In this document: positions 1 through 64,000 of the stretch, in pieces
Numbering within the stretch: the first letter of the stretch is position 1
Layout: the number at the start of each line of letters is the position of its first letter
Origin: Candidatus Woesearchaeota archaeon
Lineage (GTDB): Archaea; Nanobdellota; Nanobdellia; Woesearchaeales; UBA10216
NCBI GenBank assembly: GCA_043807015.1
Contig: JAZDGJ010000028.1
Coordinates: forward strand, 1,537 to 65,536
Direction of reading: 5' to 3'
DNA length: 64,000 bases
The notes under the pieces: generated by a model
Databases searched by the model: none
Told to the model about the DNA's origin: nothing
Seen by the model: only the letters and a program-made list of their open reading frames with translations
Program-made: the position numbers and the translations under genes

Positions 1-7
1 TAAGACA

Positions 8-2581
8 GTGAAAGAATCGCTGCTGATGCAGCTTATGGGCGGCGTGCAGAAAAAAAGAAGTGATGGAATTGTTTCCAGGGGGGATATCCATATTTTGCTT
101 GTTGGAGACCCTGGAGCAGGAAAGTCACAGATACTCAAGAGGATGAGCATGATTGCGCCTAAAGGAAGGTATGTTAGCGGAAAAGGAGTATCTGGAGCAG
201 GCATCACCGCAAGCGTTGTAAAAGACGAATTCCTTGGCGGCTGGAGTTTGGAAGCTGGAGCGTTAGTGCTTGCAAACAACGGCCTGGTAAGCATTGATGA
301 GATGGACAAGATGAGCCATGAGGACAGAGGCGCGATGCATGAGGCGATGGAGCAGCAATGCCTGCATTATGATTCGAGAATCACTCTCGCAGATGGTTCT
401 GAACAGCTAATCGGGGAATATGTGGAAAGGCTAATGAAAGCACATGAGGCAAAAATAATTCACGGAAAAGACTGCTTAATTCTGCCTGCCCACGACTTGA
501 ATTTAAGGATATTCACAACAGATTGGGAAAAAATATGCGAAACAAAAATCAACCGCATTAGCAAACATGTTGCCCCGAAGCAATTCATAAAAATAACGGC
601 AGGCAACGGGAGAACCGTAATAGTCACACCCGAGCACCCCTTCTTCTGCATGAAGAACGGGAAGATTATAACGAAGAGGTCTGACACCATCATGGCAGGT
701 GATTGGGTTCCGGTGCCCCTTAAGCTGCCTGTAGAAGGCGCAAAGCAGTTTTTTAACATTGAAAAAGAGGAAATATTCAATAAAAGGTCAAAACATCACA
801 TCATTGTTCCTGTGAGCAATTGCAGTGATTTCTACAAGCTTATCGGATATATCCTGTCTGAGGGCTCTAAAGAAACAAATAGGGGGAAACAGATAGGGAT
901 AAATTTTACAAACAAGAACCCGCTAGTTTTAGAGGAGTTCTGCAGGCTGATGAAAAAAGTTTTTGGGATTAAGCCTTATAAACAGGCGAGAATTGACGAA
1001 CATGGAACGAGGTGGATGCTCAGATATACATCAAGGGAGCTGGCAGAGTTTATCAGGAAGGCCTGCCCGTCAATAATAGAGAAAGCGAATAGAAAACAGG
1101 TGCCCCAACTGGCAATGAAAGCCAGGAAAAATGACGTTGCCTGCATGTTAACGCGCCTATTTGAAGGCGATGGCCACGTTTCTAAAAAGGAGAGAACCAT
1201 CAGGATCGGTTACACTACCAATAGCGGGGTTCTCGCTGAACAAGTGCAGGATCTTCTCCTGAGGTTCGGAATAAGAAGCAACATAACAAAAAATAAGAAA
1301 ACGCACAAGACGCTCATAACAGGGCGCGACAATTTACTAAAGTTCAACCAAAACATAGGATTTGTCAGCCACAAGAAAAACGAGATTGTAAGGGAGTATC
1401 TCGAGAAAGCGCAGCGCAGCAGAACAGTTAAGGACTTGGTTCCAGAGGTTTCGGAGCACGTCTATGGGCTTCTGAAGAAATATGATGTTAAAGCTGTAGG
1501 GAAATATAAACTCTCTGCTATAAGAGACAACTACATCCGCAGGAGAACGAGCATCCAAAGGAATCAGCTGCAAAAATACGTTATGCTTCTTGAGGGGAAG
1601 GTTTTTGGGAAAGACATGGAACTCCTGCAGAATTTGAGAAAGCTTGCATTTGGGGCGATAGGATTTGAAAAAGTCAGAAACGTGGAAGTAATTGAAAACA
1701 ACGATCAGGTATGGTGTTATGACCTCACTGTAGAGCCGAACCATACTTTTGTATCGCAAAATATGATTTTGCACAACACTGTCAGCATTTCAAAAGCCAA
1801 CATACAGGCGACACTGCTGGCTAAAACAACTGTGCTTGCAGCTGCAAACCCGAAGTTTGGAAGGTTTGACCCGTATGGCATAATTGCAGAGCAGATTGAC
1901 CTTCCGCCTACGCTGATAAACCGTTTTGACTTGATATTCCCAATAAAAGATTTGCCCTCGACAGAAAGGGATGAGAAAATGGCAAGGCATATTTTAAACC
2001 TGCACCAGATGCCTGAGACAGAGCTGCAGGAAATCCCAACTCCGTTTTTGAAAAAATATGTTGCTTATGCGAGGCAGCGAGTATCACCAAAGCTGACAGA
2101 CAGCGCGCTTAACGAGATTAAGGACTTTTATGTAACGATGCGAAACAAGGGCGGCGGAGATGAGAGAGCTGCAAGGGTAATTCCTATTTCTGCAAGGCAG
2201 CTTGAAGCTTTGGTGAGATTATCAGAAGCCTCTGCAAGGGTAAGGCTTTCTGATAAGGTCCTGAAAAAGGACGCCAGGCGTGCAATAGACCTGATTACAT
2301 ACTGTTTGCTCCAGGTTGGCCTTGACAGGGAGACTGGAAAAATTGACATCGACAGGATTGCTACAGGCATCGGCGCTTCACAGCGTGACAAGATATTCCA
2401 GATAAAGGAGATTCTGGCGACGCTTGAGAACAAGATAGGCAAGACAATACCAATTGACGACGTGCTTAAGGCTGCAACAGAGCGCGGCATAGGCGAGAGC
2501 GAGGCAGAGGAGATAATTGAGAAGCTGAAGCGCTCCGGCGACGTCTATGAACCAAGGTTCGGGTTTGTGAGCAAGATTTGA
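8..2581 (+). CDS. mcm: MCM replicative helicase, 5'-truncated by window edge; AAA+ core with Walker A GDPGAGKS, Walker B/sensor region and C-terminal winged helix; host of an intein
   Basis: Extein residues match the MCM AAA+ domain (ILLVGDPGAGKSQ, SIDEMDKM, arginine finger region SRFDLIF, C-terminal WH). The ORF begins at the window edge on a GTG, so the true N-terminus lies upstream. Confidence 0.9.
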   Translation: MKESLLMQLMGGVQKKRSDGIVSRGDIHILLVGDPGAGKSQILKRMSMIAPKGRYVSGKGVSGAGITASVVKDEFLGGWSLEAGALVLANNGLVSIDEMDKMSHEDRGAMHEAMEQQCLHYDSRITLADGSEQLIGEYVERLMKAHEAKIIHGKDCLILPAHDLNLRIFTTDWEKICETKINRISKHVAPKQFIKITAGNGRTVIVTPEHPFFCMKNGKIITKRSDTIMAGDWVPVPLKLPVEGAKQFFNIEKEEIFNKRSKHHIIVPVSNCSDFYKLIGYILSEGSKETNRGKQIGINFTNKNPLVLEEFCRLMKKVFGIKPYKQARIDEHGTRWMLRYTSRELAEFIRKACPSIIEKANRKQVPQLAMKARKNDVACMLTRLFEGDGHVSKKERTIRIGYTTNSGVLAEQVQDLLLRFGIRSNITKNKKTHKTLITGRDNLLKFNQNIGFVSHKKNEIVREYLEKAQRSRTVKDLVPEVSEHVYGLLKKYDVKAVGKYKLSAIRDNYIRRRTSIQRNQLQKYVMLLEGKVFGKDMELLQNLRKLAFGAIGFEKVRNVEVIENNDQVWCYDLTVEPNHTFVSQNMILHNTVSISKANIQATLLAKTTVLAAANPKFGRFDPYGIIAEQIDLPPTLINRFDLIFPIKDLPSTERDEKMARHILNLHQMPETELQEIPTPFLKKYVAYARQRVSPKLTDSALNEIKDFYVTMRNKGGGDERAARVIPISARQLEALVRLSEASARVRLSDKVLKKDARRAIDLITYCLLQVGLDRETGKIDIDRIATGIGASQRDKIFQIKEILATLENKIGKTIPIDDVLKAATERGIGESEAEEIIEKLKRSGDVYEPRFGFVSKI
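359..1777 (+). mobile_element. Intein (about 473 aa) with LAGLIDADG homing-endonuclease domain inserted in MCM after ...AMEQQ
   Basis: Starts with Cys (CLHYDSRITLADGSE, block A) and ends ...ILHN followed by Thr (+1 nucleophile). Two LAGLIDADG-type motifs (LIGYILSEGS and RLFEGDGHV) lie between the splicing blocks. MCM sequence resumes in frame (TVSISKANIQATLLAKT). Confidence 0.8.
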
Positions 2582-3117
2582 TTGCTCGGCTTCGGGAGGA
2601 GAATGATTTCTAGGGGGCTGGAAAAAAAGCTTCGGTCTCCACTTCGGTATTCAGCCCGTTTATACTTGTCCATGGGAGGGGGGCTGAGCGAGAATAACGC
2701 AACATCTTTTTCGCCAGCTCTTACAGTATAAGTATGAGCCTCAGGAGATTTTAATATACTCGCAAGTCTCTTTAATGACCCGAGGGATTCCGTTCCCTCT
2801 TCTTCTGAGTCAATAAATGGACCCAGTCCATTTCTGGAAAGTCTTATTATTCCCTCACTTTCATAGAGCTCCAATGGATAACGGCCCGTATACAGCCCAG
2901 CAATTCGGTTTAGACGCATAAGTCTCTTTTCAATATTTTCAATAAGGACTGAGTATCCTATTGAGCCGTCAGGCAGTAAAAACCATTCCAGATTTTCACT
3001 GCGAACAGAAGTATAATCTGTCAACACAGCAAACGCATATTTCCCATCAGCCTGCGCTCTGGACCGGTAACAGAACAATACCACATTGGTGGGTGTTCGG
3101 GCTGAATTAATAAACAT
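2545..3117 (-). CDS. hypothetical protein (only long ORF filling the 500-bp gap between mcm and eif2b; tail-to-tail 37-nt overlap with mcm)
   Basis: ORF of 190 aa with no recognisable motif. Start uncertain. Confidence 0.3.
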   Translation of the reverse strand: MFINSARTPTNVVLFCYRSRAQADGKYAFAVLTDYTSVRSENLEWFLLPDGSIGYSVLIENIEKRLMRLNRIAGLYTGRYPLELYESEGIIRLSRNGLGPFIDSEEEGTESLGSLKRLASILKSPEAHTYTVRAGEKDVALFSLSPPPMDKYKRAEYRSGDRSFFSSPLEIILLPKPSNQILLTNPNLGS

Positions 3118-3163
3118 TATGCCTGGGCAAATGTTTATAAAGCCGCGGCTGTTCCTCAGTTGT

Positions 3164-3565
3164 ATGGATTACGAAAAGCTCCTTGATGTTGCATATGAGA
3201 AAATGCCTAAGGATACACAGACGGCAGACCGGTTCCAGGTTCCTAAGGTGCTTGGGCATGTCCAGGGCAACAGGACAATAATCAGCAATTTCCACCAGAT
3301 AGCTGGCGTTCTCGGAAGAAAGCCCGAGCACGTAATGAAATACGTCTTGAAGGAGCTTGCCGCCCCTGGCGAGCTGAGCAAGACTGCGCTGATAGTCGGC
3401 ACAAAGATTTCTGCATCAAGGGTGAATGAAAAGGTGCAGGATTATGTAAAGAAGTTTGTGTTATGTCCTGTCTGCAAGAGGCCTGACACGGGCTTGAGCA
3501 AGGATGCAGGCGTTACATTTATGTTGTGCTCTGCCTGCGGCTCAAGGCAGGCTATCGGCAGCTAG
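3164..3565 (+). CDS. eif2b: translation initiation factor aIF2 beta subunit
   Basis: MDYEKLLDVAYEKMP...RFQVP...GNRTIISNF start and C-terminal C4 zinc ribbon (CPVCKRPDT...CSACGS). In-frame ATG at 3164 preceded by a TATA-like tttataaag at about -25. Confidence 0.8.
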   Translation: MDYEKLLDVAYEKMPKDTQTADRFQVPKVLGHVQGNRTIISNFHQIAGVLGRKPEHVMKYVLKELAAPGELSKTALIVGTKISASRVNEKVQDYVKKFVLCPVCKRPDTGLSKDAGVTFMLCSACGSRQAIGS

Positions 3566-6500
3566 TTTCTGCTGAAAACCACTTGCCTAGTCCTTCCTGC
3601 CGGTATTTTTCCTTGCCAAACACTTCTTCGACCCTGTTTCGGGTCAGCATGAGGGTCTGCATGAGATATGGTGAGACTGCATATCTCTCTGCAAGGCTTA
3701 TTGCGGGCTCAAGGTATTTTATTATGGTGCCTTCTGAGACTGTAAATATCAGTTTGCCTCCGCAGTTGTCACAGCTTCCTTTAAGAAGAGGTCTTCTGAA
3801 CTTCTTGTTGCATTTGACACACCTGAACTGCTGCGTGGAAAACTTCCTCAGGTTTCCTTTTATGTCCTTGAGAAGGTGCTTTTCTATCACCAGTGTGGCA
3901 ACGTCTTTCTCATCGACTGCCCTTATTTTTTTTGCCAGGTCCATCTGCCCCTTGATTTTCTCTTCCATTGATGGAAGCTTCTTGTATGCTGAAAATGTGA
4001 CTCCTTCGTTTATGCTCGCAAGGTCGTGTGTGAAGCCGATGCCTTCGTACTGCGCCTCTGTGCCGAGCCTTGCGCCGAGCAGCTCGATTTTTACATCTTG
4101 CGGCGCCTTGTATTGAAGCGCCGCTTCATACAACTCAAGAGGATAATGCCACGCAACATCAAACCGGTGAGCCATGTCATCAACTTCAGCAGGGACCAGC
4201 CTCTGTATAAGGACGAGCGGGCTGTCCATTGTCTTTGCGCCCCTGGAATCAGGCAGGAACTGCCTTGAAAAGTTTAGCAGCGCGTCCATCAGGAGAATGA
4301 CGCATGCTTCGTCGCCGTCTGCATCCCTTCTCATTGCCGCATGGAAGAGGGGATGCGCCAGTAATGCCTGCGTTTTTGAAAATCCAATCACTCTTCCAAT
4401 TATGCCTGCAGAAATATGCGGTGCGAGCCCGATTACAAGGTGCCCTACAATGTCTTTTTTCTCCTTCAGGCAGTAGAAGGGCTTCAGGTCGTAAAAGCTT
4501 GTAAGCAGCTCGTCAATAAACTGGGCTTCCCTGAAAAGCACTTCATCAGCTCTTTCATCCGCAGATTCGTAGTTTGCAGGCAGTATCAGGTCTTGGGGTC
4601 TTATCTCAAGAATCTGCTCTTCGCTTTCAAGGGGCATCCCTTTGCAGTCCTTCTCATACCCTAGCTCTTTAAGCTTTTCAACAGGAGTGCCTATTTCACT
4701 GGGCTTGAAATGCGTTATTGGCAACTCGCTCATGTCATATCTCGTTGTGCCGTCCTTGTTGACGAAAAGGTCGTATTTTGCCCTAAGGATGCCCTTGGCG
4801 AGGTTTTCGGGGATATGGTCCTTGTTTGAGGTGCCCCTTACGCCCTTGATAAGGTCAGGATGCGTCTTCATGTTGAGCTTTTTCAGCGCAGCGTCAAAAA
4901 AGTGCCCGATTTTGATGGGCTTGTTCATGAAAGCGGCAGTTTTTCCGTGCTGGCACTCTACCTTGTCTATAACGCCGCATTTTTTGCAGAAATATCTTCT
5001 TCTGGTTGGCTTGGAGCAGGTTTCGCATGTCGGGTATATTGTTTCTGCTGCGCATTTGGGGCAATAAAAGATTGGGAAGTCTGCGATCACCTTTCCGTCT
5101 TCAATAGCTGCGTTGAATGACCTGAGCCTTCCGCCCTCTTCGCCAACAGGGAAAAGGACCTGGGGGCTTCCTGTCAGCTTTCGCATCTTTGCCTTTTCAG
5201 GCCTGCCCATCCTTGCGCCTATGAATGTGCCTCCCCTGTCTCTTATTTTCAGGGGGGAAATTTTGTTCACTATATCGACGCATGATTCCTGCGGCTGAAG
5301 CTCCACAGCAAGATTTTCCCCAAACCTCAGGCATTTTGAAAGCACCTTGAAGTCGCTTGCGCCTATCACGACAAATTCGTTGCTTACCACAGTATGGGGC
5401 AAGCCAATCAGCTCAAGGCTTCTTTTTTCCGGGTTCTGGAGAGGCAAGACGTATTTTTCCCCGCCTCCTTTGAGTTCGCCTCTGCTGAGCCACTTTAGCA
5501 GAAGCTTAAGCTCTTCCTGGGAAATTGCATTCAGGTAATATGTATGCTTCGGATGGAGGGGTACGCCCAGCTTTTCAGATATTTTTATTGCTGTATCGAC
5601 GCTTACAGCCATTGATGGGTTCTTAAGCAGCGTGTTGATTTGCTCTGCCGGCAGCCCTAAATGCTCGGACAGCTTTTCTGCGTCAAGGGCTCCAAACGTG
5701 TTTACAGCAGCTTTTTCAATCTCCTGGACATACCACTCCTCGCAGTAGCCTGCAGGGATGAGCATATGCCCGCGGTCAAAAAAGTCGCCGTAGCTTATTA
5801 GAATGTCGCCAAGATAGAGGATTTCTTCAATCTGCTCACAGTACTGCTTGGCAGCGGACTCAGTTTCCAGCCGCATAACAGAGCCGTCTTTCAGCTTGAC
5901 AATTGGTCCGTCAATTGTTTCGCAGGGCGTAACAGCCGCAGCCTTGCCTGGGCGCTCCATTTTCAATTGTGTGCCTGTTGCTATGAATTTCTCAAGCACA
6001 GCCATTGTTGCAGGAGATAGCGCAATGGCGGAAAAGCCGCTCATTCTGGTTTTGCCATAGCGCATCCTCAGACCGCCCTGCCTTAAGGGAAATGATAGAA
6101 CCGGCCTTCCGGCTACAAGGTCTGAGATGTAGGTGAAATCAGGCGATATTTTCTGGGATGATTTTTCTCCTTGGCTTTTCCTGCTTTTCTGAACTGAGAG
6201 GAATTGTTCAAGAAAGGACCAATTTATTCCAAATTCCCTACCCAACTGGTCAAGGTATTTTTTCATTTTTTGTGCCTTGGCCGCAAGCATTGAAACGACC
6301 AGGCAGACCCCGCCCCTGATGCGGTTTGTCTCAACTCTTGGCAGGTCCTTGTAGTTGCTTACTTCAATCTGCTCAGTTGGTTCGCCGTCAACCTCAATCG
6401 GGAAGTGCTCCATCAGCGTTCTTATTTCATCACGGCTTGGCTTGTACTGCAGGTTTGTGACCCGTTCATGATAGTCTTCCAGCTCGGAAATATAGCGGTT

Positions 6501-7067
6501 AATCTCATTTTCAGTGGGGTCATATTCTGCATACCCCATTTTCATCCTGATGTAATCTGCTATAAGCATGCAAACGCCGATTGCAGTGCCGCCTGCGCCC
6601 CTAATGGGGCCGGCAAATGATGCTGCAAGGTATTCTTTGCCGTCGCGCCTCTTCTTTATTTTCAGCTCTATAAATCCCTCAAGCGGCGCCGAAACTACGC
6701 CGAGGGTATGGTATGCAAACCCTATCCTGATTCCTACTTCCATAGCCTCTTTTTGGCTGCTGAATTTGCAGAATTTCCCCTGCGCCACCTCTTCTGCTAT
6801 CAAGAGGGCCACTTCCCAGGACAATGCGCCATGTTTCTTTTCCAGCTGCTGGATTCTTTTTGAGACGCCTGAATTGACAATTCCTGGGAATATGATTGAG
6901 ACAAGCCCCTCAACGCGCTCTGCCATGTTTTTTGTCAGCGGGATGTCAACATCCAGCTCAGGGTCTAGGCCTTTCTTTCTTGCTTCTGTGGCAACAGAAT
7001 ACCCCCGCTTTAGTTTGACCTCTACCTCTGAAAAATACCTTTCAATGCCGGGGCTGGCTTCACTCAT
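3552..7067 (-). CDS. dp2: DNA polymerase II (PolD) large subunit DP2
   Basis: Protein of 1171 aa with the conserved DP2 architecture, including the C-terminal Zn module (CVKCNKKFRRPLLKGSCDNCGG). Overlaps the dp1 stop by 8 nt (operon). No intein. Confidence 0.85.
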   Translation of the reverse strand: MSEASPGIERYFSEVEVKLKRGYSVATEARKKGLDPELDVDIPLTKNMAERVEGLVSIIFPGIVNSGVSKRIQQLEKKHGALSWEVALLIAEEVAQGKFCKFSSQKEAMEVGIRIGFAYHTLGVVSAPLEGFIELKIKKRRDGKEYLAASFAGPIRGAGGTAIGVCMLIADYIRMKMGYAEYDPTENEINRYISELEDYHERVTNLQYKPSRDEIRTLMEHFPIEVDGEPTEQIEVSNYKDLPRVETNRIRGGVCLVVSMLAAKAQKMKKYLDQLGREFGINWSFLEQFLSVQKSRKSQGEKSSQKISPDFTYISDLVAGRPVLSFPLRQGGLRMRYGKTRMSGFSAIALSPATMAVLEKFIATGTQLKMERPGKAAAVTPCETIDGPIVKLKDGSVMRLETESAAKQYCEQIEEILYLGDILISYGDFFDRGHMLIPAGYCEEWYVQEIEKAAVNTFGALDAEKLSEHLGLPAEQINTLLKNPSMAVSVDTAIKISEKLGVPLHPKHTYYLNAISQEELKLLLKWLSRGELKGGGEKYVLPLQNPEKRSLELIGLPHTVVSNEFVVIGASDFKVLSKCLRFGENLAVELQPQESCVDIVNKISPLKIRDRGGTFIGARMGRPEKAKMRKLTGSPQVLFPVGEEGGRLRSFNAAIEDGKVIADFPIFYCPKCAAETIYPTCETCSKPTRRRYFCKKCGVIDKVECQHGKTAAFMNKPIKIGHFFDAALKKLNMKTHPDLIKGVRGTSNKDHIPENLAKGILRAKYDLFVNKDGTTRYDMSELPITHFKPSEIGTPVEKLKELGYEKDCKGMPLESEEQILEIRPQDLILPANYESADERADEVLFREAQFIDELLTSFYDLKPFYCLKEKKDIVGHLVIGLAPHISAGIIGRVIGFSKTQALLAHPLFHAAMRRDADGDEACVILLMDALLNFSRQFLPDSRGAKTMDSPLVLIQRLVPAEVDDMAHRFDVAWHYPLELYEAALQYKAPQDVKIELLGARLGTEAQYEGIGFTHDLASINEGVTFSAYKKLPSMEEKIKGQMDLAKKIRAVDEKDVATLVIEKHLLKDIKGNLRKFSTQQFRCVKCNKKFRRPLLKGSCDNCGGKLIFTVSEGTIIKYLEPAISLAERYAVSPYLMQTLMLTRNRVEEVFGKEKYRQEGLGKWFSAETSCR

Positions 7068-8493
7068 AGGAATCAGCCCCGAACTTCAAGATTTTTACAT
7101 CCCTTGTGTGGAGGTTTATTACAGGCACTCTTGCAGGCTCAGGATTGTGCCCCAGCTTTTCCTGGAAAGGCGTCTTGGACTGCCAGCATGAGCCGCATAT
7201 CAGCGTCACATTCTTGTAATGCGATGCTGAGGTTTTGTGAAGATGCCCTGTGGCAAATATGTCGGGCACAATGTCTATGAACAAGGGGTCTTTTTCAGCA
7301 TCAGGAAGGTAGAGCGTTGACGTGTGCGATGGCGCGAGGTGCCTTCTCTTCAGAAGGAACTTCATCACAAGGTCTGCACGGTCATACCCACCTTTCTGCC
7401 TGATGGAATCAATATTTGCGATGTAGTAGTCAAAGCTGTATCCGTGGTAGACGAGCACATTAAGCCCGGAGAATGAATTGCTCGAGTCTATGTTTACAAG
7501 AGCCGGGTTTGAAATGAGTGTTACGTTCGGCATTTTTGCAAGCCTTGCTGAAAACTCTCCTGCAAATGGGGGCTGGGGCTCTGAAATGCGCATTGCATCG
7601 TGGTTGCCCGGGCACATAATTATCTGTATGTGGCTTGGAATCTGCTCCATTAGCCTGGCATACTCTTCGTATTGGGCATAAATATCTGTGATTTTCAGCT
7701 CCGCCTGCTGGTTTGGGTAGACGCCGATTCCATCAACAGCGTCGCCTGCCATAAATATGTATTTGACCTTTAAGGCAATGTCTTTTTGGGTTTCGCTGCC
7801 AAGGTTGCCATTAACCCATTTAATGAAGCGCTCAAATTCTGCCGAGAGAAACATCTCTGAGCCAACATGCAAATCTGAAAGGAAAACCGCATACCCCTCT
7901 TCAGGTGATTTTTTCAGGGTTGCTTGGGTTATGATGTCAGGAAAAATTATGTTGTTTGCAAACATTATGTCCTGCTTAATGCTTCCAGTAATGCCAATAA
8001 TCTCGTCGTGAACAATCTCCTTTGCGGTTTGCAGAAGCTCTTTTTTTGTGCTGCTTACAAGCACCTTAATCAAACCCGTCCTGTCCTCAATCGTCAGCAT
8101 AATATTGCCGCTCTTGGTCTCATGTTTGTCGTAAACCGCGCCGATTATGGAAATGCTGTCCGCAGGTCTTCCTCTCACCCGGCTTATGGAGGTTATGTTA
8201 GAAAGCCCCTGCCTGTTGATGAGGAGCGATTCTATCAGAGAGTACCTTGAGTTAAAATATGAGATAAAGTCCTGGGCGTGCCTTTTCTGCGGCTTCTTGT
8301 TATACGAGAAAACCACTTTGACGTTGGCTGCGCTCTGCTTTTGGGCGGTTTTTTCCCCTGCTTTCCAGTCCATGTTATGCTCTTCAATCTCAACATATCC
8401 TTTTTCCTCAAGCTGGCTCAGCAGTTCTGGGGTCACCAGTATGTTCTGCCTCATTAATTGAGCCACTTTTGCTTTTTTTTCTTCAATTTCCAT
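7060..8493 (-). CDS. dp1: DNA polymerase II (PolD) small subunit DP1 (calcineurin-like phosphoesterase / exonuclease)
   Basis: OB-fold plus metallophosphatase motifs (GDAVDG, GNHD, GHLH). ATG at 8493 (MEIEEKK) chosen over the upstream extension that would overlap orc1. Confidence 0.85.
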   Translation of the reverse strand: MEIEEKKAKVAQLMRQNILVTPELLSQLEEKGYVEIEEHNMDWKAGEKTAQKQSAANVKVVFSYNKKPQKRHAQDFISYFNSRYSLIESLLINRQGLSNITSISRVRGRPADSISIIGAVYDKHETKSGNIMLTIEDRTGLIKVLVSSTKKELLQTAKEIVHDEIIGITGSIKQDIMFANNIIFPDIITQATLKKSPEEGYAVFLSDLHVGSEMFLSAEFERFIKWVNGNLGSETQKDIALKVKYIFMAGDAVDGIGVYPNQQAELKITDIYAQYEEYARLMEQIPSHIQIIMCPGNHDAMRISEPQPPFAGEFSARLAKMPNVTLISNPALVNIDSSNSFSGLNVLVYHGYSFDYYIANIDSIRQKGGYDRADLVMKFLLKRRHLAPSHTSTLYLPDAEKDPLFIDIVPDIFATGHLHKTSASHYKNVTLICGSCWQSKTPFQEKLGHNPEPARVPVINLHTRDVKILKFGADSYE

Positions 8494-8500
8494 TTTAAAC

Positions 8501-9736
8501 CTATATCTGCAGTGCAGATGCAAGGGTCTGCTGGAGCCTGGACGCTGTCTCGGCGGGTATTGAGACCTTAATTTCCCTTGTTCGCCCATACCTTCCTTTT
8601 GAAATAACCCGTGCAGTTATTACCCCCAGCATGTCAAGCTCTGAAACCATGTCAGAAAGCCTTCTTTGCGTTAGTGGCCTAAGCCCTGTTTTGCCGCAAA
8701 TCTCTTTATACAGCTCATAAACTTCGCCCGTGAATATGAGATGTGATTTTTTTTGGTCGTTTATCAGCAGTATTGCATAAAGGGCAGCCTGCATCTGGGA
8801 AGGCTGCGTTATTATAGCCTCAAATATTTTATCCCTGTCAATTTTGTTTTCCGCCTCATCAACGTTTTGTATCCGCACTTTGTCTTGGTTGTTTCGCTCT
8901 GCAAGCTCAGCAGCAACTCTGAGCAGTTCTAACGCTCGTCTTGCGTCGCCGTGCTCCATTGCGGCATATGCCGCACACTTTGCTATTACCCCTTCTTCCA
9001 GAGATCCTTCCCTAAACGCCACGTTTGCCCTTTCCTCAAGGATATCCTTAATCTGCAGGGCGTTATAAGGGGGGAATAGGATTTCCTCTTCAGATAATGA
9101 TGATTTCACCCTCGGGTCAACGTGGTCTATGAATGTCAGGTCATTGGAGATGCCAATGATGGTTATTTTGGAGTGCTTTAGCTCCTCATTCATCCTGCTT
9201 ATCGTGTAAAGTATGCCGTCGCCGGTTTTTTTCACCAACTGGTCTATCTCGTCCAGGACAATTATCATATTTTTCCCCGATTCATCCACAACACTGAAGA
9301 ACGTCTTGTAAATCTCTTCAGTTGGAAGCCCTGTTGGTGGTAGTTTTCTTCCGCATTTTTCTGAGAGATGCGCTATCAGTCGGTATTCTGTGTCTGCGAC
9401 TTTTTTAAGCTTGCAGTTGACATAAATACCGCCGAGGTTTATCTGGTTTTGCGCCGCAGTTGCTATCAGATAATTGAGCACATATTGGACAGAAACCGTT
9501 TTGCCCGTGCCCGTTTTGCCGTATATGAAAATGTTGGACGGTTTTTCAGATTTCAGCGCCGGAGCCAATATGTTTGCAATTTGGTTGATTTCCCCGCCCC
9601 TGTGCGGGATTTTTTCCGGGGTGTAAGCGGACTGAAGAAATTGTTTGTTTGAGAAGAACGATTGTTTCTTGAGGTATTCACCAAAGAACGCGCCTAAACC
9701 CTGTTGTTGCTTTTCTGGCACCAAAAACACCCCCAC
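8501..9736 (-). CDS. orc1: Orc1/Cdc6 origin recognition / initiator protein
   Basis: YTPEKIPHRGGEINQIANIL...IYGKTGTGKT Walker A, DEID Walker B, C-terminal winged helix. Starts on GTG at 9736 directly abutting the predicted origin. Confidence 0.9.
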   Translation of the reverse strand: MGVFLVPEKQQQGLGAFFGEYLKKQSFFSNKQFLQSAYTPEKIPHRGGEINQIANILAPALKSEKPSNIFIYGKTGTGKTVSVQYVLNYLIATAAQNQINLGGIYVNCKLKKVADTEYRLIAHLSEKCGRKLPPTGLPTEEIYKTFFSVVDESGKNMIIVLDEIDQLVKKTGDGILYTISRMNEELKHSKITIIGISNDLTFIDHVDPRVKSSLSEEEILFPPYNALQIKDILEERANVAFREGSLEEGVIAKCAAYAAMEHGDARRALELLRVAAELAERNNQDKVRIQNVDEAENKIDRDKIFEAIITQPSQMQAALYAILLINDQKKSHLIFTGEVYELYKEICGKTGLRPLTQRRLSDMVSELDMLGVITARVISKGRYGRTREIKVSIPAETASRLQQTLASALQI

Positions 9737-9756
9737 ACCCCTGTTTCCTTTGGAAC
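9728..9756 (-). repeat. ORB-like box 1 (TCCAnnGGAAACAGGGG-type, G-string)
   Basis: Reverse complement reads gttccaaaggaaacaggggtgtgggggtg. Confidence 0.45.
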
Positions 9757-10002
9757 ATGGGTGATGCGCGCTGTTTATAAAATACGTGTATATTTAAAGG
9801 TTATCTTTAAAAATGTATTTTTGAGAACAACAATTCTCCGTCCATATATATTATTTTCAATATTGAAAATATAAATAAAATAAAATAAACACCCACACAC
9901 CCCAAAAAACACAACAGCTATCTCCATGAGAAACAGGGGGGTAGGTCTTTCTGAGTTTGCGTGTCGCCACTGGGGAATAACAAAAAACAAAAGCTTTAAA
10001 TA
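9737..10002. promoter_or_regulatory. oriC: predicted replication origin (oriC): AT-rich unwinding region flanked by inverted ORB-like G-string boxes, adjacent to orc1-polD operon
   Basis: Positions 9790-9885 are very AT-rich. Flanking boxes are gttccaaaggaaacaggggtgtggggg (minus orientation, 9728-9756) and ctccatgagaaacaggggggtagg (plus, 9921-9945). They share GAAACAGGGG in inverted orientation, resembling archaeal ORB / mini-ORB. Confidence 0.5.
9921..9945 (+). repeat. ORB-like box 2, inverted relative to box 1
   Basis: tctccatgagaaacaggggggtagg. An upstream cacccacacacccc (9890-9903) mirrors the cacccccacacccc at 9728-9741. Confidence 0.45.
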
Positions 10003-10026
10003 TTGAATCGGGTTATCTTATCAACC

Positions 10027-10821
10027 ATGTTACTACAAAACGAATCACTACATCAATTAAAAGACTTCGGTCTTAACAGCTACGAGTCAAAACTCTGGCT
10101 AGCCCTCCTTTCCAGAGGCGCTGCAACCGCCGGCGAACTTTCTGATATAGCGAATGTCCCCAGGTCGAGGAGCTATGATGTTCTTGAGAGCCTTGAGAAA
10201 AAAGGATTCATAATGGTCAAGATAGGCAAGCCGATAAGATATATGGCAGTCCAGCCTGAGCACGTTATTGAGAGAGTTAAGAAGCGGATTGCAGAAGAGG
10301 CTGATGAGCGCATTGGTGTAATCTCTAAAATACAGGAAAGCGCCCTGTTGGATGAGCTGAATCTGCTCCACAATTCAGGAGCGAAGACCATAGATCCGTT
10401 GGAGCTGTCAGGCACGATAAAAGGCAGAAAGAATATCTATTCCCGCCTTGACATCGCCGCCAAACAGGCAGAAAAGGAGATAATCATTTCCACAACCGCC
10501 GACGGGCTGAAGAGAAAAAGTGATATTTTTAAGAACACTTTCAGGAAGGCAAAAAGCCACGGTGTTAAGATAAAAATTATTGCGCCAACAGAAGACCTCA
10601 ATTCCTACGGAGAGCTCGCCTCTGTTGCCGAGATCCGCAGCTCGCCGATAGAGGGAAGATACTGGATTATTGACGGCGAGCAGGTGTTTTTCATGCTTTC
10701 CAAAGACGTGCCAAACCAGGCGTATGATTCAGCAATTTGGGTGACATCCCCCTTCTTTGTTTCCTCTTTCAAAGCGCTGTTTGACAGGGCCTGGGGAAGC
10801 CTCAAACAGGCAAAAGCATAA
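10027..10821 (+). CDS. TrmB-family transcriptional regulator, TrmBL2-like size (264 aa), copy 1
   Basis: N-terminal HTH YESKLWLALLSRGAATAGELSDIANVPRSRSYDVLESLEKKGF. TATA gctttaaatatt at about -25 of ATG 10027. The ORF-track start 10003 is a TTG. Confidence 0.75.
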   Translation: MLLQNESLHQLKDFGLNSYESKLWLALLSRGAATAGELSDIANVPRSRSYDVLESLEKKGFIMVKIGKPIRYMAVQPEHVIERVKKRIAEEADERIGVISKIQESALLDELNLLHNSGAKTIDPLELSGTIKGRKNIYSRLDIAAKQAEKEIIISTTADGLKRKSDIFKNTFRKAKSHGVKIKIIAPTEDLNSYGELASVAEIRSSPIEGRYWIIDGEQVFFMLSKDVPNQAYDSAIWVTSPFFVSSFKALFDRAWGSLKQAKA

Positions 10822-10887
10822 GCAAAAACACAAAGCTTTTTAAACTACTATTTGTATAATCCCATAAAACTAAGAGAGGTGAATTAC

Positions 10888-11112
10888 ATGCCGGCGGATC
10901 TTCAAGTTATTACGTTGTCTGTGATAATAGGCACTCTTGCAGCGATAGTGTATTCGCTCAGGATACTGGTTCTTATGGAGCGCAGGATTGCAAGGATGGA
11001 TGAGAATCTCGTTGCAATCACCAAGCGTGTTGCTATAGAGGAAGTGAAGATTGAGAGGGAAGAGCAGAAGATTGAGAATATTTTTGGAAAAAGGAAGGGA
11101 AAAAGGCGCTAA
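10888..11112 (+). CDS. small single-pass membrane protein with charged coiled C-tail
   Basis: ATG 10888 preceded by gagaggtg SD-like and TATA ctttttaaac. One TM (ITLSVIIGTLAAIVYSL). Confidence 0.35.
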   Translation: MPADLQVITLSVIIGTLAAIVYSLRILVLMERRIARMDENLVAITKRVAIEEVKIEREEQKIENIFGKRKGKRR

Positions 11113-11606
11113 GCCTTTTCTTTTATCTTTTTTAATTCATTTTCAAGCAACTTAATTTTATCTCTATTATCCTCTTCGCAGAGGATTTCGCCGCATTCCG
11201 GGCATCTGAATTCAAATTCAAACGCTTTTTCAAAATCAAGCCTGACGCACTTGCGCTGGCACTGTAAATAGCCGCTGGCCCGCTCCCTCTTCAAGCGCTC
11301 TGATATCAGGTCTTCTTTCTGTGTTTTAAGCATTTTGGCAAGGTGCGGCGCATTTTCAGGTGAGAGCGTCCAGTAGTATATGTACCACCCTTTTTTCTTA
11401 TCTTTTTTCCTGATGAATGAAGCGAGATTAAGGCTGTAAAGCTTGTAAAGGGAATTCCTCGTGGCGTTCACATCCCTGTTTATCTTGTCGGCCAGCTTGA
11501 ACTCAGAAAAATTTTTCCTGCCTTTCATAGCCTTGACTACGGGCAGAATGTCTTCCCCCAGCTCTTCCACGACTACTGCCTCTAGCAAATCCAGGTTTTT
11601 TTCCAT
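11109..11606 (-). CDS. tfe: transcription factor E (TFE / TFIIE-alpha homolog), copy 1
   Basis: Winged helix (SEFKLADKINRDVNATRNSLYKLY) plus zinc ribbon (CPECGEILCEED). Confidence 0.75.
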   Translation of the reverse strand: MEKNLDLLEAVVVEELGEDILPVVKAMKGRKNFSEFKLADKINRDVNATRNSLYKLYSLNLASFIRKKDKKKGWYIYYWTLSPENAPHLAKMLKTQKEDLISERLKRERASGYLQCQRKCVRLDFEKAFEFEFRCPECGEILCEEDNRDKIKLLENELKKIKEKA

Positions 11607-11614
11607 ACAGCGCC

Positions 11615-12007
11615 TTATACTTCCTGCAGAAGCTCCTCAAACAGCAATCCCCTGTTTTTTGCAAATTCCAGATTTATGCTGAAGCCCTTTTCTGTTTTGT
11701 TCAGGTCTTCTGGGTTTATGAAAAACCACTTTTCGTTGTTGAACTTAATCGCAACCCAAGGCTCTGCGCCAAATACCGAGGAAAATGCCTTCAAGTCCTC
11801 AAGGTCATCTTGCTGGAAGTACTTTGATTTTGCCTTTGACGTTTTGCACTCTATTGCGAGAACCCTTACTTTGTTGCCGGCTATCAAGTCAGGGCTTGGG
11901 AGCCTCATTGAGCCCGATGCCGGGGTTCTTAATGCCGCCCATCCTTTCTCCCAAAACATGTGGAGCAGGTCCCTTTCTGCGTTAATGCCTTTTGACTTCC
12001 GGTTCAT
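11615..12007 (-). CDS. hjc: Holliday junction resolvase Hjc
   Basis: KGINAERDL...PDLIAG...IECK: PD-(D/E)xK catalytic motifs of archaeal Hjc. Confidence 0.8.
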   Translation of the reverse strand: MNRKSKGINAERDLLHMFWEKGWAALRTPASGSMRLPSPDLIAGNKVRVLAIECKTSKAKSKYFQQDDLEDLKAFSSVFGAEPWVAIKFNNEKWFFINPEDLNKTEKGFSINLEFAKNRGLLFEELLQEV

Positions 12008-12086
12008 ATGTTTTTAGCACCTCAGATATAATATAAACTTTGTGATGTCATAAACCTTAAATAAGCAGCTTCTTTGCTCCCTGACT

Positions 12087-12302
12087 ATGATCAAACGCGG
12101 CATACCCCTTGCGGCAGTTGAAAGGATTATCAAGCAGGCAGATCCTGAAATAAGAATTGCAGACTCTGCAAAGGAGGAAATCAAGGAAGAGCTTGAAAAA
12201 ACTGCCTCTGCCATCGCCGGCAAATCATGGAAGCTGGCTGAGCATGCCAAAAGGCGCACAGTCAAGGAAGAGGATGTTGCATTATCTTCAGAGCAGAGCT
12301 AG
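12087..12302 (+). CDS. archaeal histone (HMf-like histone fold)
   Basis: Histone-fold protein of 71 aa. LPLAAVERIIKQA...IADSAKEEI...LAEHAKRRTVKEEDVALS parallels HMfB. Confidence 0.8.
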   Translation: MIKRGIPLAAVERIIKQADPEIRIADSAKEEIKEELEKTASAIAGKSWKLAEHAKRRTVKEEDVALSSEQS

Positions 12303-13189
12303 ACGCTTATTCTCATAAAATCTTTTGCGCAGAGCGTATTATCAAATATGTTCCGAGCATCTTCGCCCAGCTGGTCCAGATTCTTGTATCTTGCGGAGAA
12401 ATGCGTTAGAATCAGCTGCTTTGCATCTGCGTCATTAGCTATCATTGCCGCATGCTTTGCCGTAAGGTGCTTGTACTCATTTGCCTTCTCTTCCAGATCA
12501 TCAGCATATGTGGCTTCGCAAACCAGTATATCTGCATCTTTCGCCAGCTTCACGCAGTTGCTGTTTAGAGATGTGTCCTCAACAAAAGCCACAATTTTGC
12601 CTTTTTTAATTGTGGTTACATCATCAGCAGCTATTTTTTTCCCTTTCAAAGTTATTGCTTTGCCAGCCTGCAGCTCGCCAAGCAGCGGTCCTGTTGGGAT
12701 TCCAAACTTTTTCACTACATCCATATCCATCTTCCTTTTGTCTTTCTCAACAAACCTGAAGCCTATGCAAGGCACAGAATGGTCAAGAGGCAAGCATTCA
12801 ATGTAAAAATCAGCATTATCCACAAAAACCCCCTTTTCAACCTCAGTTATTTCCGCCTCAAATCGCTCCTCAAAGAAAAACGCCTTTTTTATGTATTCAA
12901 AATGCTTTTTCGTTCCAACTGGTCCGTAAATTTCAAGCTTCTTTGAGTATTCAGATGCGCTCAGTGTCTGTATCAAGCCGGGCAAGCCCAAAACATGGTC
13001 GCCATGCCAGTGGCTGATCAGTATCTTTGTCACCTTTGGCATGGCAATTCCCGCAATCTTCATCTGCCTCTGCGTTCCTTCACCGCAGTCAATCAGTATG
13101 TTTTCAGCCCCATAAGTAAGCAAAAGCGCGCTGTGGTTCCGTTCCTTTGTTGGCACCATTGAGCTTGTGCCCAAAAACAGCAATTCCAT
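12299..13189 (-). CDS. rnz: ribonuclease Z (tRNA 3' endonuclease, metallo-beta-lactamase fold)
   Basis: HWHGDHVLGLPGL motif. ATG at 13189 (MELLFLGTSSMVPT). The upstream Arg-rich ORF-track extension is a GC-rich structured non-coding region. Confidence 0.8.
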   Translation of the reverse strand: MELLFLGTSSMVPTKERNHSALLLTYGAENILIDCGEGTQRQMKIAGIAMPKVTKILISHWHGDHVLGLPGLIQTLSASEYSKKLEIYGPVGTKKHFEYIKKAFFFEERFEAEITEVEKGVFVDNADFYIECLPLDHSVPCIGFRFVEKDKRKMDMDVVKKFGIPTGPLLGELQAGKAITLKGKKIAADDVTTIKKGKIVAFVEDTSLNSNCVKLAKDADILVCEATYADDLEEKANEYKHLTAKHAAMIANDADAKQLILTHFSARYKNLDQLGEDARNIFDNTLCAKDFMRISV

Positions 13190-13360
13190 AAGAAAAAGCA
13201 CTCTCGCAGCGTATTTAATACTTGCGGTGCGTAAGCGGTTAACCTGCAGTATTCGTCGTCGTGGTCCGTGGGGCTTCGCGAAGCGAATGCCCACTTGAAC
13301 GCGCAGACAGAGCGTCTGTCATAGCAAAGCTTTTAAACAACTCTCCACGACTTTGAAGGC

Positions 13361-13894
13361 ATGGGAAAGGAACATTTCAACGCCTATTTTTCAGAAGGAA
13401 TTGTCCTCTCTGAGAATTCAGATGCTGCCCGCGAGTTGTATGAAAAGAGCAGGTATGGTGCCATTAACAAGGAAAACCGGATAGAGCTTTCTCCTATTGA
13501 AACTCTTTACCTCATTGACAAGGGTTGGCTTAGCCTCTATGACGGGAGGAACAAACCCATAGCCCGGGATAAATTCCTGAAGAAGGCGGCAAAGCTTGAG
13601 CCAAAGATTATGGTAAAGTATGCCGTCTTCCGGGACATCCGTGACAGGGGCTACATCATAAAAACAGCGCTCAAGTTCGGCGCAGATTTCCGAATCTATG
13701 ACCGTGGCGTGAAGCCCGGCGAAGACCATGCAAAGTGGATTGTTTACCCTGTTAAGGAGGGCGAGCACCTTACCTGGCATGAGTTTGCTGCCAAGAACAG
13801 GGTTGCGCACTCAACCAAGAAGAGGCTCCTTATCGGCGTTGTCGATGATGAAGGTGATGTCAGCTATTGGGAAGTAAGGTGGATGAGGCCGTAG
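13361..13894 (+). CDS. endA: tRNA-splicing endonuclease EndA
   Basis: C-terminal catalytic domain LKFGADFRIYDRGVKPGEDHAKWIVYPV (catalytic Y/H/K triad region). Confidence 0.8.
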   Translation: MGKEHFNAYFSEGIVLSENSDAARELYEKSRYGAINKENRIELSPIETLYLIDKGWLSLYDGRNKPIARDKFLKKAAKLEPKIMVKYAVFRDIRDRGYIIKTALKFGADFRIYDRGVKPGEDHAKWIVYPVKEGEHLTWHEFAAKNRVAHSTKKRLLIGVVDDEGDVSYWEVRWMRP

Positions 13895-13930
13895 CACAAA
13901 ATATATAAAATTTCTTGAAATCGTGTTCTC

Positions 13931-14800
13931 ATGGAAAAAACAGAACAGGCTCTTGCCATAGTGAGGCAGCGTGGCCCAATAATCCCTTCCCAGATAGCCT
14001 CGGAAATAAAGACAGATATCCTTCTTGCTTCAGCAATACTCTCTGACTTATCATCTAGCGGAAAAATCAAGATTTCTTCGCTGAAAATGGGCGGGTCGCC
14101 CTTCTATTATTGTGAGGGGCAGGAAGAGCTTCTGCAGAATTATCTCAAGTATCTGAATCCCAAGCAGATGGAGGCTTTCAACCTGCTGAAAGCGAGCCAG
14201 ATTCTCAGGGATAAGGAGCTTACGCCTGTGCTTAGAGTTGCCTTGCGCGAAATTAAGGATTTTGCAAAGCAGCTGGAAGTTTCCCTTGACGGCTCAAAGG
14301 AAGTATTCTGGAAATGGTATCTTCTTGGAAAGGACGCGGCTGAATCCATCATAAAGCAAAAGCTCGGCGTTGCAGAGAAAAAAGAGGCAGAGAAGACGGA
14401 AATCCAGATGCCCCTGCCCGAAGCATTGCAGCAGCCTGTAGAGGCGCCGGTTCCGGCGAAGCCTGTAAAAAAAGAAGCCACGCCATCAGTTCCGTCAGGG
14501 GCATTCTTTGAAGAGATATTGAAGTTCTTTGGCGCCAACAGCATCCAAATTCTTGAGCAGAACGCAGTCAAAAAGTCAGAATTTGAGTTCACAATAAAAT
14601 TCCAGACGCCCCTCGGCGAAATGAAGTATTACTGCGCTGCCAAGAGCAAAAAGCGCGTGGATGCAGACGACCTTAGCTCAGCCTTTGCTCGCGGTCAGAT
14701 GAAAAACCTCCCTGTGCTTTTCCTGACACAAGGGGCACTTTCCAAAGACGCAGAAGCGATTGTTGCCAAAGGGCTCAACATAACTGTGAAAAAGATCTGA
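13931..14800 (+). CDS. hypothetical two-domain protein: N-terminal winged-helix, Pro/Ala/Lys linker, C-terminal Mrr-type restriction-endonuclease-fold domain
   Basis: wHTH-like N-terminus (ALAIVRQRGPIIPSQIASEI...SGKIKISS). C-terminus YYCAAKSKKRVD...PVLFLTQGALSKDAEAIVAKGLNI resembles Mrr_cat (QxK ... GifiTTs.F...A...A...I.LIDG). Confidence 0.5.
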   Translation: MEKTEQALAIVRQRGPIIPSQIASEIKTDILLASAILSDLSSSGKIKISSLKMGGSPFYYCEGQEELLQNYLKYLNPKQMEAFNLLKASQILRDKELTPVLRVALREIKDFAKQLEVSLDGSKEVFWKWYLLGKDAAESIIKQKLGVAEKKEAEKTEIQMPLPEALQQPVEAPVPAKPVKKEATPSVPSGAFFEEILKFFGANSIQILEQNAVKKSEFEFTIKFQTPLGEMKYYCAAKSKKRVDADDLSSAFARGQMKNLPVLFLTQGALSKDAEAIVAKGLNITVKKI

Positions 14801-14801
14801 C

Positions 14802-15821
14802 ATGGGAGTAAAGCTTACAGACCTGATGCCGAGGCACGAGATAAAGCCAGAGACGCTGGCAGGAAAAGCGGTTGCAATAGACGCCTCAAACCACCTTTAC
14901 CAGTTCCTTACAACAATACGCGCACCAGACGGCGCACTTTTTACAGATAAAGAAGGAAATGTAACTTCTCACCTTATCGGGCTCTTCTCGAGGACAGCCT
15001 ACCTTCTCCAGCTCAAGATAACGCCAATCTATGTTTTTGACGGCAAGCCCCCTGAGCTTAAAGGCAAAACCACAGAAGAGCGGAGGAAGCTGAAGCAGGA
15101 GGCAATAGCCAAATATGAGGCTGCTGTTGAAAAGCAGGATATTGAAGGAATGAGAAAATACGCTGCAAGAAGCCAGCGCCTGACTCAGGCAATGGTTGAG
15201 GATGCAAAAAGGCTCCTAAGCGTTCTTGGCGTCCCTTTCATCCAGGCGCCATCAGAAGGGGAGGCGCAGGCTGCAAGAATTGTCAAAGACGGTAACGCTT
15301 ACGCGGTTGCATCGCAGGATGCGGACTCGCTTGTTTTCGGCGCAGAGCGCCTTATAAGAAATCTCTCTGTCACCGGAAGAAGACAGGCAAAGGGCGTAGC
15401 ACGGGAGATCATGCCCCCTGAAATCATTTACCTCAAGGAGATGCTCTCACAAAATGGAATAACGCAGGAGCAGCTTGTGGCCCTTTCAATTCTCGTAGGC
15501 ACAGACTACAATCCAGGAGGCATAAAGGGCATAGGTCCTGCAAAAGGGCTTAAGCTCGTAAAAGAAAGGGCTGATTATGATAAGCTGTTTGAGGAACTCA
15601 AATGGGGGTTTGATTTTTCCTGGCGCGATGTTTATGATGCCATAGCCAAGATGCCTACAGTTCAGACAGCGCCGTTCTTCCTCAAGCCGTTCAAGAAGCA
15701 GGATGCAGTCGATTTCCTCTGCGGGGAAAAAGGATTCTCAGAAAACAGGATAGAAAGCACCCTTGACAAGTTAAGCAAGTCCTCTGATGCATCGCAAAGG
15801 CCGCTTGGAAGCTTCATATAA
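14802..15821 (+). CDS. fen: flap endonuclease 1 (FEN-1)
   Basis: MGVKLTDL...AIDASNHLYQFL N-domain, I-domain GIKGIGPAKGLKL (H3TH). Confidence 0.9.
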   Translation: MGVKLTDLMPRHEIKPETLAGKAVAIDASNHLYQFLTTIRAPDGALFTDKEGNVTSHLIGLFSRTAYLLQLKITPIYVFDGKPPELKGKTTEERRKLKQEAIAKYEAAVEKQDIEGMRKYAARSQRLTQAMVEDAKRLLSVLGVPFIQAPSEGEAQAARIVKDGNAYAVASQDADSLVFGAERLIRNLSVTGRRQAKGVAREIMPPEIIYLKEMLSQNGITQEQLVALSILVGTDYNPGGIKGIGPAKGLKLVKERADYDKLFEELKWGFDFSWRDVYDAIAKMPTVQTAPFFLKPFKKQDAVDFLCGEKGFSENRIESTLDKLSKSSDASQRPLGSFI

Positions 15822-15822
15822 A

Positions 15823-16653
15823 ATGGAAAAAAAGACAGTCAAGCATTTCCTGAAAAGCTCGCTATCTGAGCAAGAGCTTTCTTCCATCAGGCGGGCTTTT
15901 GATATAATCGGCGATATCGCAGTTACAGAAATTCCAAGAGGCATGGAAAAGAAGGCAAAGCTTGTAGCCCGGGCAATCCTCAGCATGAACACTCACATCA
16001 AGACAGTTGTCAGGAAAAAAGGCGGGCACACAGGCGTTCTGAGGCTGCAGAAATTCATGCACCTTACCGGCGAAAAGAAAAAGGAAACGGTTGCCGTTGA
16101 AAACGGCGTGAGGCTGAAGCTCAGCATTGAGAAGGCATACTACTCTCCAAGGATGTCGTCTGAGCGCAAAAGAATTTACCCCCAGGTAAAGCCCGGTGAG
16201 GAAGTTCTTGTTATGTTCTCAGGCATCGGCCCCTATCCTATTGAAATTGCAAAGCACACAGAGGCAAAATCAGTCTATGCCATAGAGCTCAATAAAGAGG
16301 CGCACAGGTTCGCGCTTGAGAACAACAGGCTGAACAAAACATCCGTCAATTTTTACTGCGGCGACGTCAAAAAAATCATGCCCAAGCTCAACAAAAAGTT
16401 TGACAGGATAGCAATGCCGTTGCCAAAAGGCGCAGAAAGCTATCTCCCTCTGGCGCTGAAGTACATACAGAAAGGTGGCGTTATCCATTTCTACGATTTT
16501 CTGGAAGAAAAAAGCATTCCCGTCGTTGCTACTGATAAAGTTAAAGTCGCGTGCAAGAAAAGCGGCTTAAAATGCAAAATCATTTCTGTTGTGAAATGCG
16601 GGCAGCTTGCACCCAGGGCTTACAGGGTGTGCGTTGATTTCAAAGTTCTTTAG
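15823..16653 (+). CDS. trm5: tRNA (guanine37-N1)-methyltransferase Trm5 / Taw2 (Met-10+ like) family
   Basis: Class I SAM MTase core VLVMFSGIGPYPIEIA ... ELNKEAHRFALENNRLNK ... CGDVKKI. ATG 15823 lies 1 nt after the fen stop. Confidence 0.7.
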   Translation: MEKKTVKHFLKSSLSEQELSSIRRAFDIIGDIAVTEIPRGMEKKAKLVARAILSMNTHIKTVVRKKGGHTGVLRLQKFMHLTGEKKKETVAVENGVRLKLSIEKAYYSPRMSSERKRIYPQVKPGEEVLVMFSGIGPYPIEIAKHTEAKSVYAIELNKEAHRFALENNRLNKTSVNFYCGDVKKIMPKLNKKFDRIAMPLPKGAESYLPLALKYIQKGGVIHFYDFLEEKSIPVVATDKVKVACKKSGLKCKIISVVKCGQLAPRAYRVCVDFKVL

Positions 16654-16762
16654 AAAATTGCGCGCTCACAAGTTACTCCCTTCTTCATCCTTGCGTCAGC
16701 GGGTGTTCTCTCGTTCATTGCGCGCAGTAGAGACAATCCAACCGAGTATTTAAGAATAGCGC

Positions 16763-17908
16763 TCAGCCAAACATTGTGACGTATTCCTTGCCTTCCTGCT
16801 CTTCCTTTTGCCTGACTTTTTCCTCAGCAAGCAGGAAATCAGAAGTCTTGACATAGGTCCTGTTTGACCGTATTGCAAAATATCCAGCTTCAGTGCAGAC
16901 GGCTTTGATTTCTGCGCCGGTGAAGCCTTCTGTTTTTCCCACAATCTTGTCAACATCAACATTTTCCAGGCTCATGTTCCTTGTGTGGATTGCAAATATC
17001 TCCTTTCTCCCTTCTTTTGTCGGCGCCGGAACAAAAATCATCCTCTCAAGCCTTCCGGGTCTGATGACTGCGGAATCAAGAATATCTTTCCTGTTTGTGC
17101 AGCCAATTACTTTGACGTTGCCCAATGGATGGAACCCGTCAAGCTCTGAAAGCAGCTGCATGAACGTTCTTTGGACTTCCCTTTCCCCAGAAGTGCCGAT
17201 GTCAACCCTTTTGGCTGCAAGCGCATCAAGCTCGTCTATGAAAACTATGCTTGGCGCCTTTTCCCTTGCAAGCTGGAATACCTCTTTGACAAGCTTTGCG
17301 CCCTCGCCAATGAACTTCTGGACAAGTTCAGAGCCGACAACCTGTATAAACGTGGCATTTGTTGATGTCGCAACTGCTTTCGCCAGCAGAGTCTTTCCTG
17401 TTCCAGGCGCGCCATAAAGAAGTATACCCTTTGGCGGCTCTATCCCGACTTTCTGGAAAAGCTCAGGCCTTTTCAATGGCAACTCAACAACTTCCCTTAT
17501 TTCATTTATCTGCTCCTCCATGCCGCCAACATCTTTCCATTGCACATTCGGTCTTTCCACAATCACAAACTTCTCAACATTGAAGCCCTTTGGTGAGCCG
17601 ACCTTCTTGAGGACTGTAAGGCTTTTCTGCTCCACCAGGACTGTGTCCCCTGGCGAGAGTTTTTTGCATTCCTTTGAAATTCCAACGAGAAACTGGTTGC
17701 CATTCGGTATCTTTATTATGGCGCTTTCCTTGAAAACCGCCTTGATTTCGCACACCATCAACGGCAGGAGCTTAAACCGGTCTATTTCCTCCTTCAAGTG
17801 CGCGATTGTTTCCCTTAGAAGCGCGTTTTCCTCTTCAAGGTGACTCCTCTCAGAGGTGTAGCCAAAGACAACATCACCCATTTTGTTTTCCGTTTTGATA
17901 TTAATCAC
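16763..17908 (-). CDS. pan: proteasome-activating nucleotidase PAN (AAA+ ATPase)
   Basis: N-terminal coiled coil, OB domain, GILLYGAPGTGKTLLAKAVA Walker A, DELDA Walker B. Confidence 0.85.
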   Translation of the reverse strand: MINIKTENKMGDVVFGYTSERSHLEEENALLRETIAHLKEEIDRFKLLPLMVCEIKAVFKESAIIKIPNGNQFLVGISKECKKLSPGDTVLVEQKSLTVLKKVGSPKGFNVEKFVIVERPNVQWKDVGGMEEQINEIREVVELPLKRPELFQKVGIEPPKGILLYGAPGTGKTLLAKAVATSTNATFIQVVGSELVQKFIGEGAKLVKEVFQLAREKAPSIVFIDELDALAAKRVDIGTSGEREVQRTFMQLLSELDGFHPLGNVKVIGCTNRKDILDSAVIRPGRLERMIFVPAPTKEGRKEIFAIHTRNMSLENVDVDKIVGKTEGFTGAEIKAVCTEAGYFAIRSNRTYVKTSDFLLAEEKVRQKEEQEGKEYVTMFG

Positions 17909-19233
17909 TCCACCGATTTTGTGATGTTTACGTTTTTCACAATCATCGGCGGCATGAATATTGGCGTTTCCACTTCCCAGCCGGTTATTTGCTCAGCCTC
18001 TGCGCCCACTGCAGAAACGTTCCTCAGCATATTTAGCAGGTTCTCGCTTATCCTTATGTCCTTGACGGGCTTTACAATCCTGCCGTTCTCGATCAGGAAT
18101 GCGCCATCGCGTGGAATTGTTGAAAAATCCCCGCTTTCATAGTTCATGAACCGGGTGTACCAAACATTTGTAATCCAGAGCCCCCTCTTGATCCGCTCAA
18201 ACAATTCGTCTTTAATAAAGCTTCCTGTTTTGAAAATAATGTTGAACGGCTCAGGCGCAATGATGCCTGCATTTGCCGTCGTGGAAGTTTTGTAGCGCTT
18301 TGCTGTGGATGTATTATGCAGATAAGTCTTCATGATTCCGTTTTCTATTATTGTGTTTCTCTGCGTAGGAACGCCCTCTGCGTCGAATTTCGCAGCCCCG
18401 GCAGTGCCTGGCAACGTTGCATCATCAATAACAGTTACATTCTCGCTCCCGACCATTTTTCCGATTTTTCCGTTGAGGCACGAAAGCCCGGCTTCAACAT
18501 TGAAGACAGACGCTGCATGCGCAACCTGTTCTATTATGTTTGCAGCTGCAAGCGGCTCAAACAACACATCATATTTTCCCTCACTTATTCGCTCAGGTCC
18601 CACTGCTTTTTTTGCTACAGCCGCAGCATTTTCTGCAGCCTGCTCAATTTTAAGGTCACTAAGCATCCTTGCGGTCGAGACATAGTGCCCTGACGCGTCC
18701 TTGTCTGAAAATGCCCTGCATGAGAAATGAATTGTCGTGCCTTTCTCCTCCCCGTCCACATTGTTTGATGTGTGAAGCCAGGTTTTTGAGGTTGTGGTTT
18801 CAAGAACCCCTGCGACTTTTTTCGCACCACGGCTTAGGCCGGCAATTATTCCTGCGTCAACAAGGTCCACGCCCTTTTCACCAAGGTTCTCAATAGCTTC
18901 GTCATAGGTTCTTTCAATCTGCTTGTGCCTGAAAGGCCCTTCAGCAATTCCCATGTACTCGCTGTTCTGCTGGGTTGCACTTGCAAACGCCATTATTTTT
19001 TTCAGTGCAGTATCTACAGCTTTGTCAGAATAGTCCTCTATTGAGGTTGAAACAAGCCTTTTGCCAATAGCGGCAAACAAACCTATGTGCAGTGACTTCC
19101 AGGTCTGGGTGGCGCTGATTTTGCTGTTTGAGAATTTCAGCTGGGTTTTGAGCTCTTCTGATATTGTGACTATTGAATCGTCTGCCCCGGCGCTTGTAAG
19201 TTTTCTCCCTATCTTCCTGGCAGTGTCAAGCAT
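17905..19233 (-). CDS. pmbA: TldE/PmbA-family metalloprotease subunit
   Basis: Protein of 442 aa paired with the upstream tldD. Typical PmbA length and a Gly-rich C-terminal half. Confidence 0.75.
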   Translation of the reverse strand: MLDTARKIGRKLTSAGADDSIVTISEELKTQLKFSNSKISATQTWKSLHIGLFAAIGKRLVSTSIEDYSDKAVDTALKKIMAFASATQQNSEYMGIAEGPFRHKQIERTYDEAIENLGEKGVDLVDAGIIAGLSRGAKKVAGVLETTTSKTWLHTSNNVDGEEKGTTIHFSCRAFSDKDASGHYVSTARMLSDLKIEQAAENAAAVAKKAVGPERISEGKYDVLFEPLAAANIIEQVAHAASVFNVEAGLSCLNGKIGKMVGSENVTVIDDATLPGTAGAAKFDAEGVPTQRNTIIENGIMKTYLHNTSTAKRYKTSTTANAGIIAPEPFNIIFKTGSFIKDELFERIKRGLWITNVWYTRFMNYESGDFSTIPRDGAFLIENGRIVKPVKDIRISENLLNMLRNVSAVGAEAEQITGWEVETPIFMPPMIVKNVNITKSVE

Positions 19234-19234
19234 T

Positions 19235-20647
19235 TTATCTCAGCCTTACCCCCCTCATTCTGAACGAGGGCCCTCCAAACCAGACAGGTATTGCCTGCAT
19301 CGGCTCTGCTTTCCCGCATGTTCCGGCGTGGTATTCTGTGTTGTTGGCAACAGCATCGACAGCGCCCCATAAGTCGTGTGTTGTGATTTCTATTGTCGGC
19401 AGTGCTGCAGGTTCAGTGAGCTTCCCATTTTCTATGACATACGCCTCTGAGCCGACATATTTTTGGTTGATTCTTCTGTCGTCTATATTCCATTCTGTGA
19501 AGTTTTTTATCAGGACACCATTCTTAACCCCTGCTATGAGTTCTTCTTCTGAATAATCGCCTTCTTGCAGGAATGTGTTGGACATCCTCACTATGGCTTC
19601 CCGGTCATAGGATGTTGCCCGTGCAGAGCCGTTGCTTTTGATGTTCATCGCTGCTGCAGTTTCCCTGTTGTGCAGGAGTTCGGCGCTCATGCCGTCTTTC
19701 AGCAGGTATTTTTTTCTTGCCTTAACACCCTCATCATCATAGAGGTAATATCCGAAGCTTCCCTCTATCGTCGGGTCGTCGCAGACAGTAACCACGCTGT
19801 TCCCGATTCTTGAGCCGAATTTGTCTTCTGTTAGGAAGGATTCGCCTGCCTGCGCAGCTTCCCTTCCCAGAATCCTGTCAGCCTCATGCGGGTGCCCAAC
19901 GCTCTCATGGGCCATTATCCCGGTCACTTGAGGTCCAACGATTACGTCAGTTTTTCCCGGCTGGATTTTTTTCCCGTGGCGCAGCATTTTGTCGGTTGTC
20001 TTCACTTCCTCCAGCATCATACTTGGAAAATTTTTTGTAGTCAATGTTTCAAATCCGCCGGAATATCCATACTGCCAGTAGCGCTGTGCGCTCTTAAAGC
20101 CGGCTTTGATGGTCAGGTAATAATAAAAGTTCGTCCTCGGTATTGTTGATTCAACTTTTGTTCCGTAAGAGTTCACAAAATACTTGTGCGTGACAGAGTC
20201 TGAAAGCGAGAAATATCTTCCAGGAACATCAACACCGCTTTTCTGCAGTTCCTTTTCTATGTCAAGAAGAATTGCAAGCTTTTCCTTAGGGCTCAAATCC
20301 AGCAGATTAATTTTCTGCTTGACTTCGTATTTCTGGCTGTGCGCGTCTTCCTCTGCAAGCTTTATCGCATCGCCAATTCTTGCAGCTTTTCCCGTTGTCC
20401 TGATGCCGAGCGCAATAAGATCTCCGATTTTTCCGCGCTCCAGCTCGTTTATAGAGACGAATCCCAGTGCATTGTTCACGATAATCCTCAATCCAAGCCC
20501 GCTTGAGGTGTCGAATCCTGATATTTGCGGAACTCCGTTCTTCAAAAGAAAACCGTTATTTGATGTTGACTCAATCCTTGCATCGGCGTAAGTCGCCCCA
20601 AGCTTCATCGCTTTGTCAACTGCGAACTCCGCAAGGTCCATATCCAT
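19235..20647 (-). CDS. tldD: TldD metalloprotease
   Basis: HESVGHPHEADR (HExxxH motif of TldD), 470 aa. Confidence 0.8.
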   Translation of the reverse strand: MDMDLAEFAVDKAMKLGATYADARIESTSNNGFLLKNGVPQISGFDTSSGLGLRIIVNNALGFVSINELERGKIGDLIALGIRTTGKAARIGDAIKLAEEDAHSQKYEVKQKINLLDLSPKEKLAILLDIEKELQKSGVDVPGRYFSLSDSVTHKYFVNSYGTKVESTIPRTNFYYYLTIKAGFKSAQRYWQYGYSGGFETLTTKNFPSMMLEEVKTTDKMLRHGKKIQPGKTDVIVGPQVTGIMAHESVGHPHEADRILGREAAQAGESFLTEDKFGSRIGNSVVTVCDDPTIEGSFGYYLYDDEGVKARKKYLLKDGMSAELLHNRETAAAMNIKSNGSARATSYDREAIVRMSNTFLQEGDYSEEELIAGVKNGVLIKNFTEWNIDDRRINQKYVGSEAYVIENGKLTEPAALPTIEITTHDLWGAVDAVANNTEYHAGTCGKAEPMQAIPVWFGGPSFRMRGVRLR

Positions 20648-20710
20648 GGGTTTTTGTGGTTGGGCCGCATGTTTATAAAGTTAATGATTGCATATTTTCA
20701 GAATTTTATT

Positions 20711-21790
20711 TCAGCGCGTGATTTCAAAGCCTTTTACCTGCTCAAGAAGTTTTTTTGCCTTTGAATTTTTCTCAAAATGGTCTCTCACAGGCGCGATAAG
20801 CTCGTTAATGTAAGACGCAACTGCAGTTTTCAGGTCCATCGGGTGCAGTTTTCCTGCCGCATAAATTTTCTCAAGCTCGCCGTAAGAGCCAATCGTTAGG
20901 TTTCCGCCGAATTTTTCAGGCCTCTTTATTTCCACAGACTTGAACTTCTCAAAGATTATGTATTTTGCATATTCCATTACAGGATTTTCATCAATCTTTT
21001 TCTCAGGGCAGTAGGCCTTGCTGATTTTTCTCTTGACGTCATCTTCAGAATCAGTCATGAAGATTGCAGAATCTGGAATGGATTTTGACATTTTAAGCGC
21101 TATTGCCCTTTCAAAGGCGTCTTTTATGTCTGTCTTTGGTTCTCCCAATCCCATAAGCATGTGGTGGCTTACAACAACAGGCTTCCACAAGCCGAGTTTT
21201 GGTCCGATTTCTCTGGCGAGCACGTTTACTTTTCTCTGGTCCATCCCGAGCTGGGTAATGTCTGCTTTCAGATGGAAAATATCAGCTGCCTGCATGCACG
21301 GATAGAAGATTTGGGATGCGCTGAGGTTTTCCTTTTCACTCCTGCCCATTATCTGGGCGCACCGCACTATTCTCGTCACCGTATTTTCGCGGGCAATATT
21401 GAGAACTGATTTCCAGTATTCAGAATTGCCAACGATATCTGAGGAGCGCACAAATTCGACATCTCCAATATCCATGCCGCAGGACTTCCATAGCTCAATC
21501 ATATAGTCGCCAACCTTCTGAATTTTCTCCAAATCGCCCCCCAGCTTATTATTCGCAAAAGCATGCCAATCAGCTGCGAGCACTTTAAACTTACAGCCCG
21601 CTTTTATCATTTTGTTGATGTTTATAGCCCTTAACAAACCTTGGGCAATGTGAATATCTGTTCCCGACGGCTCAAATCCATCGTACGCTATCGGATGCGT
21701 CTTTGTCTCAAGAAGCTGCCTAAGTTCATCAATCGTAATGATTTCTTCCCCGACTTCCTTTATTAGGGCCAGTCGCTCTTCAATGTCCAT
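20711..21790 (-). CDS. tyrS: tyrosine--tRNA ligase (archaeal type)
   Basis: GFEPSG..HIAQ (HIGH-like), ADWHAF, KMSKS, and C-terminal KRPEKFGGNLTIGSYGELEKIYAAGKLHPMDLK closely parallel M. jannaschii TyrRS. ATG 21790 (MDIEERL). Confidence 0.85.
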   Translation of the reverse strand: MDIEERLALIKEVGEEIITIDELRQLLETKTHPIAYDGFEPSGTDIHIAQGLLRAININKMIKAGCKFKVLAADWHAFANNKLGGDLEKIQKVGDYMIELWKSCGMDIGDVEFVRSSDIVGNSEYWKSVLNIARENTVTRIVRCAQIMGRSEKENLSASQIFYPCMQAADIFHLKADITQLGMDQRKVNVLAREIGPKLGLWKPVVVSHHMLMGLGEPKTDIKDAFERAIALKMSKSIPDSAIFMTDSEDDVKRKISKAYCPEKKIDENPVMEYAKYIIFEKFKSVEIKRPEKFGGNLTIGSYGELEKIYAAGKLHPMDLKTAVASYINELIAPVRDHFEKNSKAKKLLEQVKGFEITR

Positions 21791-21886
21791 GCAGCTTTTT
21801 TGTGATGTTGCGTTTAAAAATATTGCTACTCGCCACTGGACAAGCGCTAGTAACATATATAAATCCGGCTTGATGAGCATTTTGCA

Positions 21887-22732
21887 ATGCTACTCAATGT
21901 TACAGACCTTCCAGCTTACATCTTTTGCCCCAGAAAGCTCTATATGCGCAAGATTTTGAACATTATCGAGCCGCCAACTAAAGCCACAGTCCTGGGCACT
22001 TTAAGGCATGCAACCCATGAGCAGCTCAGCAAGATGGATGAGACTGTCATAAGGCAGCTTAACAAGGACCATTCTGAAGACGAGGCAGCAACTCTTTTTT
22101 CAAAGAATTACCTTAGGGCATTGAGAGATACTGTAAACTCGCATCGCAGCCATTTGAATGAAGTGGGGCTTGAGGCAGAGGATGTTTTTATTGATGTATG
22201 GCCGTTCATAAAAGAAGAGGCAGTGGTTCATGCGAAAGATGTTCTTTCAGTTTCAAAGGCAACAGGTCTTTTCGGAGATGATCTGCTAAAGCACCTCCCG
22301 AAAGTTATTTCCGAGCACCATGTCAAATCAGAAAGCCTTCAGCTGAAAGGAATAATTGACAGGATAGAAGTCGTGAAAGGGCAGTATATCCCCTATGAAC
22401 TGAAAACAGGCTCTGCTCCTGCTGATGGAGTCTGGCCTGGACATAAAATACAGGTTGCATGCTACATGATGATGCTTGAAGAGGCTTTTAAGATGCCTGT
22501 GAGGGAAGGTTATGTGAAGTATCTTGACTGCAGGGAAGACCGCAGAGTGGTTATGAACCCATTCCTTGAGATAGAAGTTAAAGAACTGATTGCAAAAGTG
22601 CAGAAGCTCCTTGAAAACAAGGAAATGCCCGACCCCTGCGGCAAAAAATTCTGCAATTGCTCTAATGTCAAAAACCACGATTTACAGAAGAATGGCAGTC
22701 TGCTGCAAACTAGCAAGCTCAGTGGTTTTTGA
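21887..22732 (+). CDS. Cas4-like / RecB-family PD-(D/E)xK nuclease with 4-Cys Fe-S cluster signature (standalone)
   Basis: N-terminal Cys (YIFCPRKLY), IIDRIE...YELKTG (D..ExK), QVACY (QhxxY motif), C-terminal CGKKFCNC. Confidence 0.65.
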   Translation: MLLNVTDLPAYIFCPRKLYMRKILNIIEPPTKATVLGTLRHATHEQLSKMDETVIRQLNKDHSEDEAATLFSKNYLRALRDTVNSHRSHLNEVGLEAEDVFIDVWPFIKEEAVVHAKDVLSVSKATGLFGDDLLKHLPKVISEHHVKSESLQLKGIIDRIEVVKGQYIPYELKTGSAPADGVWPGHKIQVACYMMMLEEAFKMPVREGYVKYLDCREDRRVVMNPFLEIEVKELIAKVQKLLENKEMPDPCGKKFCNCSNVKNHDLQKNGSLLQTSKLSGF

Positions 22733-22738
22733 GCATGC

Positions 22739-22780
22739 TCAGAATTCCACAAATCATACGTAAAAGACGTGGAATTCTGA
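22739..22780. repeat. perfect 12-bp inverted repeat tcagaattccac / gtggaattctga with 18-nt spacer at the 3' end of the Cas4-like gene
   Basis: Read directly. The same arms recur at 37505-37570. Confidence 0.6.
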
Positions 22781-22870
22781 CATTTTCCAGTAGCAACACC
22801 CTAATTTCACAATATTTATATATAACTTATGCCTTTTCCTGACTCAACAATTTCGGTGAAAGGTGCAAAA

Positions 22871-23137
22871 ATGGCAGAGGGAGATGACAAGAATTTTTCT
22901 AAGAAGCTTATAGGAAAGACAGTGGTAAGCAAGACTGGAAAGCGCTTCGGCGAAGTAGGGGATATAATATTCGAGACAAGGACTGGAGAGCTGATACACC
23001 TTGTCCTGGCAAACCCGACGCCTTACACGGCAAAGCTTGAGCTCGAAAAAGACCAAGGCGGCAATATTCTGATACCCTTCAGCGCAGTAATCGCAATAGG
23101 CGACTTCATGGTTATAGCAGAAGAAGATATCATATAG
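22871..23137 (+). CDS. PRC-barrel domain protein
   Basis: LIGKTVVSKTGKRFGEVGDIIFETRTGELIHLVL...LIPFSAV is a PRC-barrel-like pattern. ATG 22871. Confidence 0.5.
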   Translation: MAEGDDKNFSKKLIGKTVVSKTGKRFGEVGDIIFETRTGELIHLVLANPTPYTAKLELEKDQGGNILIPFSAVIAIGDFMVIAEEDII

Positions 23138-23204
23138 GTTTTTCTCTTTCTTTTAATTTAATTCTGCAGTTAGATTTATAAACCCCTAAATCGCACAATA
23201 TCCG

Positions 23205-23648
23205 ATGCAGGCTGCTTTTAATCAAGACCTGGATAATGAGCTGAAAAGGCTTAAGACTCCTCAAGGGAAAAGATTCACTTATATCTGCATGGCTTTCTTT
23301 GTTTTCCTGATTTTATTTTTTATTCTCAACTATTTGCATGACCTGAACCGGTTTTCCTCTTCAGCTGGGCTTTATCGCCCATTTGGATACATATCAATTT
23401 TCTGCGCATTCCTCTCAGCCATTGTCGCGGCTTGGTATTACAAGCACATTTGGAAAGAACCGATGGGAGTTGATTTCCTTATACCGAGAAAATACATCAA
23501 GTATATCTATATGGGCGGTGGAATAATCTTTGTGTTGATCGGAGCAGGACTCTTCATCATGGATATCTCAAATATATCAAAATATTCGATTTTAGGAGCA
23601 TCCCTACTTCTGATTCTAGGCATTGTGATATTCTTGTACGGGAAGTAA
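23205..23648 (+). CDS. hypothetical integral membrane protein (about 4 TM)
   Basis: Hydrophobic segments FTYICMAFFVFLILFFIL, ISIFCAFLSAIVAAWYY, GGGIIFVLIGAGLFIM, ILGASLLLILGIVIFLY. Confidence 0.4.
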   Translation: MQAAFNQDLDNELKRLKTPQGKRFTYICMAFFVFLILFFILNYLHDLNRFSSSAGLYRPFGYISIFCAFLSAIVAAWYYKHIWKEPMGVDFLIPRKYIKYIYMGGGIIFVLIGAGLFIMDISNISKYSILGASLLLILGIVIFLYGK

Positions 23649-23687
23649 GCAGAAACCTTTATATTGCTTCTTTTGTTCTCAGGGATT

Positions 23688-24641
23688 ATGAGCACGTTGT
23701 GGGCGGAGAAGTACAGGCCTTCTGATTTTTCTGAAATAGTCGGCCAGGATGAGATAGTCAGCAGGCTGAAGGCTTTCGTCAAGCAGAAGAACATGCCCCA
23801 TCTTCTGTTTGCAGGTCCTCCTGGAGTGGGTAAGACCAGTGCAGCCTTGGTTGTTGCGAAGAAGCTTTATGGCGAGAGCTGGCGTGAGAATGTTCTTGAG
23901 CTTAATGCTTCTGATGAAAGAGGCATTGATGTGATTCGTGTCAAGGTCAAGGACTTTGCAAGGACAAAGTCAATGGGTGATGCGCCTTTCAAGATTTGCC
24001 TTCTTGACGAGTGCGACTCACTGACAAAGGAAGCCCAGCAAGCCTTGAGAAGAACGATGGAAAATTACTCAAATACCTGCAGGTTCATACTTCTTGCAAA
24101 TTACTCTTCAAAAATCATTGACCCCATACAGAGCAGGTGCGCTGTATTCAGGTTCAAGCTTCTGCCGAAGGAAAGCATATTCAAAATCATTGACGAAATC
24201 ATCAAACATGAAGGGCTGAAGATTGATGAAAAGGCAAAGGAAGCGCTTTACATAGTCAGCGAAGGCGACTGCAGGCGCCTTGAGAATGTTCTCCAGAGCT
24301 CTGCTTCGGTTTCCCAAACCATTACGTCAGAAACAATATACTCTGTCGCGAGCGTTGCAAAACCAAAAGAAATAAAAGAGATAATTTCCTTGGCTTTGAA
24401 TAACAAGTTCATTCCTGCTAGGGAAAAGCTTATAGAAACAATGCTCTCTTACGGGCTTTCAGGGCTTGACATCATAAAGCAGATCCAGAAGGAAGCTGTT
24501 GAGCTTGATGTTGAGTCTTCAAAGAAGATGAAGATAATTGAGAACTGCGCTGAAATAGAGTTCAGGATGGTTGAGGGCGCAGACGAGTTTGTCCAGCTCG
24601 AGGCATTGTTAAGCAGTATAGCGTCCTTAAATGACAAGTGA
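23688..24641 (+). CDS. rfcS: replication factor C small subunit
   Basis: WAEKYRP...LLFAGPPGVGKTS Walker A, DECD Walker B, SRC motif (QSRCAVFRF). ATG 23688. The ORF-track start is TTG. Confidence 0.85.
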   Translation: MSTLWAEKYRPSDFSEIVGQDEIVSRLKAFVKQKNMPHLLFAGPPGVGKTSAALVVAKKLYGESWRENVLELNASDERGIDVIRVKVKDFARTKSMGDAPFKICLLDECDSLTKEAQQALRRTMENYSNTCRFILLANYSSKIIDPIQSRCAVFRFKLLPKESIFKIIDEIIKHEGLKIDEKAKEALYIVSEGDCRRLENVLQSSASVSQTITSETIYSVASVAKPKEIKEIISLALNNKFIPAREKLIETMLSYGLSGLDIIKQIQKEAVELDVESSKKMKIIENCAEIEFRMVEGADEFVQLEALLSSIASLNDK

Positions 24642-26655
24642 AAAAAGAGGGGTTTGGGAGGAGCATGCTTCTAGTGAGAGTCCTTTATCTAGAAACCTTC
24701 AGGACCAAGCCGCTGAAATTCTGAGAAAACAGCTTGACAAGTCGATAAGCGCGCAGGAAAGCATTCATTCAGAGCTGAAAAGCCAGCTCGCACTCAAGGA
24801 AAAAGACATTGAAACCCTGAAGTCAATAATCCTGAGAAAAAATCAGGAGGTTGCAGCCCTTTCAAAAAGCCTGCAGGCAAAAAACGAGACAGACGAATAT
24901 TACGTCAAACGCCTGAAAGAGGCGCTTCTGAAAAAAGATGCCGCCAACCAGCAGATTTTCTCAAGCCTGAGGCAGCAGCTCTCTGCGAAAGACGAGGAAA
25001 TCAGGAAAAAGGGGTTTTCCTCAACAGAATCCAGCAGGGCAAATGAGCAGCTTCTGAAACAGCTGAATGAGCATCTTGCCCAGGCATATGAGCAGATTGA
25101 CCAGCTCAAGACTTTTGTCGCTAATGAGACAGCGCGCTCGGAAAACCTTTCCAATGTCTTTGAAAAAGAGATTGCTGAAAAGGAAGCCATCATCGCAGGG
25201 CTGCAAAAGTCAAAGCTTAATGCCAGCGGCAATTCTGCCCTGGCAGCGCAGTTGGAGCAGTCTGAAAGAAAACTGAAGGAGAAAGAGGCAACCTGCAGGA
25301 ATCTCCAAATGGAGCTTGCAAAGCTGAGATACCATCATGAAGACGTGTCAAGGCAGCTGCAGGAAAAAGACAACATGCAGGATTATCCCGATTATGGAAC
25401 GCAAATAGGCGTCCTTAAGATGAGCCTTGCTGAAAAGGATTCTGAAATAAAGCGCCTTGAGGCAGCAGCATTTGAAGCACACCGCTCCAATGAGAGAATT
25501 GCCCGGCAGCTGAATGCCCAGCTTAGAGAGGCATATGAAGAAATAGACCAGCTCAAGCATTTTGTTACTTCAGAATCTGTTAAATCCTCAGGTCTTGAAG
25601 AGGAGTTTGACAAGCAGCTTGCGGAAAAGGACGCAAGGATAGCTGAGCTTGAACAGAGCCTTAGGGAAAGCTCAAGACCGAAGTCTTCAGGCAGGGAAAC
25701 CGCTGAATTAAAGCAGCTCCTGAGCGTGAAAGAAGAGAGCTCTGCAGCTTTGCAGGCAGACCTGCTGAAGCTTAAAGCCCAGAACACCAACCTTTCAAGA
25801 AAGCTTGAAACCAGCAGAAAGATGATTGCCCAGAGCGAAGAAAATTTTGCAAAGCTGGCTGAGGAGATCAACTCCCAGCACCAGCAGCGAATCAAGGATT
25901 TGATAACGAAAAATTCAGTAAATGAGGCTGCGCTAAGGTCAGAAATGGAGCAGATCAAGGCTGAGATGAAAAAGAAAGACAGCCTCATTGAGGCTGAAAC
26001 CCTTAAGGTTGATGATGCTTTGACCCAGTTCTCTGTCAAGTACCAGCAGCTTCTCAAGCTGAGAAACTCAGAGGGAATGGTTTCTCACGTTGAAGAGATT
26101 GAGAAATCCAGGATTGAAAAAGAAAACATGTCTGAGCTTCTGAAGGACGCAGAGGCAAAGCTTCAGCGCGCAATTGAGAGGGAAGCTGCTGTTGACAGGA
26201 GAGAGCAGATGATTATGAAAGAGCAGGACGCCATAAACAAGCAGCTTGACCTGTTGAACGCAGCAGGCTTTGAAATCGGCAGGACTAAGGATTATCTGAA
26301 GAAGAAGCTTGCCGAAGTTGAGCTGCCTGCGCCTGAAAGCCTGGCTTCTGTGATGGAAGAGTTTTCCACAGAGCACGTTCCTGAAGAGATACGGATGGAA
26401 ATTCCCGCGCCAGAGAAGCTAATGCCTGTGCAGAGGCTAAAACCAGCGGAAAAGCCAAAGCTCTTCCAACCCAAGAAAGAGGAATTCTTCAACGCAAACA
26501 CATATTCTGAGATTGACGAGCTTAAGTCAGTCATTGAGATAGCAACCCAGCAGGGCGAATCCCTTGAAAAGGTAAGGCAGTCGCTTATCGACTCAGGCTA
26601 CTCAAAAGCCAGCATAGAAAAAGCCTTCAGCAGCATGCAGACTGTTAAGCGGTAG
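24631..26655 (+). CDS. large coiled-coil protein with internal ~70-aa tandem-diverged repeats; function unknown
   Basis: 674 aa, almost entirely heptad/charged. Repeat A ...AYEQIDQLKTFVANETARSENLSNVFEKEIAEKEAIIAGLQKS and repeat B ...AYEEIDQLKHFVTSESVKSSGLEEEFDKQLAEKDARIAELEQSL. Start overlaps the rfcS stop by 11 nt. Confidence 0.6.
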   Translation: MTSEKRGVWEEHASSESPLSRNLQDQAAEILRKQLDKSISAQESIHSELKSQLALKEKDIETLKSIILRKNQEVAALSKSLQAKNETDEYYVKRLKEALLKKDAANQQIFSSLRQQLSAKDEEIRKKGFSSTESSRANEQLLKQLNEHLAQAYEQIDQLKTFVANETARSENLSNVFEKEIAEKEAIIAGLQKSKLNASGNSALAAQLEQSERKLKEKEATCRNLQMELAKLRYHHEDVSRQLQEKDNMQDYPDYGTQIGVLKMSLAEKDSEIKRLEAAAFEAHRSNERIARQLNAQLREAYEEIDQLKHFVTSESVKSSGLEEEFDKQLAEKDARIAELEQSLRESSRPKSSGRETAELKQLLSVKEESSAALQADLLKLKAQNTNLSRKLETSRKMIAQSEENFAKLAEEINSQHQQRIKDLITKNSVNEAALRSEMEQIKAEMKKKDSLIEAETLKVDDALTQFSVKYQQLLKLRNSEGMVSHVEEIEKSRIEKENMSELLKDAEAKLQRAIEREAAVDRREQMIMKEQDAINKQLDLLNAAGFEIGRTKDYLKKKLAEVELPAPESLASVMEEFSTEHVPEEIRMEIPAPEKLMPVQRLKPAEKPKLFQPKKEEFFNANTYSEIDELKSVIEIATQQGESLEKVRQSLIDSGYSKASIEKAFSSMQTVKR

Positions 26656-26791
26656 TTCTAGCAACATCAGACTGCGGCAATTGACAGATATAGGCTAAAT
26701 AAACTGCTCGAGCTTACACTGTCGCCTGCAGAATACACAGCAACGAACAACTCTTCTGTCAATTAGTTACTAAAAAAAGAGAAAGTTCTGC

Positions 26792-27808
26792 TCAGCCGAG
26801 CAGGCGCTGTACAATCAGGCTTGAGGATCTTACCTCGCTGTAGTCGAACAACACTTCGATAAGTACTTCTCTTACAGCATCCACCTGGGCGTTGTTGGCA
26901 ATTTTGCAGCTGACCATAGCATTGCCCTGGTTGTCAAGCCTCACTGCACCCTTGTTCTTTTGATCGCCGCTTGATGACAGGCCATAGCAGGTGATTTTGA
27001 CCCGGTCTTCTGGGGGGGTGGCGGGGTCTTCTGGCACTCCGACAGTTACGTTTACAATGTTCTGGTCACTCACTTTGCTGCCGGCAGTTTGACCGCAGAC
27101 TGCGCCTTCATTGTCTGGTGACCACTTGAATACATTGCCGTTGCCTTTCTTTGATATCCTGAAATTGATGTTAATGGTGTTCCCTCCAGCAAAGCTCTCT
27201 ACAAGCGAATCAACTCCTATCGGCGATGCAGAGCTGAATATCTCCTTTGGACCTGATGCCTCACAAACTCCTGCAACAGTTGAGACGGGGTTCTGCCTGA
27301 GGCAGTATTTCCCGCTTGCCATTGTTTTATACGAATAGCATACATTAGTCTGTATTGGCAGCTCTATATTTCCTGCGCTTAGCGAGCGCTTGAACGCGAG
27401 TTGTTTTCCTTCTGTTTTCGGAATTATCACTTGCGCCGTCATGCCCTGTATTTTATTGCCTGCAGAATCCTTCTTCATCCCAATAATATCATCTTCATTT
27501 GAGTTGCTTAGTTCAGATTGAGCAACGCCAAAGTCCGAAGGGTACAGCCCCGAGATAGTCACATTGGCTTTTTTCTTCGATATGTTTGCCTCTCCGGCGT
27601 TCTCAAGGAGGACAACTATCTGGAATGGGAATTGCCCTCCGTCAGACACCTGTGCCGGAGGGGAATTGTCAAGGAAACTTATAAGCAATCCATTTGTGCC
27701 CCCTATGTAGGGGGTACCCGTTGAAGTTGTTCCGCTATCACCAGTCTGGCATCCTGCCAAAAAAAGAATTGATATTATAACTGCTGTTATTAAGATAAAG
27801 TTTTTCAC
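26792..27808 (-). CDS. secreted lipoprotein LP1 (lipobox LFLAGC), Cys-rich beta-type domain; paralog of LP2
   Basis: MKNFILITAVIISILFLAGCQT signal/lipobox. Six further Cys. GTG start homologous to the LP2 ATG. TATA tttatttaaag about 25 nt upstream. Confidence 0.6.
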   Translation of the reverse strand: MKNFILITAVIISILFLAGCQTGDSGTTSTGTPYIGGTNGLLISFLDNSPPAQVSDGGQFPFQIVVLLENAGEANISKKKANVTISGLYPSDFGVAQSELSNSNEDDIIGMKKDSAGNKIQGMTAQVIIPKTEGKQLAFKRSLSAGNIELPIQTNVCYSYKTMASGKYCLRQNPVSTVAGVCEASGPKEIFSSASPIGVDSLVESFAGGNTININFRISKKGNGNVFKWSPDNEGAVCGQTAGSKVSDQNIVNVTVGVPEDPATPPEDRVKITCYGLSSSGDQKNKGAVRLDNQGNAMVSCKIANNAQVDAVREVLIEVLFDYSEVRSSSLIVQRLLG

Positions 27809-27826
27809 GCACTCTTTTTGGCATCT

Positions 27827-27838
27827 TTTTATTTAAAG
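27827..27838 (-). promoter_or_regulatory. TATA box of LP1 promoter
   Basis: Minus-strand ctttaaataaaa about 25 nt upstream of the start. Confidence 0.45.
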
Positions 27839-27908
27839 CTTTCTGTACATCTATTCTTTAGTTTATTCTAAAAGCATAATTTAAGAAAATAAAAATAACG
27901 ATCAGCCC

Positions 27909-28898
27909 TTAGCCGATCGTTGTTTTCTGCACCAGTAGGCTTGAGGTTCTTACTTCGCTGTAGTCGAAATTCAAGACAATACTTATTTCCCTTACAGCAT
28001 CAACGGGCGGCACTGGGGCGGCAATCTTGCAGCTTACTACAGCATTTCCCTGGTTGTCAAGCCTGACAAATCCAGTGTTTATGGCGGTTGTTCCTAATCC
28101 ATAGCAGGTAACACTACCTGCACCGGCGCCAGGCACATCAACAGTCACTCCTACCACGTTCTGGTTAGTCAAAAGGTTGGTCGCTGTAGTTTGCCCGCAT
28201 ACAGGCGTCGATGGAGAGTTAGGCCTAAACACATTGCCGTTCCCTTTCTTCGATATCCTGAAGTTGAGGTTGACAGCACCGCTGCCTGCATAGCTTTCTA
28301 CAAGCGAATCAACTTGTATTGGTGATGCAGAGCTGAATATTTCTTTAGAGCCGCTTGGTTCGCAAACTCCCTGGGCAGTTGAGGAGGGATTGCTCCTGAG
28401 GCAGTATCTTCCGCTTGCACGCGTTGAATAAGCATAGCATACGTTTGTCTGAATAGGCAGAACCAGGTTGCCTGTGGTGAGTACGCGCTGGAAGTTGAGT
28501 TGGTATGGGGTTGGAGGAATCTGGATCTGTATTGTGCCTCCCTGTATCGTGTTTCCTGCAGGATCTTTCTTCGCACCACTAATTGCCTCTATGCTTGTTG
28601 CCGTCAATTGTGCGCTCGAGACGCCAAAGTCTCCAGGATATAATCCAGAGATAGTTACACTCGCTTGCCCTGCGGGTATGTCATACTCTCCTGCGTTCTC
28701 AAGGAGCACAATTATGTTGAAGGGGAATGTTGCCCCGTCAGACACCTGCGGAGGTGGAGAGTTGTCAAGGAAGCTTATAAGCAATCCATTTGTTCCCCCT
28801 ATGAAGGGGGTGCTTGACGAACTTGTTGTGCTGGTCTGGCATCCTGCTAAAAAAAGGACCAAGATAACTACTGCCGCTATTAAGATAGAGTTTTTCAT
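27909..28898 (-). CDS. secreted lipoprotein LP2, paralog of LP1 (co-linear, about 55-60 percent identical by eye)
   Basis: MKNSILIAAVVILVLFLAGCQT. Shared blocks PFIGGTNGLLISFLDNSPP, ISGLYP.DFGV, NFRISKKGNGNVF, VDAVRE. Own TATA ctatttaaag at about -28. Confidence 0.6.
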   Translation of the reverse strand: MKNSILIAAVVILVLFLAGCQTSTTSSSSTPFIGGTNGLLISFLDNSPPPQVSDGATFPFNIIVLLENAGEYDIPAGQASVTISGLYPGDFGVSSAQLTATSIEAISGAKKDPAGNTIQGGTIQIQIPPTPYQLNFQRVLTTGNLVLPIQTNVCYAYSTRASGRYCLRSNPSSTAQGVCEPSGSKEIFSSASPIQVDSLVESYAGSGAVNLNFRISKKGNGNVFRPNSPSTPVCGQTTATNLLTNQNVVGVTVDVPGAGAGSVTCYGLGTTAINTGFVRLDNQGNAVVSCKIAAPVPPVDAVREISIVLNFDYSEVRTSSLLVQKTTIG

Positions 28899-28920
28899 AT
28901 GCCCTCCTTTTGTATTTTGC

Positions 28921-28930
28921 TATTTAAAGT
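28921..28930 (-). promoter_or_regulatory. TATA box of LP2 promoter
   Basis: Minus-strand ctttaaatag about 28 nt upstream of ATG, followed by ggaggg SD-like. Confidence 0.45.
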
Positions 28931-28941
28931 TTTCTATTTAA

Positions 28942-29940
28942 CTAACTTTGCCCTTCGATTTTAATGATCTTGCTGATAGTCTCCGTGTAACCGTATGAAA
29001 GCGTAAGGTTGATATCTGTTACAAATGAGCCGGTTGTCTCGCCGATTGGGTTGGAGCTTTGGCAGAGGAAATAGTTTTCATCTGAGTTGTCTGTTATTGT
29101 CCTCTTGCCGTCAGTGCCAGGGGCAAAGATATCGCAATCCAAATCATCTTCCCCCAATTTTCCTTTAATATAAACCACATTATACAAGTCTTTTGTCACA
29201 TCGCTTGTGGCGCTGCTGCATGCAGATAATATCTTGCCTGGGTCAACGGTAAGCCCTCTGCCAAGATTCTGGAAAAATATTTTGAATTGAGGGGTTTTCG
29301 TCTTTGTAGCGCCATCACCTTTAACCACAACACTTGTTCCTATTTTTGTGACTGCTATTGGCGCGCCCTGGTCTTTAAGTGTCATTGTTTCCATCTCGCA
29401 AGCCTTAACAGTATTTTTAAGAGTGTATGGCTCAACATCTATGCATGCGCTTGTGCTGAATTTTGTTGTGTAATTATAACATACCGTAGCCATTATGACG
29501 CCATTCAGGCTTGATGGTTGGTCTACTGTTCCTGTCGGGAATAGGGCTGCGGTTTCCTTAACTTCGTACATTAGCATGCCTCCTACATAATTTGCTTCTT
29601 TGCCCTCAAGTGGCTCCTCCCGAGTTCCAATAATAGTGTTGTAATTGAGCGTTTCAAACCTGGGGCTCTCAGCAGTTATTACTAAAAAAGCGCCAACAAC
29701 ATTAACTGCGCCCTTGTTTGTGAGCTTTACAAGTATTGGAAACTCCTGCCCTGCAGTAACCCTCTCCGGCGGTGCATTGAGCGCAAACTCCAACATAACT
29801 CCTTCTGAGCCTGAATAAATAATCTTCCCAGGGTCAAGAACATCTCCCTTATTCTTTCCGCAGCCGGATATTAACAACGTTGCTATAAACAGTAAGCAAA
29901 GCACCTTCAAATTATTGCTACTAGGGCAATTTTCCATCAT
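28942..29940 (-). CDS. secreted lipoprotein LP3 (lipobox LLISGC), divergent family member
   Basis: Signal peptide plus GCGKNK lipobox, same length class and Cys spacing pattern. Only 6 nt downstream of the polytopic gene stop. Confidence 0.55.
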   Translation of the reverse strand: MMENCPSSNNLKVLCLLFIATLLISGCGKNKGDVLDPGKIIYSGSEGVMLEFALNAPPERVTAGQEFPILVKLTNKGAVNVVGAFLVITAESPRFETLNYNTIIGTREEPLEGKEANYVGGMLMYEVKETAALFPTGTVDQPSSLNGVIMATVCYNYTTKFSTSACIDVEPYTLKNTVKACEMETMTLKDQGAPIAVTKIGTSVVVKGDGATKTKTPQFKIFFQNLGRGLTVDPGKILSACSSATSDVTKDLYNVVYIKGKLGEDDLDCDIFAPGTDGKRTITDNSDENYFLCQSSNPIGETTGSFVTDINLTLSYGYTETISKIIKIEGQS

Positions 29941-29946
29941 GACTCA

Positions 29947-32187
29947 TCAGGTTGTCGCGCTATTCTCTGGTCTCACAATTTCTATGCTGGTTGAAGTCTG
30001 AAGCGTGAACTCATATTCTGCGTTAGCGGTTATTGTGACTGGCGTGCAGAGGGCATCTCCCAGAAGCGTTGTTTCCAAAGCACCAACTATATCCTCCAGT
30101 TGGCACCTATAGGAAATTACCTCGCCTTTTTCAGGATTAGATAGAACTTTTGGTCTGCCCGTGTATGTTCCGCCACTCCCGGTAAAATCACAAAGTAGTG
30201 GGTCTGCAGTATTCTTCATTAGAAGTCCAGCGGGCAACGTCACAGTCAAGCCATTGTCCTTTACCTTGCTAATATATCCATTGTGAATTCCTTTCAGCGA
30301 TACAAGCAGCGTAAGAGGTGCTGGTGCCTCTCCAGTCAAACCTAAGCCAACAACTACCGGCATTGTCTTCTGGCTAAGCGTAATGCCGAGAGCTACAGGG
30401 GAGTTTGAAGGCACGTATGTGGCAACTGGCATTGCATATTCCTGAAGCCCGCATTGAGTCAATACACTTTCCCCGCCCTTTTCAGCAGCTATTCGCTTTA
30501 CCTTGTTCACAAATACTGGCGTGTAAGAGGAACTTGTTGCCATATTGTAAGCTGCCCTTGCCCTTACTGAATGGCTTCCGAGAGTCAGGCAGCCACCTAC
30601 ATTGGTATCTGGCAGAGGTTCGCAGACTTCCTTTGAATCAGCAGCCGTTGTGCAACATTCGCTACCCTTTGGGGTTGCACCTTCAGGGCACTTTGCTTCT
30701 TCGCAGGTAGTAGCGGCTATAGGCGGGCTTACTCTAGGGGCAAAAAAAACACACCGGAATTCAGTGCTTTCAGGATAATATAAGAAAAATCCTTTCGTAT
30801 CCCGGCAATCCGTCCACGGATTAATGTCCAATTTATACCTTGTCTTGACGAATTCAAGCTTATCCTGTATTTTTTGTGATTCTGTAATCTGGAAGTCTGC
30901 ATAGACATTTACGGGCGTGCTAGACGTGCTTACTCCAAACGTTTTTTTAGAGTATTCCGAAGGCGCAAGCTCCAGCCCGGTTTGAACCACGGTGGTGTCT
31001 GCCGCCTGTGACGGCGCTATGGTGTTCGCCATGGCTTGGGCTTGTATAGGCACATTTGTCACGATGCTGAACAAGCCCGCAATGCCGGCATACACCTGGT
31101 CCATCACAGGCACGCCGTTGAACAAATTACGACCATTCTCAATTATATCGTTTAACTGCTGTTTGCCTTCTTCGGTTACGAGGGGCGAATTAACTCCTGG
31201 CAAGCTCATTCCTGCGGCTGTTGCTGGACCCCCTGCAATGAACACAAACGCGATCATAAATACAATCACCCTAATAATGGTTGCTCCAACCCTGTTGCTG
31301 GTGTTTTTCAGGGCTCCGATGTAAAATATCCAGGTTATATTGAGGAACTGGTTTGTGAATGGGTAAAGGAAGCTGCCCCAAAGGCTGTCTTTGCTAACGC
31401 CTCCCCATTGGGGCCAATTTTGGCTTAGATGCAGAACATTTGTAAGGTATGCGGTTATGGTGAGGACGATAAATGTCAGTTCAACTCCCAATGCAAACTT
31501 GTTTCTCAAGAACTGCCTTATCTGCGGTATTACCATTGAAAAAACAACGACTACAAGAACTATAGTCCATACGGGCACACCCTCGCCGCTAACAATTCCG
31601 GCAGCAAATACAGGCACGAAGAAAGAAATCATGAAGACATATGTCGCTTGCTTCCCGTATATGCTCCAGCAGTAAAGGAGCATAATGAAGTCTGCCATGA
31701 AAGCCGTCATTGTGTTTGGCGCCCGCAATTTCAGCCAGTAACAAAATACCGCCAACCCGAGTGCCACCAGAAGGCTTATCGTAGAACCCGTGTTTGGGTT
31801 TGCGTTATTGCCGATAACGCCTGCGCCAGACTTTACCTTGCCCCAGGCTTCTGCAAGCTTGCTTTCTCCTTTTGCCTGGTCTTTTTCAGCGTTTGCTTCT
31901 TTTCCAGCTGTCTTGTTTGCTTCATTCCTGTCAGCATCTTCCTGCTTGGCTCTTGCAACTTCTTCCTGCCTTCTTTCTTCCTCTATCGTTGCAAGCCTTT
32001 GCTGTGCTTCAGCATTCTTTTCCTGTGATTCAACCCACCTTTTGAACAGCTCCTTGTCTGTGCTATCGGCAGGGTTTGCAGCTATTCCTGCAAACTGCGG
32101 CGGTCTTTCCTGGACAGCTACAGCTCCCCTTTTAGCCTCTCTTTCTTCGTGGAGTTTTTCTAACCATGCGTCCCAGTCGCGTGTCAT
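29947..32187 (-). CDS. large polytopic membrane protein: charged coiled-coil N-terminal (cytoplasmic) domain, about 7-8 TM helices, about 400-aa Cys-rich extracytoplasmic C-terminal domain
   Basis: N-terminus EERRQEEVARAKQEDADRNEANK. TM block from ISLLVALGLAVFCYW to IRVIVFMIAFVFIAGG. C-terminal region with CEEAKCPEGATPKGSECCTTAADSKEVCEP. Confidence 0.6.
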   Translation of the reverse strand: MTRDWDAWLEKLHEEREAKRGAVAVQERPPQFAGIAANPADSTDKELFKRWVESQEKNAEAQQRLATIEEERRQEEVARAKQEDADRNEANKTAGKEANAEKDQAKGESKLAEAWGKVKSGAGVIGNNANPNTGSTISLLVALGLAVFCYWLKLRAPNTMTAFMADFIMLLYCWSIYGKQATYVFMISFFVPVFAAGIVSGEGVPVWTIVLVVVVFSMVIPQIRQFLRNKFALGVELTFIVLTITAYLTNVLHLSQNWPQWGGVSKDSLWGSFLYPFTNQFLNITWIFYIGALKNTSNRVGATIIRVIVFMIAFVFIAGGPATAAGMSLPGVNSPLVTEEGKQQLNDIIENGRNLFNGVPVMDQVYAGIAGLFSIVTNVPIQAQAMANTIAPSQAADTTVVQTGLELAPSEYSKKTFGVSTSSTPVNVYADFQITESQKIQDKLEFVKTRYKLDINPWTDCRDTKGFFLYYPESTEFRCVFFAPRVSPPIAATTCEEAKCPEGATPKGSECCTTAADSKEVCEPLPDTNVGGCLTLGSHSVRARAAYNMATSSSYTPVFVNKVKRIAAEKGGESVLTQCGLQEYAMPVATYVPSNSPVALGITLSQKTMPVVVGLGLTGEAPAPLTLLVSLKGIHNGYISKVKDNGLTVTLPAGLLMKNTADPLLCDFTGSGGTYTGRPKVLSNPEKGEVISYRCQLEDIVGALETTLLGDALCTPVTITANAEYEFTLQTSTSIEIVRPENSATT

Positions 32188-32350
32188 TTCCTCTTTTTTT
32201 ATTCCTCGCTCTATCCCTGAGATTTCTCATTTATAAACTTGTTTATTTGCTGCAGCTTTGGCAACAGTAAGTGGCAGTCGCGGTAGTAGTCGTTACGGCT
32301 ACTACTAAGATTCGTAGTAGTAGAAGTCGTAGCTTGAATGAAGAACCAGT

Positions 32351-33505
32351 TTATTTAAGCTCAATCCGCAGGTTGATTATCGGCAGGTTTGTCTGCGGCT
32401 CTATCCTTATGAAGTTGGAGTCCTCAACTATAAAGTCGTTTATTGTTTTGTTGTACCTGTCTGACCTTGTGTCAAGGAATGTCCTGATGTTGTTAATGTT
32501 CAGGGCTGCAGCCTTTTTCTCCTTGTCGTCAACAAAGCTCATTGTGAGCACTGCCTTGAGTGTGTTGTTCTTTACAAGTGTGTATCTTGTCTCGTTGACC
32601 TCAAAGAAATATACGGGATAAATGGGTTCGCGAAGCTCTGTCTTTACAACAACCTGGTCTACCAAGTAAGTGCCTTTCTCTGCGAAGAACTTCAGCTCAT
32701 TCCTTCCCTCCCTTAAGTCATCGGGGTCAAGGATTATTTTTTCAGGAGACCCGCAGTCAGGCACCTTTGATGAAATAAGCAGGTCATTAAGGTAAACGCT
32801 GAGCCTTTCAGTCTGCCCTGTTTTGCAGTCAGGCAGGTAAAGCAGGTATGCTTCCTTCAGGTTGCTCTTTTCTTCCCTGCTGATAATGAATGTTGTTGTC
32901 GCTTCCCTGCTTGAGTATGTCTCAACAGTTCCTGTGAGCTTTATATCGCTGAGCTCATAATAGTTTTTCTTCCAGAACATCCAGCCGACAGGCTGGACTT
33001 TGAATTCAATCACATTCTCTTCCTGCAGGTTTTCAAGCCTTATTGGCGTGAATATGCCCTTTGCCTCGCCGCTGAATATTTCATCGCCATTGAGGAGTAT
33101 TGTAAGCATGCCGCTGTGGCGCACTATATTCATGCTCAGCTGCACATTTGTTGTCCTGCCCTTAAGCAGCAGCGGGATTGACCTTGAAAGGGCATCTTTT
33201 TCAGATGAGATGTAGACTGACTGGACCTCTTTCAGGACAGTGTCTTCTGTCCTTGTGAACAGGTTGAATGAGGGCAGCTTGTGCTCAAACTTCAGGTTTT
33301 TTGATTCAAGCAGCGTTCCTGGGTTTTCATCAAGGAGAATTCCCTTGTTTGCAGTCACTGTTTTTGTGGAAACATTCTTGCCGTTGTTGTCACCGATAAG
33401 GTCTTCCCTGACATCAGGCGGCAGGAATAGTATGTAAAGAATCATCACAATTCCTATCATCAGCACTAACAGCCCCGCACTGGACCCTGACTGCGCCTTT
33501 TTCAT
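32351..33505 (-). CDS. bitopic (N-terminal signal-anchor) extracytoplasmic protein, first gene of surface cluster
   Basis: ATG 33505 (MKKAQSGSSAGLLVLMIGIVMILYILFL) with TATA atttatatat at about -30. The upstream ORF-track extension is rejected. Confidence 0.5.
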   Translation of the reverse strand: MKKAQSGSSAGLLVLMIGIVMILYILFLPPDVREDLIGDNNGKNVSTKTVTANKGILLDENPGTLLESKNLKFEHKLPSFNLFTRTEDTVLKEVQSVYISSEKDALSRSIPLLLKGRTTNVQLSMNIVRHSGMLTILLNGDEIFSGEAKGIFTPIRLENLQEENVIEFKVQPVGWMFWKKNYYELSDIKLTGTVETYSSREATTTFIISREEKSNLKEAYLLYLPDCKTGQTERLSVYLNDLLISSKVPDCGSPEKIILDPDDLREGRNELKFFAEKGTYLVDQVVVKTELREPIYPVYFFEVNETRYTLVKNNTLKAVLTMSFVDDKEKKAAALNINNIRTFLDTRSDRYNKTINDFIVEDSNFIRIEPQTNLPIINLRIELK

Positions 33506-33559
33506 GCAGTTACTTTTAACAGTTAGATATATAAATGCTTTTCTCTTTTCACAGTGGTT

Positions 33560-34615
33560 ATGAAAGTATTGAAAAGGGATCTTAAGCACGGAACAGTTTC
33601 AGTTATTTCGCAGACTCCTGATGACCTGTGGTATCTTAGCCAGATAATCAGCCCTGGTGACATAGTTTCTGCGAAGACTGAGCGGAAAATAAGGATTGGA
33701 AGCAGCGAAGACCGCTCAGGCAAAGTTGTGAAGAAGACAGTCAGGCTCTCCATAGCTGTTGAAAGGCTGGATTACTCAGGAAACACGCTTAGAATTTCAG
33801 GAAAGATAACAGAGGCTCCTGAAGACATACCAAGAGGTTCTTATCACACGATAAATGTCGAGTCTGGCTCTTCGCTTACAATAAGCAAGGAGCGTTTCGG
33901 TCCCTATGAGCTTGCCAGGCTTAATGAGGCAGCGGAGCAGTTGGCGCAAAACATCCTCATAGTGGTCTTTGACCGGGAGCAGGCAATCTTTGCCCTGCTT
34001 AAGTCAAAAGGCTATGAGGTGCTTTCTGAAGTGAAAGGCGATGTCCAGAAAAAGCGCTTTGAGTCAAAGGGCACGAATTTTTACAGGGAAATAATCTCCA
34101 TGATGAAGGATTATTATGAAAAATACACGCCGGACAATATTGTGCTTGCAAGCCCTGCTTTCTGGACCGAGGAGCTGATGAAAGAGCTCTCTGACAAAGC
34201 CCTTGCTGCAAAAATTGTTCGAGCGTCATGCGGAGATGTTGGCAAAGGCGCCATTGATGAAGTGCTGAAGCGGCCTGAGCTCGCTTCTGTCCTTAAAGAG
34301 GGAAGGGCTGCGAAGGAAGCCAAGTACGTTGATGAGGTTCTGGCAGAGATAAGGAAAAACGGGGCTGTGGCTTACGGCATAAAAGAGGTGAAGCAGGCAA
34401 TCGATGCCGGGGCGGTTTCAAAGCTTTTTGTCACGACAGGGCTTATCTCAAAGGCAAGGCAGGACAAATTTTTTCAAAAGCTTGAGTCCGTAATGCGCAC
34501 TGCAGATTCAATGAAAGGCGACGTGATAATAATAAATTCTGAAAACGATGCAGGCCAGAAGCTTGACGGAATCGGCGGAATAGCCGCGCTTCTTAGATAC
34601 AGGCTTAATTACTGA
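33560..34615 (+). CDS. pelA: Pelota / Dom34 (mRNA surveillance, ribosome rescue)
   Basis: MKVLKRDLKHGTVSVISQTPDDLWYLSQIISPGD N-domain. eRF1-like central and C-terminal domains. Confidence 0.85.
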   Translation: MKVLKRDLKHGTVSVISQTPDDLWYLSQIISPGDIVSAKTERKIRIGSSEDRSGKVVKKTVRLSIAVERLDYSGNTLRISGKITEAPEDIPRGSYHTINVESGSSLTISKERFGPYELARLNEAAEQLAQNILIVVFDREQAIFALLKSKGYEVLSEVKGDVQKKRFESKGTNFYREIISMMKDYYEKYTPDNIVLASPAFWTEELMKELSDKALAAKIVRASCGDVGKGAIDEVLKRPELASVLKEGRAAKEAKYVDEVLAEIRKNGAVAYGIKEVKQAIDAGAVSKLFVTTGLISKARQDKFFQKLESVMRTADSMKGDVIIINSENDAGQKLDGIGGIAALLRYRLNY

Positions 34616-36552
34616 GACTGGCTTTTAACAGCAGCGGTTATTTTTCCAACAACTTCTGGGTGTGCAAGCGTTGAAGTGTCGCCAACATCAGTCTTTCCCT
34701 CAGCAATTGCCTTGAGCACGCTTCTCACAAGCTTTCCTGATTTTGTTTTCGGAAGCTCTTCCACAAATAATACTCTGTCAGGTCTTGCTATGGGCCCAAT
34801 TTCCTTTGTCACCTGCTCGCCCAGTTCCTTTCTTAAGGCGTCAGACTGCACAGTGCCTTTTTTTAAAACAATGAAGCCGCATATTGCCTGCTCCTTAATT
34901 TCGTGGGGGAATGGAACAACTGCAGCCTCGGCAACAGCCGCATGGGTCTTAAAAGCAGATTCAACCTCGTCTATGCCTATGCGGTGCCCTGAAACTTTCA
35001 TCACATCGTCTTTTCTTCCAGTCATCCAGAAGTAGCCGTCTTTGTCTCGCCTTGCGCCATCGCCAGTTAAGTAAGCATCCTTGAATTTGCTGAAATATGT
35101 TTTGACGTATTTTCTCTGGTTCTTCCACATGGTTCTTGCGATTGAGGGCCAGGGTTTCCTTATTACGAGGTATCCCTCCTCGCCGACTTCAGCAACTCTG
35201 CCTTTTTCAGTGAGCACTTCTGCAACAATTCCGGGGAAGGGAAGCGTGGCAGAGCCAGGCTTCAATGGCGTTGCGCCCGGCAGGGGGCTTATTACTATCC
35301 CGCCGGATTCTGTTTGCCACCATGTATCAACTATGGGGCATTTCTTGTTGCCTATTACATTATAATACCACAGCCAGTCTTTTGTACTAATCTGCTCGCC
35401 AACCGAGCCCAAAAGCCTAAGTGAACTGAGGTCATGCCTGAGCACAGTTTCTTTTCCATCTTTCTCAGCAAGCCTGATTACTGTCGGCGCAGTGTAGAAT
35501 ATGTTTACCCTGTATTTTTCAACGATGTGCCAGAATCTGCTTGGTCCTGGATAGCTTGGAACGCCCTCAAACAGGATGGTTGTGGCGCCGTTTAGCAACG
35601 GACCGTATACGATGTAGCTGTGCCCGGTTATCCAGCCGATGTCTGCGGTGCACCAGTAGGTGTCTTCTTCCTTCAGGTCAAAAATCCATTTTGCAGTTAT
35701 GTAGACGTAAGTCATATAGCCGCCTGTTGTGTGAACCTCACCCTTTATTTCATCGCCTGCACCACTCGTGTATAATATGAACAGCGGGTCTTCTGCATCC
35801 ATTTTTTCTGCAGGGCTGTTGTCATCAGAGACATATGGAGCTGAGATTTCATCATGCCACCAGCTGTCCCTTCCCTCAACCATTGTGACAGGGTTCTTTG
35901 CCCTCTGGTAGACTATGACGCTCTTAACAGATTTGCATTCCTTAAGAGCCTCGTCAGCAGCATCTTTCAGAGGAACAACGCTGCCTTTCCTCATGCTGCC
36001 GTCTGCCGTGATAAGCACTTTCGCGCCTGAGTGCTGGATTCTTTTCTGCAGGGCTTTTGAGGCAAATCCCCCGAAAACTATTACGTGGATTGCGCCGATT
36101 CTTGCGCAGGCAAGCATCGCAATAGGGAGTGCAGGAACCATCGGCAGGTATATGCAGACCCTGTCGCCTTTTTTCACCTCTTTTTTCCTGAGGACATTTG
36201 CAAACCTGCAGACTTCGTGATGAAGCTGCTCATAGGTGTATGTTATCACGTCTTCTTCAGGTTCGCCCTGCCAGATTATTGCCGCTTTGTTTTTCCTTGC
36301 GGTTGAGAGGTGCCTGTCGATGCAGTTGTAGCATATGTTCGTCTTTCCGCCGGCAAACCATTCGCAGAAGGGCTTCTTTGTATACCTGAAAACCCTGTTC
36401 CACTTCTTGAACCATTGCAGCTCTGAGGCAATGCTTGCCCAGAACTTTTCAGGGTTCCTGACAGAATAACTGTAAATCTTCTTGTATTCTGCAAAGCTTC
36501 TTATGTGGGCGTTTTTTGAGAATTCTTTGGGCGGGAGAAAAACGTTTTTCAT
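34609..36552 (-). CDS. acs: acetyl-CoA synthetase (AMP-forming)
   Basis: YTSGAGDEIKGEVHTTGGY (AMP-binding motif), TGDGARRDKDGYFWMTGRKDD, C-terminal PKTKSGK. ATG 36552 with TATA ctatataaaac at about -30. The longer ORF-track start is TTG. Confidence 0.85.
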   Translation of the reverse strand: MKNVFLPPKEFSKNAHIRSFAEYKKIYSYSVRNPEKFWASIASELQWFKKWNRVFRYTKKPFCEWFAGGKTNICYNCIDRHLSTARKNKAAIIWQGEPEEDVITYTYEQLHHEVCRFANVLRKKEVKKGDRVCIYLPMVPALPIAMLACARIGAIHVIVFGGFASKALQKRIQHSGAKVLITADGSMRKGSVVPLKDAADEALKECKSVKSVIVYQRAKNPVTMVEGRDSWWHDEISAPYVSDDNSPAEKMDAEDPLFILYTSGAGDEIKGEVHTTGGYMTYVYITAKWIFDLKEEDTYWCTADIGWITGHSYIVYGPLLNGATTILFEGVPSYPGPSRFWHIVEKYRVNIFYTAPTVIRLAEKDGKETVLRHDLSSLRLLGSVGEQISTKDWLWYYNVIGNKKCPIVDTWWQTESGGIVISPLPGATPLKPGSATLPFPGIVAEVLTEKGRVAEVGEEGYLVIRKPWPSIARTMWKNQRKYVKTYFSKFKDAYLTGDGARRDKDGYFWMTGRKDDVMKVSGHRIGIDEVESAFKTHAAVAEAAVVPFPHEIKEQAICGFIVLKKGTVQSDALRKELGEQVTKEIGPIARPDRVLFVEELPKTKSGKLVRSVLKAIAEGKTDVGDTSTLAHPEVVGKITAAVKSQSQ

Positions 36553-36577
36553 TGCAGAACTGCCTTTCGTAAAGTCG

Positions 36578-36588
36578 CTATATAAAAC
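36578..36588 (-). promoter_or_regulatory. TATA box of acs promoter
   Basis: ttttatatag on the minus strand about 30 nt upstream of ATG 36552. Confidence 0.45.
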
Positions 36589-36679
36589 TTTTGGCAGTTT
36601 TTCAGCCGAAAACAAAACCGCAACATTTTAATATGAGTGTTGTTACTTACCTGTTACGCAACATTTGTGAGGTAACTAA

Positions 36680-37501
36680 ATGATAGTAAAAGAAGAGTTC
36701 CTGAGCAAGTTAAGAACTTATTTTTCTTTAAACCTTTATGAAGTCAAGGTATGGACTGCATTGCTTTCCCGCGGCGTAGCAACCGCCGGAGAACTTTCTG
36801 ATATTGCGAATGTTCCTAGGTCTAGGAGCTATGATGTTCTTGAAAGCCTTGAGAAAAAAGGATTTGTCGTCATGAAATTCGGCAAGCCGATAAAATACCT
36901 TGCGGTGCAGCCTGCCGAGGTTGTTGAAAGGGTAAAGAAACACATGAAGTCTGAGGCTGACATCAAGATAAAGAGGCTTGACGAGATAAAAAACACTGAA
37001 GTTATTGACGAGCTAAAAACATTGCACACCCAGGGCATTGAGCTTGTTGAGCCGTCAGACCTTTCAGGAAGCCTGAAGGGAAGGCACAACCTTTACAATC
37101 ACCTTGACTTGATGATTAGGAACGCTGAAAAGTCTGTTGTCATTATGACGACAGAGCAGGGGCTTATGAGGAAGATAGAAGGGCTTAAGCCCTCAATGGA
37201 AAAAGTCAAGAAGCGCGGCGTGAAGATAAGGATTGCAGCGCCTGTGACTCGCGAGAATAAAGATGCTGTGAAGGACATTGAGGAAGTTGCAGAAGTCCGC
37301 AATACTGGTGCAAAGGCAAGGTTCTGCATTATTGACGGAAAAGAGCTTATGTTCATGGTTCTGGACGACTCAAACGTGCATCCGACTTACGATGTCGGCA
37401 TATGGGTCAACACGCCATTCTTTGCTTCAGCGCTGGAGTCGCTGTTTGACGAGACGTGGAAGACGTTGAAGCCTGCAAACGAAATACTGAGAAAGCTCTG
37501 A
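36680..37501 (+). CDS. TrmB-family transcriptional regulator, TrmBL2-like, copy 2
   Basis: HTH VKVWTALLSRGVATAGELSDIANVPRSRSYDVLESLEKKGF is nearly identical to copy 1 over about 40 aa. Confidence 0.75.
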   Translation: MIVKEEFLSKLRTYFSLNLYEVKVWTALLSRGVATAGELSDIANVPRSRSYDVLESLEKKGFVVMKFGKPIKYLAVQPAEVVERVKKHMKSEADIKIKRLDEIKNTEVIDELKTLHTQGIELVEPSDLSGSLKGRHNLYNHLDLMIRNAEKSVVIMTTEQGLMRKIEGLKPSMEKVKKRGVKIRIAAPVTRENKDAVKDIEEVAEVRNTGAKARFCIIDGKELMFMVLDDSNVHPTYDVGIWVNTPFFASALESLFDETWKTLKPANEILRKL

Positions 37502-37504
37502 GCA

Positions 37505-37570
37505 TCAGAATTCCACCATTCTGAGAATGGTGGAGTAAGCTGCTGAAGTTAATGGCTAGTGGAATTCTGA
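37505..37570. repeat. second copy of tcagaattccac / gtggaattctga inverted-repeat element with nested 10-bp palindrome, at 3' end of trmB copy 2
   Basis: Arms at 37505-37516 and 37559-37570. Inner ccaccattct g agaatggtgg at 37513-37533. Outer arms extend imperfectly (tgagca ... tgctca). Confidence 0.6.
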
Positions 37571-37681
37571 CTGTGCTCAAAGACCACCTTGCTGCATAAC
37601 CTACCGCAACATACCTCAAATCTCTGATTGGTGGTCTTTGACATGCAAAATTTTTAAATAGGCTTCTTTATTCTTATCTTT

Positions 37682-39190
37682 ATGCCGTCTGATGAGCTTT
37701 TAGCTTCATTGCATCCGCTTGAAAGGAAGGTTCTCTCAATCCTATCGGCAGAATCCTCTTCAAAGCAGCTTTCATCGCTTTCAGGGCTTGATGAGGCTTC
37801 TGTGTTGCGTGCAATACAGTGGCTTGAGAAGCGCGGCTTGGTAAAGTCTTCTGAAAAAATTCTTGAGATTGCTGAGCTTGGCGCCAATGGAGCAGCATAT
37901 TTGAAATCATCAATTCCAGAGCGCAGGCTTCTGAATGCTCTCAAAACACCAACGCCATTGCAGGCATTAATGTCAAAGTTTGCTCCTGATGAGCTTAACA
38001 TAAGCATAGGCGTGCTTAGGAAGAAAGGGATTATAGCTTTCAGCCCTGATAAAGTAATTTCGCTGACAAAGGCGGGCGCATTAGCATTATCCGTTGAGTT
38101 TCCAGAGGAGGCTCTGCTAAAGAAGCTCGCCTCATCGCCCGAAGCAGCTTCATTGTCCAAAGATGAGAGAATGATTTTTGACGAGCTCAGAAAAAGAAAA
38201 GAGCTTGTCGCCCTCTCGCTGAAAAAGGAAACTTTGGCTGTGCTTACAGAGCAGGGGAAGAAAGCCAAGCTTATTGTCTCAAAAGCATCCGAAACTTTTG
38301 AGGACAGGCTCACTCCAAAGATGCTGAGGGATGGCTCCTGGAAAAATGTTTCCTTCAGGCACTATGACCTTTCCTCGCAGGCGCCGAAAGTTTATGGTGG
38401 CAGGAAGCAGCCTTACAGGAAATTCCTCGAGGATGTAAGGGAGAAATTCATCGGTCTTGGTTTTGAGGAGCTATCAGGACCGATTGTTGAGACAGAATTC
38501 TGGAACATGGATGCGCTGTTCATGCCCCAGTTTCACTCGGCAAGGGACATACATGATGCATACTACATTAAAGAGCCGAAATATTCTGCGCCGCTTCCAG
38601 CCGATGTTCTTGCTGCTGTCAAGAAAGCGCACGAGTCTGGAATTCCAGACGGCAAAGGCTGGAGATACAGTTTTGATGTCAAAAGGACACATAGGCATGT
38701 CCTAAGGACTCAGGACACATCAATCTCTCCAAGAATGCTCTGCTCTCCTGAGCTAAAAGTCCCTGGCAAGTATTTCCAGATGGTGAGGTGCTTCAGGTAT
38801 GATGTTGTTGATGCAACTCACCTTGCTGATTTTAACCAGACTGGCGGCTTTGTTGTTGAGGAGGGCATTAACCTGAGGCATTTGTTTGGCCTGCTGAAAA
38901 TGTTTGCAGAAGAATTCTGCCAGACTGACAAAATAAAGATCGTTCCGGGCTATTTTCCATTCACAGAGCCCTCGGCAGCGCTCTATGCAAGGCATCCGGA
39001 TATGGGCTGGATGGAATTGGCAGGAGCTGGAATATTCAGGCCAGAGATGTGCATTCCCCTCGGCGTTAAGGCTCCTGTTATTGCCTGGGGCATCGGTCTT
39101 GATAGGGTTGCAATGTTCAGGATGGGATTAACAGACATAAGGCAGCTTTTCAGCCAGGACCTTCAGTTTTTGAGGAATTCAAAGGTGTGA
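37682..39190 (+). CDS. pheS: phenylalanine--tRNA ligase alpha subunit
   Basis: Class II core FNMDALFMPQFHSARD, motif 3 GAGIFRPE...GIGLDR. Confidence 0.9.
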   Translation: MPSDELLASLHPLERKVLSILSAESSSKQLSSLSGLDEASVLRAIQWLEKRGLVKSSEKILEIAELGANGAAYLKSSIPERRLLNALKTPTPLQALMSKFAPDELNISIGVLRKKGIIAFSPDKVISLTKAGALALSVEFPEEALLKKLASSPEAASLSKDERMIFDELRKRKELVALSLKKETLAVLTEQGKKAKLIVSKASETFEDRLTPKMLRDGSWKNVSFRHYDLSSQAPKVYGGRKQPYRKFLEDVREKFIGLGFEELSGPIVETEFWNMDALFMPQFHSARDIHDAYYIKEPKYSAPLPADVLAAVKKAHESGIPDGKGWRYSFDVKRTHRHVLRTQDTSISPRMLCSPELKVPGKYFQMVRCFRYDVVDATHLADFNQTGGFVVEEGINLRHLFGLLKMFAEEFCQTDKIKIVPGYFPFTEPSAALYARHPDMGWMELAGAGIFRPEMCIPLGVKAPVIAWGIGLDRVAMFRMGLTDIRQLFSQDLQFLRNSKV

Positions 39191-39191
39191 A

Positions 39192-40853
39192 ATGCCCAAA
39201 ATAACTTTCCAGCTAAATGACCTGAATGCTCTTGTGGGTAAAAAGATTTCTGAAGAGGAATTGGAAGAGATGATGAGCTATTATGCGAAGGGCGAGCTTG
39301 AGTCATATGATGAAAAAACAGATGAGGTCATAGTCAGCCTTGATGACACAAACCAGCCAGCCTTGTGGAGCGTTGAAGGCTTGGCAAGGCTTTTCAGGCA
39401 TGTTCTCGGGCTGCAGAAAGGGATTCCTGAAATGCAGGTGACGAAAGAAGGCTATGTGATTGAAGTTGACCCTTCGGTAAAGAATGTCAGGCCATTTATC
39501 TCTGCATTTGTGTTTAAGGGAAAGCCCCTTGATGATTACCTGCTCAAGCAGCTTATCCAGCTGCAGGAAAAGATTGCCGAGGGCTATGGGAGAAAAAGGC
39601 AGAAATTGTCCATAGGGCTTTATCCGGCAAGCAAGGTCAAGTTCCCGATAAGGTATACAACAGTAGCTCCTGATGGAATCAAGTTTGTGCCTTTGGAGTT
39701 CTCAAAAGAGCTGACTCCTGCAGAGATACTTGAGCAGCATCCTAAAGGAAAGGAATATGCCTGGATTCTCAAGGGTGCAAAGCGCTATCCGCTTCTTATT
39801 GACAGCAACAACCACGTGCTGAGCATGGCACCCATCATTAATTCAGAATTCACAGGCAAGCTTGAAGTTGGCGACCGCGAGGTCTTATTTGAGATTACAG
39901 GCACTGATGAAGAATCGGTTTACCTTGCAACCAATATTTTTGCGCAGAATCTTTCCGAGAGGGGATATGAGATTTTCAGCACAGCAATACTTTACAAAGA
40001 CAGGAAAGTGATTTCTCCTCATCCTTTTAATGAAAAAATCAGGATATCAAAGGAGCAGGTAAAGCGTCTTCTTGGGCTTGACCTGTCTGACCTGGAGATA
40101 AAGCGCCTTGTGGAGAAGGCAGGCTATGATTTCTCCAATTACACAGTTTCAATTCCGCCATACAGGGCAGACATCATGCACCCATTTGATGTTATTGAGG
40201 ATATTGCAATAATGTACAACTTTGGCAGGATTAAGCCGTTGCCTCTGGAAAGCTATACTGTCGGCTGCACAACGCCTGAAGTAAAGTTTGCCGACAAGGT
40301 AAGGGAGCTTGTAATTGGTCTTGGATGCCAGGAAATCCTGAGCACTGTGCTTTCCAACACAGACGCTATTTGCACAAAAATGGGCGTGCCGAGTTCTGGC
40401 ACAGTTGAGATTGAGAATTACATGTCTGAGACTTATTCAGCAGTCAGAAGCTGGCTTCTTCCAATGCTTATGGAGTTCCTTTCAAAGAACAAGCATGTTG
40501 ATTACCCGCAGCGGATTTTTGAGCAAGGTCTTGTGGTGGTGAAGAGCGGCAATAAGCTTGCTGACGTGGAGAAATTAGCTGTCGCTTTCGCGCATTCAAC
40601 TGCAGACTTCACAGAGATTAAGCAGGCTATGGAGGCTTTGTTCAGGGCTCTGGGTGTTGATTACACCATCAAGCCTGAAGAGCACAGCTCTTTCATCAGG
40701 GGAAGATGCGGAAGTATTTACGTCAACAAGAAGGCGGTTGCCATAATCGGCGAGATTAGCCCTGCAGTGCTTTCCGCATGGGGCATAGAAGTTCCTGTTG
40801 CCGCATTGGAAATTGACTTGACTAGCTTGATGGAGTCTATTGGGAAGAAGTAG
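39192..40853 (+). CDS. pheT: phenylalanine--tRNA ligase beta subunit
   Basis: 553 aa, B3/B4 and B5 domains. Immediately follows pheS. Confidence 0.85.
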   Translation: MPKITFQLNDLNALVGKKISEEELEEMMSYYAKGELESYDEKTDEVIVSLDDTNQPALWSVEGLARLFRHVLGLQKGIPEMQVTKEGYVIEVDPSVKNVRPFISAFVFKGKPLDDYLLKQLIQLQEKIAEGYGRKRQKLSIGLYPASKVKFPIRYTTVAPDGIKFVPLEFSKELTPAEILEQHPKGKEYAWILKGAKRYPLLIDSNNHVLSMAPIINSEFTGKLEVGDREVLFEITGTDEESVYLATNIFAQNLSERGYEIFSTAILYKDRKVISPHPFNEKIRISKEQVKRLLGLDLSDLEIKRLVEKAGYDFSNYTVSIPPYRADIMHPFDVIEDIAIMYNFGRIKPLPLESYTVGCTTPEVKFADKVRELVIGLGCQEILSTVLSNTDAICTKMGVPSSGTVEIENYMSETYSAVRSWLLPMLMEFLSKNKHVDYPQRIFEQGLVVVKSGNKLADVEKLAVAFAHSTADFTEIKQAMEALFRALGVDYTIKPEEHSSFIRGRCGSIYVNKKAVAIIGEISPAVLSAWGIEVPVAALEIDLTSLMESIGKK

Positions 40854-41226
40854 CTTTCTCAATTTTCTTCTTTGCAGGGGCTTTCTTTACTGCCTTTTCT
40901 TTTTTGGCAGCAGGCTTCTTCTCGTTAGCCGGCTTTGCGCTTTTGTTTTTTCTCGCTTTTTTCGGCTTCTCTGCTTTCTGCTTTGATTTTTTCTCCTTTA
41001 CTTCAATGCCTGCCTTTTTCAGTTCAGAAACAACAGCCTCATGAGGCGCATTTTTTTCAATTGCAATCTTTTCAGTCATTGGCTCAAGGTGCATTATGTT
41101 GCATCTCTTCCGCCTGAGCTGGCCATCCACAAGGACAAAAGTATCGTCAATTATGTCTATTACCGCTCCCTTTTTGCCAGCATCCCTGCCGGCTACCTTT
41201 ACAACGATTCTTCCGATTTCAATCAT
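40837..41226 (-). CDS. rpl14e: 50S ribosomal protein L14e with about 50-aa Lys/Ala-rich C-terminal extension
   Basis: MIEIGRIVVKVAGRDAGKKGAVIDIIDDTFVLVDG KOW core. Tail KEKKSKQKAEKPKKARKNKSAKPANEKKPAAKKEK. Confidence 0.75.
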   Translation of the reverse strand: MIEIGRIVVKVAGRDAGKKGAVIDIIDDTFVLVDGQLRRKRCNIMHLEPMTEKIAIEKNAPHEAVVSELKKAGIEVKEKKSKQKAEKPKKARKNKSAKPANEKKPAAKKEKAVKKAPAKKKIEKATSSQ

Positions 41227-41227
41227 T

Positions 41228-41494
41228 TTATTTTCTCATCAGCTGCTTTATTTTCTCTCTTGAGCATCTGCTGCACAGCACTCCGCCGTAAGGCCTTTCA
41301 GGCCTTCTCTTGCTTTTTGCAGTATGGGCAACTTGAGATGGCCTGAGCTGCTTAAAACCGTGCAATACCTGGCCGCATTCTGCGCAGAGCACTCTTGCCG
41401 GCTTCCTTCTTCTGTATGCTAGCTTGGTTTCTCCGCCAGGGGTCTTCCTGAAGACCCTTCTGAACGTCCTCGATTTGTGTTTTCCTGTTGGCAT
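41228..41494 (-). CDS. rpl34e: 50S ribosomal protein L34e
   Basis: Zn-ribbon CAECGQVLHG...CSRC. Start MPTGKHKSRTFRR. Confidence 0.8.
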   Translation of the reverse strand: MPTGKHKSRTFRRVFRKTPGGETKLAYRRRKPARVLCAECGQVLHGFKQLRPSQVAHTAKSKRRPERPYGGVLCSRCSREKIKQLMRK

Positions 41495-41532
41495 GGTTTC
41501 CTGTGAATTAGCACTTGTTTAAAAAACTTTGT

Positions 41533-42306
41533 TTAATATACCTTGAGAACCTTTCTCAGTGGGAATGTGAACAGCATCGTCAATATGAAGTATGTGGCAA
41601 ACCAGCCTGGCTGCCAGCCGAATATGCTGAATCCAAAAGGGTGCACGGGCTTTAGGTTCACGGTGATGCTATTTACGCTGCTTTCTTTTGGAATTCCCTT
41701 GTTGGGAGCGGCATTGGCGTATTTCCACTCTTTTGAGATGATCACATCCCTTAAGTAGATTTCCTTGCCGTAAGTGTATTCGAGCGAGTATCCACCGGCA
41801 TCGCCCTTAAGTTTCCACACAACCTTATTGTCGCTGATTTCCTGCGCGGCAGGCGAGAGCATCTCAAGACCAGGTGCGCTAAGAGTTATGTTTTCAGCAC
41901 TTGCTCCTTCTTTGAAAACTACGGTTGTGGTAAACTGTTCGCTGGGCATTATTGGGTAGTAAGCTATGTGCCCCTGAAGCCAGCCGAATATCAGTATTAC
42001 TGGCAGGAATGTGAAGATGTATGACTTGAGCGTGTGCTTCATCTGCTGGCTTGTCATCTTCAGGAGCCTTTGGTTTAGCTCTGTCATTTTCTGCATGTCG
42101 CCCTTTGCAGCCTTCATCTCGTTCTGGATGGTCTTTGTTTCCTCTCGGATATTCTTGAGCTCTTTCTGGTTTGTAGTGTATTTGTAAATGATTGTTATGA
42201 GAATGGAAAGAACAAGAGCAACTACCATTATTGCCCAGAAAGGCGGCAGGCTGAGTAGTGGGGAAAGTGCAAAGTCCATCGCGTTTCCTATTGATTCGAA
42301 GACCAT
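41533..42306 (-). CDS. DUF106-family membrane protein (archaeal YidC/Oxa1/EMC3-like insertase homolog) with C-terminal extra domain
   Basis: TM1, then coiled coil (KELKNIREETKTIQNEMKAAKGDMQKMTELNQRLLK), then TM2/TM3 topology. Conserved position downstream of secY. Confidence 0.55.
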   Translation of the reverse strand: MVFESIGNAMDFALSPLLSLPPFWAIMVVALVLSILITIIYKYTTNQKELKNIREETKTIQNEMKAAKGDMQKMTELNQRLLKMTSQQMKHTLKSYIFTFLPVILIFGWLQGHIAYYPIMPSEQFTTTVVFKEGASAENITLSAPGLEMLSPAAQEISDNKVVWKLKGDAGGYSLEYTYGKEIYLRDVIISKEWKYANAAPNKGIPKESSVNSITVNLKPVHPFGFSIFGWQPGWFATYFILTMLFTFPLRKVLKVY

Positions 42307-42307
42307 T

Positions 42308-43696
42308 TTACTCCATGAACCTCCTGAGCAGAGGATTCATGTCCATCATGTGCTGCTGGGCGATTTCCTCGTAAAGCCTGTAGATTATCATTACTGTAAG
42401 CAGAAGCCCTGTGCCGCTTGTCAATGCGCCTGAGATGTCTGCCAGTGCTGCAAGGAAGCCTACTGCAATAGCGCCCATTACAGTCAATGCGGGAATATAC
42501 CTGTTGAGCAGTGTTTCAAGCACCCTTTCATCCCTTCTGAAGCCTGGAATCTGCAGCCCAGAAGCCATCATGTTCTTTGCCTGCGAAGCCGCATCCATGT
42601 TGGCTGTCTTGACCCAGAAGATTGAGAAAAGCACAGAGCCTGCCATCATGAAGATTGAGAATGTAGCTGCATGCGCAACATCTATCCATTGGAGTGAGCC
42701 CCTTATGGCATTCGCGACAAGGTTTGGGGAAAATACCCAGGCTATGAATCCGCTTTCAGGCGCACCTCCTGAGCTGAAAGTGCCCAGGAACGGTATACCT
42801 TGATTCTGCAGGAGCCTTGCCCAGAGCTGGAAATTTGCCAGCAATGCTGCCGTGAGTATTACCGGAATGTTGCTTGTGTATATGAATGCCAGCGGCCATC
42901 TTATGCCGTGGCCTCTTACTCTGCCGAATGACAGGGGAATTTCAACTTTCATTGCCTGGGAATATACTGCCACCACAAATACTGTTACTGTGGCGATGAT
43001 TGCGAAAAGCGCTACTGCAACCTCTTTAAGGTCGCCTAATGGCAGGAAGTGGAATATTGACAGCAGTGCGCCAACAGGGGCTTCTCCCGATGCCCAGAAA
43101 AATGCACCTGAAGCGCTTACAGGGCTGATGAGCCTCACCACAAGCCCTTTTGAGACTCCTGCAGCAATGAAGAGGCTGACTCCTGAGCCAAATCCCCACT
43201 TGCTTACGACTTCGTCCATGAAGAGTATGAGCACTCCGCCTACGCACAGCTGGAAGAAAAGTACGAATGAGCTCATGAAGCCCGGCACTGCCGGAGAAAG
43301 CCCGCCCATGAAGACGTAAATGAATGCTTCTATTACAATAAACAGGAAAGCCATCAGCTTTTGCGTTCCCTGGAATTTTATTTTGCCCTCTTTTGAGGTC
43401 ATGTCAAATTTCAAGATGCCTGCGCCATTCATCAGTTGCAGCAGTATGGATGCAGTAACAATAGGTCCTATTCCGAGGGATATCAGCGAGCCGAATTCAG
43501 CGCCAAGGATTAGTGACATGAATTCAAACTGTGCTAAGGAGTTGCTGCCTAGCCCATAGAGCGGAATTACCCCCAGGACAAAGAATATTAGTAGAACTAT
43601 GCCTGTCCATTTCAGCTTCTCGGAGAATGAGAGCTTTTTCTCAGTAGGCCTTTTTACCTCTGGCAGGTTTGATAATATGTTTTCAATCAGAGACAT
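42308..43696 (-). CDS. secY: preprotein translocase SecY
   Basis: 462 aa, 10 TM, conserved plug and TM2/TM7 regions. Confidence 0.9.
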   Translation of the reverse strand: MSLIENILSNLPEVKRPTEKKLSFSEKLKWTGIVLLIFFVLGVIPLYGLGSNSLAQFEFMSLILGAEFGSLISLGIGPIVTASILLQLMNGAGILKFDMTSKEGKIKFQGTQKLMAFLFIVIEAFIYVFMGGLSPAVPGFMSSFVLFFQLCVGGVLILFMDEVVSKWGFGSGVSLFIAAGVSKGLVVRLISPVSASGAFFWASGEAPVGALLSIFHFLPLGDLKEVAVALFAIIATVTVFVVAVYSQAMKVEIPLSFGRVRGHGIRWPLAFIYTSNIPVILTAALLANFQLWARLLQNQGIPFLGTFSSGGAPESGFIAWVFSPNLVANAIRGSLQWIDVAHAATFSIFMMAGSVLFSIFWVKTANMDAASQAKNMMASGLQIPGFRRDERVLETLLNRYIPALTVMGAIAVGFLAALADISGALTSGTGLLLTVMIIYRLYEEIAQQHMMDMNPLLRRFME

Positions 43697-43700
43697 ATTT

Positions 43701-44150
43701 TCACTCTTTCTTTGCTGCGGTTATTACTTCCCCGCCCGCTTCCTTAACCGCCTCGACAGCGTTTTTGGAAGCTGAATCAACAGCAACCTTGACCTTGATG
43801 CCCAACTTCCCTGATCCAAGCAGTTTGCCGATTCCCAAGGCGCCCAGGTCAATAACATAGATGCCAGCTTCTATTTTAGCCTTTTTATCTTCAACAAGTT
43901 TCGGGAGCTTTTGCTCAAGCTCGCTTATGTTGATGGTGCCGAGCTCTTTTCTTCTTTGGTTCACAAAGCCGTGCTTGCCCTGCCATCTTTCTGCCCAGAG
44001 GGATGGCATCTTGGTGTCAGCCCTTTTGCCGCTGCCTGCATTTCCAAAGCCTCCTCTGCTCCCGCTGCCGCGGTGGTGCTTCTTTGTTCCCCAGCCGCAG
44101 GTATGGGAGCCGCGCTGCCTTGAGTTTTTCTTTCTCTTGTTTATTGTCAT
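43701..44150 (-). CDS. rpl15: 50S ribosomal protein L15 (uL15)
   Basis: Gly-rich N-terminus RGSHTCGWGTKKHHRGSGSRGG. Confidence 0.85.
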   Translation of the reverse strand: MTINKRKKNSRQRGSHTCGWGTKKHHRGSGSRGGFGNAGSGKRADTKMPSLWAERWQGKHGFVNQRRKELGTINISELEQKLPKLVEDKKAKIEAGIYVIDLGALGIGKLLGSGKLGIKVKVAVDSASKNAVEAVKEAGGEVITAAKKE

Positions 44151-44494
44151 CTTATCATCCTTTTGAGCAGCAGGTCGATTTTTTCTCTCCTATTGCCGAG
44201 GGCTCCTTTAGGAAACGCTCTTTTTATTCCGCCCCTGTAGCCGCCTATAGGTGGGTTGAGGTTGAAGAATTTCTTTTCCTTGTATTTCTGTTTAAGCAAG
44301 TTAAGCATTTCTTCGCTTATGATGCCCCAAGTAACATAGTCCTTTACTTTGTGTATCATGCCCTTGTTTGAAGGAGTATCTTCAATTACTACGCAATAAT
44401 TTTTTCTGTACAGGCGGAGCATTTCAAGTGTTGAAACTACGTCGCCCGAGGCTTTTATTGCGCTCCTTAGTCTGATTATTGCAATTTTTGTCAT
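44147..44494 (-). CDS. rpl30: 50S ribosomal protein L30 (uL30)
   Basis: IAIIRLRSAIKAS...TLEMLRL pattern. Position between S5 and L15. Confidence 0.75.
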   Translation of the reverse strand: MTKIAIIRLRSAIKASGDVVSTLEMLRLYRKNYCVVIEDTPSNKGMIHKVKDYVTWGIISEEMLNLLKQKYKEKKFFNLNPPIGGYRGGIKRAFPKGALGNRREKIDLLLKRMIR

Positions 44495-45288
44495 GCTGCC
44501 GCACCGTTAGCTTTTCCATCCTGAACACCAAGCTCTTCAATATCTTTTTGGGTGACTTTTGTTTCTGTAAGGCTCTTAAGCGCCATGAAGCACGCCCGTG
44601 CAAGGTTTCCAGAGGATCGTGTCTGTCCCTTTGTTTTCGTCCATACGTCCTTTATTCCTGCGATTGCCAGCATCTTCTGGCATTCGCTCTGTATTTTCAG
44701 CCCTGTTCCCTTTGGAGCGGGCATTAACAGTATTCTTATTGAGCCGCATTTGCCGCTGACCTTGAAGGGTATTGTGTGTGGCTCTTTGCAGCCGCATACC
44801 CATGAACCGCATCCCCGTCTTATTTTTATTATGTTGAGCTTTGCCTTGCGCAGTGCCTTTTCCCTTGCGGGAACTGTCTCGCGGCCTTTCCCGATTCCCA
44901 TTCCGACAAAGCCGTCCTTGTTGCCGACTATGATGCAGGTTGAGAAGCTTGGCTTGTTGCCCTCATTTGTCTTCTTCTGCGTCTGGTTGAAGACCCTCTT
45001 CTGGCCGCCTCCGAATTTTCCCTTTGCCTGCCCTATCATTATGACATCTGCCTCAAGGTTAGGTATGAGTATGTCAACTATTTCCTGCTCCATTATTTTG
45101 TTGCCGCTGTCAAGTATTTGCCCCAGTTCTGTTATCTCTCCTGACTTGACTTTCTTGCCAAGGGATGTTCTTGGAGTCCATTCTTCCTTTCTTGCGGCAA
45201 CTACTGCGCCGAGCTCAATCTTTTCAAGATCTTCCTCGGCAATTGCAGGCACTATTACTGGTTCCTCAACAGTCTCTTCTTTTTTCAT
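44491..45288 (-). CDS. rps5: 30S ribosomal protein S5 (uS5)
   Basis: dsRBD plus S5 C-terminal domain (GKFGGGQKRVFNQTQK...IGKGRETVPAREKA). Confidence 0.85.
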   Translation of the reverse strand: MKKEETVEEPVIVPAIAEEDLEKIELGAVVAARKEEWTPRTSLGKKVKSGEITELGQILDSGNKIMEQEIVDILIPNLEADVIMIGQAKGKFGGGQKRVFNQTQKKTNEGNKPSFSTCIIVGNKDGFVGMGIGKGRETVPAREKALRKAKLNIIKIRRGCGSWVCGCKEPHTIPFKVSGKCGSIRILLMPAPKGTGLKIQSECQKMLAIAGIKDVWTKTKGQTRSSGNLARACFMALKSLTETKVTQKDIEELGVQDGKANGAAA

Positions 45289-45872
45289 TTGGATCCCTTC
45301 AACACAGACTCTTTTACTTTGTTGAACATTTCTACAATCTGTTCAGGCGCTGCGTTGTTCTTTATGTAGCCTGAAAAAATCTTTTTGTAAAGCTCCGGGT
45401 TTCCATTCTTCAGTTTTGCAGCATAGTCTGCAATGTGCTTTCCAGATAACCGCTCATTTGACGGAAAGTTATCTGCTGAGAAAGGAGTCTTCAGCCCGCC
45501 GTCAATAGCGCCCTTAAGCGCAGCATAAACCCTGGCTCCCTTGACAGATTTGTTGAATCCGATGTCTGCCACGCATTCGCCGACTTTGGCAGCCTTGGCT
45601 TTCTGCGCCAGAAGCAGCCCTGCAAGGTATGCTGATGGAACGTTTCCTGTGTTGGTAGTCCAGCCGAATTTTTTCAGCTCAGATGCCTTTGCATTGGCAA
45701 GTATCCTGTCGCCTGTTTCAGTGTATTCTGAAACTTGCAGGACAACATCATTGAGAGAGCGCCTGATTACAAGCCTCGGCTTTTTGGAGAGCAGCAGCTT
45801 TAGGCGCTTGCGGTAATCAGTAAGCCCTTCTCGCCTTCTCCTGAAGCTGACAACCTGTTTTGTGTTTTTCAT
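45285..45872 (-). CDS. rpl18: 50S ribosomal protein L18 (uL18)
   Basis: RRRREGLTDYRKRLKLL start. Confidence 0.85.
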   Translation of the reverse strand: MKNTKQVVSFRRRREGLTDYRKRLKLLLSKKPRLVIRRSLNDVVLQVSEYTETGDRILANAKASELKKFGWTTNTGNVPSAYLAGLLLAQKAKAAKVGECVADIGFNKSVKGARVYAALKGAIDGGLKTPFSADNFPSNERLSGKHIADYAAKLKNGNPELYKKIFSGYIKNNAAPEQIVEMFNKVKESVLKGSK

Positions 45873-46315
45873 TTCTTAAGTCCCCTTTCTTCTATGTAAA
45901 GCATCATGTGCCTCTTGCTTCTGAAGAAGCCGCCTTTGACTTTCATGTAAAGCTCCCTGTATTCTTCCTGGTTCACTTTCTTTGACTCCTTGAGCTCTCT
46001 GAGCGTACTTCTCTGCAGCCTAACCTTTCCCATCCATTTTTCCTTGTCGCGCATCCTTGCGCCGTAGGTGCCTTTTCTTGTTCCATGCCCTCGCCTTCTT
46101 CCTTTTTTGCGCTGTTCAATTCTTAGGATTGCCCTGTATCTTGAGATTCCTTTCTCAGGTGCCCTGGTTATCAGCCCTTTTTTTATGAGCCCCTTTACAT
46201 CCTTATTGGTGATGGCTTCCTTTATCTGTTCAAGGCTGCCTGTGTCAAACCTTATCCTGTCCAAGCCGCAGTTCATTATCTGCGATGCTAGCCTTTTTTG
46301 CAGTGTGAGATTCAT
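45869..46315 (-). CDS. rpl19e: 50S ribosomal protein L19e
   Basis: MNLTLQKRLASQIMNCGLDRIRFD start. Confidence 0.85.
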   Translation of the reverse strand: MNLTLQKRLASQIMNCGLDRIRFDTGSLEQIKEAITNKDVKGLIKKGLITRAPEKGISRYRAILRIEQRKKGRRRGHGTRKGTYGARMRDKEKWMGKVRLQRSTLRELKESKKVNQEEYRELYMKVKGGFFRSKRHMMLYIEERGLKK

Positions 46316-46317
46316 TT

Positions 46318-46884
46318 TCAGACCCTCTTTGTGATAGTCTTCTCCAGGTCTTTGGTCTCCTGTTTTTTCTTGTCTTCCTCGCTGAGCTCAGGAGCCTTTT
46401 CTGCAGGCTTTGCTTTTGCTTCAGGAGTTTTCTTTACAACCTTTGCCTTCTTTTCCTTTGCCGCCTGCTGCCTATTCTTTACGTTTTCAAGAACTGCTGT
46501 AACGAATTTCTGCGGTTCCTTGAAGTTTGACACTTTCAGCCCCTTTTCCGAGGCTGCGTTTATTATGGCTATTTTTTTCCTGTTGCCTACAGAGCCGCTG
46601 ATTACCACAGTATTTTCCTTTGTCAGCCCGGCAAGCTCGTTTACGTTGCTTACAACCACTGGCTTTAATCCGTTGTGATCAAGATATTTGACTGCTGCCG
46701 GCGAGCCGTAGCCAGTCCTTACAGACTTGGGCTTCCCTCTCCTGTTGAGCCGTATCTTTGACTGGTTGCCCCTGGGTTTTCTCCACCTGTCTTTGTTTAC
46801 TTCTTTGCGCTTGTGCCAGTCAATCATCAGGAAGGATGGCTTTTTTGCCTTCATTCTGTTTCTTTGCTCCAGCAGCGCGTTCAT
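46318..46884 (-). CDS. rpl32e: 50S ribosomal protein L32e with Lys/Ala/Glu-rich C-terminal extension
   Basis: KRKEVNKDRWRKPRGNQSKIRL core. Tail AKEKKAKVVKKTPEAKAKPAEKAPELSEEDKKKQETK. Confidence 0.75.
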   Translation of the reverse strand: MNALLEQRNRMKAKKPSFLMIDWHKRKEVNKDRWRKPRGNQSKIRLNRRGKPKSVRTGYGSPAAVKYLDHNGLKPVVVSNVNELAGLTKENTVVISGSVGNRKKIAIINAASEKGLKVSNFKEPQKFVTAVLENVKNRQQAAKEKKAKVVKKTPEAKAKPAEKAPELSEEDKKKQETKDLEKTITKRV

Positions 46885-47432
46885 GGTTTTGATGTTATGT
46901 ATATTCCGTCCTGGAATACCCTCCTGTCATAGTTAGCTCTTTTTGTGATTTTTTCCAAGCCTGCTGCGGTACTGCCGGCCTGTTCCTTGTCAACGCCCTG
47001 AACTGTTATTTCAGATCCTTCCACTTTTACTGTCACGTCCTTTGAAAATGCAAGCTTTTTGGCAACTTTTGCGCCGACCAGGTTTTTGATTATCACTTCA
47101 TTGCCCGCCACGGTTACATTCATTGGGAAGTGGCTGGAGCAGATTTTTAGCTTGTACGTATGGGGTTCTTTGCAGCCCAACATCATGTTTTTTACATGAG
47201 CTCTAAGGCTTCCGAGCAGCTTTTTTTCCTTCTTGCCGCTTTTTGCTGCCTTGATTGTTATCTTGTCCCCTGCGATCTCCATGCTCATCTTCTTGTGCCC
47301 AATGTCGCGCCTTACTTCGCCCTTTGGGCCCTTCACAACAATCATTCTTCCTTCCAAGGCTACAGTTATTCCAGGCTCTATCTGGATCTCGTGCTGCATT
47401 GCTTCCTTTGCGCTTTTCTTTTTGTCTTTCAT
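46881..47432 (-). CDS. rpl6: 50S ribosomal protein L6 (uL6)
   Basis: Two-domain L6 pattern. Operon position. Confidence 0.85.
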   Translation of the reverse strand: MKDKKKSAKEAMQHEIQIEPGITVALEGRMIVVKGPKGEVRRDIGHKKMSMEIAGDKITIKAAKSGKKEKKLLGSLRAHVKNMMLGCKEPHTYKLKICSSHFPMNVTVAGNEVIIKNLVGAKVAKKLAFSKDVTVKVEGSEITVQGVDKEQAGSTAAGLEKITKRANYDRRVFQDGIYITSKP

Positions 47433-47434
47433 TT

Positions 47435-47824
47435 TTAATAACAGTAAGCGAGCAGTTTTCCGCCTATGCTTCTCTCCTTCGCAGTCTTATGAGTCATGAT
47501 GCCCTGCTGGGTTGTGACTATGAGTATGCCGAAGTTTCTTGCCGGAAGGAACCTGTTTTCGAATTTCTCATAGCTGTCGTTCTTGACTGAGAACCTTGGC
47601 TTCACAGGACCGCACTTGTTTATTGTTCCAATAAGGTTTACTACGAGCTTTCCTCCTGTGGCATCCTCTTCGAATGTGCTCTCGCCTATGTAGCCGTTCT
47701 CGTTGAGTGTTTTCAGCACTTCGCGCACGAGCTTTGAGATGGGCTTTATTGTTACTGTTTTCCTGCCCCTTTGCTGGCCGTTCATTATTTTCGAAAGCAC
47801 GTTTGAAAGTATGTCGTTAAGCAT
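47435..47824 (-). CDS. rps8: 30S ribosomal protein S8 (uS8)
   Basis: MLNDILSNVLSKIMNGQQRGRK start at ATG 47824. The longer ORF-track form overlaps S14. Confidence 0.8.
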   Translation of the reverse strand: MLNDILSNVLSKIMNGQQRGRKTVTIKPISKLVREVLKTLNENGYIGESTFEEDATGGKLVVNLIGTINKCGPVKPRFSVKNDSYEKFENRFLPARNFGILIVTTQQGIMTHKTAKERSIGGKLLAYCY

Positions 47825-47832
47825 TTTTTCCC

Positions 47833-48063
47833 TCAGCTGTATTTTGTAAAGCCAATCCTGCTGGCTGTGTCCCTGAAGCATCTCCTGCACAGGTTTATGC
47901 CGTATTTTCCCACGTGGCCCCTAGGATTTCCGCAACGGGTGCATCTTTTTGTTTCCCTTCCGAACTCCCTTTTCTTTGGCGTGTTGAATTTTTCAAAGCG
48001 CTTCATCTTTGCCGGCTTATTTTTGAGCTGTTTCAGCATGTTAAGGTATGTTCCTACAGTCAC
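47833..48063 (-). CDS. rps14: 30S ribosomal protein S14 (uS14, zinc-binding type)
   Basis: [24 protein letters not shown]. Confidence 0.8.
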
Positions 48064-48581
48064 TCTTCTTCACCCACCTTTATGTTAAACTCTTTTTTCA
48101 TGTACTCTATGGCGTCTTCCCTCTTTATCCTGTGCGACTTTGGTATTGGCGTTTGCCTGAAGCTTCTTTTCTTGACCCTGAAGCCAGGCCTTTCCAGTGT
48201 AATGCAGACCTCAAGTCCCGTTATTCCGATTGAAGGGTCATATTCTACGCCGGGAATGTCAATATATTCTGGTATTCCGAATGCAACATTGCCTTCATTG
48301 TCAAACTGCGATGGCTTTAACATGTTTTCCCTCGCCTGAAGCAGCCTTCTCAGGAGCTCTGCTGCCTTTTTCTTTCTAATGGTAAGCTTGCAGCCTATTG
48401 CGAGCCCTGGCCTCAAGCCCCAGTTTGGGATTCTCTTGTTTGTGAAAGTCTTGACTGGCTCGATGCCAGTCATGTTCTTGATTAGCTTTATACCCTTGTC
48501 AAGCCTTTCCTGGCTCTTGCCAGCACCTATGTTCAAGGTGATCTTCTCTATCCTGATTGTTTTCATTGGATTATTTTCCAT
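48060..48581 (-). CDS. rpl5: 50S ribosomal protein L5 (uL5)
   Basis: [21 protein letters not shown] start. Confidence 0.85.
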
Positions 48582-49263
48582 TCTCTGTCACAGTTACTGC
48601 AGGCTTCTCGTTGCCTATAACTATCGCAAACTTTTTGAGCGTTTCAAAGGTGTCCTTTCCAGACTTGATTACCAGCTTGTCCTTGTCAATGCCTTCCACA
48701 TTTCCGGTTGTTCCAGCATGCTCTCCTCCGAAGAGGTATGCAATTGCGCCCTTTTCAAGCTTGAAAAAACTTTTTACCTCGCGCTTTGGCAGCGCCAGCA
48801 CGGCACTGTCGCCTGTTTTGCAGTCCTTGTTGTCTGAAAGCACGTTTGTGCCGTCATTAAGGTTAAGCTGCATCTTTCCTTTGTTGAGGGTTTTCTTGTT
48901 GTTTATCCTGCAGACTTTCACAATAGACTCCTCCTTGCTTATCTTGACAAGCTTCAGCTTCTTGTCTTCGCCAATGACCATCCTGAAGGCTGCTTCAAGG
49001 TCTGGGAAATCAAGCGTGCTCATAAGGGCAACGGCTATTTTTTCGTCCTTCCTTCTTGTGCCGTCCACTAAAACTTCCCTTGTGTTGAGTATGTATTTTG
49101 CCTCTCTCATTGTCTTTGCATAGCCGAGCACATCCCTCAGCACTATGCCTAGGGGCAGCCCGTAGCGCAACTCGCCGCGAGGCCTGAGTATGAATTTTGC
49201 GGTCTTTCTGGCTATCGGCCATTCCTTTGGCGCTGCAAGCCTCTTAAGGTATCCGGTTGTCAT
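48571..49263 (-). CDS. rps4e: 30S ribosomal protein S4e
   Basis: MTTGYLKRLAAPKEWPIARK start. S4-like, KOW. Confidence 0.85.
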   Translation of the reverse strand: MTTGYLKRLAAPKEWPIARKTAKFILRPRGELRYGLPLGIVLRDVLGYAKTMREAKYILNTREVLVDGTRRKDEKIAVALMSTLDFPDLEAAFRMVIGEDKKLKLVKISKEESIVKVCRINNKKTLNKGKMQLNLNDGTNVLSDNKDCKTGDSAVLALPKREVKSFFKLEKGAIAYLFGGEHAGTTGNVEGIDKDKLVIKSGKDTFETLKKFAIVIGNEKPAVTVTENGK

Positions 49264-49661
49264 TTTTTTCCTCTGGATTTTTTCATGCTTGAGACTCTTT
49301 TCTTGTCCTCAAGCACGAGCTGCATAATCAAAACGTTTGCAGGGTCTATGGCTGGGAAACTCTTTGTCCCTTCCCTCTTTGTCACATCAATGCCTGCGAC
49401 GTAGATTTTGCTATTTTTCAGGTCAAGGCGCTCAATCTTTCCTTCCTTTCCCTTGAAGTCGCCCTTGGTTATTTTGACAGTATCGCCTTTCCTCAAGGGG
49501 AAGCTCCTTCTTCCGTATTTTGTCCTGAGCTCTTTTGCCAAATGGCCGCTAAGGAAGCTCCGCCTTATGTTCAATGGTGCGTGAATCCTGTATTTTCTCT
49601 GCTTCCTTATGCTCTTGCTTCCCTTCCAGTATCGTGAAAATTCTTTCATGGTATCACACAA
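49260..49661 (-). CDS. rpl24: 50S ribosomal protein L24 (uL24)
   Basis: KOW motif LRKGDTVKITKGDFKGKEGKI. Confidence 0.8.
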   Translation of the reverse strand: MCDTMKEFSRYWKGSKSIRKQRKYRIHAPLNIRRSFLSGHLAKELRTKYGRRSFPLRKGDTVKITKGDFKGKEGKIERLDLKNSKIYVAGIDVTKREGTKSFPAIDPANVLIMQLVLEDKKRVSSMKKSRGKK

Positions 49662-50055
49662 TTGAGCTCGCCAGCTTTGCTATTGGCGGCCATCTCTCGC
49701 ACACTTCCTTTGGTATTGGACCCTTGAGGATTGTTCCTTTTGGGTTTCCTTTTTCATCCTTTGATATGACAACTGCGTTGTCCTCAAATTTTATCCTGTC
49801 GCCGTTCAGTCTCCTGTATTCTTTCCTCTGCCTGACTATGACTGCGTAGACAACCTGCTTCCTCATTTCAGGCGTTCCTTTTCTTACGGCAACAAGCACC
49901 AGCTGCCCCACTCCGCCGGAGGGCTTTCTTCCCTTCACTGTCTTTGAGCCTATAAATGAGACTATCCTCACGAGCTTTGCTCCTGAGTTGTCGCACGGCT
50001 CAACAAAGCTGCCGTGGCTTAAAGCGTGAGTGATCCTTGCCTTTACTGCTTTCAT
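49654..50055 (-). CDS. rpl14: 50S ribosomal protein L14 (uL14)
   Basis: MKAVKARITHALSHGSFVEPCDNSGAK start. Confidence 0.85.
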   Translation of the reverse strand: MKAVKARITHALSHGSFVEPCDNSGAKLVRIVSFIGSKTVKGRKPSGGVGQLVLVAVRKGTPEMRKQVVYAVIVRQRKEYRRLNGDRIKFEDNAVVISKDEKGNPKGTILKGPIPKEVCERWPPIAKLASSIV

Positions 50056-50056
50056 C

Positions 50057-50353
50057 TTACTGCACCTTCTCCATGACTACGAATTTTTTGGTTTTGCTGA
50101 GCGGCCTGCATTCTGAAACTTTGACAATGTCGCCTTCCTTGGCTGCGATGCAGTCAGGATTATGGGCTTTTATGTTTGTGAGCCTATTCTCATACCTGTC
50201 ATACTTCTTGAGGTAGTTTCTCCTTTCAATCTGTATCGTGACAGATCTCCTCATCTTTGCAGACTTCACCCTTCCTGTCAGGACCTTGCCCCTTATCTTG
50301 AGGCTGCCATGTACAGGACAGCGCGCATCTCCGCAATCTTTTTTTTCGCTCAT
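50057..50353 (-). CDS. rps17: 30S ribosomal protein S17 (uS17)
   Basis: OB-fold GKVLTGRVKSAKMRRSVTIQIER. Confidence 0.8.
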   Translation of the reverse strand: MSEKKDCGDARCPVHGSLKIRGKVLTGRVKSAKMRRSVTIQIERRNYLKKYDRYENRLTNIKAHNPDCIAAKEGDIVKVSECRPLSKTKKFVVMEKVQ

Positions 50354-50619
50354 CAGTTCACCTTTATTCTTTCTTCAGGCCTTTTTGCCAGTGATTTTCC
50401 TTCGATCATGATTTTTTTCCCGCCAGCGTCAAGTTCGATTTTGACCTGCGCCTTCAGGATTTTTTTTATCCCGCTGGCAGTCTCAACCGTTATGGTGTTT
50501 TTTGTCTCGTCTATGGCTTTTCCTCGGATGCCCACGAGGGACTTATTCAAGGCATCTACTACCATTATCTCGCAGCCTATTATTTCATCTCTGAAAGCTT
50601 CCAATTTGCCTTCCACCAT
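50353..50619 (-). CDS. rnp1: RNase P protein component 1 (Rpp29/Pop4 homolog)
   Basis: EIIGCEIMVVDALNKSLVGIRGKAIDETKNTI Sm-like fold. Conserved operon position. Confidence 0.7.
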   Translation of the reverse strand: MVEGKLEAFRDEIIGCEIMVVDALNKSLVGIRGKAIDETKNTITVETASGIKKILKAQVKIELDAGGKKIMIEGKSLAKRPEERIKVN

Positions 50620-50621
50620 TT

Positions 50622-50930
50622 TTATTGCACTTCGATGCTGTCTTCGGCAAAGCCAAGCTGGACGAGCAGTTTCTTGGCCTTATGCTTGTGGTCGCCTTGC
50701 AGCTCTATTTTGCCTTCCTTGGCTGTGCCCCCGCACGCCAAAGTTGACTTGAGCTTTTTCGCCACGTCCCTGAGGTCAATTTCCTTCTCGTCAAGCCCCT
50801 CCACAATTGTGCAGATCTTCTTGAATTTCTTGTTCTGGGTGTAAACCTTTATCTTTTGGTTTTCCTTCGCTATGGTTTCGCACACACATAGGGGCTTTGG
50901 AAGCCCGCATCTTGGGCAAATCTCGCTCAC
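50622..50930 (-). CDS. sui1: translation initiation factor aSUI1 (eIF1 homolog)
   Basis: CPRCGLPKPLCVCE N-terminal Zn knuckle plus SUI1 domain (ACGGTAKEG). Confidence 0.75.
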   Translation of the reverse strand: MSEICPRCGLPKPLCVCETIAKENQKIKVYTQNKKFKKICTIVEGLDEKEIDLRDVAKKLKSTLACGGTAKEGKIELQGDHKHKAKKLLVQLGFAEDSIEVQ

Positions 50931-51133
50931 TTTGGTGTTTTCCTCCTTTGGTTGTTAAGCGTTAGTATCCTTGCGATTTGTCTTTTGATTTTTCTTATTG
51001 TGCCCGGGCTTTTCGGAACTGTGCCTGAGGCTACCTGTGCGTTGATTTTCATAAGCTCCTTTCTCATTTCAACGAGCTGTTTTGCGAGCGCGTCCTCTTT
51101 CAACGGTTCGAGTTCACGCATTTTTTTGTTCAT
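50927..51133 (-). CDS. rpl29: 50S ribosomal protein L29 (uL29)
   Basis: Helical protein of 68 aa, LRKELMKINAQ. Confidence 0.75.
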   Translation of the reverse strand: MNKKMRELEPLKEDALAKQLVEMRKELMKINAQVASGTVPKSPGTIRKIKRQIARILTLNNQRRKTPK

Positions 51134-51782
51134 TTTTCTCCTCTGCCTTCTCTGCTTTTTCAGCCGGCTTCTCTTCCTTTGGAGCTGTTTCTTCCTTGAA
51201 TGTCATGTCATCAGGTCTTGTCATCTTTGGCATTATTCTTACTCTTACGCCGACGGTCCCGGATTTTAGCTGAGCCTCGGCCATAGCCCTCTTGACATCT
51301 TTCATTGCGGTGTCTCCGCACTTCTTTAGGTAGCCGCCTAATACTCTCCATGATCTTGCCCTCGAGGAGGGCACTTTTCCTGAGATTATAACTTCAATGC
51401 CCATCGCGCCGTTGCTCAGGGCGTCCTGCACCGCTTTGTGCATTATTCCCTTGAAGCGCTTTATCCCGAATCTTTCCAGTGCAGACGCGATGTTTTCTGC
51501 GACTATCTGGGCATCAGCCTGCGGGTATTCAACCTCGCTTATCTCTATCTGCGGGTTTTCAAGCTTGAACTTGCTTTTGAGCGTGCTGGTGAGCCTGCTT
51601 ATGTTCTCTCCTTTCCTCCCGACAATCAGGCCCGGCCTTGAGGCATAGATTACGATTTTCTCGCCGAGGGGCGTTCTTTGGAGCTTTGTGTGGCTGTGCC
51701 CGACGTTTTTCAGTGTCGTTGCTATGAACTCCTGTATTTCAAATTCCTTCTTGTACTGCTTCACAAACTCGCGCTCAATCAT
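51114..51782 (-). CDS. rps3: 30S ribosomal protein S3 (uS3)
   Basis: KH domain GLIVGRKGENI. Confidence 0.85.
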   Translation of the reverse strand: MIEREFVKQYKKEFEIQEFIATTLKNVGHSHTKLQRTPLGEKIVIYASRPGLIVGRKGENISRLTSTLKSKFKLENPQIEISEVEYPQADAQIVAENIASALERFGIKRFKGIMHKAVQDALSNGAMGIEVIISGKVPSSRARSWRVLGGYLKKCGDTAMKDVKRAMAEAQLKSGTVGVRVRIMPKMTRPDDMTFKEETAPKEEKPAEKAEKAEEKNEQKNA

Positions 51783-52240
51783 TTCTGTGCCTCTTTCTTC
51801 GGAGCAGTTTTCTTGGTTTCTTTCCCCTCGACTACTGCTATTTCAATGTGAGTTCGCTTCATTTGCCCGCGGTGCCTTCCGTAATGCATGGTCTTTTGGG
51901 CTTTGTTCGCCATTAGCCTGCTTATGACGAGGCTTTCCTTATTCAGCCCTTTCTGCTCTGCGTTCGCCTGCACATCCTTTACAAGCTTTATCATTGCCTT
52001 GCAGACATTGACAGGGTATCTTGCAGGTCCGTAACCAACCTTATGTCCCAAGCCGCCCTTGTTGTATCTCTTGAAAGGTATGCTCTCTTTCAGCTTTGAA
52101 ACCCTTTCAAGCAGTATGAGGGCTTTCTTTACGCTTTTGCCTCTCAGTGAGCTGCATACTTCAACAGACTTCTTGAATGACAATGGCATATGCAACGCCT
52201 TTGACACTGCTTCCTGTGGTTTTTCCATTTTCATCCTCAC
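51779..52240 (-). CDS. rpl22: 50S ribosomal protein L22 (uL22)
   Basis: Operon position and size. Basic extended loop. Confidence 0.8.
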
Positions 52241-52620
52241 TTCACTGACAGGCTTGCGCTGCTTCTTGTTGCGCCTATGCCTGGAGCAGAGTGCGTTACT
52301 TTCTTTCTTGTGAGTGCAAACTCTCCGAGGTAATGCCCTAGCATCTCCGGCTGTATGATAACATCTAAAAAGCCCTTTCCATTGTGGACTCTTATTGTCT
52401 TGTCAAGCATCTCTGGCAGTATTATCATGTTTCTTGCGTGCGTTTCAAGGTTCTTCTTGCCCTTCTTTATGTGCTGCAGGAAGTCCTTCTGCAAATCATC
52501 AAGTCCCCTCTTCAGGCTTCTTCTCTGCCTTGCGGGAAGAAGCTCTGCAAATTCCTTCAGGGTCATCTTTTTTATTTCGTCAAGCGTTTTTCCCCTGAAT
52601 GTGAATTCTTTCTTTGTCAT
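52237..52620 (-). CDS. rps19: 30S ribosomal protein S19 (uS19)
   Basis: [27 protein letters not shown]. Confidence 0.85.
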
Positions 52621-52622
52621 TT

Positions 52623-53339
52623 TTACCTTCTCCTTCCGCTCCTTCTGGGCCTTATGCTGCCGACTTTTGCTCCTGGGCAGGCGAACCTTCTGGCCGCCAT
52701 TGGCTTTCCTTTCTTTGATTTTCTGGAGCCCCCGAATTTATGTGCAACAGCGTTCATTGACATCGCGCATACGATCGGGTAATACCTGTTCCTTGCTTTT
52801 GACTTGTGATACTGGTTTCCTGCCTTGAGCAGCGGCTTCTCCGTTCTTCCGCTTCCTGCGATGATTCCTATCGCTGCCCTGCACTGGGGATTGAACAGGC
52901 GCTCCTTCTTTGAAGGCAGCATGACCAATATTCCTTTTTCGTTTTTTCCTGTGATTCTTGCGAAATTCCCTGAAGACCTTACGAACTTTCCGCCGTCTCC
53001 AGGCGTGCTCTCGATATTAAAAATCCCGGTTCCCTCAGGTATTTTTTCCAGCGGCAGAATGTTGCCTGCGTTTATTTCAGCACCAGGACCCATCTGTATT
53101 GTGTCGCCAACTTTCATTCCCTCTGGCGCGATTAGCAATTCTTCCTTCTTGTCTGCAAATTGGACTTCGGCTATCGGCGCGTAATGCCCCTGGCTGTGGA
53201 CTATGTCCCTTACTATGCCCTTGGCAACCCCTTCTGCCTGTATGCCTGGATGCCTGACGTCTCCAATGTACCTGAAGCTTGGAGCCCTGAATGTGGTGCT
53301 GCCCTTTCCCCGTCTTTGCTGGACAAGATTCTTACCCAT
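52623..53339 (-). CDS. rpl2: 50S ribosomal protein L2 (uL2)
   Basis: [19 protein letters not shown]... C-terminal [10 protein letters not shown]. Confidence 0.9.
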
Positions 53340-53340
53340 T

Positions 53341-53598
53341 TTACATCATTCCCATTTGAGTGGCAACATCAATTGCCGGCGTCTCGGGTGACAGCCTTAC
53401 ATATGCCCTCTTTTTGCCGCCCTTGAGCAGTGTATTTACTTTTGTTACCTTGACGTTGAATAAGCTCTCAATCGCCTTCTTTATGTCCTGCTTCTTTGCC
53501 CGCTTTGAGACTGAAAACAGCAGCTTGTTCTCTGATTCCATGAGCCTGATTTCCTTTTCAGTTGAAATCATGTGGTTGATTACTTCGTAATTTTCCAT
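53341..53598 (-). CDS. rpl23: 50S ribosomal protein L23 (uL23)
   Basis: 85 aa. Operon position. Confidence 0.8.
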   Translation of the reverse strand: MENYEVINHMISTEKEIRLMESENKLLFSVSKRAKKQDIKKAIESLFNVKVTKVNTLLKGGKKRAYVRLSPETPAIDVATQMGMM

Positions 53599-53600
53599 TT

Positions 53601-54407
53601 TTATCTCGCGTATATCTTTTCTTTTTTCATCCTTTCAATGGCAGTTGTTGTTATCAGCACAGGCCTTCCAGGTATTGTGCCGGGAGCAAGCAGTTCTGCA
53701 TTTAACTTGTTTACCGAAGATACATCAATCCCAGGTATGTTTCTTGCTGCCTTCATGAGGCTGCAGTCGTTTGAGACGATTATGAGCAAACCCTTCTTTA
53801 CCCTGTATTTTCTTCCGCGCATCCTGCCTCTTCCAGCCCTTTGAACTTTTTCAGAAGTTCTTTCAAGCTCCTTTTCCATGCCCACTTTTTTCAATGCAGA
53901 GAAAATTTCCTTTGTCTTTGAAATTTTTTCAAAAGAGTCGTCTGCTGCAAACGGGTAGTTTGCAGGCACATTGTGTATTTTGCTGACAAGTTCCTTTGAC
54001 ATTACTGCGGTGAGGGCAGAGCGTATTGCTTTTCTCTCTTCCTGCCGGTTCATTTTTCTTTCAAGTATCTTCCAGGACTTTGGAGGATGCGCCCTGTGTC
54101 CGCCAACCGTGCTCGGCACGAATGCGCCGACCCAGTTGAATTGAGTTCCGCGGTGGCTCATAATTTTCCTTGGCACCCTTGATATTCCGTGCCCATATGC
54201 CCCTCTGTAATCATGCCTTCTCCTTGACAATGTGGCAGAAGCCCTCTTTCCAGCTTCAGGAAAGTTGCCGTATGGCTGCCAGTTCCTGCTTTGCTCTGCA
54301 AGCACTGCCCTTGCTATAAGGTCTGCGTTTACAGCTTCATTGAACTGCTCAGGCAGCTCAATCTCGCCGGTTTTCTCGTTAGCCGCATTTCTTACTTCGA
54401 TTTTCAT
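53601..54407 (-). CDS. rpl4: 50S ribosomal protein L4 (uL4)
   Basis: 268 aa. GRGRMRGRKYRVKKG loop. Confidence 0.85.
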   Translation of the reverse strand: MKIEVRNAANEKTGEIELPEQFNEAVNADLIARAVLAEQSRNWQPYGNFPEAGKRASATLSRRRHDYRGAYGHGISRVPRKIMSHRGTQFNWVGAFVPSTVGGHRAHPPKSWKILERKMNRQEERKAIRSALTAVMSKELVSKIHNVPANYPFAADDSFEKISKTKEIFSALKKVGMEKELERTSEKVQRAGRGRMRGRKYRVKKGLLIIVSNDCSLMKAARNIPGIDVSSVNKLNAELLAPGTIPGRPVLITTTAIERMKKEKIYAR

Positions 54408-54408
54408 T

Positions 54409-54468
54409 GGTTCACTGGGCTTTCGCCTTAGTCTTTTTACACAGGTTCACTGGAACCGCCAGTGAACC
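54409..54468 (-). promoter_or_regulatory. structured L3-L4 intergenic RNA element: 10-nt stem GGUUCACUGG with two alternative CCAGUGAACC partners, the distal one abutting the L4 AUG
   Basis: Plus-strand ggttcactgg at 54409-54418 and 54444-54453, ccagtgaacc at 54459-54468. An adjacent cccaa-caa-ttggg hairpin flanked by A/T runs at 54469-54495 overlaps the L3 stop. Confidence 0.5.
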
Positions 54469-54493
54469 TTAAAAATCCCAACAATTGGGGTTT

Positions 54494-55480
54494 TTATTGT
54501 TTTGATGACAAGTCTATTGTTGTTATTGAAGGAGCCTCAGTCGGGAGCTTTTTGTTTGGCCTTGCCGCAGGAGTCATCCTTATCAGCCTTTTTGAGGCTC
54601 CGAATACAGAGCCCTTTAGAAGCATGTAATTGCTCTTGACAAGCCCGTATCTTATCGCGCCGCCTTTTGGGTTCACAGTTTCAGGGTTTTCTGACATCTT
54701 GACAATCCAGCTGTTTCTCTGCAGCCTGTTGTGGAAGCCCATCTGACCTGCATGTGCCACAGTCCAGCCGCGGTTGCCGTTCCATGGGCCGTAGTTTCCC
54801 GGTCCTCTAACGCCTTTCTCAGATTTGTGCTGTTTTAGATCAACTCCAAATCTTTTTACAGGGCCTTGGAAGCCTTTTCCTTTTGTGACTGCGTGAATGT
54901 CAACCTGCTGCCCTTCCTTTAAGACATCTGCTGCCTTGATTTCCTTTCCAAGGTTCTGCTTTGCATAGTCGAACTTTGCATTGATTTCCTTTCCGCCGAT
55001 TGCAAGCTCGAAAACCTCAGGCTTCTTCTTGCCTGTTGCAGTAAGCTCTGGCTGTGTGCAGACATTTATCCTTACGTCAGCATATTCGCCCAGCTTCTGC
55101 TCGGCAGCTGCGATTTTAGGCAAAGCATCTTTTTTTGGCAGCCTCATGGTGCGGGCAAGCGCTTTATAGTCAGAATGGAATATTTCATTTGCAAGGGCAA
55201 GTCCCCTGTCAGTTTTTTGGTAAAGGCGTATTGATATGAGCCTGAGCGGCGGGCACTCAATTATTGTTGTCGGGATTGAGATTTCCTCGCCTTTAGTCAT
55301 TGAGTTTTTTCCGTTGTCGACCATTATCACGTGGGTCATGCCGACTTTGTAGCCGGCAAATCCAATCGGCTTAATTTCTGGAATAGAAGGATAGCTTCTC
55401 ACTCGGGGATACATCCTGTGCGCCCTCTTCCTTGGCGCAAACTGCAGGGTTCCTCTTCTCGGGTGCCTTGTTGTTGCCAT
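54494..55480 (-). CDS. rpl3: 50S ribosomal protein L3 (uL3)
   Basis: 328 aa. First gene of the operon. Confidence 0.9.
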   Translation of the reverse strand: MATTRHPRRGTLQFAPRKRAHRMYPRVRSYPSIPEIKPIGFAGYKVGMTHVIMVDNGKNSMTKGEEISIPTTIIECPPLRLISIRLYQKTDRGLALANEIFHSDYKALARTMRLPKKDALPKIAAAEQKLGEYADVRINVCTQPELTATGKKKPEVFELAIGGKEINAKFDYAKQNLGKEIKAADVLKEGQQVDIHAVTKGKGFQGPVKRFGVDLKQHKSEKGVRGPGNYGPWNGNRGWTVAHAGQMGFHNRLQRNSWIVKMSENPETVNPKGGAIRYGLVKSNYMLLKGSVFGASKRLIRMTPAARPNKKLPTEAPSITTIDLSSKQ

Positions 55481-55567
55481 TTTGGATTCTTATCTCTTTG
55501 AAACTTGCCGTTGGAAAAAGCCTTTTAGTGAGTCCTCTTATTCAGAAACCAGAGCCGCAACTCAGTA

Positions 55568-55618
55568 CTGAAAAGGTCCCTTTTCAGGCTTAACGCGGTA
55601 TTCACCGAGTGAATACCG
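55568..55618 (-). promoter_or_regulatory. two strong hairpins in about 170-nt leader / priS 3' region upstream of rpl3 (stems ctgaaaagg/ccttttcag and cggtattcac/gtgaataccg)
   Basis: Perfect 9-bp and 10-bp stems read directly. Minus-strand TATA-like ctttaaata overlaps the priS stop at 55644-55654. Confidence 0.45.
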
Positions 55619-55651
55619 TCGGATTAGCGAAGGGAGAAATGGGAGGGGTAT

Positions 55652-56950
55652 TTAAAGATTGCTCTTTTTTCTTGGCGTTCCTGCCCGCCTTCTAGCATAG
55701 TTCACAGGGTTCCTAACCCTGCACACTGCAGAATCGCATTTTATCCCCATATCGGAATAATATGCCTTGTTGTCACAGTTCGGCGGCAGTATTGCTTTTT
55801 TCTGGTATTTCTGATAGCGGAGCTGCCCGACAATGTAGACGTCCTTAAGCGGCTGCTTGTTTTTCAAGTTCCATTCTTTCAGCCTTTTTTCAATGCTCTC
55901 AAAGTCCCATCCGCAGCTTCTCAGGAAGTTTGAGAGTATGAACAGGCTTCTTTTCCTTCCATCGTCTACTCCTTCAAGCAGTTTCAGTATGCAGGGAGGG
56001 AAAAATTTCTCTGGGATTGCCTCCTCAGGGATATCATATTCTTTCTCCTCAGAAGCCTTTTGTTCTATCTTTGGAGAAAAGTCCATTGCCTCTGTGAGAA
56101 GCAGCGCTGCCTCGTTCTTTTTCACATTTTTCCTGTCAATGAAAACCAATCCTGCCTTGACTTTTGAGGGCATTGCGCTTTCCTTGCTGAAGCTCAGGAT
56201 CTCTTCTTCCTTTATCGGTAGGGAAACAAGACCTGATTTTTCGTGCAGGGAATATGGCATCCTGTAAAGGTGCCTTGAAGAGATAAGCAGCGTGTCTATT
56301 GCAAGGAATGGCTCAACATTTAGGATTAATGTCTCGCCTGATTTCATCCTTATCTCTTCCTGCTTCTTGCCTGTCTTCTGCATTATTGCCGAGAAGTCAT
56401 TTTTCTCAAGCTTCATTATTGCCTCGCCAAGGGGCTTTTTTATCATCTCCTTGATGTAAAAAGCAATTCTTCTTGCTGCTTCAGGAAACATAAGCCTTGT
56501 CTCAATGCTGCCGATTTTCTCAGGAAACGCCTCGTATGGCACGCCTATGTGAAAGCCCTTGTTGCCTGAGAACTTTATTGAGCAGGATTTTATGCCCATT
56601 TTCTTCAGTGTCTTGGCAACAAGGTCTGCAGCAACCTTTGAATATTCTATGAACTGGCAGTCTATGTCCAGCACCAAATCCCACCCGGTTCTTAAAGCTT
56701 CAATTTCGCTCTTCTGCATCATTGGATTCAGCTGCATCGGGTTGCTCCACAGCTCTTCTGAGGCGTGAAAAGAAGTCGCGCCCTGCTTTGCAAACTCAAG
56801 TATGTCTCTGGGATAGTTAAGAACATCAGGCCTTTTGCCAAACTGATCGTTAAACCTTACGGCAACTTCCTTGTTCTTGGCATGCTCAACCATCGTCTTC
56901 TGGATATCTTCCCTTTTGTAGTAAGTCAGAAGCGTGCTGAGGTGAATCAT
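55652..56950 (-). CDS. priS: DNA primase small (catalytic) subunit PriS with C-terminal Cys-containing extension
   Basis: DLVLDIDCQ (catalytic Asp motif) and FSGNKGFHIGVP (SGxRGxH). 432 aa versus the usual ~340. C-terminal PPNCDNK...IKCDSAVC. Confidence 0.8.
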   Translation of the reverse strand: MIHLSTLLTYYKREDIQKTMVEHAKNKEVAVRFNDQFGKRPDVLNYPRDILEFAKQGATSFHASEELWSNPMQLNPMMQKSEIEALRTGWDLVLDIDCQFIEYSKVAADLVAKTLKKMGIKSCSIKFSGNKGFHIGVPYEAFPEKIGSIETRLMFPEAARRIAFYIKEMIKKPLGEAIMKLEKNDFSAIMQKTGKKQEEIRMKSGETLILNVEPFLAIDTLLISSRHLYRMPYSLHEKSGLVSLPIKEEEILSFSKESAMPSKVKAGLVFIDRKNVKKNEAALLLTEAMDFSPKIEQKASEEKEYDIPEEAIPEKFFPPCILKLLEGVDDGRKRSLFILSNFLRSCGWDFESIEKRLKEWNLKNKQPLKDVYIVGQLRYQKYQKKAILPPNCDNKAYYSDMGIKCDSAVCRVRNPVNYARRRAGTPRKKSNL

Positions 56951-57003
56951 ACATTCTTGGAAAAAGGGTAATGTATTTAATAGTTGTTGCTTGACATATC
57001 GCT

Positions 57004-57369
57004 ATGGCGGCAGTTGAGAAACAGGAATTTCAGGAAATGATCCAGAAACTCTCTTCCTCAGGCAAAGCCATAATCGTTGAGGGCAAGAAAGACAGGAAAG
57101 CGCTTGAGGCATTAGGATTACAGAACAGGATTTTCATCTTGGGCAGACCTTTATACGTAGTGGCCGAAGACGTAGCTACTACTACGAAAGACGTCGTTAT
57201 CCTTACTGATTTGGACCGCAAGGGAAAGGAGCTTTATGGAAAACTGAATACGCAGCTGCAGCGCCTGGGCGTCACTGTGGACAATAAGTTCAGGACTTTC
57301 CTTTTCAAGAAAACAAAGTTCAGGCAGATTGAGGGGTTAAGGTGTAACATTTTTGAAGGAGTCCTTTGA
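57004..57369 (+). CDS. small standalone Toprim-domain protein
   Basis: IIVEGKKDRKAL (Toprim Glu) ... VVILTDLDRKGKELYG (DxD). ATG 57004 with TATA gtatttaatag at about -25. Last 50 nt antisense-overlap small paralog A. Confidence 0.6.
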   Translation: MAAVEKQEFQEMIQKLSSSGKAIIVEGKKDRKALEALGLQNRIFILGRPLYVVAEDVATTTKDVVILTDLDRKGKELYGKLNTQLQRLGVTVDNKFRTFLFKKTKFRQIEGLRCNIFEGVL

Positions 57370-57679
57370 AGTCTTCAAATGTGGAAACAAGGCCTACCTC
57401 TGACTTTATTGCTTTATTCCTTAATATTCCCGCCAGAATAATCTGCAATGACTTTGCTTCGTTTATATTGTCGGACTCAATGTGGCATGGAGAATCATAA
57501 GGTCTTCCGCCAAGAGAATTTGGGTAAGTAAGTACCCCGTGATAATTCCTGATTTCAGTTACGTAATGCCCTTCTTTGCATTCTGGTTCAAGGGTGCGCA
57601 GGGTGTAACGCATTCTGTGAAGCTTGATAGAATTGATGAATGGTTTCCGCGCCGCCTTAACTCTTGCCTCAATCCCCAT
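57320..57679 (-). CDS. hypothetical small protein, tandem paralog A (119 aa)
   Basis: MGIEARVKAA...ECKEGHY...GGRPYDSPCHIESD...EAK...TPQSA. Own duplicated TATA upstream. Confidence 0.5.
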   Translation of the reverse strand: MGIEARVKAARKPFINSIKLHRMRYTLRTLEPECKEGHYVTEIRNYHGVLTYPNSLGGRPYDSPCHIESDNINEAKSLQIILAGILRNKAIKSEVGLVSTFEDFKGLLQKCYTLTPQSA

Positions 57680-57741
57680 AGAAACGGGAAATCAAGCCAC
57701 GCTTTTAAGGTTTATTAAAAGAATAAGTCAGAAAACAAGAT

Positions 57742-58113
57742 TCAGGCAGATTGAGGGGTTAAGTGTGTAGCCGCGTCTTTTAAAGAAATGTACCGTTCTT
57801 TGAATTCTCGAAATGTATCAACAAGGTCCGCCTCTGTTTTCTTATTCCTTAGCATTTCAAACAGAATAGTATGCAACGCCTTTGCTTCGCCTCTTTTGTC
57901 GGACTCAATAAAGCACGGAGAAGGATAAGTTCTTCCGCCAAGAGGCTTTGGGTAAGTAATAACTAAATGACCATCATTCCCGATCGAAGTTACGTAATAA
58001 TGCCCTTTTTGGCATTCTATCTTATAGGTGAGTAGGGTGTAAGTCATTCCGTCAATCACGATAGTATCGGTGAGTGGTTTCACCGCTGCCTTAACTCTTG
58101 CCTCAATTCCCAT
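57742..58113 (-). CDS. hypothetical small protein, tandem paralog B (123 aa)
   Basis: MGIEARVKAA...ECQKGHYY...GGRTYPSPCFIESD...EAK...LTPQSA. About 50 percent identical to paralog A, with conserved N- and C-termini. Confidence 0.5.
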   Translation of the reverse strand: MGIEARVKAAVKPLTDTIVIDGMTYTLLTYKIECQKGHYYVTSIGNDGHLVITYPKPLGGRTYPSPCFIESDKRGEAKALHTILFEMLRNKKTEADLVDTFREFKERYISLKDAATHLTPQSA

Positions 58114-58172
58114 AGAAACGGAGAATCAAGCCGCACTTTTAAGTTTTATTATAGGAATAATCAAAAAGCAGC

Positions 58173-58682
58173 TTAAGCCGCAGCTTCTGACTCTATCTCC
58201 CGTATCTTTTCTTTCAGGAAGTCAATCGTTCTTGCGTTGTCCTGCTGCTCCATTACGCAGCCGCATTCAGGGCATTTGAAGTTCGCTTCTGCAGCCTTGT
58301 CAAAGTCCATCCTTGAGCAGGCTTTTGGGCAGATGTAGAAATTGTTAATGTTTGCTTTTTCAGCTTCAAGCCTTTGCCTGAAGTGCTCAAGCTTCTCCTT
58401 TTTCAAGCCGTCAATGAGCTCCTTTATCCTGTTCTTCTGGAAAGTCCAGTAGCTAATATACCAGCCCTTTTTCCTGTCCTTCCTGCGCTTGTAGCTAACA
58501 AGGTTGTAAGTGTGAAGCCTGTAAAGCACGTTCCTGACTACTTGGATGTCTTCTTTGAAAGTGCCAGCCATCTTAAACTCAGACACGTCCTTCTTTCCCT
58601 TTAGAAAGCGGACTATCTTGAGTGCATCCTCGCCAATTATCTGGCTGATAACGTCATCTGTTTTCTTGTCAGTTATTCTCAT
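58173..58682 (-). CDS. transcription factor E (TFE) paralog, copy 2
   Basis: WH (SEFKMAGTFKEDIQVVRNVLYRL ... KGWYISYWTF) plus Zn ribbon (CPECGCVMEQQDN). About 40 percent identical to copy 1. Confidence 0.7.
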   Translation of the reverse strand: MRITDKKTDDVISQIIGEDALKIVRFLKGKKDVSEFKMAGTFKEDIQVVRNVLYRLHTYNLVSYKRRKDRKKGWYISYWTFQKNRIKELIDGLKKEKLEHFRQRLEAEKANINNFYICPKACSRMDFDKAAEANFKCPECGCVMEQQDNARTIDFLKEKIREIESEAAA

Positions 58683-58841
58683 CGTCCTAACCTTCTAACT
58701 ATGTTTTAGTGCGAACGAGAGCCCAATCCCTAACAACCATAGGCTCTTGCACCCCCGGCACTCTTACTGGTGTTTTAGATATAAATACATTCTGCTTCTG
58801 AAATATATATTTCAGATAATTATTTTCTATATTGAATATTA

Positions 58842-61031
58842 TTATCCTTCGTACTCCTTATCCATAATTCGCCTTAAGTCTGCTGCTTTCTTTTCTCCTA
58901 TCTTCTCCACTTCTTTGAGCTCTTCTTCAGAGGCATTAGCAATTTTCTTTATGCTTTTGAAGCGCTTAAGCAGCGATTTGGCAATCACTGACTCCACCCC
59001 TGGAAGGGCAGAAACAATGTATTCCTGAAGCTCGTTTTCAGTTAATGGCTTTTTCTCAGCATGAAGCGAGAAGCTTTCCTTTTCAATCTGTTCCCTTTTT
59101 GCCAGCGCAATCAGTATTCCTGCAGTCTCATTGTAGTCCTTTGTTTTCAGCAGGGGTATTCCATAGCTGCCAACAATCATTGCCAGCATGCCCATTATTG
59201 CATTCGGGTGCACATTTCTGACAGAGTAGATGTCTTCCTCGCCTTCTATGAGCACAAGCGGCCTTTCAAAGTTATACTTCAGGTTCTTCATCTGCTGGAC
59301 AAGCCTGCCGTCAAGTATTGAATTGACAAAGTCATCAGTCCTTTTCACCTCTACCCCCACTCTGCTGCTGCACAAATAGTCTGCAACTTGGAGAGTCGTC
59401 ATCTCAACATCTACGCCTTGCTCTATCAGCTCTTTAATCACTCCAGAGCCCTTTTCCCTTACATCTGCGATTATTTTCACTTTCGCGTCTGTGTAAGTCT
59501 TTAGCGGCTGCTGCTTCTCCAGCTTTATGTGGTCTTTCAGATTCTCAAGTATTCTGTGCATTTTCCTTTCCTTTCCTTGTGAGACATACCTGAAAACCTC
59601 ATCCCTTGTATTCCGGGTAACGAGTATTATCACCCTCCCCTTCTCCTGCCTTCCAGTCCTTCCTCTTCTCTGTATATGCCTTATGGCAGAGGGGATTGTC
59701 TCATAGAATATGACCAGGTCAACTTTTGGAATGTCCAGCCCCTCCTCGCCGATAGAAGTTGCAATAAGTATGTTGAAGCTGCCATCCCTGAACAGGTCAA
59801 GCAGCTCCTTCTGCTCATTCTGGCTCATTCCTGTTTCTCCCTTTTTCATCTGCCCGACAAAAATCTGTGCTTTGGCGCCTTCAGCCTTGTCCAGTTCCTC
59901 TTTTATCCTCACCGCAGAGTCCCTGTATTGCGTGAAGATAATCATCTTCACTTCCTTATCTTTCCCAATCTCATTGGTAACAAGCCTCTTGAGCTCTGCT
60001 ATTTTCGGGTGCTCAATTTTGTTCTCATACAGCCTTTCAATTTTTATGAATGCAGACCTGAAGTTTAAGTCTGCAACAAGGTTCTTGACCGCTTTTACTT
60101 TTGAGCTGGCTGCCTCCAGCATCAGCTTCTCCATGTATTTGTGCAGTGATGCAATGCCCTGTGTCTCAAGCAGTTCCAAAGCATGGCTTGCCTTTATTGC
60201 CTCAGCCAGCAATGAGATTGACTTCAGCACCGGAAAGTCTCTGTTGCCGCGGGCCATTTCGCCATGAAGTGATGCCTGCAGCTCCAGCAGTTCGATTTTC
60301 CTTACTCCAGATGCCTGCCTAAGAAAACCGTATTTTTTGACTTCCTCAAGCTTTGACTTTATGCAGCTCTCAAGGAACTTCTTTATCTCAAGCATTTCAA
60401 CTGGCAGGTCTACTTTTACAAAGTCTATCTGCAGCTCCTGCACGTATGGCTTTACGTCAGGGTCATTTTCTGTCCTTACCTCAATTTTTTCAATTCCAAG
60501 GTTCTTGCAGACTTCCTTTATCTTCTCAAGGTCGCTTCCTGGCGAAGCTGTCAGGGCAAGTATTCTTGGAAACTTTGCAAGCTTCAGGTATTGCTTTGCA
60601 ACCCATCCGTAGCTGTAGTCGCCAACTGCGCGATGCGCCTCATCAACACCCAAAAGCGAGACTTCCTCAAGGTTTACTTTCTTGTTTATTATGTCATTTT
60701 CCAAGCCCTGGGGCGTGCTGAATATTATTTTTGAATTCTTCCACAGCGCAGCCCTTTTTTCAGGCGAAACAAGCCCAGTCATGATAGCCATCTTATCCTC
60801 TTCAATCTCAAAGTGCCTCTTGAACACCTCAAAGTACTGCTCAATAAGCGGCCTTGTTGGCCCAATCAGAAGTATCTTTGAATCAGGATGCTGCCTCAAC
60901 CTTTGTGCCGCAAGCATAAGGAATATGTTTGTCTTGCCCATGCCAGTAGGCAGCACCACAAGAGTGTTGTAATTCACGGCAGTGCCAAGTATTGTTTCCT
61001 GGTAGAGCCTTGGCGTAAAGTCCTTAATCAT
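58842..61031 (-). CDS. hef: Hef-type helicase-nuclease (FANCM/XPF-like: SF2 helicase + ERCC4 nuclease + HhH)
   Basis: LVVLPTGMGKT Walker A, DEAH, helicase C motifs. ERCC4-like VGVEVKRTDDF. C-terminal HhH (IANASEEELKEVEKIGEKKAADL). Confidence 0.8.
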   Translation of the reverse strand: MIKDFTPRLYQETILGTAVNYNTLVVLPTGMGKTNIFLMLAAQRLRQHPDSKILLIGPTRPLIEQYFEVFKRHFEIEEDKMAIMTGLVSPEKRAALWKNSKIIFSTPQGLENDIINKKVNLEEVSLLGVDEAHRAVGDYSYGWVAKQYLKLAKFPRILALTASPGSDLEKIKEVCKNLGIEKIEVRTENDPDVKPYVQELQIDFVKVDLPVEMLEIKKFLESCIKSKLEEVKKYGFLRQASGVRKIELLELQASLHGEMARGNRDFPVLKSISLLAEAIKASHALELLETQGIASLHKYMEKLMLEAASSKVKAVKNLVADLNFRSAFIKIERLYENKIEHPKIAELKRLVTNEIGKDKEVKMIIFTQYRDSAVRIKEELDKAEGAKAQIFVGQMKKGETGMSQNEQKELLDLFRDGSFNILIATSIGEEGLDIPKVDLVIFYETIPSAIRHIQRRGRTGRQEKGRVIILVTRNTRDEVFRYVSQGKERKMHRILENLKDHIKLEKQQPLKTYTDAKVKIIADVREKGSGVIKELIEQGVDVEMTTLQVADYLCSSRVGVEVKRTDDFVNSILDGRLVQQMKNLKYNFERPLVLIEGEEDIYSVRNVHPNAIMGMLAMIVGSYGIPLLKTKDYNETAGILIALAKREQIEKESFSLHAEKKPLTENELQEYIVSALPGVESVIAKSLLKRFKSIKKIANASEEELKEVEKIGEKKAADLRRIMDKEYEG

Positions 61032-61228
61032 GCCCTAAAGTAGTCTTTCCTGTTTTATAAGCTTTATCCGTGGTTGTCCAGTGTGCCAGCAAAGTCTGGC
61101 TACCTTGCGCAATATGGGACATCACTTCGTGAGTCCCATGGAACGACGAAGCTGCAGTATTTAGCTGCAATGGCGCCTGCGGGCGCACGTTGAAAAACAA
61201 TATATAGCTCCTAAGTAGAGTTCTTCCC

Positions 61229-61855
61229 ATGTACCCAAAAGCCCAGTGGTGGATGGAGCGCTCGTTATTTCCAGAATACCAGCTTGCCTATGATGAAATC
61301 CTGAAATACATCCCGAAGTGCAATTACCTCCTTGATATCGGCTGCGGAACAGGCGAGCTTCTAAAGCGCGTCTCAAAATCCCAAAAAGCCAGATACATCA
61401 CAGGACTTGACATCTCAAAAGAGCTTCTCGCAAAGGCAGCCGAAAACCTAAGATGCTGCAAAGTCAATCTTGTCTATGACAATATCCTTGACACAAAGCT
61501 TCCCAAGGAAGCATTTGACTGCGTTACTTTCACCTTTCCGGCAATCGTTGCGCCAAAAAGCCTTCTCACAAATGCCTCTCCTGAGCAGGTCACCAGAGCG
61601 CTTCTTTACAAAACTTTGGCAAACATTGCATCCCTGATAAAGAAAGGCGGTACTTTTGTCCAGGTGGAGTTTGATGCATATGATGAAAATCCTGAGGCAA
61701 ATGCCCGCGTTATCTACGGGCAGCTCTGCAGGCAGCATGGCTTAACCCTCCAAAGCCTAAAGTTCTATCAAAACGAGAAAATAACTGATGTCGTTGACAT
61801 AAAAAAGGAGGCAAAATACAAGGGATATGTTGTCATTGTCTCAAAGAAGCCTTAA
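61229..61855 (+). CDS. class I SAM-dependent methyltransferase
   Basis: LDIGCGTGELL motif I. TATA aatatatag at about -25. Confidence 0.6.
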   Translation: MYPKAQWWMERSLFPEYQLAYDEILKYIPKCNYLLDIGCGTGELLKRVSKSQKARYITGLDISKELLAKAAENLRCCKVNLVYDNILDTKLPKEAFDCVTFTFPAIVAPKSLLTNASPEQVTRALLYKTLANIASLIKKGGTFVQVEFDAYDENPEANARVIYGQLCRQHGLTLQSLKFYQNEKITDVVDIKKEAKYKGYVVIVSKKP

Positions 61856-62169
61856 ACCCCGAATTTCTTGTGGGCGTAATAGCTGCCCATAATTCCAGCA
61901 ATAAATAACAGCAGAATCAGCACTGGCGAGCCTTCTTTGTTGCCTATTATGTATCCGAGTATGAAGCCGGTCATCAGCAGGATGTGGGGAAAAAAGTTGT
62001 CCTTTTTCTTGTGGTATAGGATTTTTCCAGACGCAAGCCCTGCCAGCAGCACTGTGCCATAGCTCAGGAAAACGTTGTTTATGAAGAGTGACATAAGGAA
62101 GCCTATGAGAAGGAGTATTATGAATGATACCTCAACCCAGTTTGTCAGGAACTCAAAGGCTTTTTTCAT
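61852..62169 (-). CDS. small membrane protein (3 TM)
   Basis: Hydrophobic ORF of 105 aa. Confidence 0.35.
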   Translation of the reverse strand: MKKAFEFLTNWVEVSFIILLLIGFLMSLFINNVFLSYGTVLLAGLASGKILYHKKKDNFFPHILLMTGFILGYIIGNKEGSPVLILLLFIAGIMGSYYAHKKFGV

Positions 62170-62203
62170 CCGATAGCATTAATAACCTGTTTTTTATCCC
62201 GCT

Positions 62204-62485
62204 ATGAAAATGAACCCGCTGCTTGTCTTCATGGCAATACTTGACCTTGTAGCAGCCCTTTCGCTGATGCTTATCCAGTACAGCTTTTTTCCCGCCCGGT
62301 TCGCTTATGTGTGTGTTGTTTACCTTGTTTTTAAAGGTTTTCTATTCTTCAGTGATGTTGCTAGCAAGATAGACTTGATTATCGGGCTATACCTTCTTTG
62401 CTCAGCAATTTTCGGGTTCCACAGCTTTGTAAATTACATCATGGCAATATACCTTGTCCAGAAAGCAGTACTCAGCTTTTTTTAG
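62204..62485 (+). CDS. small membrane protein
   Basis: Hydrophobic ORF of 93 aa. Confidence 0.35.
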   Translation: MKMNPLLVFMAILDLVAALSLMLIQYSFFPARFAYVCVVYLVFKGFLFFSDVASKIDLIIGLYLLCSAIFGFHSFVNYIMAIYLVQKAVLSFF

Positions 62486-63236
62486 GCCACCCGTCGCCGT
62501 GCCAAAACTGGTCATTCATGACAATTGCTGCAACTATTGTACCAAGGACAAATCCGATTGCCAGTATCCATATCAGGCTTAGCCAGCCGGTCAGCAGAAG
62601 AACACCAACAACAGAAACAAACACAAAAATCGAGAAGTATATTATCCTGCTTGCATAAAGCAGGTTTACTCCGTCAAGCGGCGGTATGGGCAGAAGGTTT
62701 GTTATCGCAAAAAGCACATTTATCAGGATCATTTTGTGCACAAACGCATCCGGAAGAAAAGTCATCATCTTGAAAATCATCGCCACGAAAAGGTTTGCCA
62801 GGCAAGCCAATGCCGAGACCCTGCCCAGCACAAATAAACTCGTGCGGTGCCTGAAATATCCCAGCCTGTGCGCCTCCAGCATATGGAACTGTATTCCGCC
62901 GTAAGCAAGGAAAATGAGCTTTCCGTAGGACATGAAAGAAAGAACCAGCCCTGCAATAAGCCCGTACATGAATGGCTTGAATTCAACCCTAAAACCCTGC
63001 TCAAGCCCCATTATCCTTCTGACAGACTCGTGCACAAAAATCGCCACCGCCACTGCGATAAGGCATAAGAAAAAATTGCCAAGCCAGCTGAAGAAATTGA
63101 AAACCTCGCTTGGGTCATTAAAGCCTGCAATAAACGCGAGCAATACGGCAGACGCTACAAGCCATGCCTTCTCAGATGTGCTGAATGCATAATACCTCTT
63201 TATCTTGTCCACAAGGTTGAAAAAACCATAGACCAT
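62472..63236 (-). CDS. site-2-protease (M50)-like polytopic membrane protein; LDG motif present, HExxH apparently degenerate (HESVR)
   Basis: NLLPIPPLDGVNLL matches the S2P NxxPxxxLDG motif. FVHESVRRIMG lacks the second His. Confidence 0.5.
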   Translation of the reverse strand: MVYGFFNLVDKIKRYYAFSTSEKAWLVASAVLLAFIAGFNDPSEVFNFFSWLGNFFLCLIAVAVAIFVHESVRRIMGLEQGFRVEFKPFMYGLIAGLVLSFMSYGKLIFLAYGGIQFHMLEAHRLGYFRHRTSLFVLGRVSALACLANLFVAMIFKMMTFLPDAFVHKMILINVLFAITNLLPIPPLDGVNLLYASRIIYFSIFVFVSVVGVLLLTGWLSLIWILAIGFVLGTIVAAIVMNDQFWHGDGWPKKS

Positions 63237-63242
63237 GGCGGT

Positions 63243-63929
63243 TTAATCGCGCTTGAGCTTTTTAAACTCTTCGCTTAATCTGCTCCTAAGACCTTCCTCA
63301 TGCCCCGCTCCGACAACCGCCACTATTTTCTTGCCCTGCTCAACTCTGCTAATCTCAATAAGGTTCTTTGCCATTATCTCGTCCCTTTCAGCAACCAACA
63401 CCCGATAGATGCTTGGATAGCGCCTCTTCATGTAATTCATAACTCCCGTTATTACTTCAGAAGGGGGCACCTTTGCCAGGTCAAACTTGTTGAGCTCCAT
63501 TACTTCTCCTCTGCCGAGCAATCCGTTGAAAAAATCAGCGGCAAACCTGAACTTTTCCCTCCAGGTGAGGGCTTTTGTCAGCCTTTGGACCGTTACCTCA
63601 ATCCTTCTGTCTATCAGCGCAATTTTTGCTCCGGAATCCCGTGCAGCCATCACAGCTGCCTTCATCTCTGCGCCAGGCATCACGCCAACCATCCTGCCTA
63701 TCTTTTGCTGCAGAATCCTCGCTATGGTAAAGAACAGGTAGCTTGCTATGCCTATCTTGAATATTGCAGAAATTGGGATTGAGCGTTGCTTCTGGAAAAG
63801 CCCCATGAGCCTGTTCGGGTCAAGCTCCACAGCGACTATCTCAGGCTTCTCTTCAGCTATAGTGCGCTTTACCCTTTCAACGCTTTCCTTTGCAACGTGG
63901 GAAGTGCTGACGATGATTATGTTTTCCAT
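63243..63929 (-). CDS. TraB/PrgY-family protein
   Basis: IIIVSTSHVAKESVERV...EKPEIVAVELD matches the TraB family N-terminal signature. Confidence 0.65.
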   Translation of the reverse strand: MENIIIVSTSHVAKESVERVKRTIAEEKPEIVAVELDPNRLMGLFQKQRSIPISAIFKIGIASYLFFTIARILQQKIGRMVGVMPGAEMKAAVMAARDSGAKIALIDRRIEVTVQRLTKALTWREKFRFAADFFNGLLGRGEVMELNKFDLAKVPPSEVITGVMNYMKRRYPSIYRVLVAERDEIMAKNLIEISRVEQGKKIVAVVGAGHEEGLRSRLSEEFKKLKRD

Positions 63930-64000
63930 ACCCTACGTTAACACCGAATTAGTTATAAACCTTGTTTCTTTTAATACTCCTCAACATCCCCTTGGCAATA

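Follow-up and report, generated by a model that had tools for sequence, protein, structure and literature searches.

A probable Orc1/Cdc6-dependent replication origin with a conserved central palindrome beside the orc1-polD operon of an uncultivated Woesearchaeote

The 305-bp intergenic gap between the orc1/cdc6 initiator gene and a TrmB-like gene in an uncultivated DPANN archaeon (Woesearchaeota) most likely serves as an Orc1/Cdc6-dependent chromosomal replication origin of the oriC1 type, a reading to which we give a probability of roughly 0.8. It draws on features that we observe directly in the 64-kb stretch of DNA analyzed here (hereafter, the window) and in related loci, namely the anatomy of the sequence, the fact that it is unique in the window and conserved in relatives, and an initiator orthologous to Orc1-1. 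Origins of this kind are already well known; novelty is limited to a conserved palindrome at the center of the unwinding region.

Pfam matches confirm the identities given to the flanking genes in the initial annotation (Orc1/Cdc6, DP1, DP2 and a TrmB-family regulator). The orc1/cdc6 gene (8501–9721, minus strand; Pfam Cdc6_C, Cdc6_lid and AAA) is the first gene of an orc1-dp1-dp2 operon, in which the polD genes (3552–8589, minus strand; DP1 at 7060–8589 and DP2 at 3552–7067) overlap or abut orc1. On the other side of the gap, the TrmB-like regulator (9995–10821 including its TATA-like box, plus strand, ATG at 10027; Pfam TrmB) is divergent from orc1. The window as a whole is an island of replication genes that encodes MCM, PolD, FEN1, RFC, PriS, Hjc and Hef.

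Judged by their sequence, two boxes at this gap are canonical ORBs, each with a TTCCA-N3-GAAAC core followed by a G-string. ORB-L (TGTTCCAAAGGAAACAGGGGTGTGGGGGTG, 9757–9728, minus strand) and ORB-R (TCTCCATGAGAAACAGGGGGGTAGG, 9921–9945, plus strand) are the best and second-best sites in the window under an ORB model built from relatives, scoring 26.2 and 24.8 bits, with the next site at 17.3 bits. The ORB-L core (TTCCAAAGGAAAC, 9755–9743) leads into a first G-string at 9741–9738 and an extended GT/G-string at 9737–9728, and the ORB-R core (CTCCATGAGAAAC, 9922–9934) into a G-string at 9936–9941; in both, the core is followed by an A and then a G-run. The G-strings point outward from the AT-rich DNA between the boxes, that of ORB-L toward orc1 and that of ORB-R toward trmB. 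The claim that two boxes share GAAACAGGGG in inverted orientation is thus borne out at these coordinates, and a repeat finder recovers the same two sites as the arms of a 23-nt inverted repeat (I1) that are 78% complementary with 168 nt between them. Under a core model for Woesearchaeota, ORB-L scores 17.9 bits and ORB-R 16.5 bits, compared with 15.8–16.7 bits for published consensus ORBs; the published consensus reads CTTCCAGTGGAAACGAAAGGGGT for archaea and GTTCCAGTGGAAAC-AAA----GGGGG for euryarchaea. The tail of ORB-R, GAAAC-AGG-GGGGT, aligns with the published tail of M. alvus ORB2, GAAAC-AGA-GGGGT. The spacer between core and G-string is 1 nt in both ORBs, counting to the first G, compared to 3–4 nt in the consensus.

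These sites are confined to the gap. The string common to both boxes, GAAACAGGGG, is found in exactly two copies in 64 kb, both here, where 0.10 copies are expected from shuffles and none of 100 shuffles reaches two. The core TCCANNNGAAAC likewise has exactly two copies in 64 kb, both at the orc1-trmB gap and both followed by a G-run. Apart from ORB-L and ORB-R, the intergenic region has no core scoring at least 6 bits and no mini-ORB arrays, and WhiP-type TACTACTACTAC inverted repeats and the TTATACAAAC motif are absent from 9000–10500 with one mismatch allowed. The initial annotation had raised the prospect of a generic G-rich repeat scattered across the genome; within 64 kb, there are only the two sites, both at this locus. 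We also considered that the inverted repeat might delimit a small mobile element, or be a chance or G-quadruplex-type G-rich repeat, given that a 23-nt imperfect inverted repeat surrounds about 170 bp of AT-rich DNA and G-runs are present. This is extremely unlikely, since there is no other copy in 64 kb, no canonical G-quadruplex motif occurs anywhere in the window, and relatives with Orc1 proteins only 51–70% identical keep both motif and position at the orthologous site. A scan of the whole window matched no Rfam family, which also speaks against this explanation and leaves the GC-rich parts of the gap without a known-RNA explanation.

Support for a replication origin extends to 133 orc1 loci from Woesearchaeota and Pacearchaeota (69 genome loci and 64 metagenome loci), in which the density of ORBs in the 800 bp upstream of orc1 was compared with that elsewhere. 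The metagenome scan returned no relative above about 62% Orc1 identity, and its 64 loci, which had no part in building the ORB model, were therefore used as an independent validation set. The genome set has 92 ORB matches in 53.6 kb upstream of orc1 versus 6 in 385 kb elsewhere (about 110-fold), and the metagenome set has 91 upstream of orc1 versus 3 elsewhere (about 140-fold). At least one ORB is present at 57 of 69 genome loci and 60 of 64 metagenome loci, with median positions of -85 for ORBs on the orc1 strand and -294 for those on the opposite strand. A divergent pair of ORBs around an AT-rich spacer is found at 46 loci (25 genome and 21 metagenome), and the usual arrangement in relatives is ORB(-)/AT-rich/ORB(+) with the G-strings outward, as here. 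The spacer between the ORBs of relatives has a median length of 235 nt and a GC content of 0.16, compared to 0.34 for the loci; in the closest relative, L010, whose Orc1 is about 70% identical, it measures 164 nt versus 163 nt here. The genomic context is partly shared: DP1 follows orc1 in 70 of the 71 relatives with enough downstream sequence, and trmB is the divergent neighbor in 42 of the 111 with enough upstream sequence. Two simpler searches were less informative, as the strict pattern GAAAC-N0-4-GGGG yielded few sites on related loci and is too narrow, and 8-mer enrichment in the upstream regions returned AT-rich words only.

The initiator itself aligns with S. solfataricus Orc1-1 (2QBY_A; E = 3.5e-107, identity about 55%) and A. 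pernix ORC1 (2V1U; E = 1.7e-95), which places it as an ortholog of these crystallized ORB binders. Its winged-helix segment RRLSDMVSELDMLGVITARVISKGRYGRTREI is near-identical to the same segment in the ORB-bound crystal structures, and this conservation, along with the overall identity to Orc1-1, suggests that Orc1 binds the ORBs specifically. The fit to the ORB consensus, the uniqueness of the sites, their conservation in two sets of relatives and the Orc1-1 orthology together argue for the orc1-adjacent oriC that was proposed at the outset.

The spacer between the two ORBs (9758–9920; 163 nt, 28% GC) contains a putative AT-rich duplex unwinding element (DUE) at 9772–9889. Its core, 9790–9889, is 16% GC and the most AT-rich 100 nt in the window, in agreement with the earlier description of a roughly 100-bp core of more than 80% AT between the boxes (84% AT). 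It also has the lowest duplex stability of any 100-nt stretch in the window, with a nearest-neighbor dG of -103.7 kcal/mol that lies about 5.8 standard deviations above the window mean (-137.5, sd 5.8). Directly inside ORB-R is an orphan G-string without an ORB core (GGGGTGTGTGGGTG, 9890–9903, minus strand). Extended by the following TTT, it is identical at 16 of 17 nt to the ORB-L tail (GGGGTGTGKGGGTGTTT, minus strand). The C-strings at 9728–9741 and 9890–9903, which had been described as mirrored, are both C-rich on the plus strand and instead form a direct repeat. With A-tracts on either side of the orphan G-string, 9872–9917 is almost purely A/C on the plus strand. We rejected the orphan G-string as a third, degenerate ORB, since it has no core and relatives show no clear enrichment of isolated G-strings (about 2.7-fold for GGGGTGTG); it is not a conserved feature.

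By analogy with characterized homologs, one Orc1 monomer from the adjacent gene would bind each of the two opposite-polarity ORBs that bracket the 163-bp unwinding element, and the origin would fire from there. The winged helix of Orc1 would occupy the inner TTCCA-N3-GAAAC core and the AAA+ initiator-specific motif the outer G-string. With the DUE between them, the two initiators would therefore be oriented toward one another and load MCM onto the intervening AT-rich DNA. The left end of the window, 7 kb away, contains the MCM gene. [quoted passage not shown]

The position of ORB-L points to a second role in regulation of the operon. A TATA-like box for the orc1 operon (TTTATAAA, 9774–9781, minus strand) lies 18 nt upstream of the ORB-L core, which, at the usual archaeal distance from TATA box to start, places the predicted orc1 transcription start inside ORB-L. 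In L010, an identical TTTATAAA with CAGCGC after it precedes the orc1-proximal ORB by 17 nt. The longest orc1 open reading frame reaches GTG 9736, inside ORB-L, and to this extent the initial annotation was right that an orc1 GTG overlaps the first box; the start, however, is probably GTG 9721, 7 nt downstream of ORB-L. This start is favored by a comparison of the Orc1 N-terminus (MSDKENQHDLGEFF here) with that of L010 ([M]PEKQQQGLGAFF) and by a Shine-Dalgarno-like run, GGGGGTG, 6 nt upstream. As ORB-L covers both the predicted transcription start and the ribosome-binding G-run, Orc1 bound there should, by analogy with characterized homologs, also repress the orc1-polD operon.

This overlap raises the question of whether the ORB pair serves solely as an operator through which Orc1 regulates orc1-polD. 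The locus would then be a dormant origin or a relic, and replication would start at another site or through recombination-dependent initiation. Several observations fit such an operator. Within the 64-kb window, cumulative GC skew has no minimum or step at 9.8 kb and tracks gene orientation, and in a regression on third codon positions the coefficient for side of origin is 0.011 (95% bootstrap interval -0.028 to 0.053), the left side contributing only five genes; neither measure is informative over this length. Most genes on the right are head-on, only 13 of 41 being co-directional with the departing fork, and the ribosomal-protein operon at 44–55 kb would meet a fork from an orc1-trmB origin head-on. 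ORB origins that lie dormant and growth that does not depend on an origin are both known from other archaea, among them Thermococcus, which is reported to grow without using its ORB origin (PMC5663688, PMC11005403), and the presence of an ORB origin therefore does not prove its use. A further origin may also exist elsewhere in the genome. A promoter operator, however, would need only one site; a second ORB in inverted orientation, set off from the first by 163 nt that include the least stable DNA of the window, is not called for. The inverted arrangement is moreover kept in dozens of relatives despite variable spacer sequence, and autoregulation and origin function are not mutually exclusive. 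We thus consider an operator without origin function unlikely, and favor an origin that would also regulate its initiator gene.

Inside the DUE is a perfect 20-bp palindrome (TATTTTCAAT-ATTGAAAATA, 9852–9871; repeat I15), with its center 59.5 nt from ORB-R and 104.5 nt from ORB-L; the corresponding distances in L010 are 59.5 and 105.5 nt. A palindrome model finds 57 matches in 128 orc1-upstream regions versus 0.37 in composition-preserving shuffles, and 5 matches in 651 kb outside orc1-upstream regions. About 45% of related origins keep the palindrome, which lies between the ORBs wherever both ORBs are detected. These patterns mark it as a candidate origin-internal element conserved in the clade, and its sequence has no match in the searchable literature. 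The palindrome does not behave as a TATA box or bidirectional promoter, as its center is CAATATTG rather than TATATA and its distances to both gene starts vary, nor as a conserved hairpin, as deviations in the half-sites are mostly non-compensatory (sites inspected by eye). A copy at the trmB TATA box (TTTAAATATTGAA, repeat D6) falls below the threshold of the palindrome model and was set aside. The window does contain a second copy of the palindrome (9848–9875 with its flanks) at 58817–58844.

Since the divergent neighbor is a TrmB-family gene, the boxes and palindrome could instead be operators of this regulator, or generic divergent-promoter elements, unrelated to replication. The presence of the palindrome does correlate with a trmB neighbor (odds ratio 7.6, p = 1.6e-6, without correction for phylogeny). 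Nevertheless, the boxes fit the ORB consensus, and 31 of the 38 loci where trmB is not the neighbor still have them upstream of orc1. The palindrome is not promoter-proximal, lying 134–632 nt from the trmB start and 84–408 nt from the orc1 start, and its position follows the ORBs. Both promoters also have conserved TATA boxes of their own elsewhere in the gap. That of trmB (TTTAAATA, 9995–10002) is 24 nt before ATG 10027 and 50 bp outside ORB-R, and not between the boxes, contrary to the initial placement of this promoter inside the origin; the trmB N-terminus and the promoter string AAAAAACAAAA-SC-TTTAAATA are kept in L010. Operators unrelated to replication are therefore very improbable in our view, and we retain the origin as the explanation of the boxes.

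What the palindrome would do in an origin can be proposed only tentatively. It is possible, if somewhat doubtful, that this element of 20–24 bp, ATTATTTTC-WATATW-GAAAATAAT, is a previously undescribed functional origin element of one woesearchaeal clade. The palindrome may be a symmetric nucleation point at which two MCM hexamers are loaded and melting starts; its flanks switch from T-rich to A-rich at the center, so each departing helicase would track the T-rich strand. Alternatively, it may be the site for a dimeric accessory origin factor, for which the TrmB-like protein encoded beside the origin clearly suggests itself. In the most compact relatives, the order is an ORB, about 47 nt, the palindrome center, about 47 nt and the second ORB, which would amount to a spacer of about 95 bp in a minimal archaeal origin.

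Comparison with known origins places the locus among familiar types. With oriC1 of Sulfolobus/Saccharolobus and Aeropyrum pernix it shares an origin adjoining the initiator gene, ORBs with a TTCCA-N3-GGAAAC dyad core and a GGGG(T) G-string, opposite-polarity ORBs bracketing an AT-rich DUE, and an initiator like 2QBY_A and 2V1U. Those origins have three to four ORBs, whereas there are two here, in a DPANN host. The woesearchaeal G-string also begins 1 nt after the core (or 3 nt in ORB-R, when its first two G are assigned to the spacer), ORB-L has a GT-interrupted double G-string, and the DUE contains the conserved palindrome. Like oriC of the Thermococcales (Pyrococcus abyssi and P. furiosus), the locus lies directly upstream of a cdc6-dp1-dp2 operon and has two long inverted ORBs, and ORB-L has its second G-run beginning 8 nt past the core, as does the P. 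furiosus ORB (GGAAAT-GAAACTCT-GGGGGG). The Woesearchaeote belongs to a different phylum, however, and its origin is much more compact, within a 305-bp intergenic region. It lacks 13-bp mini-ORB arrays as well as a second cluster of ORBs in dp1, near which the best ORB-model site (14.9 bits at 7168) is at background level. The likeness to euryarchaeal ORB/mini-ORB plus DUE origins that was first suggested thus holds for the ORBs, the DUE and the cdc6-polD context, but not for the mini-ORB arrays, and the host is a DPANN archaeon.

Haloarchaeal oriC1 provides a further parallel. In Haloarcula hispanica and Haloferax volcanii, two inverted ORBs with outward G-strings are sufficient and both necessary as a minimal origin, and in the minimal oriC1 of H. 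hispanica, defined experimentally, a C-run lies at the left ORB and a G-run at the right ORB. Possible common features are extended G or GT stretches after the ORBs (GGGGTGTGGGGG at ORB-L and GGGGGG at ORB-R) and a G-rich element directly inside the ORBs, which is clear here only beside ORB-R. The position and polarity of the orphan G-string resemble those of arm IV of the inner G-rich enhancer repeat in H. hispanica oriC1. In contrast to haloarchaeal oriC1, there is one convincing inner arm (9890–9903, against GGGTG at 9759–9763), which is not conserved in relatives, and the halophile-specific long G-string is absent. By the scheme of DoriC, Ori-Finder 2 and Ori-Finder-Arch (which covers Nanobdellota), the locus fits a Type I prediction, adjoining the initiator gene and patterned ORB(-)/DUE/ORB(+). 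The main text of the CDC6-type oriC prediction work describes neither a woesearchaeal ORB consensus nor a central palindrome, and a search of the literature on DPANN and ORB found nothing relevant. Apart from its palindrome and compactness, the origin is ordinary.

DPANN archaea are almost entirely uncultivated and, to our knowledge, no replication origin has been experimentally mapped in them. Complete genomes of Nanobdellota are at present merely rotated to the orc1 gene. An exact coordinate and the clade consensus TTTCCAYANGAAAYNAAGGGGTG would serve for orienting genomes, for estimating growth rates from metagenomic coverage and for designing replicating vectors. A very compact two-ORB origin with a central palindrome would also be a simple candidate for reconstituting MCM loading in vitro. 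More broadly, an Orc1-1/ORB system with crenarchaeal-like ORBs is conserved in Woesearchaeota and Pacearchaeota, which supports this as an ancestral type of origin in Archaea.

Two boxes lie in the 305 bp that separate orc1 (minus strand) from the trmB-like gene (plus strand): box 1 (9757-9728, minus strand, TGTTCCAAAGGAAACAGGGGTGTGGGGGTG) and box 2 (9921-9945, plus strand, TCTCCATGAGAAACAGGGGGGTAGG). A repeat finder pairs them as a 23-nt inverted repeat whose arms are 78% complementary and 168 nt apart. The decamer common to both, GAAACAGGGG, has only these two copies in 64 kb (0.10 expected from shuffles), and none of 100 shuffles gives two. Between the boxes lie positions 9790-9889, and no other 100-nt stretch of the window is so low in GC (16%) or so unstable (dG = -103.7; window mean -137.5, sd 5.8). 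The inverted repeat and the 16% GC core support the initial annotation, which placed two inverted boxes around an AT-rich core. The mirrored C-strings it described are not found, since the third G-string, GGGGTGTGTGGGTG (9903-9890, minus strand), is a direct repeat of the box 1 tail rather than a mirror image, and lacks an adjoining box core.

This layout is shared by L010, the orc1 locus of the closest relative, where a TTTCCAAAAGAAACGAAGGTG box just before orc1 and a TTTCCACACGAAACGAACGGG box 164 nt away on the other strand enclose AT-rich DNA. Across 80 related loci (484 kb), 32 of the 42 matches to the core pattern TCCANNNGAAAC fall between 500 nt upstream and 30 nt downstream of the orc1 start, and aligned core sites from related loci give the consensus TTTCCAYANGAAACNAAGGGGTG. 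We further note a position-weight model of the origin recognition box (ORB) that joins a softened core to a G-string across 0-4 nt. At a cut-off of at least 18 bits, 69 genome loci of Woesearchaeota and Pacearchaeota relatives yield 92 sites in their 53.6 kb of DNA upstream of orc1 versus 6 in 385 kb elsewhere, an enrichment of about 110-fold, with at least one site in 57 loci and at least two in 31. The 64 metagenome loci, which took no part in model building, have 91 sites upstream of orc1 versus 3 elsewhere (about 140-fold), at least one ORB in 60 loci and a divergent pair in 21. In the window, the boxes score 26.2 and 24.8 bits and the runner-up among 128,000 positions 17.3, so that the proposed search for further motif copies leaves only these two sites standing out within the 64 kb.

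The published archaeal ORB consensus is CTTCCAGTGGAAACGAAAGGGGT and the euryarchaeal one GTTCCAGTGGAAAC-AAA----GGGGG; consensus ORBs score 15.8-16.7 bits against the Woesearchaeal core model, and the window cores 17.9 and 16.5. The box 2 tail reads GAAAC-AGG-GGGGT and can be aligned to GAAAC-AGA-GGGGT, the tail published for the Methanomassiliicoccales ORB, and the second G-run of box 1 begins 8 nt past the core, like that of the Pyrococcus furiosus ORB. Judged by their sequence, the window boxes are origin recognition boxes. S. solfataricus Orc1-1 (2QBY_A) and A. pernix ORC1 (2V1U), the two initiators with crystal structures on ORB DNA, match the window Orc1 at E = 3.5e-107 and 1.7e-95, respectively, and are near-identical to it in the winged-helix segment and the VKSSLSEEEI region.

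All four genes named at the locus are supported by Pfam, namely orc1/cdc6 (8501-9736 as the longest ORF), DP1 (7060-8589), DP2 (3552-7067) and the divergent TrmB-family regulator (10027-10821, plus strand), and 70 of 71 loci keep the order orc1-then-DP1. Replication and repair genes abound in the window (MCM, Hjc, FEN1, a Cas4/Dna2-like nuclease, RFC small subunit, PriS and Hef), which also includes TFE and a ribosomal-protein operon. The MCM helicase gene (8-2581, plus strand) is truncated by the window start and contains an intein, with a LAGLIDADG homing-endonuclease domain, sited within the P-loop domain. Six consecutive long ORFs at 24631-33589 (674, 338, 329, 332, 746 and 412 aa) lack Pfam matches at E <= 1e-5. 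The end of the RFC small-subunit gene overlaps the first of them, a candidate for a divergent RFC large subunit. A second full-length TrmB-family paralog lies at 36680-37501, and two TFE-like genes are present, at 11109-11606 (Pfam) and 58173-58682 (sequence inspection only). Two tandem paralogous small genes (57320-58113, minus strand; 119 and 123 aa), both starting MGIEARVKAA, share the 3' flanking string AGATTCAGGCAGATTGAGGGGTTAAG (57311-57345 and 57737-57766), which looks like a recent tandem duplication of about 425 bp.

The best Orc1 matches among 185,579 species genomes are MAGs labelled Woesearchaeota, Nanoarchaeota or Pacearchaeota, joined by others that seem to be mislabelled, with L010 closest at about 70% identity, and all named homologs of ribosomal protein L3 come from Woesearchaeota or Nanoarchaeota. 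These matches place the host among DPANN archaea and outside the Euryarchaeota.

Median positions in relatives, counted from the orc1 start, are -85 for the orc1-strand ORB and -294 for the opposite-strand one. Divergent pairs in 25 genome loci enclose a spacer of median 235 nt with a GC content of 0.16 versus 0.34 for the locus, a pattern that the window's 163-nt spacer (28% GC versus 46% overall) fits. ORBs are present in 31 of the 38 loci without a trmB neighbour, and thus belong to orc1 and not to trmB. The G-strings of both window ORBs point outward, a polarity with three precedents in the literature; in the minimal functional oriC1 of Haloarcula hispanica, the top strand has a C-run at the left ORB and a G-run at the right ORB, both essential. 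The arrangement ORB(-)/DUE/ORB(+), where the DUE is the AT-rich duplex unwinding element, has been reported for 67% of predicted CDC6-type origins, and a review anticipates that bound initiators turn their winged-helix domains towards each other over the DUE and that MCM is loaded in the space between them. The haloarchaeal oriC1 is closest by this minimal two-ORB design, and the crenarchaeal oriC1 by ORB sequence and initiator. Thermococcales share the cdc6-dp1-dp2 neighbourhood, but their mini-ORB arrays and ORB cluster inside dp1 are absent here, so that of the proposed ORB/mini-ORB plus DUE likeness only the ORBs and DUE stand. By its architecture the locus is a predicted orc1-adjacent ORB/DUE/ORB origin, a well-known class, at which we infer Orc1 binding, MCM loading and firing. 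In L004, L030, L061 and L071, strong ORBs do not adjoin orc1 but are found over 2 kb upstream, at about -2300 to -2700, with L071 having an inverted pair there; this suggests that an inserted gene separates origin from initiator, or that there is a second ORB cluster.

Cumulative GC skew across the window tracks gene strand and has no extremum at 9.8 kb, and a third-position skew regression gives no side-of-origin effect (coefficient 0.011, interval -0.028 to 0.053). Only 13 of the 41 genes right of the origin are co-directional with the departing fork, which would meet the ribosomal-protein operon head-on. Skew and orientation argue neither for nor against an origin, because only 10 kb lie to its left and archaeal skews are often weak, a point also made in a Thermococcales paper. 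According to PMC5663688 and PMC11005403, the ORB origin is dispensable in Thermococcus species. Plus-strand third-codon-position skew is mostly positive at about 21-43 kb and negative at 55-64 kb for genes of both orientations (for example Hef, -0.26, and the plus-strand gene 61229-61855, -0.25, in the latter stretch); this contrast (19-43 versus 55-64 kb) may reflect noise or else a change of composition around the ribosomal-protein operon.

No ATG was found near the orc1 5' end. The longest ORF reaches 9736, within box 1, as the annotated overlap of the GTG start with that box would have it; the L010 Orc1 N-terminus, MSDKENQHDLGEFF, aligns with [M]PEKQQQGLGAFF of the window protein, and this alignment favours GTG 9721 as the probable start. 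The box 1 G-run GGGGGTG, 6 nt upstream of GTG 9721, resembles a Shine-Dalgarno sequence. A TATA-like box (TTTATAAA, 9774-9781) precedes the box 1 core by 18 nt, so the orc1 transcript is predicted to start inside box 1; in L010 this box recurs 17 nt ahead of the ORB and is followed by CAGCGC. Orc1 bound at box 1 would then repress the orc1-polD operon. Right at the orc1 start, L012, L020, L026, L034 and L046 have a third ORB-like core on the opposite strand, joined directly to a TATA-like box (the reverse complement reads CTTTATATACC-N-GTTTCATGTGGAA), consistent with autoregulation of the orc1 promoter by Orc1. The trmB promoter AAAAAACAAAAGCTTTAAATA (TATA 9995-10002, ATG 10027, plus strand), conserved in L010, had been placed inside the origin and lies 50 bp outside box 2.

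Within the AT-rich core lies a perfect 20-bp palindrome, TATTTTCAATATTGAAAATA (9852-9871; halves TATTTTCAAT and ATTGAAAATA). The pattern TTCAATAT[AT]GAA has 16 matches in 104 kb of orc1-upstream DNA and none in 651 kb elsewhere, and a symmetrised 28-nt model (cut-off at least 16 bits) has 57-58 matches in about 130 upstream regions and 5 elsewhere, versus 0.37 (maximum 2) in shuffles that keep composition in 50-nt blocks. About 45% of related origins conserve the palindrome between their ORBs (orc1-upstream regions of loci L001-L160; consensus ATTATTTTCWATATWGAAAATAAT). Its position follows the ORBs: it lies between them in 32/32 cases where both are detected, and its spacings are alike in the window and L010, about 60 nt to the trmB-side and about 105 nt to the orc1-side ORB. 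The most compact origins place it about 42-50 nt from either ORB. Its centre marks a flank switch from T-rich left to A-rich right (paired t-test, p = 2.6e-4, n = 47).

Loci with the palindrome tend to have trmB as their divergent neighbour (odds ratio 7.6, p = 1.6e-6, a statistic that ignores shared ancestry); a promoter-proximal operator is ruled out, as the palindrome is 134-632 nt away from the trmB start. It matches none of the described WhiP-origin motifs. A second copy, TAATTATTTTCTATATTGAATATTATTA (58817-58844, 25.4 bits), occupies the window's second most AT-rich spot directly beside a perfect 18-bp palindrome, CTGAAATATATATTTCAG (together 58798-58844), between the Hef stop codon and the minus-strand TFE-like gene at 58173-58682, upstream of the latter, with no ORB nearby. 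The palindrome is thus not strictly origin-specific.

Nanobdellota origins have already been predicted by automated pipelines, and complete Nanobdellota genomes are rotated to orc1. In the literature examined we found no description of a Woesearchaeal ORB consensus or central palindrome, nor the palindrome sequence in the searchable literature. The origin class itself is known, and what is possibly new here is one lineage-specific sub-element, the central palindrome, for which a melting or MCM-loading centre and an accessory-factor site are candidate roles.

Follow-up and report, generated by a model that had tools for sequence, protein, structure and literature searches.

Woesearchaeota rank with the most widespread of the uncultured archaea, and we know of no description of their partners or hosts or of their mode of attachment. 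The closest described proteins are large extracellular murein-like transglycosylases, which are noted as being restricted to the Woesearchaeota and Pacearchaeota and have been proposed to bind bacterial walls (PMC8204110; PMC9723730). Earlier genome surveys recorded "large murein transglycosylase" proteins in isolation, along with a lineage-specific block of hypothetical families, and the two were left unconnected. Here, transglycosylases of this kind are placed on one member (B) of an order-conserved five-gene surface module, whose other parts are a predicted lectin-like protein (A) and three ancient lipoprotein (LP) paralogs. Neither PMC8204110 nor PMC9723730 mentions this cluster or its A and LP partners.

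Other described systems resemble the cluster in part. Archaeal S-layers (SlaA/SlaB of the Sulfolobales, the lipid-anchored Haloferax glycoprotein, and the Nanobdella candidate MJ1_0160) also present outward-facing beta-sandwich (Ig-like) domains, and both sets of proteins are membrane anchored, lineage specific, and fast evolving. However, S-layer proteins are anchored by a C-terminal TM segment or PGF-CTERM, whereas the cluster relies on N-terminal lipoboxes and a polytopic protein, and its subunits are small (~33 kDa), sequon-poor paralogs that match archaeal S-layer proteins neither in sequence nor in whole-chain fold. Heavy glycosylation is usual in archaeal S-layer proteins; the cluster proteins carry 0 to 4 sequons each and contain no S-layer/CARDB domain. 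The lipoproteins resemble ABC-transporter substrate-binding lipoproteins in being lipobox anchored, extracytoplasmic, and encoded in tandem. This identity was rejected, since the predicted folds of A and LP2 are all-beta, and the LP2 model does not adopt the two-lobed alpha/beta periplasmic-binding fold. In addition, no substrate-binding family was matched in Pfam or NCBIfam by the window proteins, or in Pfam by 21 LP family members, and no permease or ATPase gene adjoins the window cluster or any syntenic locus. Lpt-type bridges have a formally similar parts list (bitopic LptC, polytopic LptF/G with a beta-jellyroll ectodomain, and the lipoprotein LptE); neither an OstA/LptA-type beta-jellyroll nor an associated ABC ATPase was found. 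With archaeal type IV filaments and the Sulfolobus bindosome, the cluster shares a pilin-like N terminus on A, and one LP homolog adjoins a pilus/archaellum-like operon. Nevertheless, the cluster is devoid of ATPase, platform, and pilin genes, and the motif of A does not abut the hydrophobic core; a T2SSE ATPase with a FlaJ/TadC platform is absent from the window cluster and the syntenic loci and occurs only beside the LP homolog of loci L004/L005. The three-domain elongated fold of class II fusogens (HAP2 and archaeal Fsx1) was not matched over the whole ectodomain. On the best reading, the cluster is neither a set of ABC binding proteins nor a pilus, and it is no recognizable S-layer.

Layout of the cluster and its promoter-like elements

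The window, a 64-kb stretch of DNA, comes from a Candidatus Woesearchaeota metagenome-assembled genome. As the initial annotation had claimed, positions 26792 to 33505 of its minus strand hold a cluster of five co-directional ORFs in the order A, B, LP3, LP2, and LP1, all recovered at the coordinates given below. Scans of the five proteins against Pfam, NCBIfam, and PHROGs gave no significant match, nor did any of them carry an ATPase, pilin, or sortase domain. Searches of the PDB with the B, LP, and A family profiles were also empty. These results uphold two earlier claims, namely, that no member belongs to a recognizable family and that ATPase, pilin, and sortase signatures are missing, and the search for confident HMM matches placed no member in an unrelated known family. 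Scanning the window for Rfam families and tRNAs likewise gave nothing. All five products are predicted to be directed to the outer face of the membrane, which is supported by the signal anchor of A, the polytopic anchor of B, and the lipoboxes of the three lipoproteins; conserved Cys pairs also speak for a surface location.

The stop codon of B and the start of LP3 are separated by 6 nt, the spacing first noted, and LP3 is probably cotranslated with B. The TATA-like element CTTTAAATA lies on the minus strand upstream of LP2 (28921..28929), where GGAGGG stands just 5' of the ATG, and again upstream of LP1 (27830..27838), the two copies being located 22 to 24 nt 5' of the respective starts. Initially described as near-identical promoters, the elements proved identical, and this 9-mer is enriched in the window (5 copies versus 0.7 expected). 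Two further TATA-like elements on the minus strand were read from the sequence: ATTTATATAT (33527..33536), 21 nt upstream of the A start codon and within the 48-nt divergent spacer between A and Pelota, and TTTATAAAT (32229..32237), 41 nt upstream of the B start codon. Both may act as promoters. Read in the same way, the oligo-T tract TTATTTTTATTTT (27885..27897, minus strand), directly 3' of the LP2 stop codon, is possibly an archaeal transcription terminator dividing the LP2 and LP1 transcripts. A candidate hairpin in the A-B spacer, CTACTACTA...TAGTAGTAG, was rejected, its stability being no better than that of shuffled sequence (z = -0.39).

Predicted proteins of the cluster

Gene A (32351..33505, minus strand) encodes a type II (signal-anchored) surface protein. 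The bitopic, signal-anchored character first assigned to it stands; the length of 385 aa is corrected to 384 aa, counted from the ATG at 33505, and the longest ORF extends to 33589. Its single hydrophobic helix (aa 10 to 28) belongs to a conserved N terminus made up of [KR][KR][GA]Q, a Gly/Ala-rich linker, and a highly conserved TM helix ending in LYILFLPPxxR; in all 59 homologs, a variable linker of 5 to 14 polar residues separates [KR][KR][GA]Q from the hydrophobic stretch. The ectodomain of ~330 aa is all-beta in the AlphaFold model (pLDDT 85), with CBM-like or galactose-binding-like jelly rolls and one conserved Cys pair (C227 and C251), and A is predicted from this model to consist of tandem jelly-roll domains of the carbohydrate-binding-module type. 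The likeness is to carbohydrate-binding jelly-roll modules (CBM6/35/36, the GH2 sugar-binding domain, and PNGase F) and to BcsB, and it covers one domain only. In bacterial cellulose synthase, BcsB serves as the periplasmic, membrane-anchored subunit. Its anchor is C terminal, whereas that of A is N terminal; the Pfam BcsB family (PF03170) matches 1 of 39 A family members (E = 0.015), and B has no glycosyltransferase domain that would make a BcsA-type pairing. A Pfam scan of these 39 members gave no consistent match and no CBM family.

Gene B (29947..32187, minus strand) encodes a 746-aa polytopic protein. As originally described, it is polytopic with a charged head, since residues 1 to 125 form a charged, cytoplasmic region (23 K+R and 27 D+E); the earlier estimate of 7 to 8 TM helices comes down to ~6 to 7 hydrophobic/TM segments between residues 135 and 330. 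The C-terminal region spans ~415 aa and includes a conserved Cys-rich ectodomain (approximately aa 400 to 746), which does contain CEEAKCPEGATPKGSECCTTAADSKEVCEP, as had been stated, at residues 495 to 524. Of the 14 Cys residues in the whole protein, 4 in the ectodomain are family invariant (C479, C511, C666, and C695), and the ectodomain also displays the motifs SNSPVALG and, near the C terminus, Y-x-F. An exhaustive HMMER profile search returned only 6 relatives among 1.84 billion representative proteins, all of the same lineage type. Since B evolves too fast for sequence searches, positional orthologs were recovered through the loci of protein A, and 60 were obtained by profile search within these loci. 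Among them, the TM block is poorly conserved, with only ~3 conserved positions and 4 to 7 TM segments. The ectodomain is conserved, with invariant Cys, Gly, and Pro residues and without conserved residues of a catalytic type.

The three remaining genes, all on the minus strand, encode lipobox proteins: LP3 (28942..29940; 332 aa, leader ending in LLISGC), LP2 (27909..28898; 329 aa, LFLAGC), and LP1 (26792..27808; 338 aa, LFLAGC). These leaders fit the Sec-type lipobox pattern [LVI][ASTVI][GAS]C. All 155 family members examined have a Cys after the hydrophobic leader, 139 of them within a strict lipobox; of the 16 nonstrict members, the 12 inspected carry x-x-[GAS]-C beyond the hydrophobic region. 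Lipoproteins are reported to be prevalent in DPANN, and AliA (arCOG02177), which belongs to the AliA/AliB pathway on which archaeal lipidation depends, is reported to be present there (PMC12462473).

The lipoprotein family comprises three ancient subfamilies, alpha, beta, and gamma, in fixed order, alpha being the paralog that always follows B. LP3 belongs to subfamily alpha (224 bits, versus 178 for beta and 101 for gamma) and LP2 to gamma, and LP1 is a second gamma copy (248 bits, versus 103 for beta and 88 for alpha). LP1 and LP2 are 63% identical, and LP3 shares ~21% identity with either (E = 1e-11). The initial annotation was therefore right about three tandem lipobox lipoproteins, but LP1 and LP2 arose by a lineage-specific gamma duplication and are not two ancient paralogs; the set in the window is alpha plus two recent gamma copies, with beta lost. 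Similarly, the Cys residues described as conserved are so, with six in the mature part across the family. In the AlphaFold model of LP2 (pLDDT 87), the sole lipoprotein modeled, the chain is all-beta and two-lobed, the only other elements being the leader helix and two 4-residue helices, which suggests a disulfide-stabilized beta sandwich. The model has no whole-chain fold match, and its TM-scores against the BFVD viral models are at most 0.24. A Pfam scan of 21 LP members gave nothing consistent, with only a weak CARDB match in 1 of the 21 (E = 0.029).

The lipoproteins may also be related to B. With 147 LP and 60 B sequences, hhalign produced a colinear alignment of the B ectodomain and the lipoproteins over 281 columns (E = 0.016), and CYxYxT, GAPVxVT, FxIxxNxGxG, and YxY occur in the same order in both. 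The LP profile also matches several B ectodomains (E = 3e-5 to 5e-3). Since hhalign had found no relation in two earlier runs on shallow alignments, and the deeper alignment reached just E = 0.016, we consider it probable, but not established, that the B ectodomain is a remote lipoprotein paralog; the statistics are marginal.

Gene order and hydrolase domains across Woesearchaeota

Using a 12-sequence alignment of protein A as the query, we collected 80 species-level loci. The search for this arrangement in related archaeal genomes, suggested at the outset, found the five-gene order extremely well kept. Wherever enough downstream DNA is available, essentially all loci show the order Pelota(-) / A B LP LP (LP)(+) ... 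RFC(-). This order recurs in essentially all of the ~55 species-level genomes with enough flanking DNA and is kept across at least 55 species, among which the A proteins are only 27 to 68% identical. The 33 loci complete to RFC contain three LP genes in 29 cases and two in 4, and subfamilies alpha, beta, and gamma keep their positions in 29/29, 28/29, and 29/29, respectively, indicating positional orthology. B and LPalpha almost always overlap or abut, the spacer being at most 60 nt in 57 of 58 loci (median, -2 nt). The neighborhood is of a housekeeping type, with MCM, PolD, Cdc6, RFC, Pelota, SecY, and ribosomal proteins. The best reading of this pattern is that the cluster is vertically inherited and lineage specific to Woesearchaeota (class Nanoarchaeia). 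Some genomes have toxin-antitoxin modules and other genes lying between members of the cluster. A coiled-coil protein adjoining RFC, which overlaps RFC by 11 nt from the opposite strand and turned up in only 13 loci, was for these reasons rejected as a sixth component and treated as part of the RFC unit.

Of 61 B orthologs, ~13 bear a lytic transglycosylase (SLT) domain at the C terminus, and two further independent contigs (L088 and L089) carry the same B-SLT fusion. Pfam SLT scores are over the cutoff in the orthologs L041, L084, L064, L070, and L040, and weaker matches are found in L077, L083, L045, L027, L011, and L010; one ortholog, L080, adds a Peptidase_M23 domain (66 bits). These SLT/GH23-like domains possess the catalytic Glu and a GxMQI motif, and the features of SLT/GH23 (PF01464), that is, the catalytic Glu-Ser/Thr, G-[LVM]-MQ-[IV], and AYNxG, were all found in L041, L084, L064, L070, L040, and L088. 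When a local SLT HMM was run on all ORFs of the 80 loci, the SLT segment was confined to B orthologs, where it is a C-terminal addition to the conserved, unannotated B core. In their membrane anchoring, extracellular location, SLT/GH23-like domain, and restriction to the same lineages, the SLT-bearing B orthologs resemble the murein-like transglycosylases of PMC8204110 and the GH23 proteins of Vigneron et al. 2022 (PMC9723730). The window B differs from the transglycosylases of PMC8204110 and PMC9723730 in having no SLT domain: it matches neither Pfam SLT nor Peptidase_M23, and the local SLT HMM found no SLT-like ORF among all ORFs of the 64-kb window. Approximately 80% of the B orthologs are without a hydrolase domain, and the fusions may reflect only the convenience of B as a surface anchor.

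Candidate functions

Since the gene order is kept and wall-cutting enzymes occur on about one-fifth of the B proteins, the cluster may be a cell-contact apparatus. We tentatively favor a lineage-specific surface assembly that binds the wall glycans of partner cells, with peptidoglycan hydrolases in some lineages; this is plausible, though short of likely. The assembly would face outward from the cytoplasmic membrane and would most likely engage the glycan wall of partner cells. The B ectodomain, LP alpha, beta, and gamma, and A could form one hetero-oligomeric structure, with B as its membrane platform and A binding a polysaccharide ligand, and this structure could dock the archaeon onto the wall of another cell, which would be bacterial peptidoglycan where hydrolase modules occur. 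The window version (alpha, gamma, and gamma', with no SLT) would be unarmed, presumably an adhesion or scaffold module, and any wall-cutting activity would be supplied elsewhere or be absent. Of the three roles initially suggested, scaffold, attachment, or uptake, attachment is strengthened by the B orthologs fused to peptidoglycan hydrolases and by the fold of A, which is CBM-like, whereas uptake is disfavored by the poorly conserved TM block of B and the lack of a linked ATPase. A bolder claim, which we regard as rather doubtful, is that the cluster is a conserved docking machine of Woesearchaeota that recognizes and, if armed with SLT or M23, breaches the peptidoglycan wall of bacterial partners; it would be a hetero-oligomer in which a polytopic platform bears four paralogous, beta-rich ectodomains, joined by the lectin-like arm A. 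If so, it would be an undescribed archaeal apparatus for interdomain episymbiosis or predation. The five-gene module offers a candidate cell-contact apparatus of Woesearchaeota that is defined and testable and, if this role is true, would favor bacteria over archaea as hosts of many of them and represent a new type of archaeal surface machine.

Strict conservation beside housekeeping genes, with presumably diverse partners, fits a housekeeping role in the envelope and contact with a host equally well. In the former case, the lipoproteins and the B ectodomain would constitute or anchor a protein coat of the cell itself (an S-layer or a scaffold beneath one), with A as a membrane-anchored stalk and the hydrolase fusions as opportunistic cargo on an abundant anchor, and the long-missing envelope proteins of Woesearchaeota would have been identified. 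The near-universal presence and fixed order of the cluster within its housekeeping neighborhood are consistent with such a coat, as are the TATA-like elements of LP1 and LP2 (the latter with GGAGGG before its ATG) and conserved residues that are structural (Cys, Gly, and Pro) and not catalytic. Moreover, archaeal S-layer proteins are typically Ig-like beta sandwiches without sequence homology between lineages (bioRxiv 10.1101/2023.10.27.564410). However, N-glycosylation sequons are scarce (none in LP2 or the B ectodomain and 2 to 4 in the others), the subunits are small, no S-layer or CARDB domain is matched beyond the single weak CARDB hit, and peptidoglycan-hydrolase modules occur only on B orthologs among the ORFs of the 80 loci. 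In woesearchaeal transcriptomes, moreover, the top expressed genes already include S-layer genes that are annotated separately (PMC11606122), and we consider a coat somewhat unlikely. Uptake, with B as a channel to which the lipoproteins and A pass captured substrate (lipid, glycan fragments, or DNA), would suit the tight coupling of polytopic B to lipoprotein genes and an architecture superficially like LptC/LptFG/LptE or binding-protein-dependent systems. DPANN archaea must, in addition, import many metabolites and lipids. Yet the TM block, with its variable number of segments, is the least conserved part of B, which is unexpected for the core of a channel or transporter, no locus has an ATPase or permease gene in or beside the cluster, and the predicted LP fold is all-beta and not that of periplasmic-binding proteins, so that uptake appears improbable.

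That the cluster is no functional unit, but unrelated fast-evolving surface-protein genes adjacent by chance, would accord with the separate TATA-like elements at A, B, LP2, and LP1 and with the toxin-antitoxin modules and other genes that interrupt the cluster in some genomes. This is exceedingly improbable given the order and orientation kept across at least 55 species despite the divergence of A, the contact of B with LPalpha in 57 of 58 loci, and the three paralog subfamilies that hold their positions. The surface assembly proposed above also has to be weighed against an accessory of a type IV pilus or archaellum-like system, in which A would be pilin-like with a class III signal and the lipoproteins would be anchoring or tip proteins. 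We judge this highly improbable: [KR][KR][GA]Q with the hydrophobic helix behind it does resemble prepilin signals, but the variable polar linker of A is unlike class III signals, and no pilin, ATPase, platform, or prepilin-peptidase gene is found in the cluster, either in the window or in the ~55 syntenic loci. In its favor, one lineage (L004/L005) has a gamma-type LP homolog only 8 nt beyond the end of a pilus-like operon, which encodes pilins of the archaellin type, KaiC-like and T2SSE ATPases, and a platform protein resembling FlaJ/TadC. Nevertheless, the L004 lipoprotein also adjoins RFC, and its position may be ancestral, with the pilus operon inserted beside it.

Five surface-targeted genes in an information-processing region

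The five ORFs of the cluster were all found as the initial annotation had placed them, in the same direction on the minus strand: A, a signal-anchored protein (32351 to 33505, 384 aa); B, a polytopic protein (29947 to 32187, 746 aa); and the lipoproteins LP3 (28942 to 29940, 332 aa), LP2 (27909 to 28898, 329 aa) and LP1 (26792 to 27808, 338 aa). As had been proposed, the last three are tandem lipobox lipoproteins, whose hydrophobic leaders terminate in LAGC or ISGC, and A has one N-terminal hydrophobic helix; all five products are surface targeted. The spacer from B to LP3 measured 6 nt, the gap originally described. TATA-like elements were observed upstream of A, B, LP2 and LP1, and those ahead of LP2 and LP1, first reported as near-identical, are the same 9-mer, CTTTAAATA, which has 5 copies in the window versus 0.7 expected. 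Scans of the five proteins against Pfam, NCBIfam and PHROGs gave no significant match for any of them, in agreement with the earlier reading of no recognisable family. A perfect 9-bp inverted repeat, CTACTACTA-N7-TAGTAGTAG, lies in the A-B spacer just 3' of the A stop codon (32300 to 32325, minus strand); it was rejected as a stable hairpin, its predicted stability being no better than that of shuffled controls (z -0.39).

Identical proteins are on record under locus tags V1702_02670 to V1702_02690 of a Candidatus Woesearchaeota MAG, in a contig of 75.6 kb. The window is a core information-processing region, which also encodes an intein-bearing MCM, PolD, Cdc6/Orc1, FEN1, PAN, the RFC small subunit, Pelota, acetyl-CoA synthetase, PheRS, SecY, a ribosomal-protein operon, primase and Hef. 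Next to the cluster are Pelota at one end and, at the other, RFC with a coiled-coil gene that overlaps it. The coiled-coil protein (24631 to 26655, plus strand, 674 aa) matches no Pfam family; its gene overlaps that of the RFC small subunit (23664 to 24641) by 11 nt and appears to be cotranscribed with it. In many Woesearchaeal loci, a coiled-coil gene of 303 to 966 aa occupies the same place by RFC, convergent with the last lipoprotein gene, and is an unannotated RFC partner conserved in position. The MCM helicase ORF (8 to 2581, plus strand) extends past the window start, and its intein carries a LAGLIDADG homing-endonuclease domain. A TraB/PrgY/GumN (Tiki-superfamily) protein is encoded at 63243 to 63929 on the minus strand, and a TraB-family gene is also near the cluster in locus L007. 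The related arCOG02142, listed as a membrane-associated metalloprotease, was among the top-scoring arCOGs in a search for archaeal lipoprotein-lipidation enzymes (PMC12462473).

Conserved gene order and lipoprotein subfamilies

Relatives of B numbered 2 proteins by word-indexed search and 6 when 1.84 billion representatives were scanned exhaustively with HMMER. Since B evolves too fast for sequence searches, A was used as the handle for finding loci. A is the best conserved of the cluster; its 59 homologs are 28 to 82% identical, and every one comes from Woesearchaeota or Nanoarchaeota. A pattern scan with A, taking one genome per GTDB species, gathered 80 loci, all from Woesearchaeota or Nanoarchaeia MAGs. 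Many of the MAG records (L014, L017, L021, L025, L027, L057 and others) are titled "uncultured Methanosarcinales archaeon" and one "Alphaproteobacteria bacterium"; carrying a Woesearchaeota-specific locus, these are probably mislabelled or contaminated bins.

The initial annotation had suggested synteny in related archaea as a check. Profile searches of all ORFs in the 80 loci recovered the order Pelota(-) / A(+) B(+) LP(+) LP(+) (LP+) ... RFC(-) in virtually all of the loci (about 55) whose downstream DNA was long enough, and independent metagenome contigs had the same cluster order. Among the 33 loci complete to RFC, 29 had three lipoproteins and 4 had two. The spacer between B and the first lipoprotein had a median of -2 nt and was at most 60 nt in 57 of 58 loci. 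The cluster order is thus conserved, with B tightly coupled to the first lipoprotein, LPalpha. The best cross-genome match of a lipoprotein shared its position in 29/29 (position 1), 28/29 (position 2) and 29/29 (position 3) cases, indicating three ancient subfamilies (alpha, beta and gamma) in a fixed order. In the window, LP3 belongs to alpha, and gamma is represented twice, by LP2 and LP1; this lineage lost beta and then duplicated gamma. Beta was also lost in L008, L011 to L013 and L018 to L024.

In some genomes, toxin-antitoxin modules or other genes interrupt the cluster. Toxin-antitoxin pairs (MazE/PIN, MazE/PemK, UPF0175/DUF3368) separate A from B and also follow the last lipoprotein gene in L002 (4484 to 5211 and 11189 to 11999) and L003 (3533 to 4131 and 11135 to 11934). 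There, the place of the lost beta lipoprotein is taken by large secreted proteins rich in Cys (516 and 888 aa), encoded on the opposite strand. On a 1.1-Mb contig, L006 (1 to 11188) has a lone A homolog, without B or lipoprotein genes, adjoining an A/V-type ATPase operon with an intein in the catalytic subunit; Pelota is 2.6 kb beyond. In one Woesearchaeal lineage (L004/L005, 4040 to 11116), with no A or B gene in view, the start of a gamma-type homolog (371 aa) is 8 nt past a gene for a 98-aa protein with two TM segments. This small gene closes a pilus/archaellum-like operon of archaellin-type pilins, a KaiC-like ATPase, a T2SSE ATPase and an FlaJ/TadC-like platform protein, which adjoins RFC.

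Predicted folds and the ectodomain of B

The homologs of A share an N-terminus of [KR][KR][GA]Q, a Gly/Ala-rich linker and a TM helix ending LYILFLPPxxR. A model of A from 39 homologs (pLDDT 85.4, pTM 0.49) had the TM helix followed by tandem beta domains, predicted to be jelly rolls of the carbohydrate-binding-module (CBM) type. Family-invariant residues include six Asn outside sequons and one Cys pair.

A search with the lipoprotein family gave 20 matches in the same lineages as A (Woesearchaeota/Nanoarchaeota), and Cys directly follows the hydrophobic leader in 155/155 members; lipoproteins are reported to be prevalent in DPANN archaea (PMC12462473). LP1 and LP2 are 63% identical, and LP3 is approximately 21% identical to both (E 1e-11). 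LP2, the sole lipoprotein modelled, had an all-beta model of the beta-sandwich type (21 homologs, pLDDT 87.4, pTM 0.81), with two very long strands predicted at residues 145 to 167 and 301 to 324. A fold search with this model gave no whole-chain match, and TM-scores against a viral model library were at most 0.24. Longer homologs occur for both A (approximately 560 to 660 aa in several lineages, e.g., L046, L051, L056, L059, L064, L078 and L080) and the lipoproteins (590 to 1028 aa in L036, L039, L046, L056 and L057); these extended orthologs, with 150 to 700 extra residues, had no Pfam match beyond fn3 in L036 and a weak GH2 sugar-binding match in L080.

B consists of a charged N-terminal stretch of 125 residues, hydrophobic segments at residues 135 to 330 and a C-terminal region of approximately 415 residues. 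The charged head, TM block and ectodomain of about 400 aa originally described were retained, and the 7 to 8 TM helices were revised to approximately 6 to 7 segments. The protein contains 14 Cys, and residues 495 to 524 correspond to the Cys-rich string noted in the ectodomain. In an alignment of 60 orthologs, what is conserved is the ectodomain and not the membrane block: in the latter, one residue reaches 55% at no more than about four positions, and orthologs have 4 to 7 TM segments, whereas the ectodomain has four invariant Cys as well as invariant Gly and Pro residues. The order of the ectodomain motifs FnFxT, TNGPVxIG, N...GxI and YxY matches that of the lipoprotein motifs CYxYxT, GAPVxVT, FxIxxNxGxG and YxY. 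Two hhalign comparisons on shallow alignments found nothing; one of 147 lipoproteins versus 60 B C-terminal regions gave a colinear but weak match over 281 columns (E 0.016), and in this small set the lipoprotein profile matched several of the B ectodomains with E values from 3e-5 to 5e-3, so that statistical support is weak. Judging from these alignments, the B ectodomain is probably a fourth paralog of the lipoprotein domain.

Hydrolase add-ons and possible roles of the cluster

Longer orthologs were scanned for domain fusions. The lytic transglycosylase domain SLT (PF01464) was above the Pfam cutoff in B orthologs of L041, L084, L064, L070 and L040, with weaker matches in L077, L083, L045, L027, L011 and L010. 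Besides the catalytic Glu-Ser/Thr and a G-[LVM]-MQI motif, some of the segments have AYNxG; they extend the B core past its conserved C-terminal strand. When a local HMM of this segment was run on every ORF of the 80 loci and the window, only 13 B orthologs matched. Among the ORFs examined, the peptidoglycan-hydrolase add-ons recur on B orthologs alone. Independent contigs L088 and L089 carry A, then an SLT-bearing B, three lipoproteins and RFC. Further add-ons are fn3 and beta/gamma-crystallin domains. Orthologs with an SLT are dispersed across the A tree and include near relatives of the window (L010, L011, L027 and L080); the domain is absent from the window B and from L008. A family of large extracellular murein-like transglycosylases, noted as specific to Woesearchaeota/Pacearchaeota, has been placed in a module of 51 families, most of them unknown, and binding or degradation of bacterial walls has been proposed for such proteins (PMC8204110; PMC9723730; PMC12352652); the five-gene cluster and the partners of B are not described in these papers.

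We tentatively favor a reading in which the five products would assemble as one hetero-oligomeric surface structure engaging the wall of partner cells, with B as a putative platform in the membrane and A as an arm that would bind glycans, although the odds are somewhat against this full scheme; the window would represent its unarmed version (B without a hydrolase domain), with alpha, gamma and gamma'. The main rival, a housekeeping coat or anchor, is less probable. It is favored by the near-universal conservation of the cluster among housekeeping genes and by the separate putative lipoprotein promoters, but the subunits are small and sequon-poor, there is no S-layer domain, S-layer genes are annotated separately in Woesearchaeal transcriptomes (PMC11606122), and hydrolase fusions are confined to B orthologs among the ORFs examined.

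A transport apparatus is improbable, because the TM block of B is unconserved and an ATPase is absent. Slightly more doubtful still is an accessory role in a pilus, for which the N-terminal motif of A and one locus are the only points in favor, and chance adjacency is effectively excluded by a gene order kept across species. In a comparison with known systems, no defining feature of ABC binding proteins, type IV filament systems, S-layer glycoproteins, BcsB, class II fusogens, Lpt-type bridges or SLT enzymes was found in the window, the lipobox being the sole membership feature seen. The cluster belongs to no described family or system, its component folds are common, and we infer that it works most like a membrane-anchored adhesin/hydrolase platform.

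A B-position protein of 1181 aa in L080 (11201 to 14746), whose core is so divergent that B profiles missed it, carries a Peptidase_M23 domain (66 bits) and an SLT-like segment, that is, two peptidoglycan hydrolase modules on one surface anchor.

Follow-up and report, generated by a model that had tools for sequence, protein, structure and literature searches.

A probably young, palindrome-rich insertion between the uL3 and uL4 genes of a Woesearchaeota lineage

The uL3-uL4 junction and its repeats

The window, by which we mean the whole 64-kb stretch of DNA that was analysed, carries a ribosomal-protein operon of ~14 kb in which uL3, uL4 and uL23 follow one another on the minus strand (Table 1). 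The best database relatives of its L4 protein are annotated as Woesearchaeota/Nanoarchaeota (DPANN archaea) and share at most 89% identity with it, and a protein identical to this L4 has no record in the public gene index. Throughout the operon, gene spacing ranges from -20 to +4 nt. The first-pass annotation had singled out the 86 nt between L3 and L4 as an exception in an otherwise tightly packed operon, and our survey agrees: the second apparent gap, at 47890-48060, is occupied by a small S14-like gene, which leaves the L3-L4 interval as the sole true spacer of the operon. In mRNA sense the junction reads ...AAAACAA-UAA-AAACCCCAAUUGUUGGGAUUUUUAA-GGUUCACUGG-cgguu-CCAGUGAACC-uguguaaaaagacuaaggcgaaagc-CCAGUGAACC-a-AUG, and the 3' end of uL3 can be aligned with the L3 genes of relatives up to ...AAAACAAT.

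Table 1. Features at and around the uL3-uL4 junction, with positions in the window.
Feature	Position	Strand	Basis or remark
uL3 (rpl3)	54494-55480	minus	Pfam PF00297, E=2.7e-63
uL4 (rpl4)	53601-54407	minus	Pfam PF00573, E=1.6e-32; ATG at 54407-54405
uL23	53341-53598	minus	Pfam E = 1.2e-17
uL3 stop codon TAA	54496-54494		T from the ancestral CAAT, AA from the insertion
L3-L4 spacer	54408-54493		86 nt
90-nt lineage-specific insertion	54406-54495	minus	alignment with L001 and L002
CAAT at the two insertion edges	54499-54496 and 54409-54406		
Terminator-like hairpin uAAAAACCCCAAuugUUGGGAUUUUU: A5, CCCCAA-uug-UUGGG(A), U5	54471-54495	minus	terminator-like scan and MFE structure
U-run (U5) of the terminator-like element	54475-54471		
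Perfect 11-bp hairpin A-GGUUCACUGG, loop cgguu, CCAGUGAACC-U	54443-54469	minus	includes the flanking A-U pair
Arm 1, GGTTCACTGG	54468-54459	minus	
Loop CGGTT	54458-54454	minus	
Arm 2 (copy 2), CCAGTGAACC	54453-54444	minus	
Small GGC-GAAA-GCC stem-loop between copies 2 and 3	54418-54427	minus	sequence reading; MFE and centroid structures
Copy 3, CCAGTGAACC (mRNA CCAGUGAACC)	54409-54418	minus	exact; followed by a single A and the L4 ATG
TATA-like TTTAAATA upstream of uL3	55656-55649		171 nt of non-coding sequence between it and the L3 ATG
Core of the leader upstream of uL3	55590-55519		

The annotation had described a perfect hairpin in the spacer, a third exact copy of its 10-mer immediately before the L4 AUG, and a small A-run/hairpin/U-run element at the L3 stop. 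All of these sequence claims are correct; the last element was recovered by a terminator-like scan and overlaps the L3 stop codon. Counted with its flanking A-U pair, the hairpin ranks fourth in stability among the 34-nt local folds of the window (-18.4 kcal/mol). Finding one 10-mer three times within 60 nt is indeed highly non-random, as had been asserted: this is the one case in the window, and 100 shuffles produced none. The 64-kb window holds no further copy of the 10-mer, even with one mismatch allowed. Copy 3 includes the SD-like motif AGUGA, four bases 5' of the L4 AUG, and SD-like AGGTGA or AGTGA motifs precede other genes of the operon at comparable spacing. RNA folding of the junction, the first check that had been proposed, predicts a stable structure of -31.6 kcal/mol (z = -3.2), a stability matched by none of 200 shuffles.

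Comparison with relatives and the origin of the spacer

We compared the junction with that of the six closest lineages that could be examined, whose L4 proteins are 63-89% identical to that of the window; two of these junctions (P0001 and P0004) are known from gene coordinates and the other four from DNA. L3 and L4 are separated by a 1-nt gap in P0001 (L4 89% identical) and in P0004 (81%), and they overlap by 4 nt in P0002 (L001; 87%), P0003 (L002; 85%), P0005 (L020; 68%, reading ...ACAATGAAA...) and P0006 (L022; 63%). An ATGA stop/start overlap is therefore present in four of the six relatives and the spacer in none. The annotation had suggested a translational switch or a protein-binding site mimicking rRNA, for autoregulation by L4 or another ribosomal protein, and had named beforehand the absence of the spacer from close relatives as the outcome that would speak against it. 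This is the outcome we obtained, and the idea of a conserved element falls with it: both the spacer and its repeats are absent from all six relatives, and Rfam contains no match. Such an absence removes the comparative support for function, yet it does not exclude a young, lineage-specific function, with which it would be compatible. Given that none of the six closest lineages has a spacer, the ATGA overlap is ancestral for the clade and the spacer derived in the lineage of the window.

Alignment of the window with L001 and L002 places one clean 90-column gap between ...AAAACAAT and GAAAATCG..., and the flanks match base for base; the window and its close relatives thus differ by presence or absence at an otherwise collinear site. 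CAAT stands at both edges of the insertion, and the boundaries can slide by 4 nt. The AA brought in by the insert converts CAA-T to CAA-TAA, which is the new L3 stop, and its terminal ...CCAAT rebuilds the L4 ATG. As a possible target-site duplication, the CAAT match has a chance probability of ~1/256, but selection for an ATG can partly explain it, a point against the insertion reading.

We think it probable that the spacer is a young, palindrome-rich insertion of 90 nt into an ancestral uL3/uL4 ATGA overlap, specific to this Woesearchaeota lineage and tolerated there. Its source could be a small foldback or MITE-like element, or an insertion made by templated or microhomology-mediated repair. 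The hairpins and the threefold 10-mer are most likely products of the insert's repeat structure and recent origin, and not of a selected regulatory design. A small palindromic insertion inside an operon is a feature of a kind already known. MITE, REP/BIME and Correia-like insertions resemble the spacer in being short (60-90 nt), rich in inverted repeats and located between co-transcribed genes; they also share with it presence/absence variation, stable mRNA hairpins with a possible effect on termination, stability or translation and, perhaps, a short duplication at the edges (CAAT in the insert). Unlike those elements, the spacer is known in one copy, its inverted repeats are internal to the 90-nt insert, and neither the window nor the public collections that were searched yielded a transposase partner or a family.

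These differences weigh against the insertion reading to some degree. The 10-bp inverted repeats do not lie at the termini of the 90-nt insert: its ends (AAAAACCCC... and ...CAGTGAAC) are not inverted repeats, as the ends of a MITE would be, and GGTTCACTGG and CCAGTGAACC reach the termini only in a unit narrowed to 54409-54468. No second copy was found, so any mobility of the element is putative. When the insert was compared with the 64-kb window by blastn-short, no part of it had a second copy. In public collections we searched for the palindrome as the pattern GGTTCACTGG-N3-8-CCAGTGAACC, a search that requires an exact match and that diverged copies escape. It gave seven matches in 185,579 GTDB species genomes, all of them bacterial (MAGs or isolates), ten in JGI metagenomes and none in IMG/VR; the flanks were unrelated in every match and the counts are close to chance. 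The multiple copies typical of MITEs were accordingly not seen, with none beyond the first in the 64-kb window and chance matches alone in the public collections. Rfam 15 was searched with the spacer, with 3 kb around it and with the whole window, first at gathering thresholds, which no match reached, and then permissively with E up to 10, which returned generic chance matches to a hairpin plus T-run. Neither the window nor the genome, metagenome and viral collections yielded a homologue of the element, whose structure is predicted from its single sequence (z = -3.2).

Several other identities were considered and set aside. On inspection, the left hairpin does not resemble the small one on the right, which does not fit IS200/IS605-like or PATE-like ends. 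A C/D-box sRNA or a K-turn would call for C or D boxes or an asymmetric GA loop, and the spacer has none of these; ARAGORN found no tRNA in the window. We also rejected an origin by copying from the L3-upstream leader, where a GGTATTCAC/GTGAATACC hairpin looks alike, because the local alignment score falls inside the shuffle distribution. The same score bears on the possibility that the perfect 11-bp palindrome and the third half-site form a DNA-level operator bound by a transcription factor. While the palindrome does adjoin a TATA-like A/T stretch, the likeness is not significant, the half-site is not repeated elsewhere in the 64 kb, the relatives lack it and no regulator gene is a neighbor, and we regard an operator as very improbable. 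In keeping with an insertion, this genome also contains a family of intergenic hairpin repeats distinct from the insert; repeats of this type thus exist in it.

The contig is metagenome-assembled, and an assembly artefact could in principle have produced the spacer. The missing public record for the L4 protein of the window would fit this, as would the fact that no independent assembly of the locus was found. However, the insert is unique sequence and not a duplicate of a neighboring repeat, both reading frames are exactly preserved, and misassembly rarely creates 90 nt of new sequence. We give an artefact hardly any credence.

How old the insert is bears directly on how its perfect repeats are to be read. 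At four-fold degenerate sites of L4, the window differs from L001 and L002 at 47-49% of positions (K4 = 0.75-0.81). If the insert were neutral and as old as this split, about 12 changes would be expected over the 30 repeat nucleotides, but not one is seen. The insert must then be much younger than the split, or else selection acts on the repeats, and identity among all three copies would likewise be expected in the second case, a further point against the insertion reading. With the nearest L4 in the collections only 89% identical, both readings are compatible with these data; we favor youth, since nothing in the other tests points to a function.

A leader upstream of L3 and spacers in other Woesearchaeota

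In E. coli, the leader of the S10 operon is the site of L4-mediated autoregulation. That leader and the L4 r-leader candidate that precedes rplC-rplD in Archaeoglobi (Eckert & Weinberg 2020, PMC7247131) resemble the spacer in belonging to an operon with uL3 and uL4 and in having hairpins with a U-run. They differ from it in lying upstream of the operon's first gene and in being conserved within their lineage, whereas the spacer lies between L3 and L4, is not conserved and has no Rfam model. In the window, the position that corresponds to the Archaeoglobi candidate (PMC7247131) and to the E. coli S10 leader is taken by a different structure, which lies within the 171 nt of non-coding sequence between the TATA-like box and the L3 ATG.

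The core of this leader is near-identical between the window and L001 although ~49% of four-fold sites differ. As a stem-loop of ~80 nt, the leader is recognizable in all nine lineages for which upstream DNA is available, and each of the nine sequences individually folds into the same long stem-loop. The fold has an outer helix (AGCCU/AGGCU), a conserved internal loop in which GAAAA faces ACUAAA, a long helix with covariation and an apical hairpin that varies, and is usually followed by a 3' U-run. A covariance model built from seven sequences finds one match per lineage, always upstream of L3, and it matches two sequences outside its training set at E = 1.3e-3 and 7e-3. In the model alignment, the paired fraction of cells is 92.6% and compensatory changes are seen in 7 of 15 pairs, values that none of 500 shuffles reaches; controls in which the alignment was slid are 30-68% paired. 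An alignment fitted to a model is biased towards structure, and RNAalifold on an independent MAFFT alignment gives compensatory changes in 5 of the 15 pairs. Rfam has no match for this leader. On this comparative evidence it is a better candidate for a ribosomal-protein leader than the L3-L4 spacer, and it would be the place to look if autoregulation exists.

In all, we examined the L3-L4 junction in twelve lineages, the window included. Two of the others also have long and structured spacers: that of the marine lineage L023 (L4 60% identical) is 65 nt long and contains two perfect 11-bp hairpins (z = -6.6), and that of L031 (L4 59%) is 110 nt long and forms one long hairpin (-42 kcal/mol, z = -5.6). 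Neither sequence is related to the spacer of the window. L026, whose region upstream of L3 is closely like that of L023, has an L3-L4 spacer of only 10 nt, and the hairpins of L023 therefore also look inserted. Other long spacers in these operons are unstructured (z between -1.8 and +0.8, and between -1.8 and +0.1 for those at L2-S19). Structure is thus found in three of three long spacers at L3-L4 and in none of three elsewhere, although the numbers are small. The pattern, a point against the insertion reading, is suggestive of a site that tolerates insertions or of selection for structure at L3-L4.

It is tempting to speculate that the second of these holds, and that the uL3-uL4 junction of Woesearchaeota repeatedly and independently gains strongly structured hairpin spacers, as in the window, L023 and L031, because uncoupling L3 is advantageous. 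The spacers would then act as an intra-operon attenuator, an RNA-processing or stability element or a translation gate, and that of the window would govern L4 initiation as an SD/anti-SD-mimic switch. We assign this scenario a low probability.

Possible effects on L4 expression

The annotation had also held that the 10-mer can pair either locally or with the L4 initiation region, and folding supports this: the two pairings are near-isoenergetic. Constrained ensemble energies are -36.2 kcal/mol for the local hairpin and -35.0 kcal/mol for arm 1 with the AUG-proximal copy, and in the unconstrained ensemble the pair probabilities are ~0.61 (61%) for the local and ~0.39 (39%) for the long-range helix, which spans positions -2 to -11 relative to the L4 AUG. 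On these predictions, the alternative pairing of arm 1 is physically plausible. Two mutually exclusive helices of similar stability, one of them over the ribosome-binding region, are what SD-sequestering switches such as RNA thermometers and riboswitch expression platforms have, with the same choice between two partners, one of them over the SD/AUG, at close energies. Unlike those switches, the spacer has neither a sensor domain nor conservation, and the likeness is one of predicted pairing.

In a young functional switch of this type, the anti-SD-like arm 1 (GGUUCACUGG) would be shared between a decoy copy and the SD/AUG-proximal copy. It would tune initiation of L4 and, via coupling, of the downstream ribosomal-protein genes, and the cue might be a ribosomal protein such as uL4, or temperature. 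The near-equal helices (0.61 vs 0.39) and the position of the long-range helix over -2 to -11 of the AUG are what such a switch would need, and copy 3 places its AGUGA at a spacing also seen before other genes of the operon. None of the three copies has a mismatch, despite a K4 of ~0.8 to the nearest sequenced relatives, and structured L3-L4 spacers recur in two other lineages. However, recency explains perfect repeats equally well, the element is missing from all close relatives examined, no known leader matches it, and the usual site of such control, upstream of L3, is already occupied in this operon by a conserved and structured leader. The anti-SD resemblance of arm 1 is to the 3' end of archaeal 16S rRNA, GGAUCACCUCC; the window contains no rRNA gene, 16S included. 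Taking both sides together, we consider a functional switch unlikely.

The hairpin and U5 directly 3' of the L3 stop allow another reading, in which the operon is split after L3 by an internal terminator or attenuator, perhaps accompanied by a new internal promoter; in the latter case TTTTTAAG, ~60 nt upstream of the L4 ATG, would be a weak TATA box. Termination in archaea relies on U-tracts, and internal operon terminators (ioTTS) are documented in ribosomal-protein operons of Methanococcus maripaludis (PMC10450193, PMC8716108). The junction shares with such sites an intergenic U-tract inside an operon, here with a hairpin before it; as in the M. maripaludis case (PMC10450193), the U-tract follows a gene inside a ribosomal-protein operon. 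T5 tracts also occur in the spacers of L023 and L031, and the U5 here is one of only two non-coding sense-strand T5 runs in the operon. The M. maripaludis sites (PMC10450193) differ in separating ribosomal-protein genes from RNA polymerase subunit genes of different dosage, whereas equimolar ribosomal proteins lie on both sides here. A further difference from that case is that T5 runs are not avoided elsewhere in the operon of the window: sense-strand runs of T5 or longer number 7 against 2.5 expected, and 5 of them are inside genes. By itself, then, T5 probably does not act as a strong stop in this operon, and we set aside the U5 as an exceptional terminator signal. A strong stop ahead of more than 20 essential genes would also be harmful. 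An internal promoter was rejected on its sequence, since TTTTTAAGG poorly matches TTTAAATA and TTTATATA, the boxes that precede other genes of the genome. Overall, a terminator or attenuator that splits the operon seems distinctly unlikely to us.

We return, then, to a tolerated insertion. An essential operon could absorb it because both reading frames survive: as read from the sequence, the insert supplies a new L3 TAA stop, a rebuilt L4 ATG and the SD-like AGUGA. Termination-reinitiation coupling between L3 and L4 would presumably have been replaced by independent initiation of L4. During transcription, arm 1 would be expected to pair first with its neighboring copy, so that the one next to the start codon stays unpaired. 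Once equilibrium is reached, the L4 SD/AUG region would be paired in about 40% of molecules, a minority conformer, and the hairpin plus U5 after the L3 stop may terminate some transcripts. Judging from these predicted structures, an effect of the insert on L4 translation is possible.

As a regulatory discovery, the spacer deserves little weight, being an insertion in a single lineage without comparative support. It is of interest as a natural experiment: 90 nt of hairpin DNA came to separate two essential genes that an ATGA overlap had coupled in translation, and the pair came through because stop codon, SD-like motif and start codon were all restored by the insert. The main value of the locus lies in the pattern of recurrent spacers and in the L3 leader. 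Of the two, the leader is the more useful: this conserved, covarying stem-loop is a candidate for a new ribosomal-protein leader in DPANN archaea, a group from which, to our knowledge, hardly any cis-regulatory RNAs have been described. Should selection lie behind the recurrent structured spacers at L3-L4, the junction would be an unrecognized control point inside the archaeal S10-like operon.

Spacers between uL3 and uL4 in two other lineages

Very strong structure was seen in the spacers between the uL3 and uL4 genes of two other Woesearchaeota lineages, L023 and L031; these spacers are independent, and their sequences are unrelated (see table; z scores folding stability against shuffled sequences). 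Unlike them, other long spacers of these operons are unstructured.

A hairpin family elsewhere in the window

Hairpins of the form TCA-RA-NNN-CCAC ... GTGG-NNN-TY-TGA, with stems of 11-13 bp, lie in tandem pairs at, or shortly beyond, the 3' ends of plus-strand ORFs, and the first copy falls within the terminal part of ORF 21887-22732. The 12-nt arms (TCAGAATTCCAC) of two copies are identical, and the mid-stem covaries from copy to copy; the copy at 37505 has one 5' arm and two alternative 3' partners. Searches of this family against tRNA models and Rfam returned no match. A similar hairpin is located before L3 in a distant relative (L028, 984-1009).

A candidate leader RNA upstream of uL3

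Coordinates of the features described in this section and the two preceding ones
Feature	Location	Strand	Remarks
Conserved stem-loop RNA, ~80 nt (L3 leader)	window 55519-55590	minus	5' of uL3, the operon's first gene
Whole non-coding stretch holding the leader	window 55481-55651	minus	
TATA-like box of the leader	window 55649-55656	minus	
Gene for 432-aa protein with matches to primase families	window 55652-56950	minus	upstream of the leader
Hairpin family copies	window 22668-22732, 22739-22780, 37505-37570, 37577-37641		tandem pairs
L3-L4 spacer of L023	1936-2000		two perfect 11-bp hairpins, z = -6.6
L3-L4 spacer of L031	1891-2000		single long hairpin, -42 kcal/mol, z = -5.6

The stem-loop upstream of uL3 was found in every Woesearchaeota lineage sampled (9/9), in one copy each. 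It consists of an AGCCU/AGGCU outer helix, an internal loop that is conserved and a long, covarying helix, followed by a U-run, and compensatory changes occur at 7 of its 15 pairs across the nine lineages. Rfam holds no match for the stem-loop.

The TATA-like box of the leader is overlapped by the stop codon of the upstream gene, whose product matches both small- and large-subunit DNA primase families in Pfam, the large-subunit match scoring 19.3 bits, under the 22.4-bit cut-off. Relatives have the same upstream neighbour, again matching both subunit families.

A short distance 5' of the conserved core, on the minus strand, lies a further hairpin (CGGTATTCAC-tcg-GTGAATACCG, 55596-55618). Relatives retain a hairpin at the matching position, but its sequence is not the same; in the lineage L020, for instance, it reads GGTGTTCAG...CTGAACACC. 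The hairpin at 55596-55618 is probably part of the same leader RNA as the core. We consider the conserved stem-loop a candidate for a new r-protein leader or attenuator of DPANN archaea.
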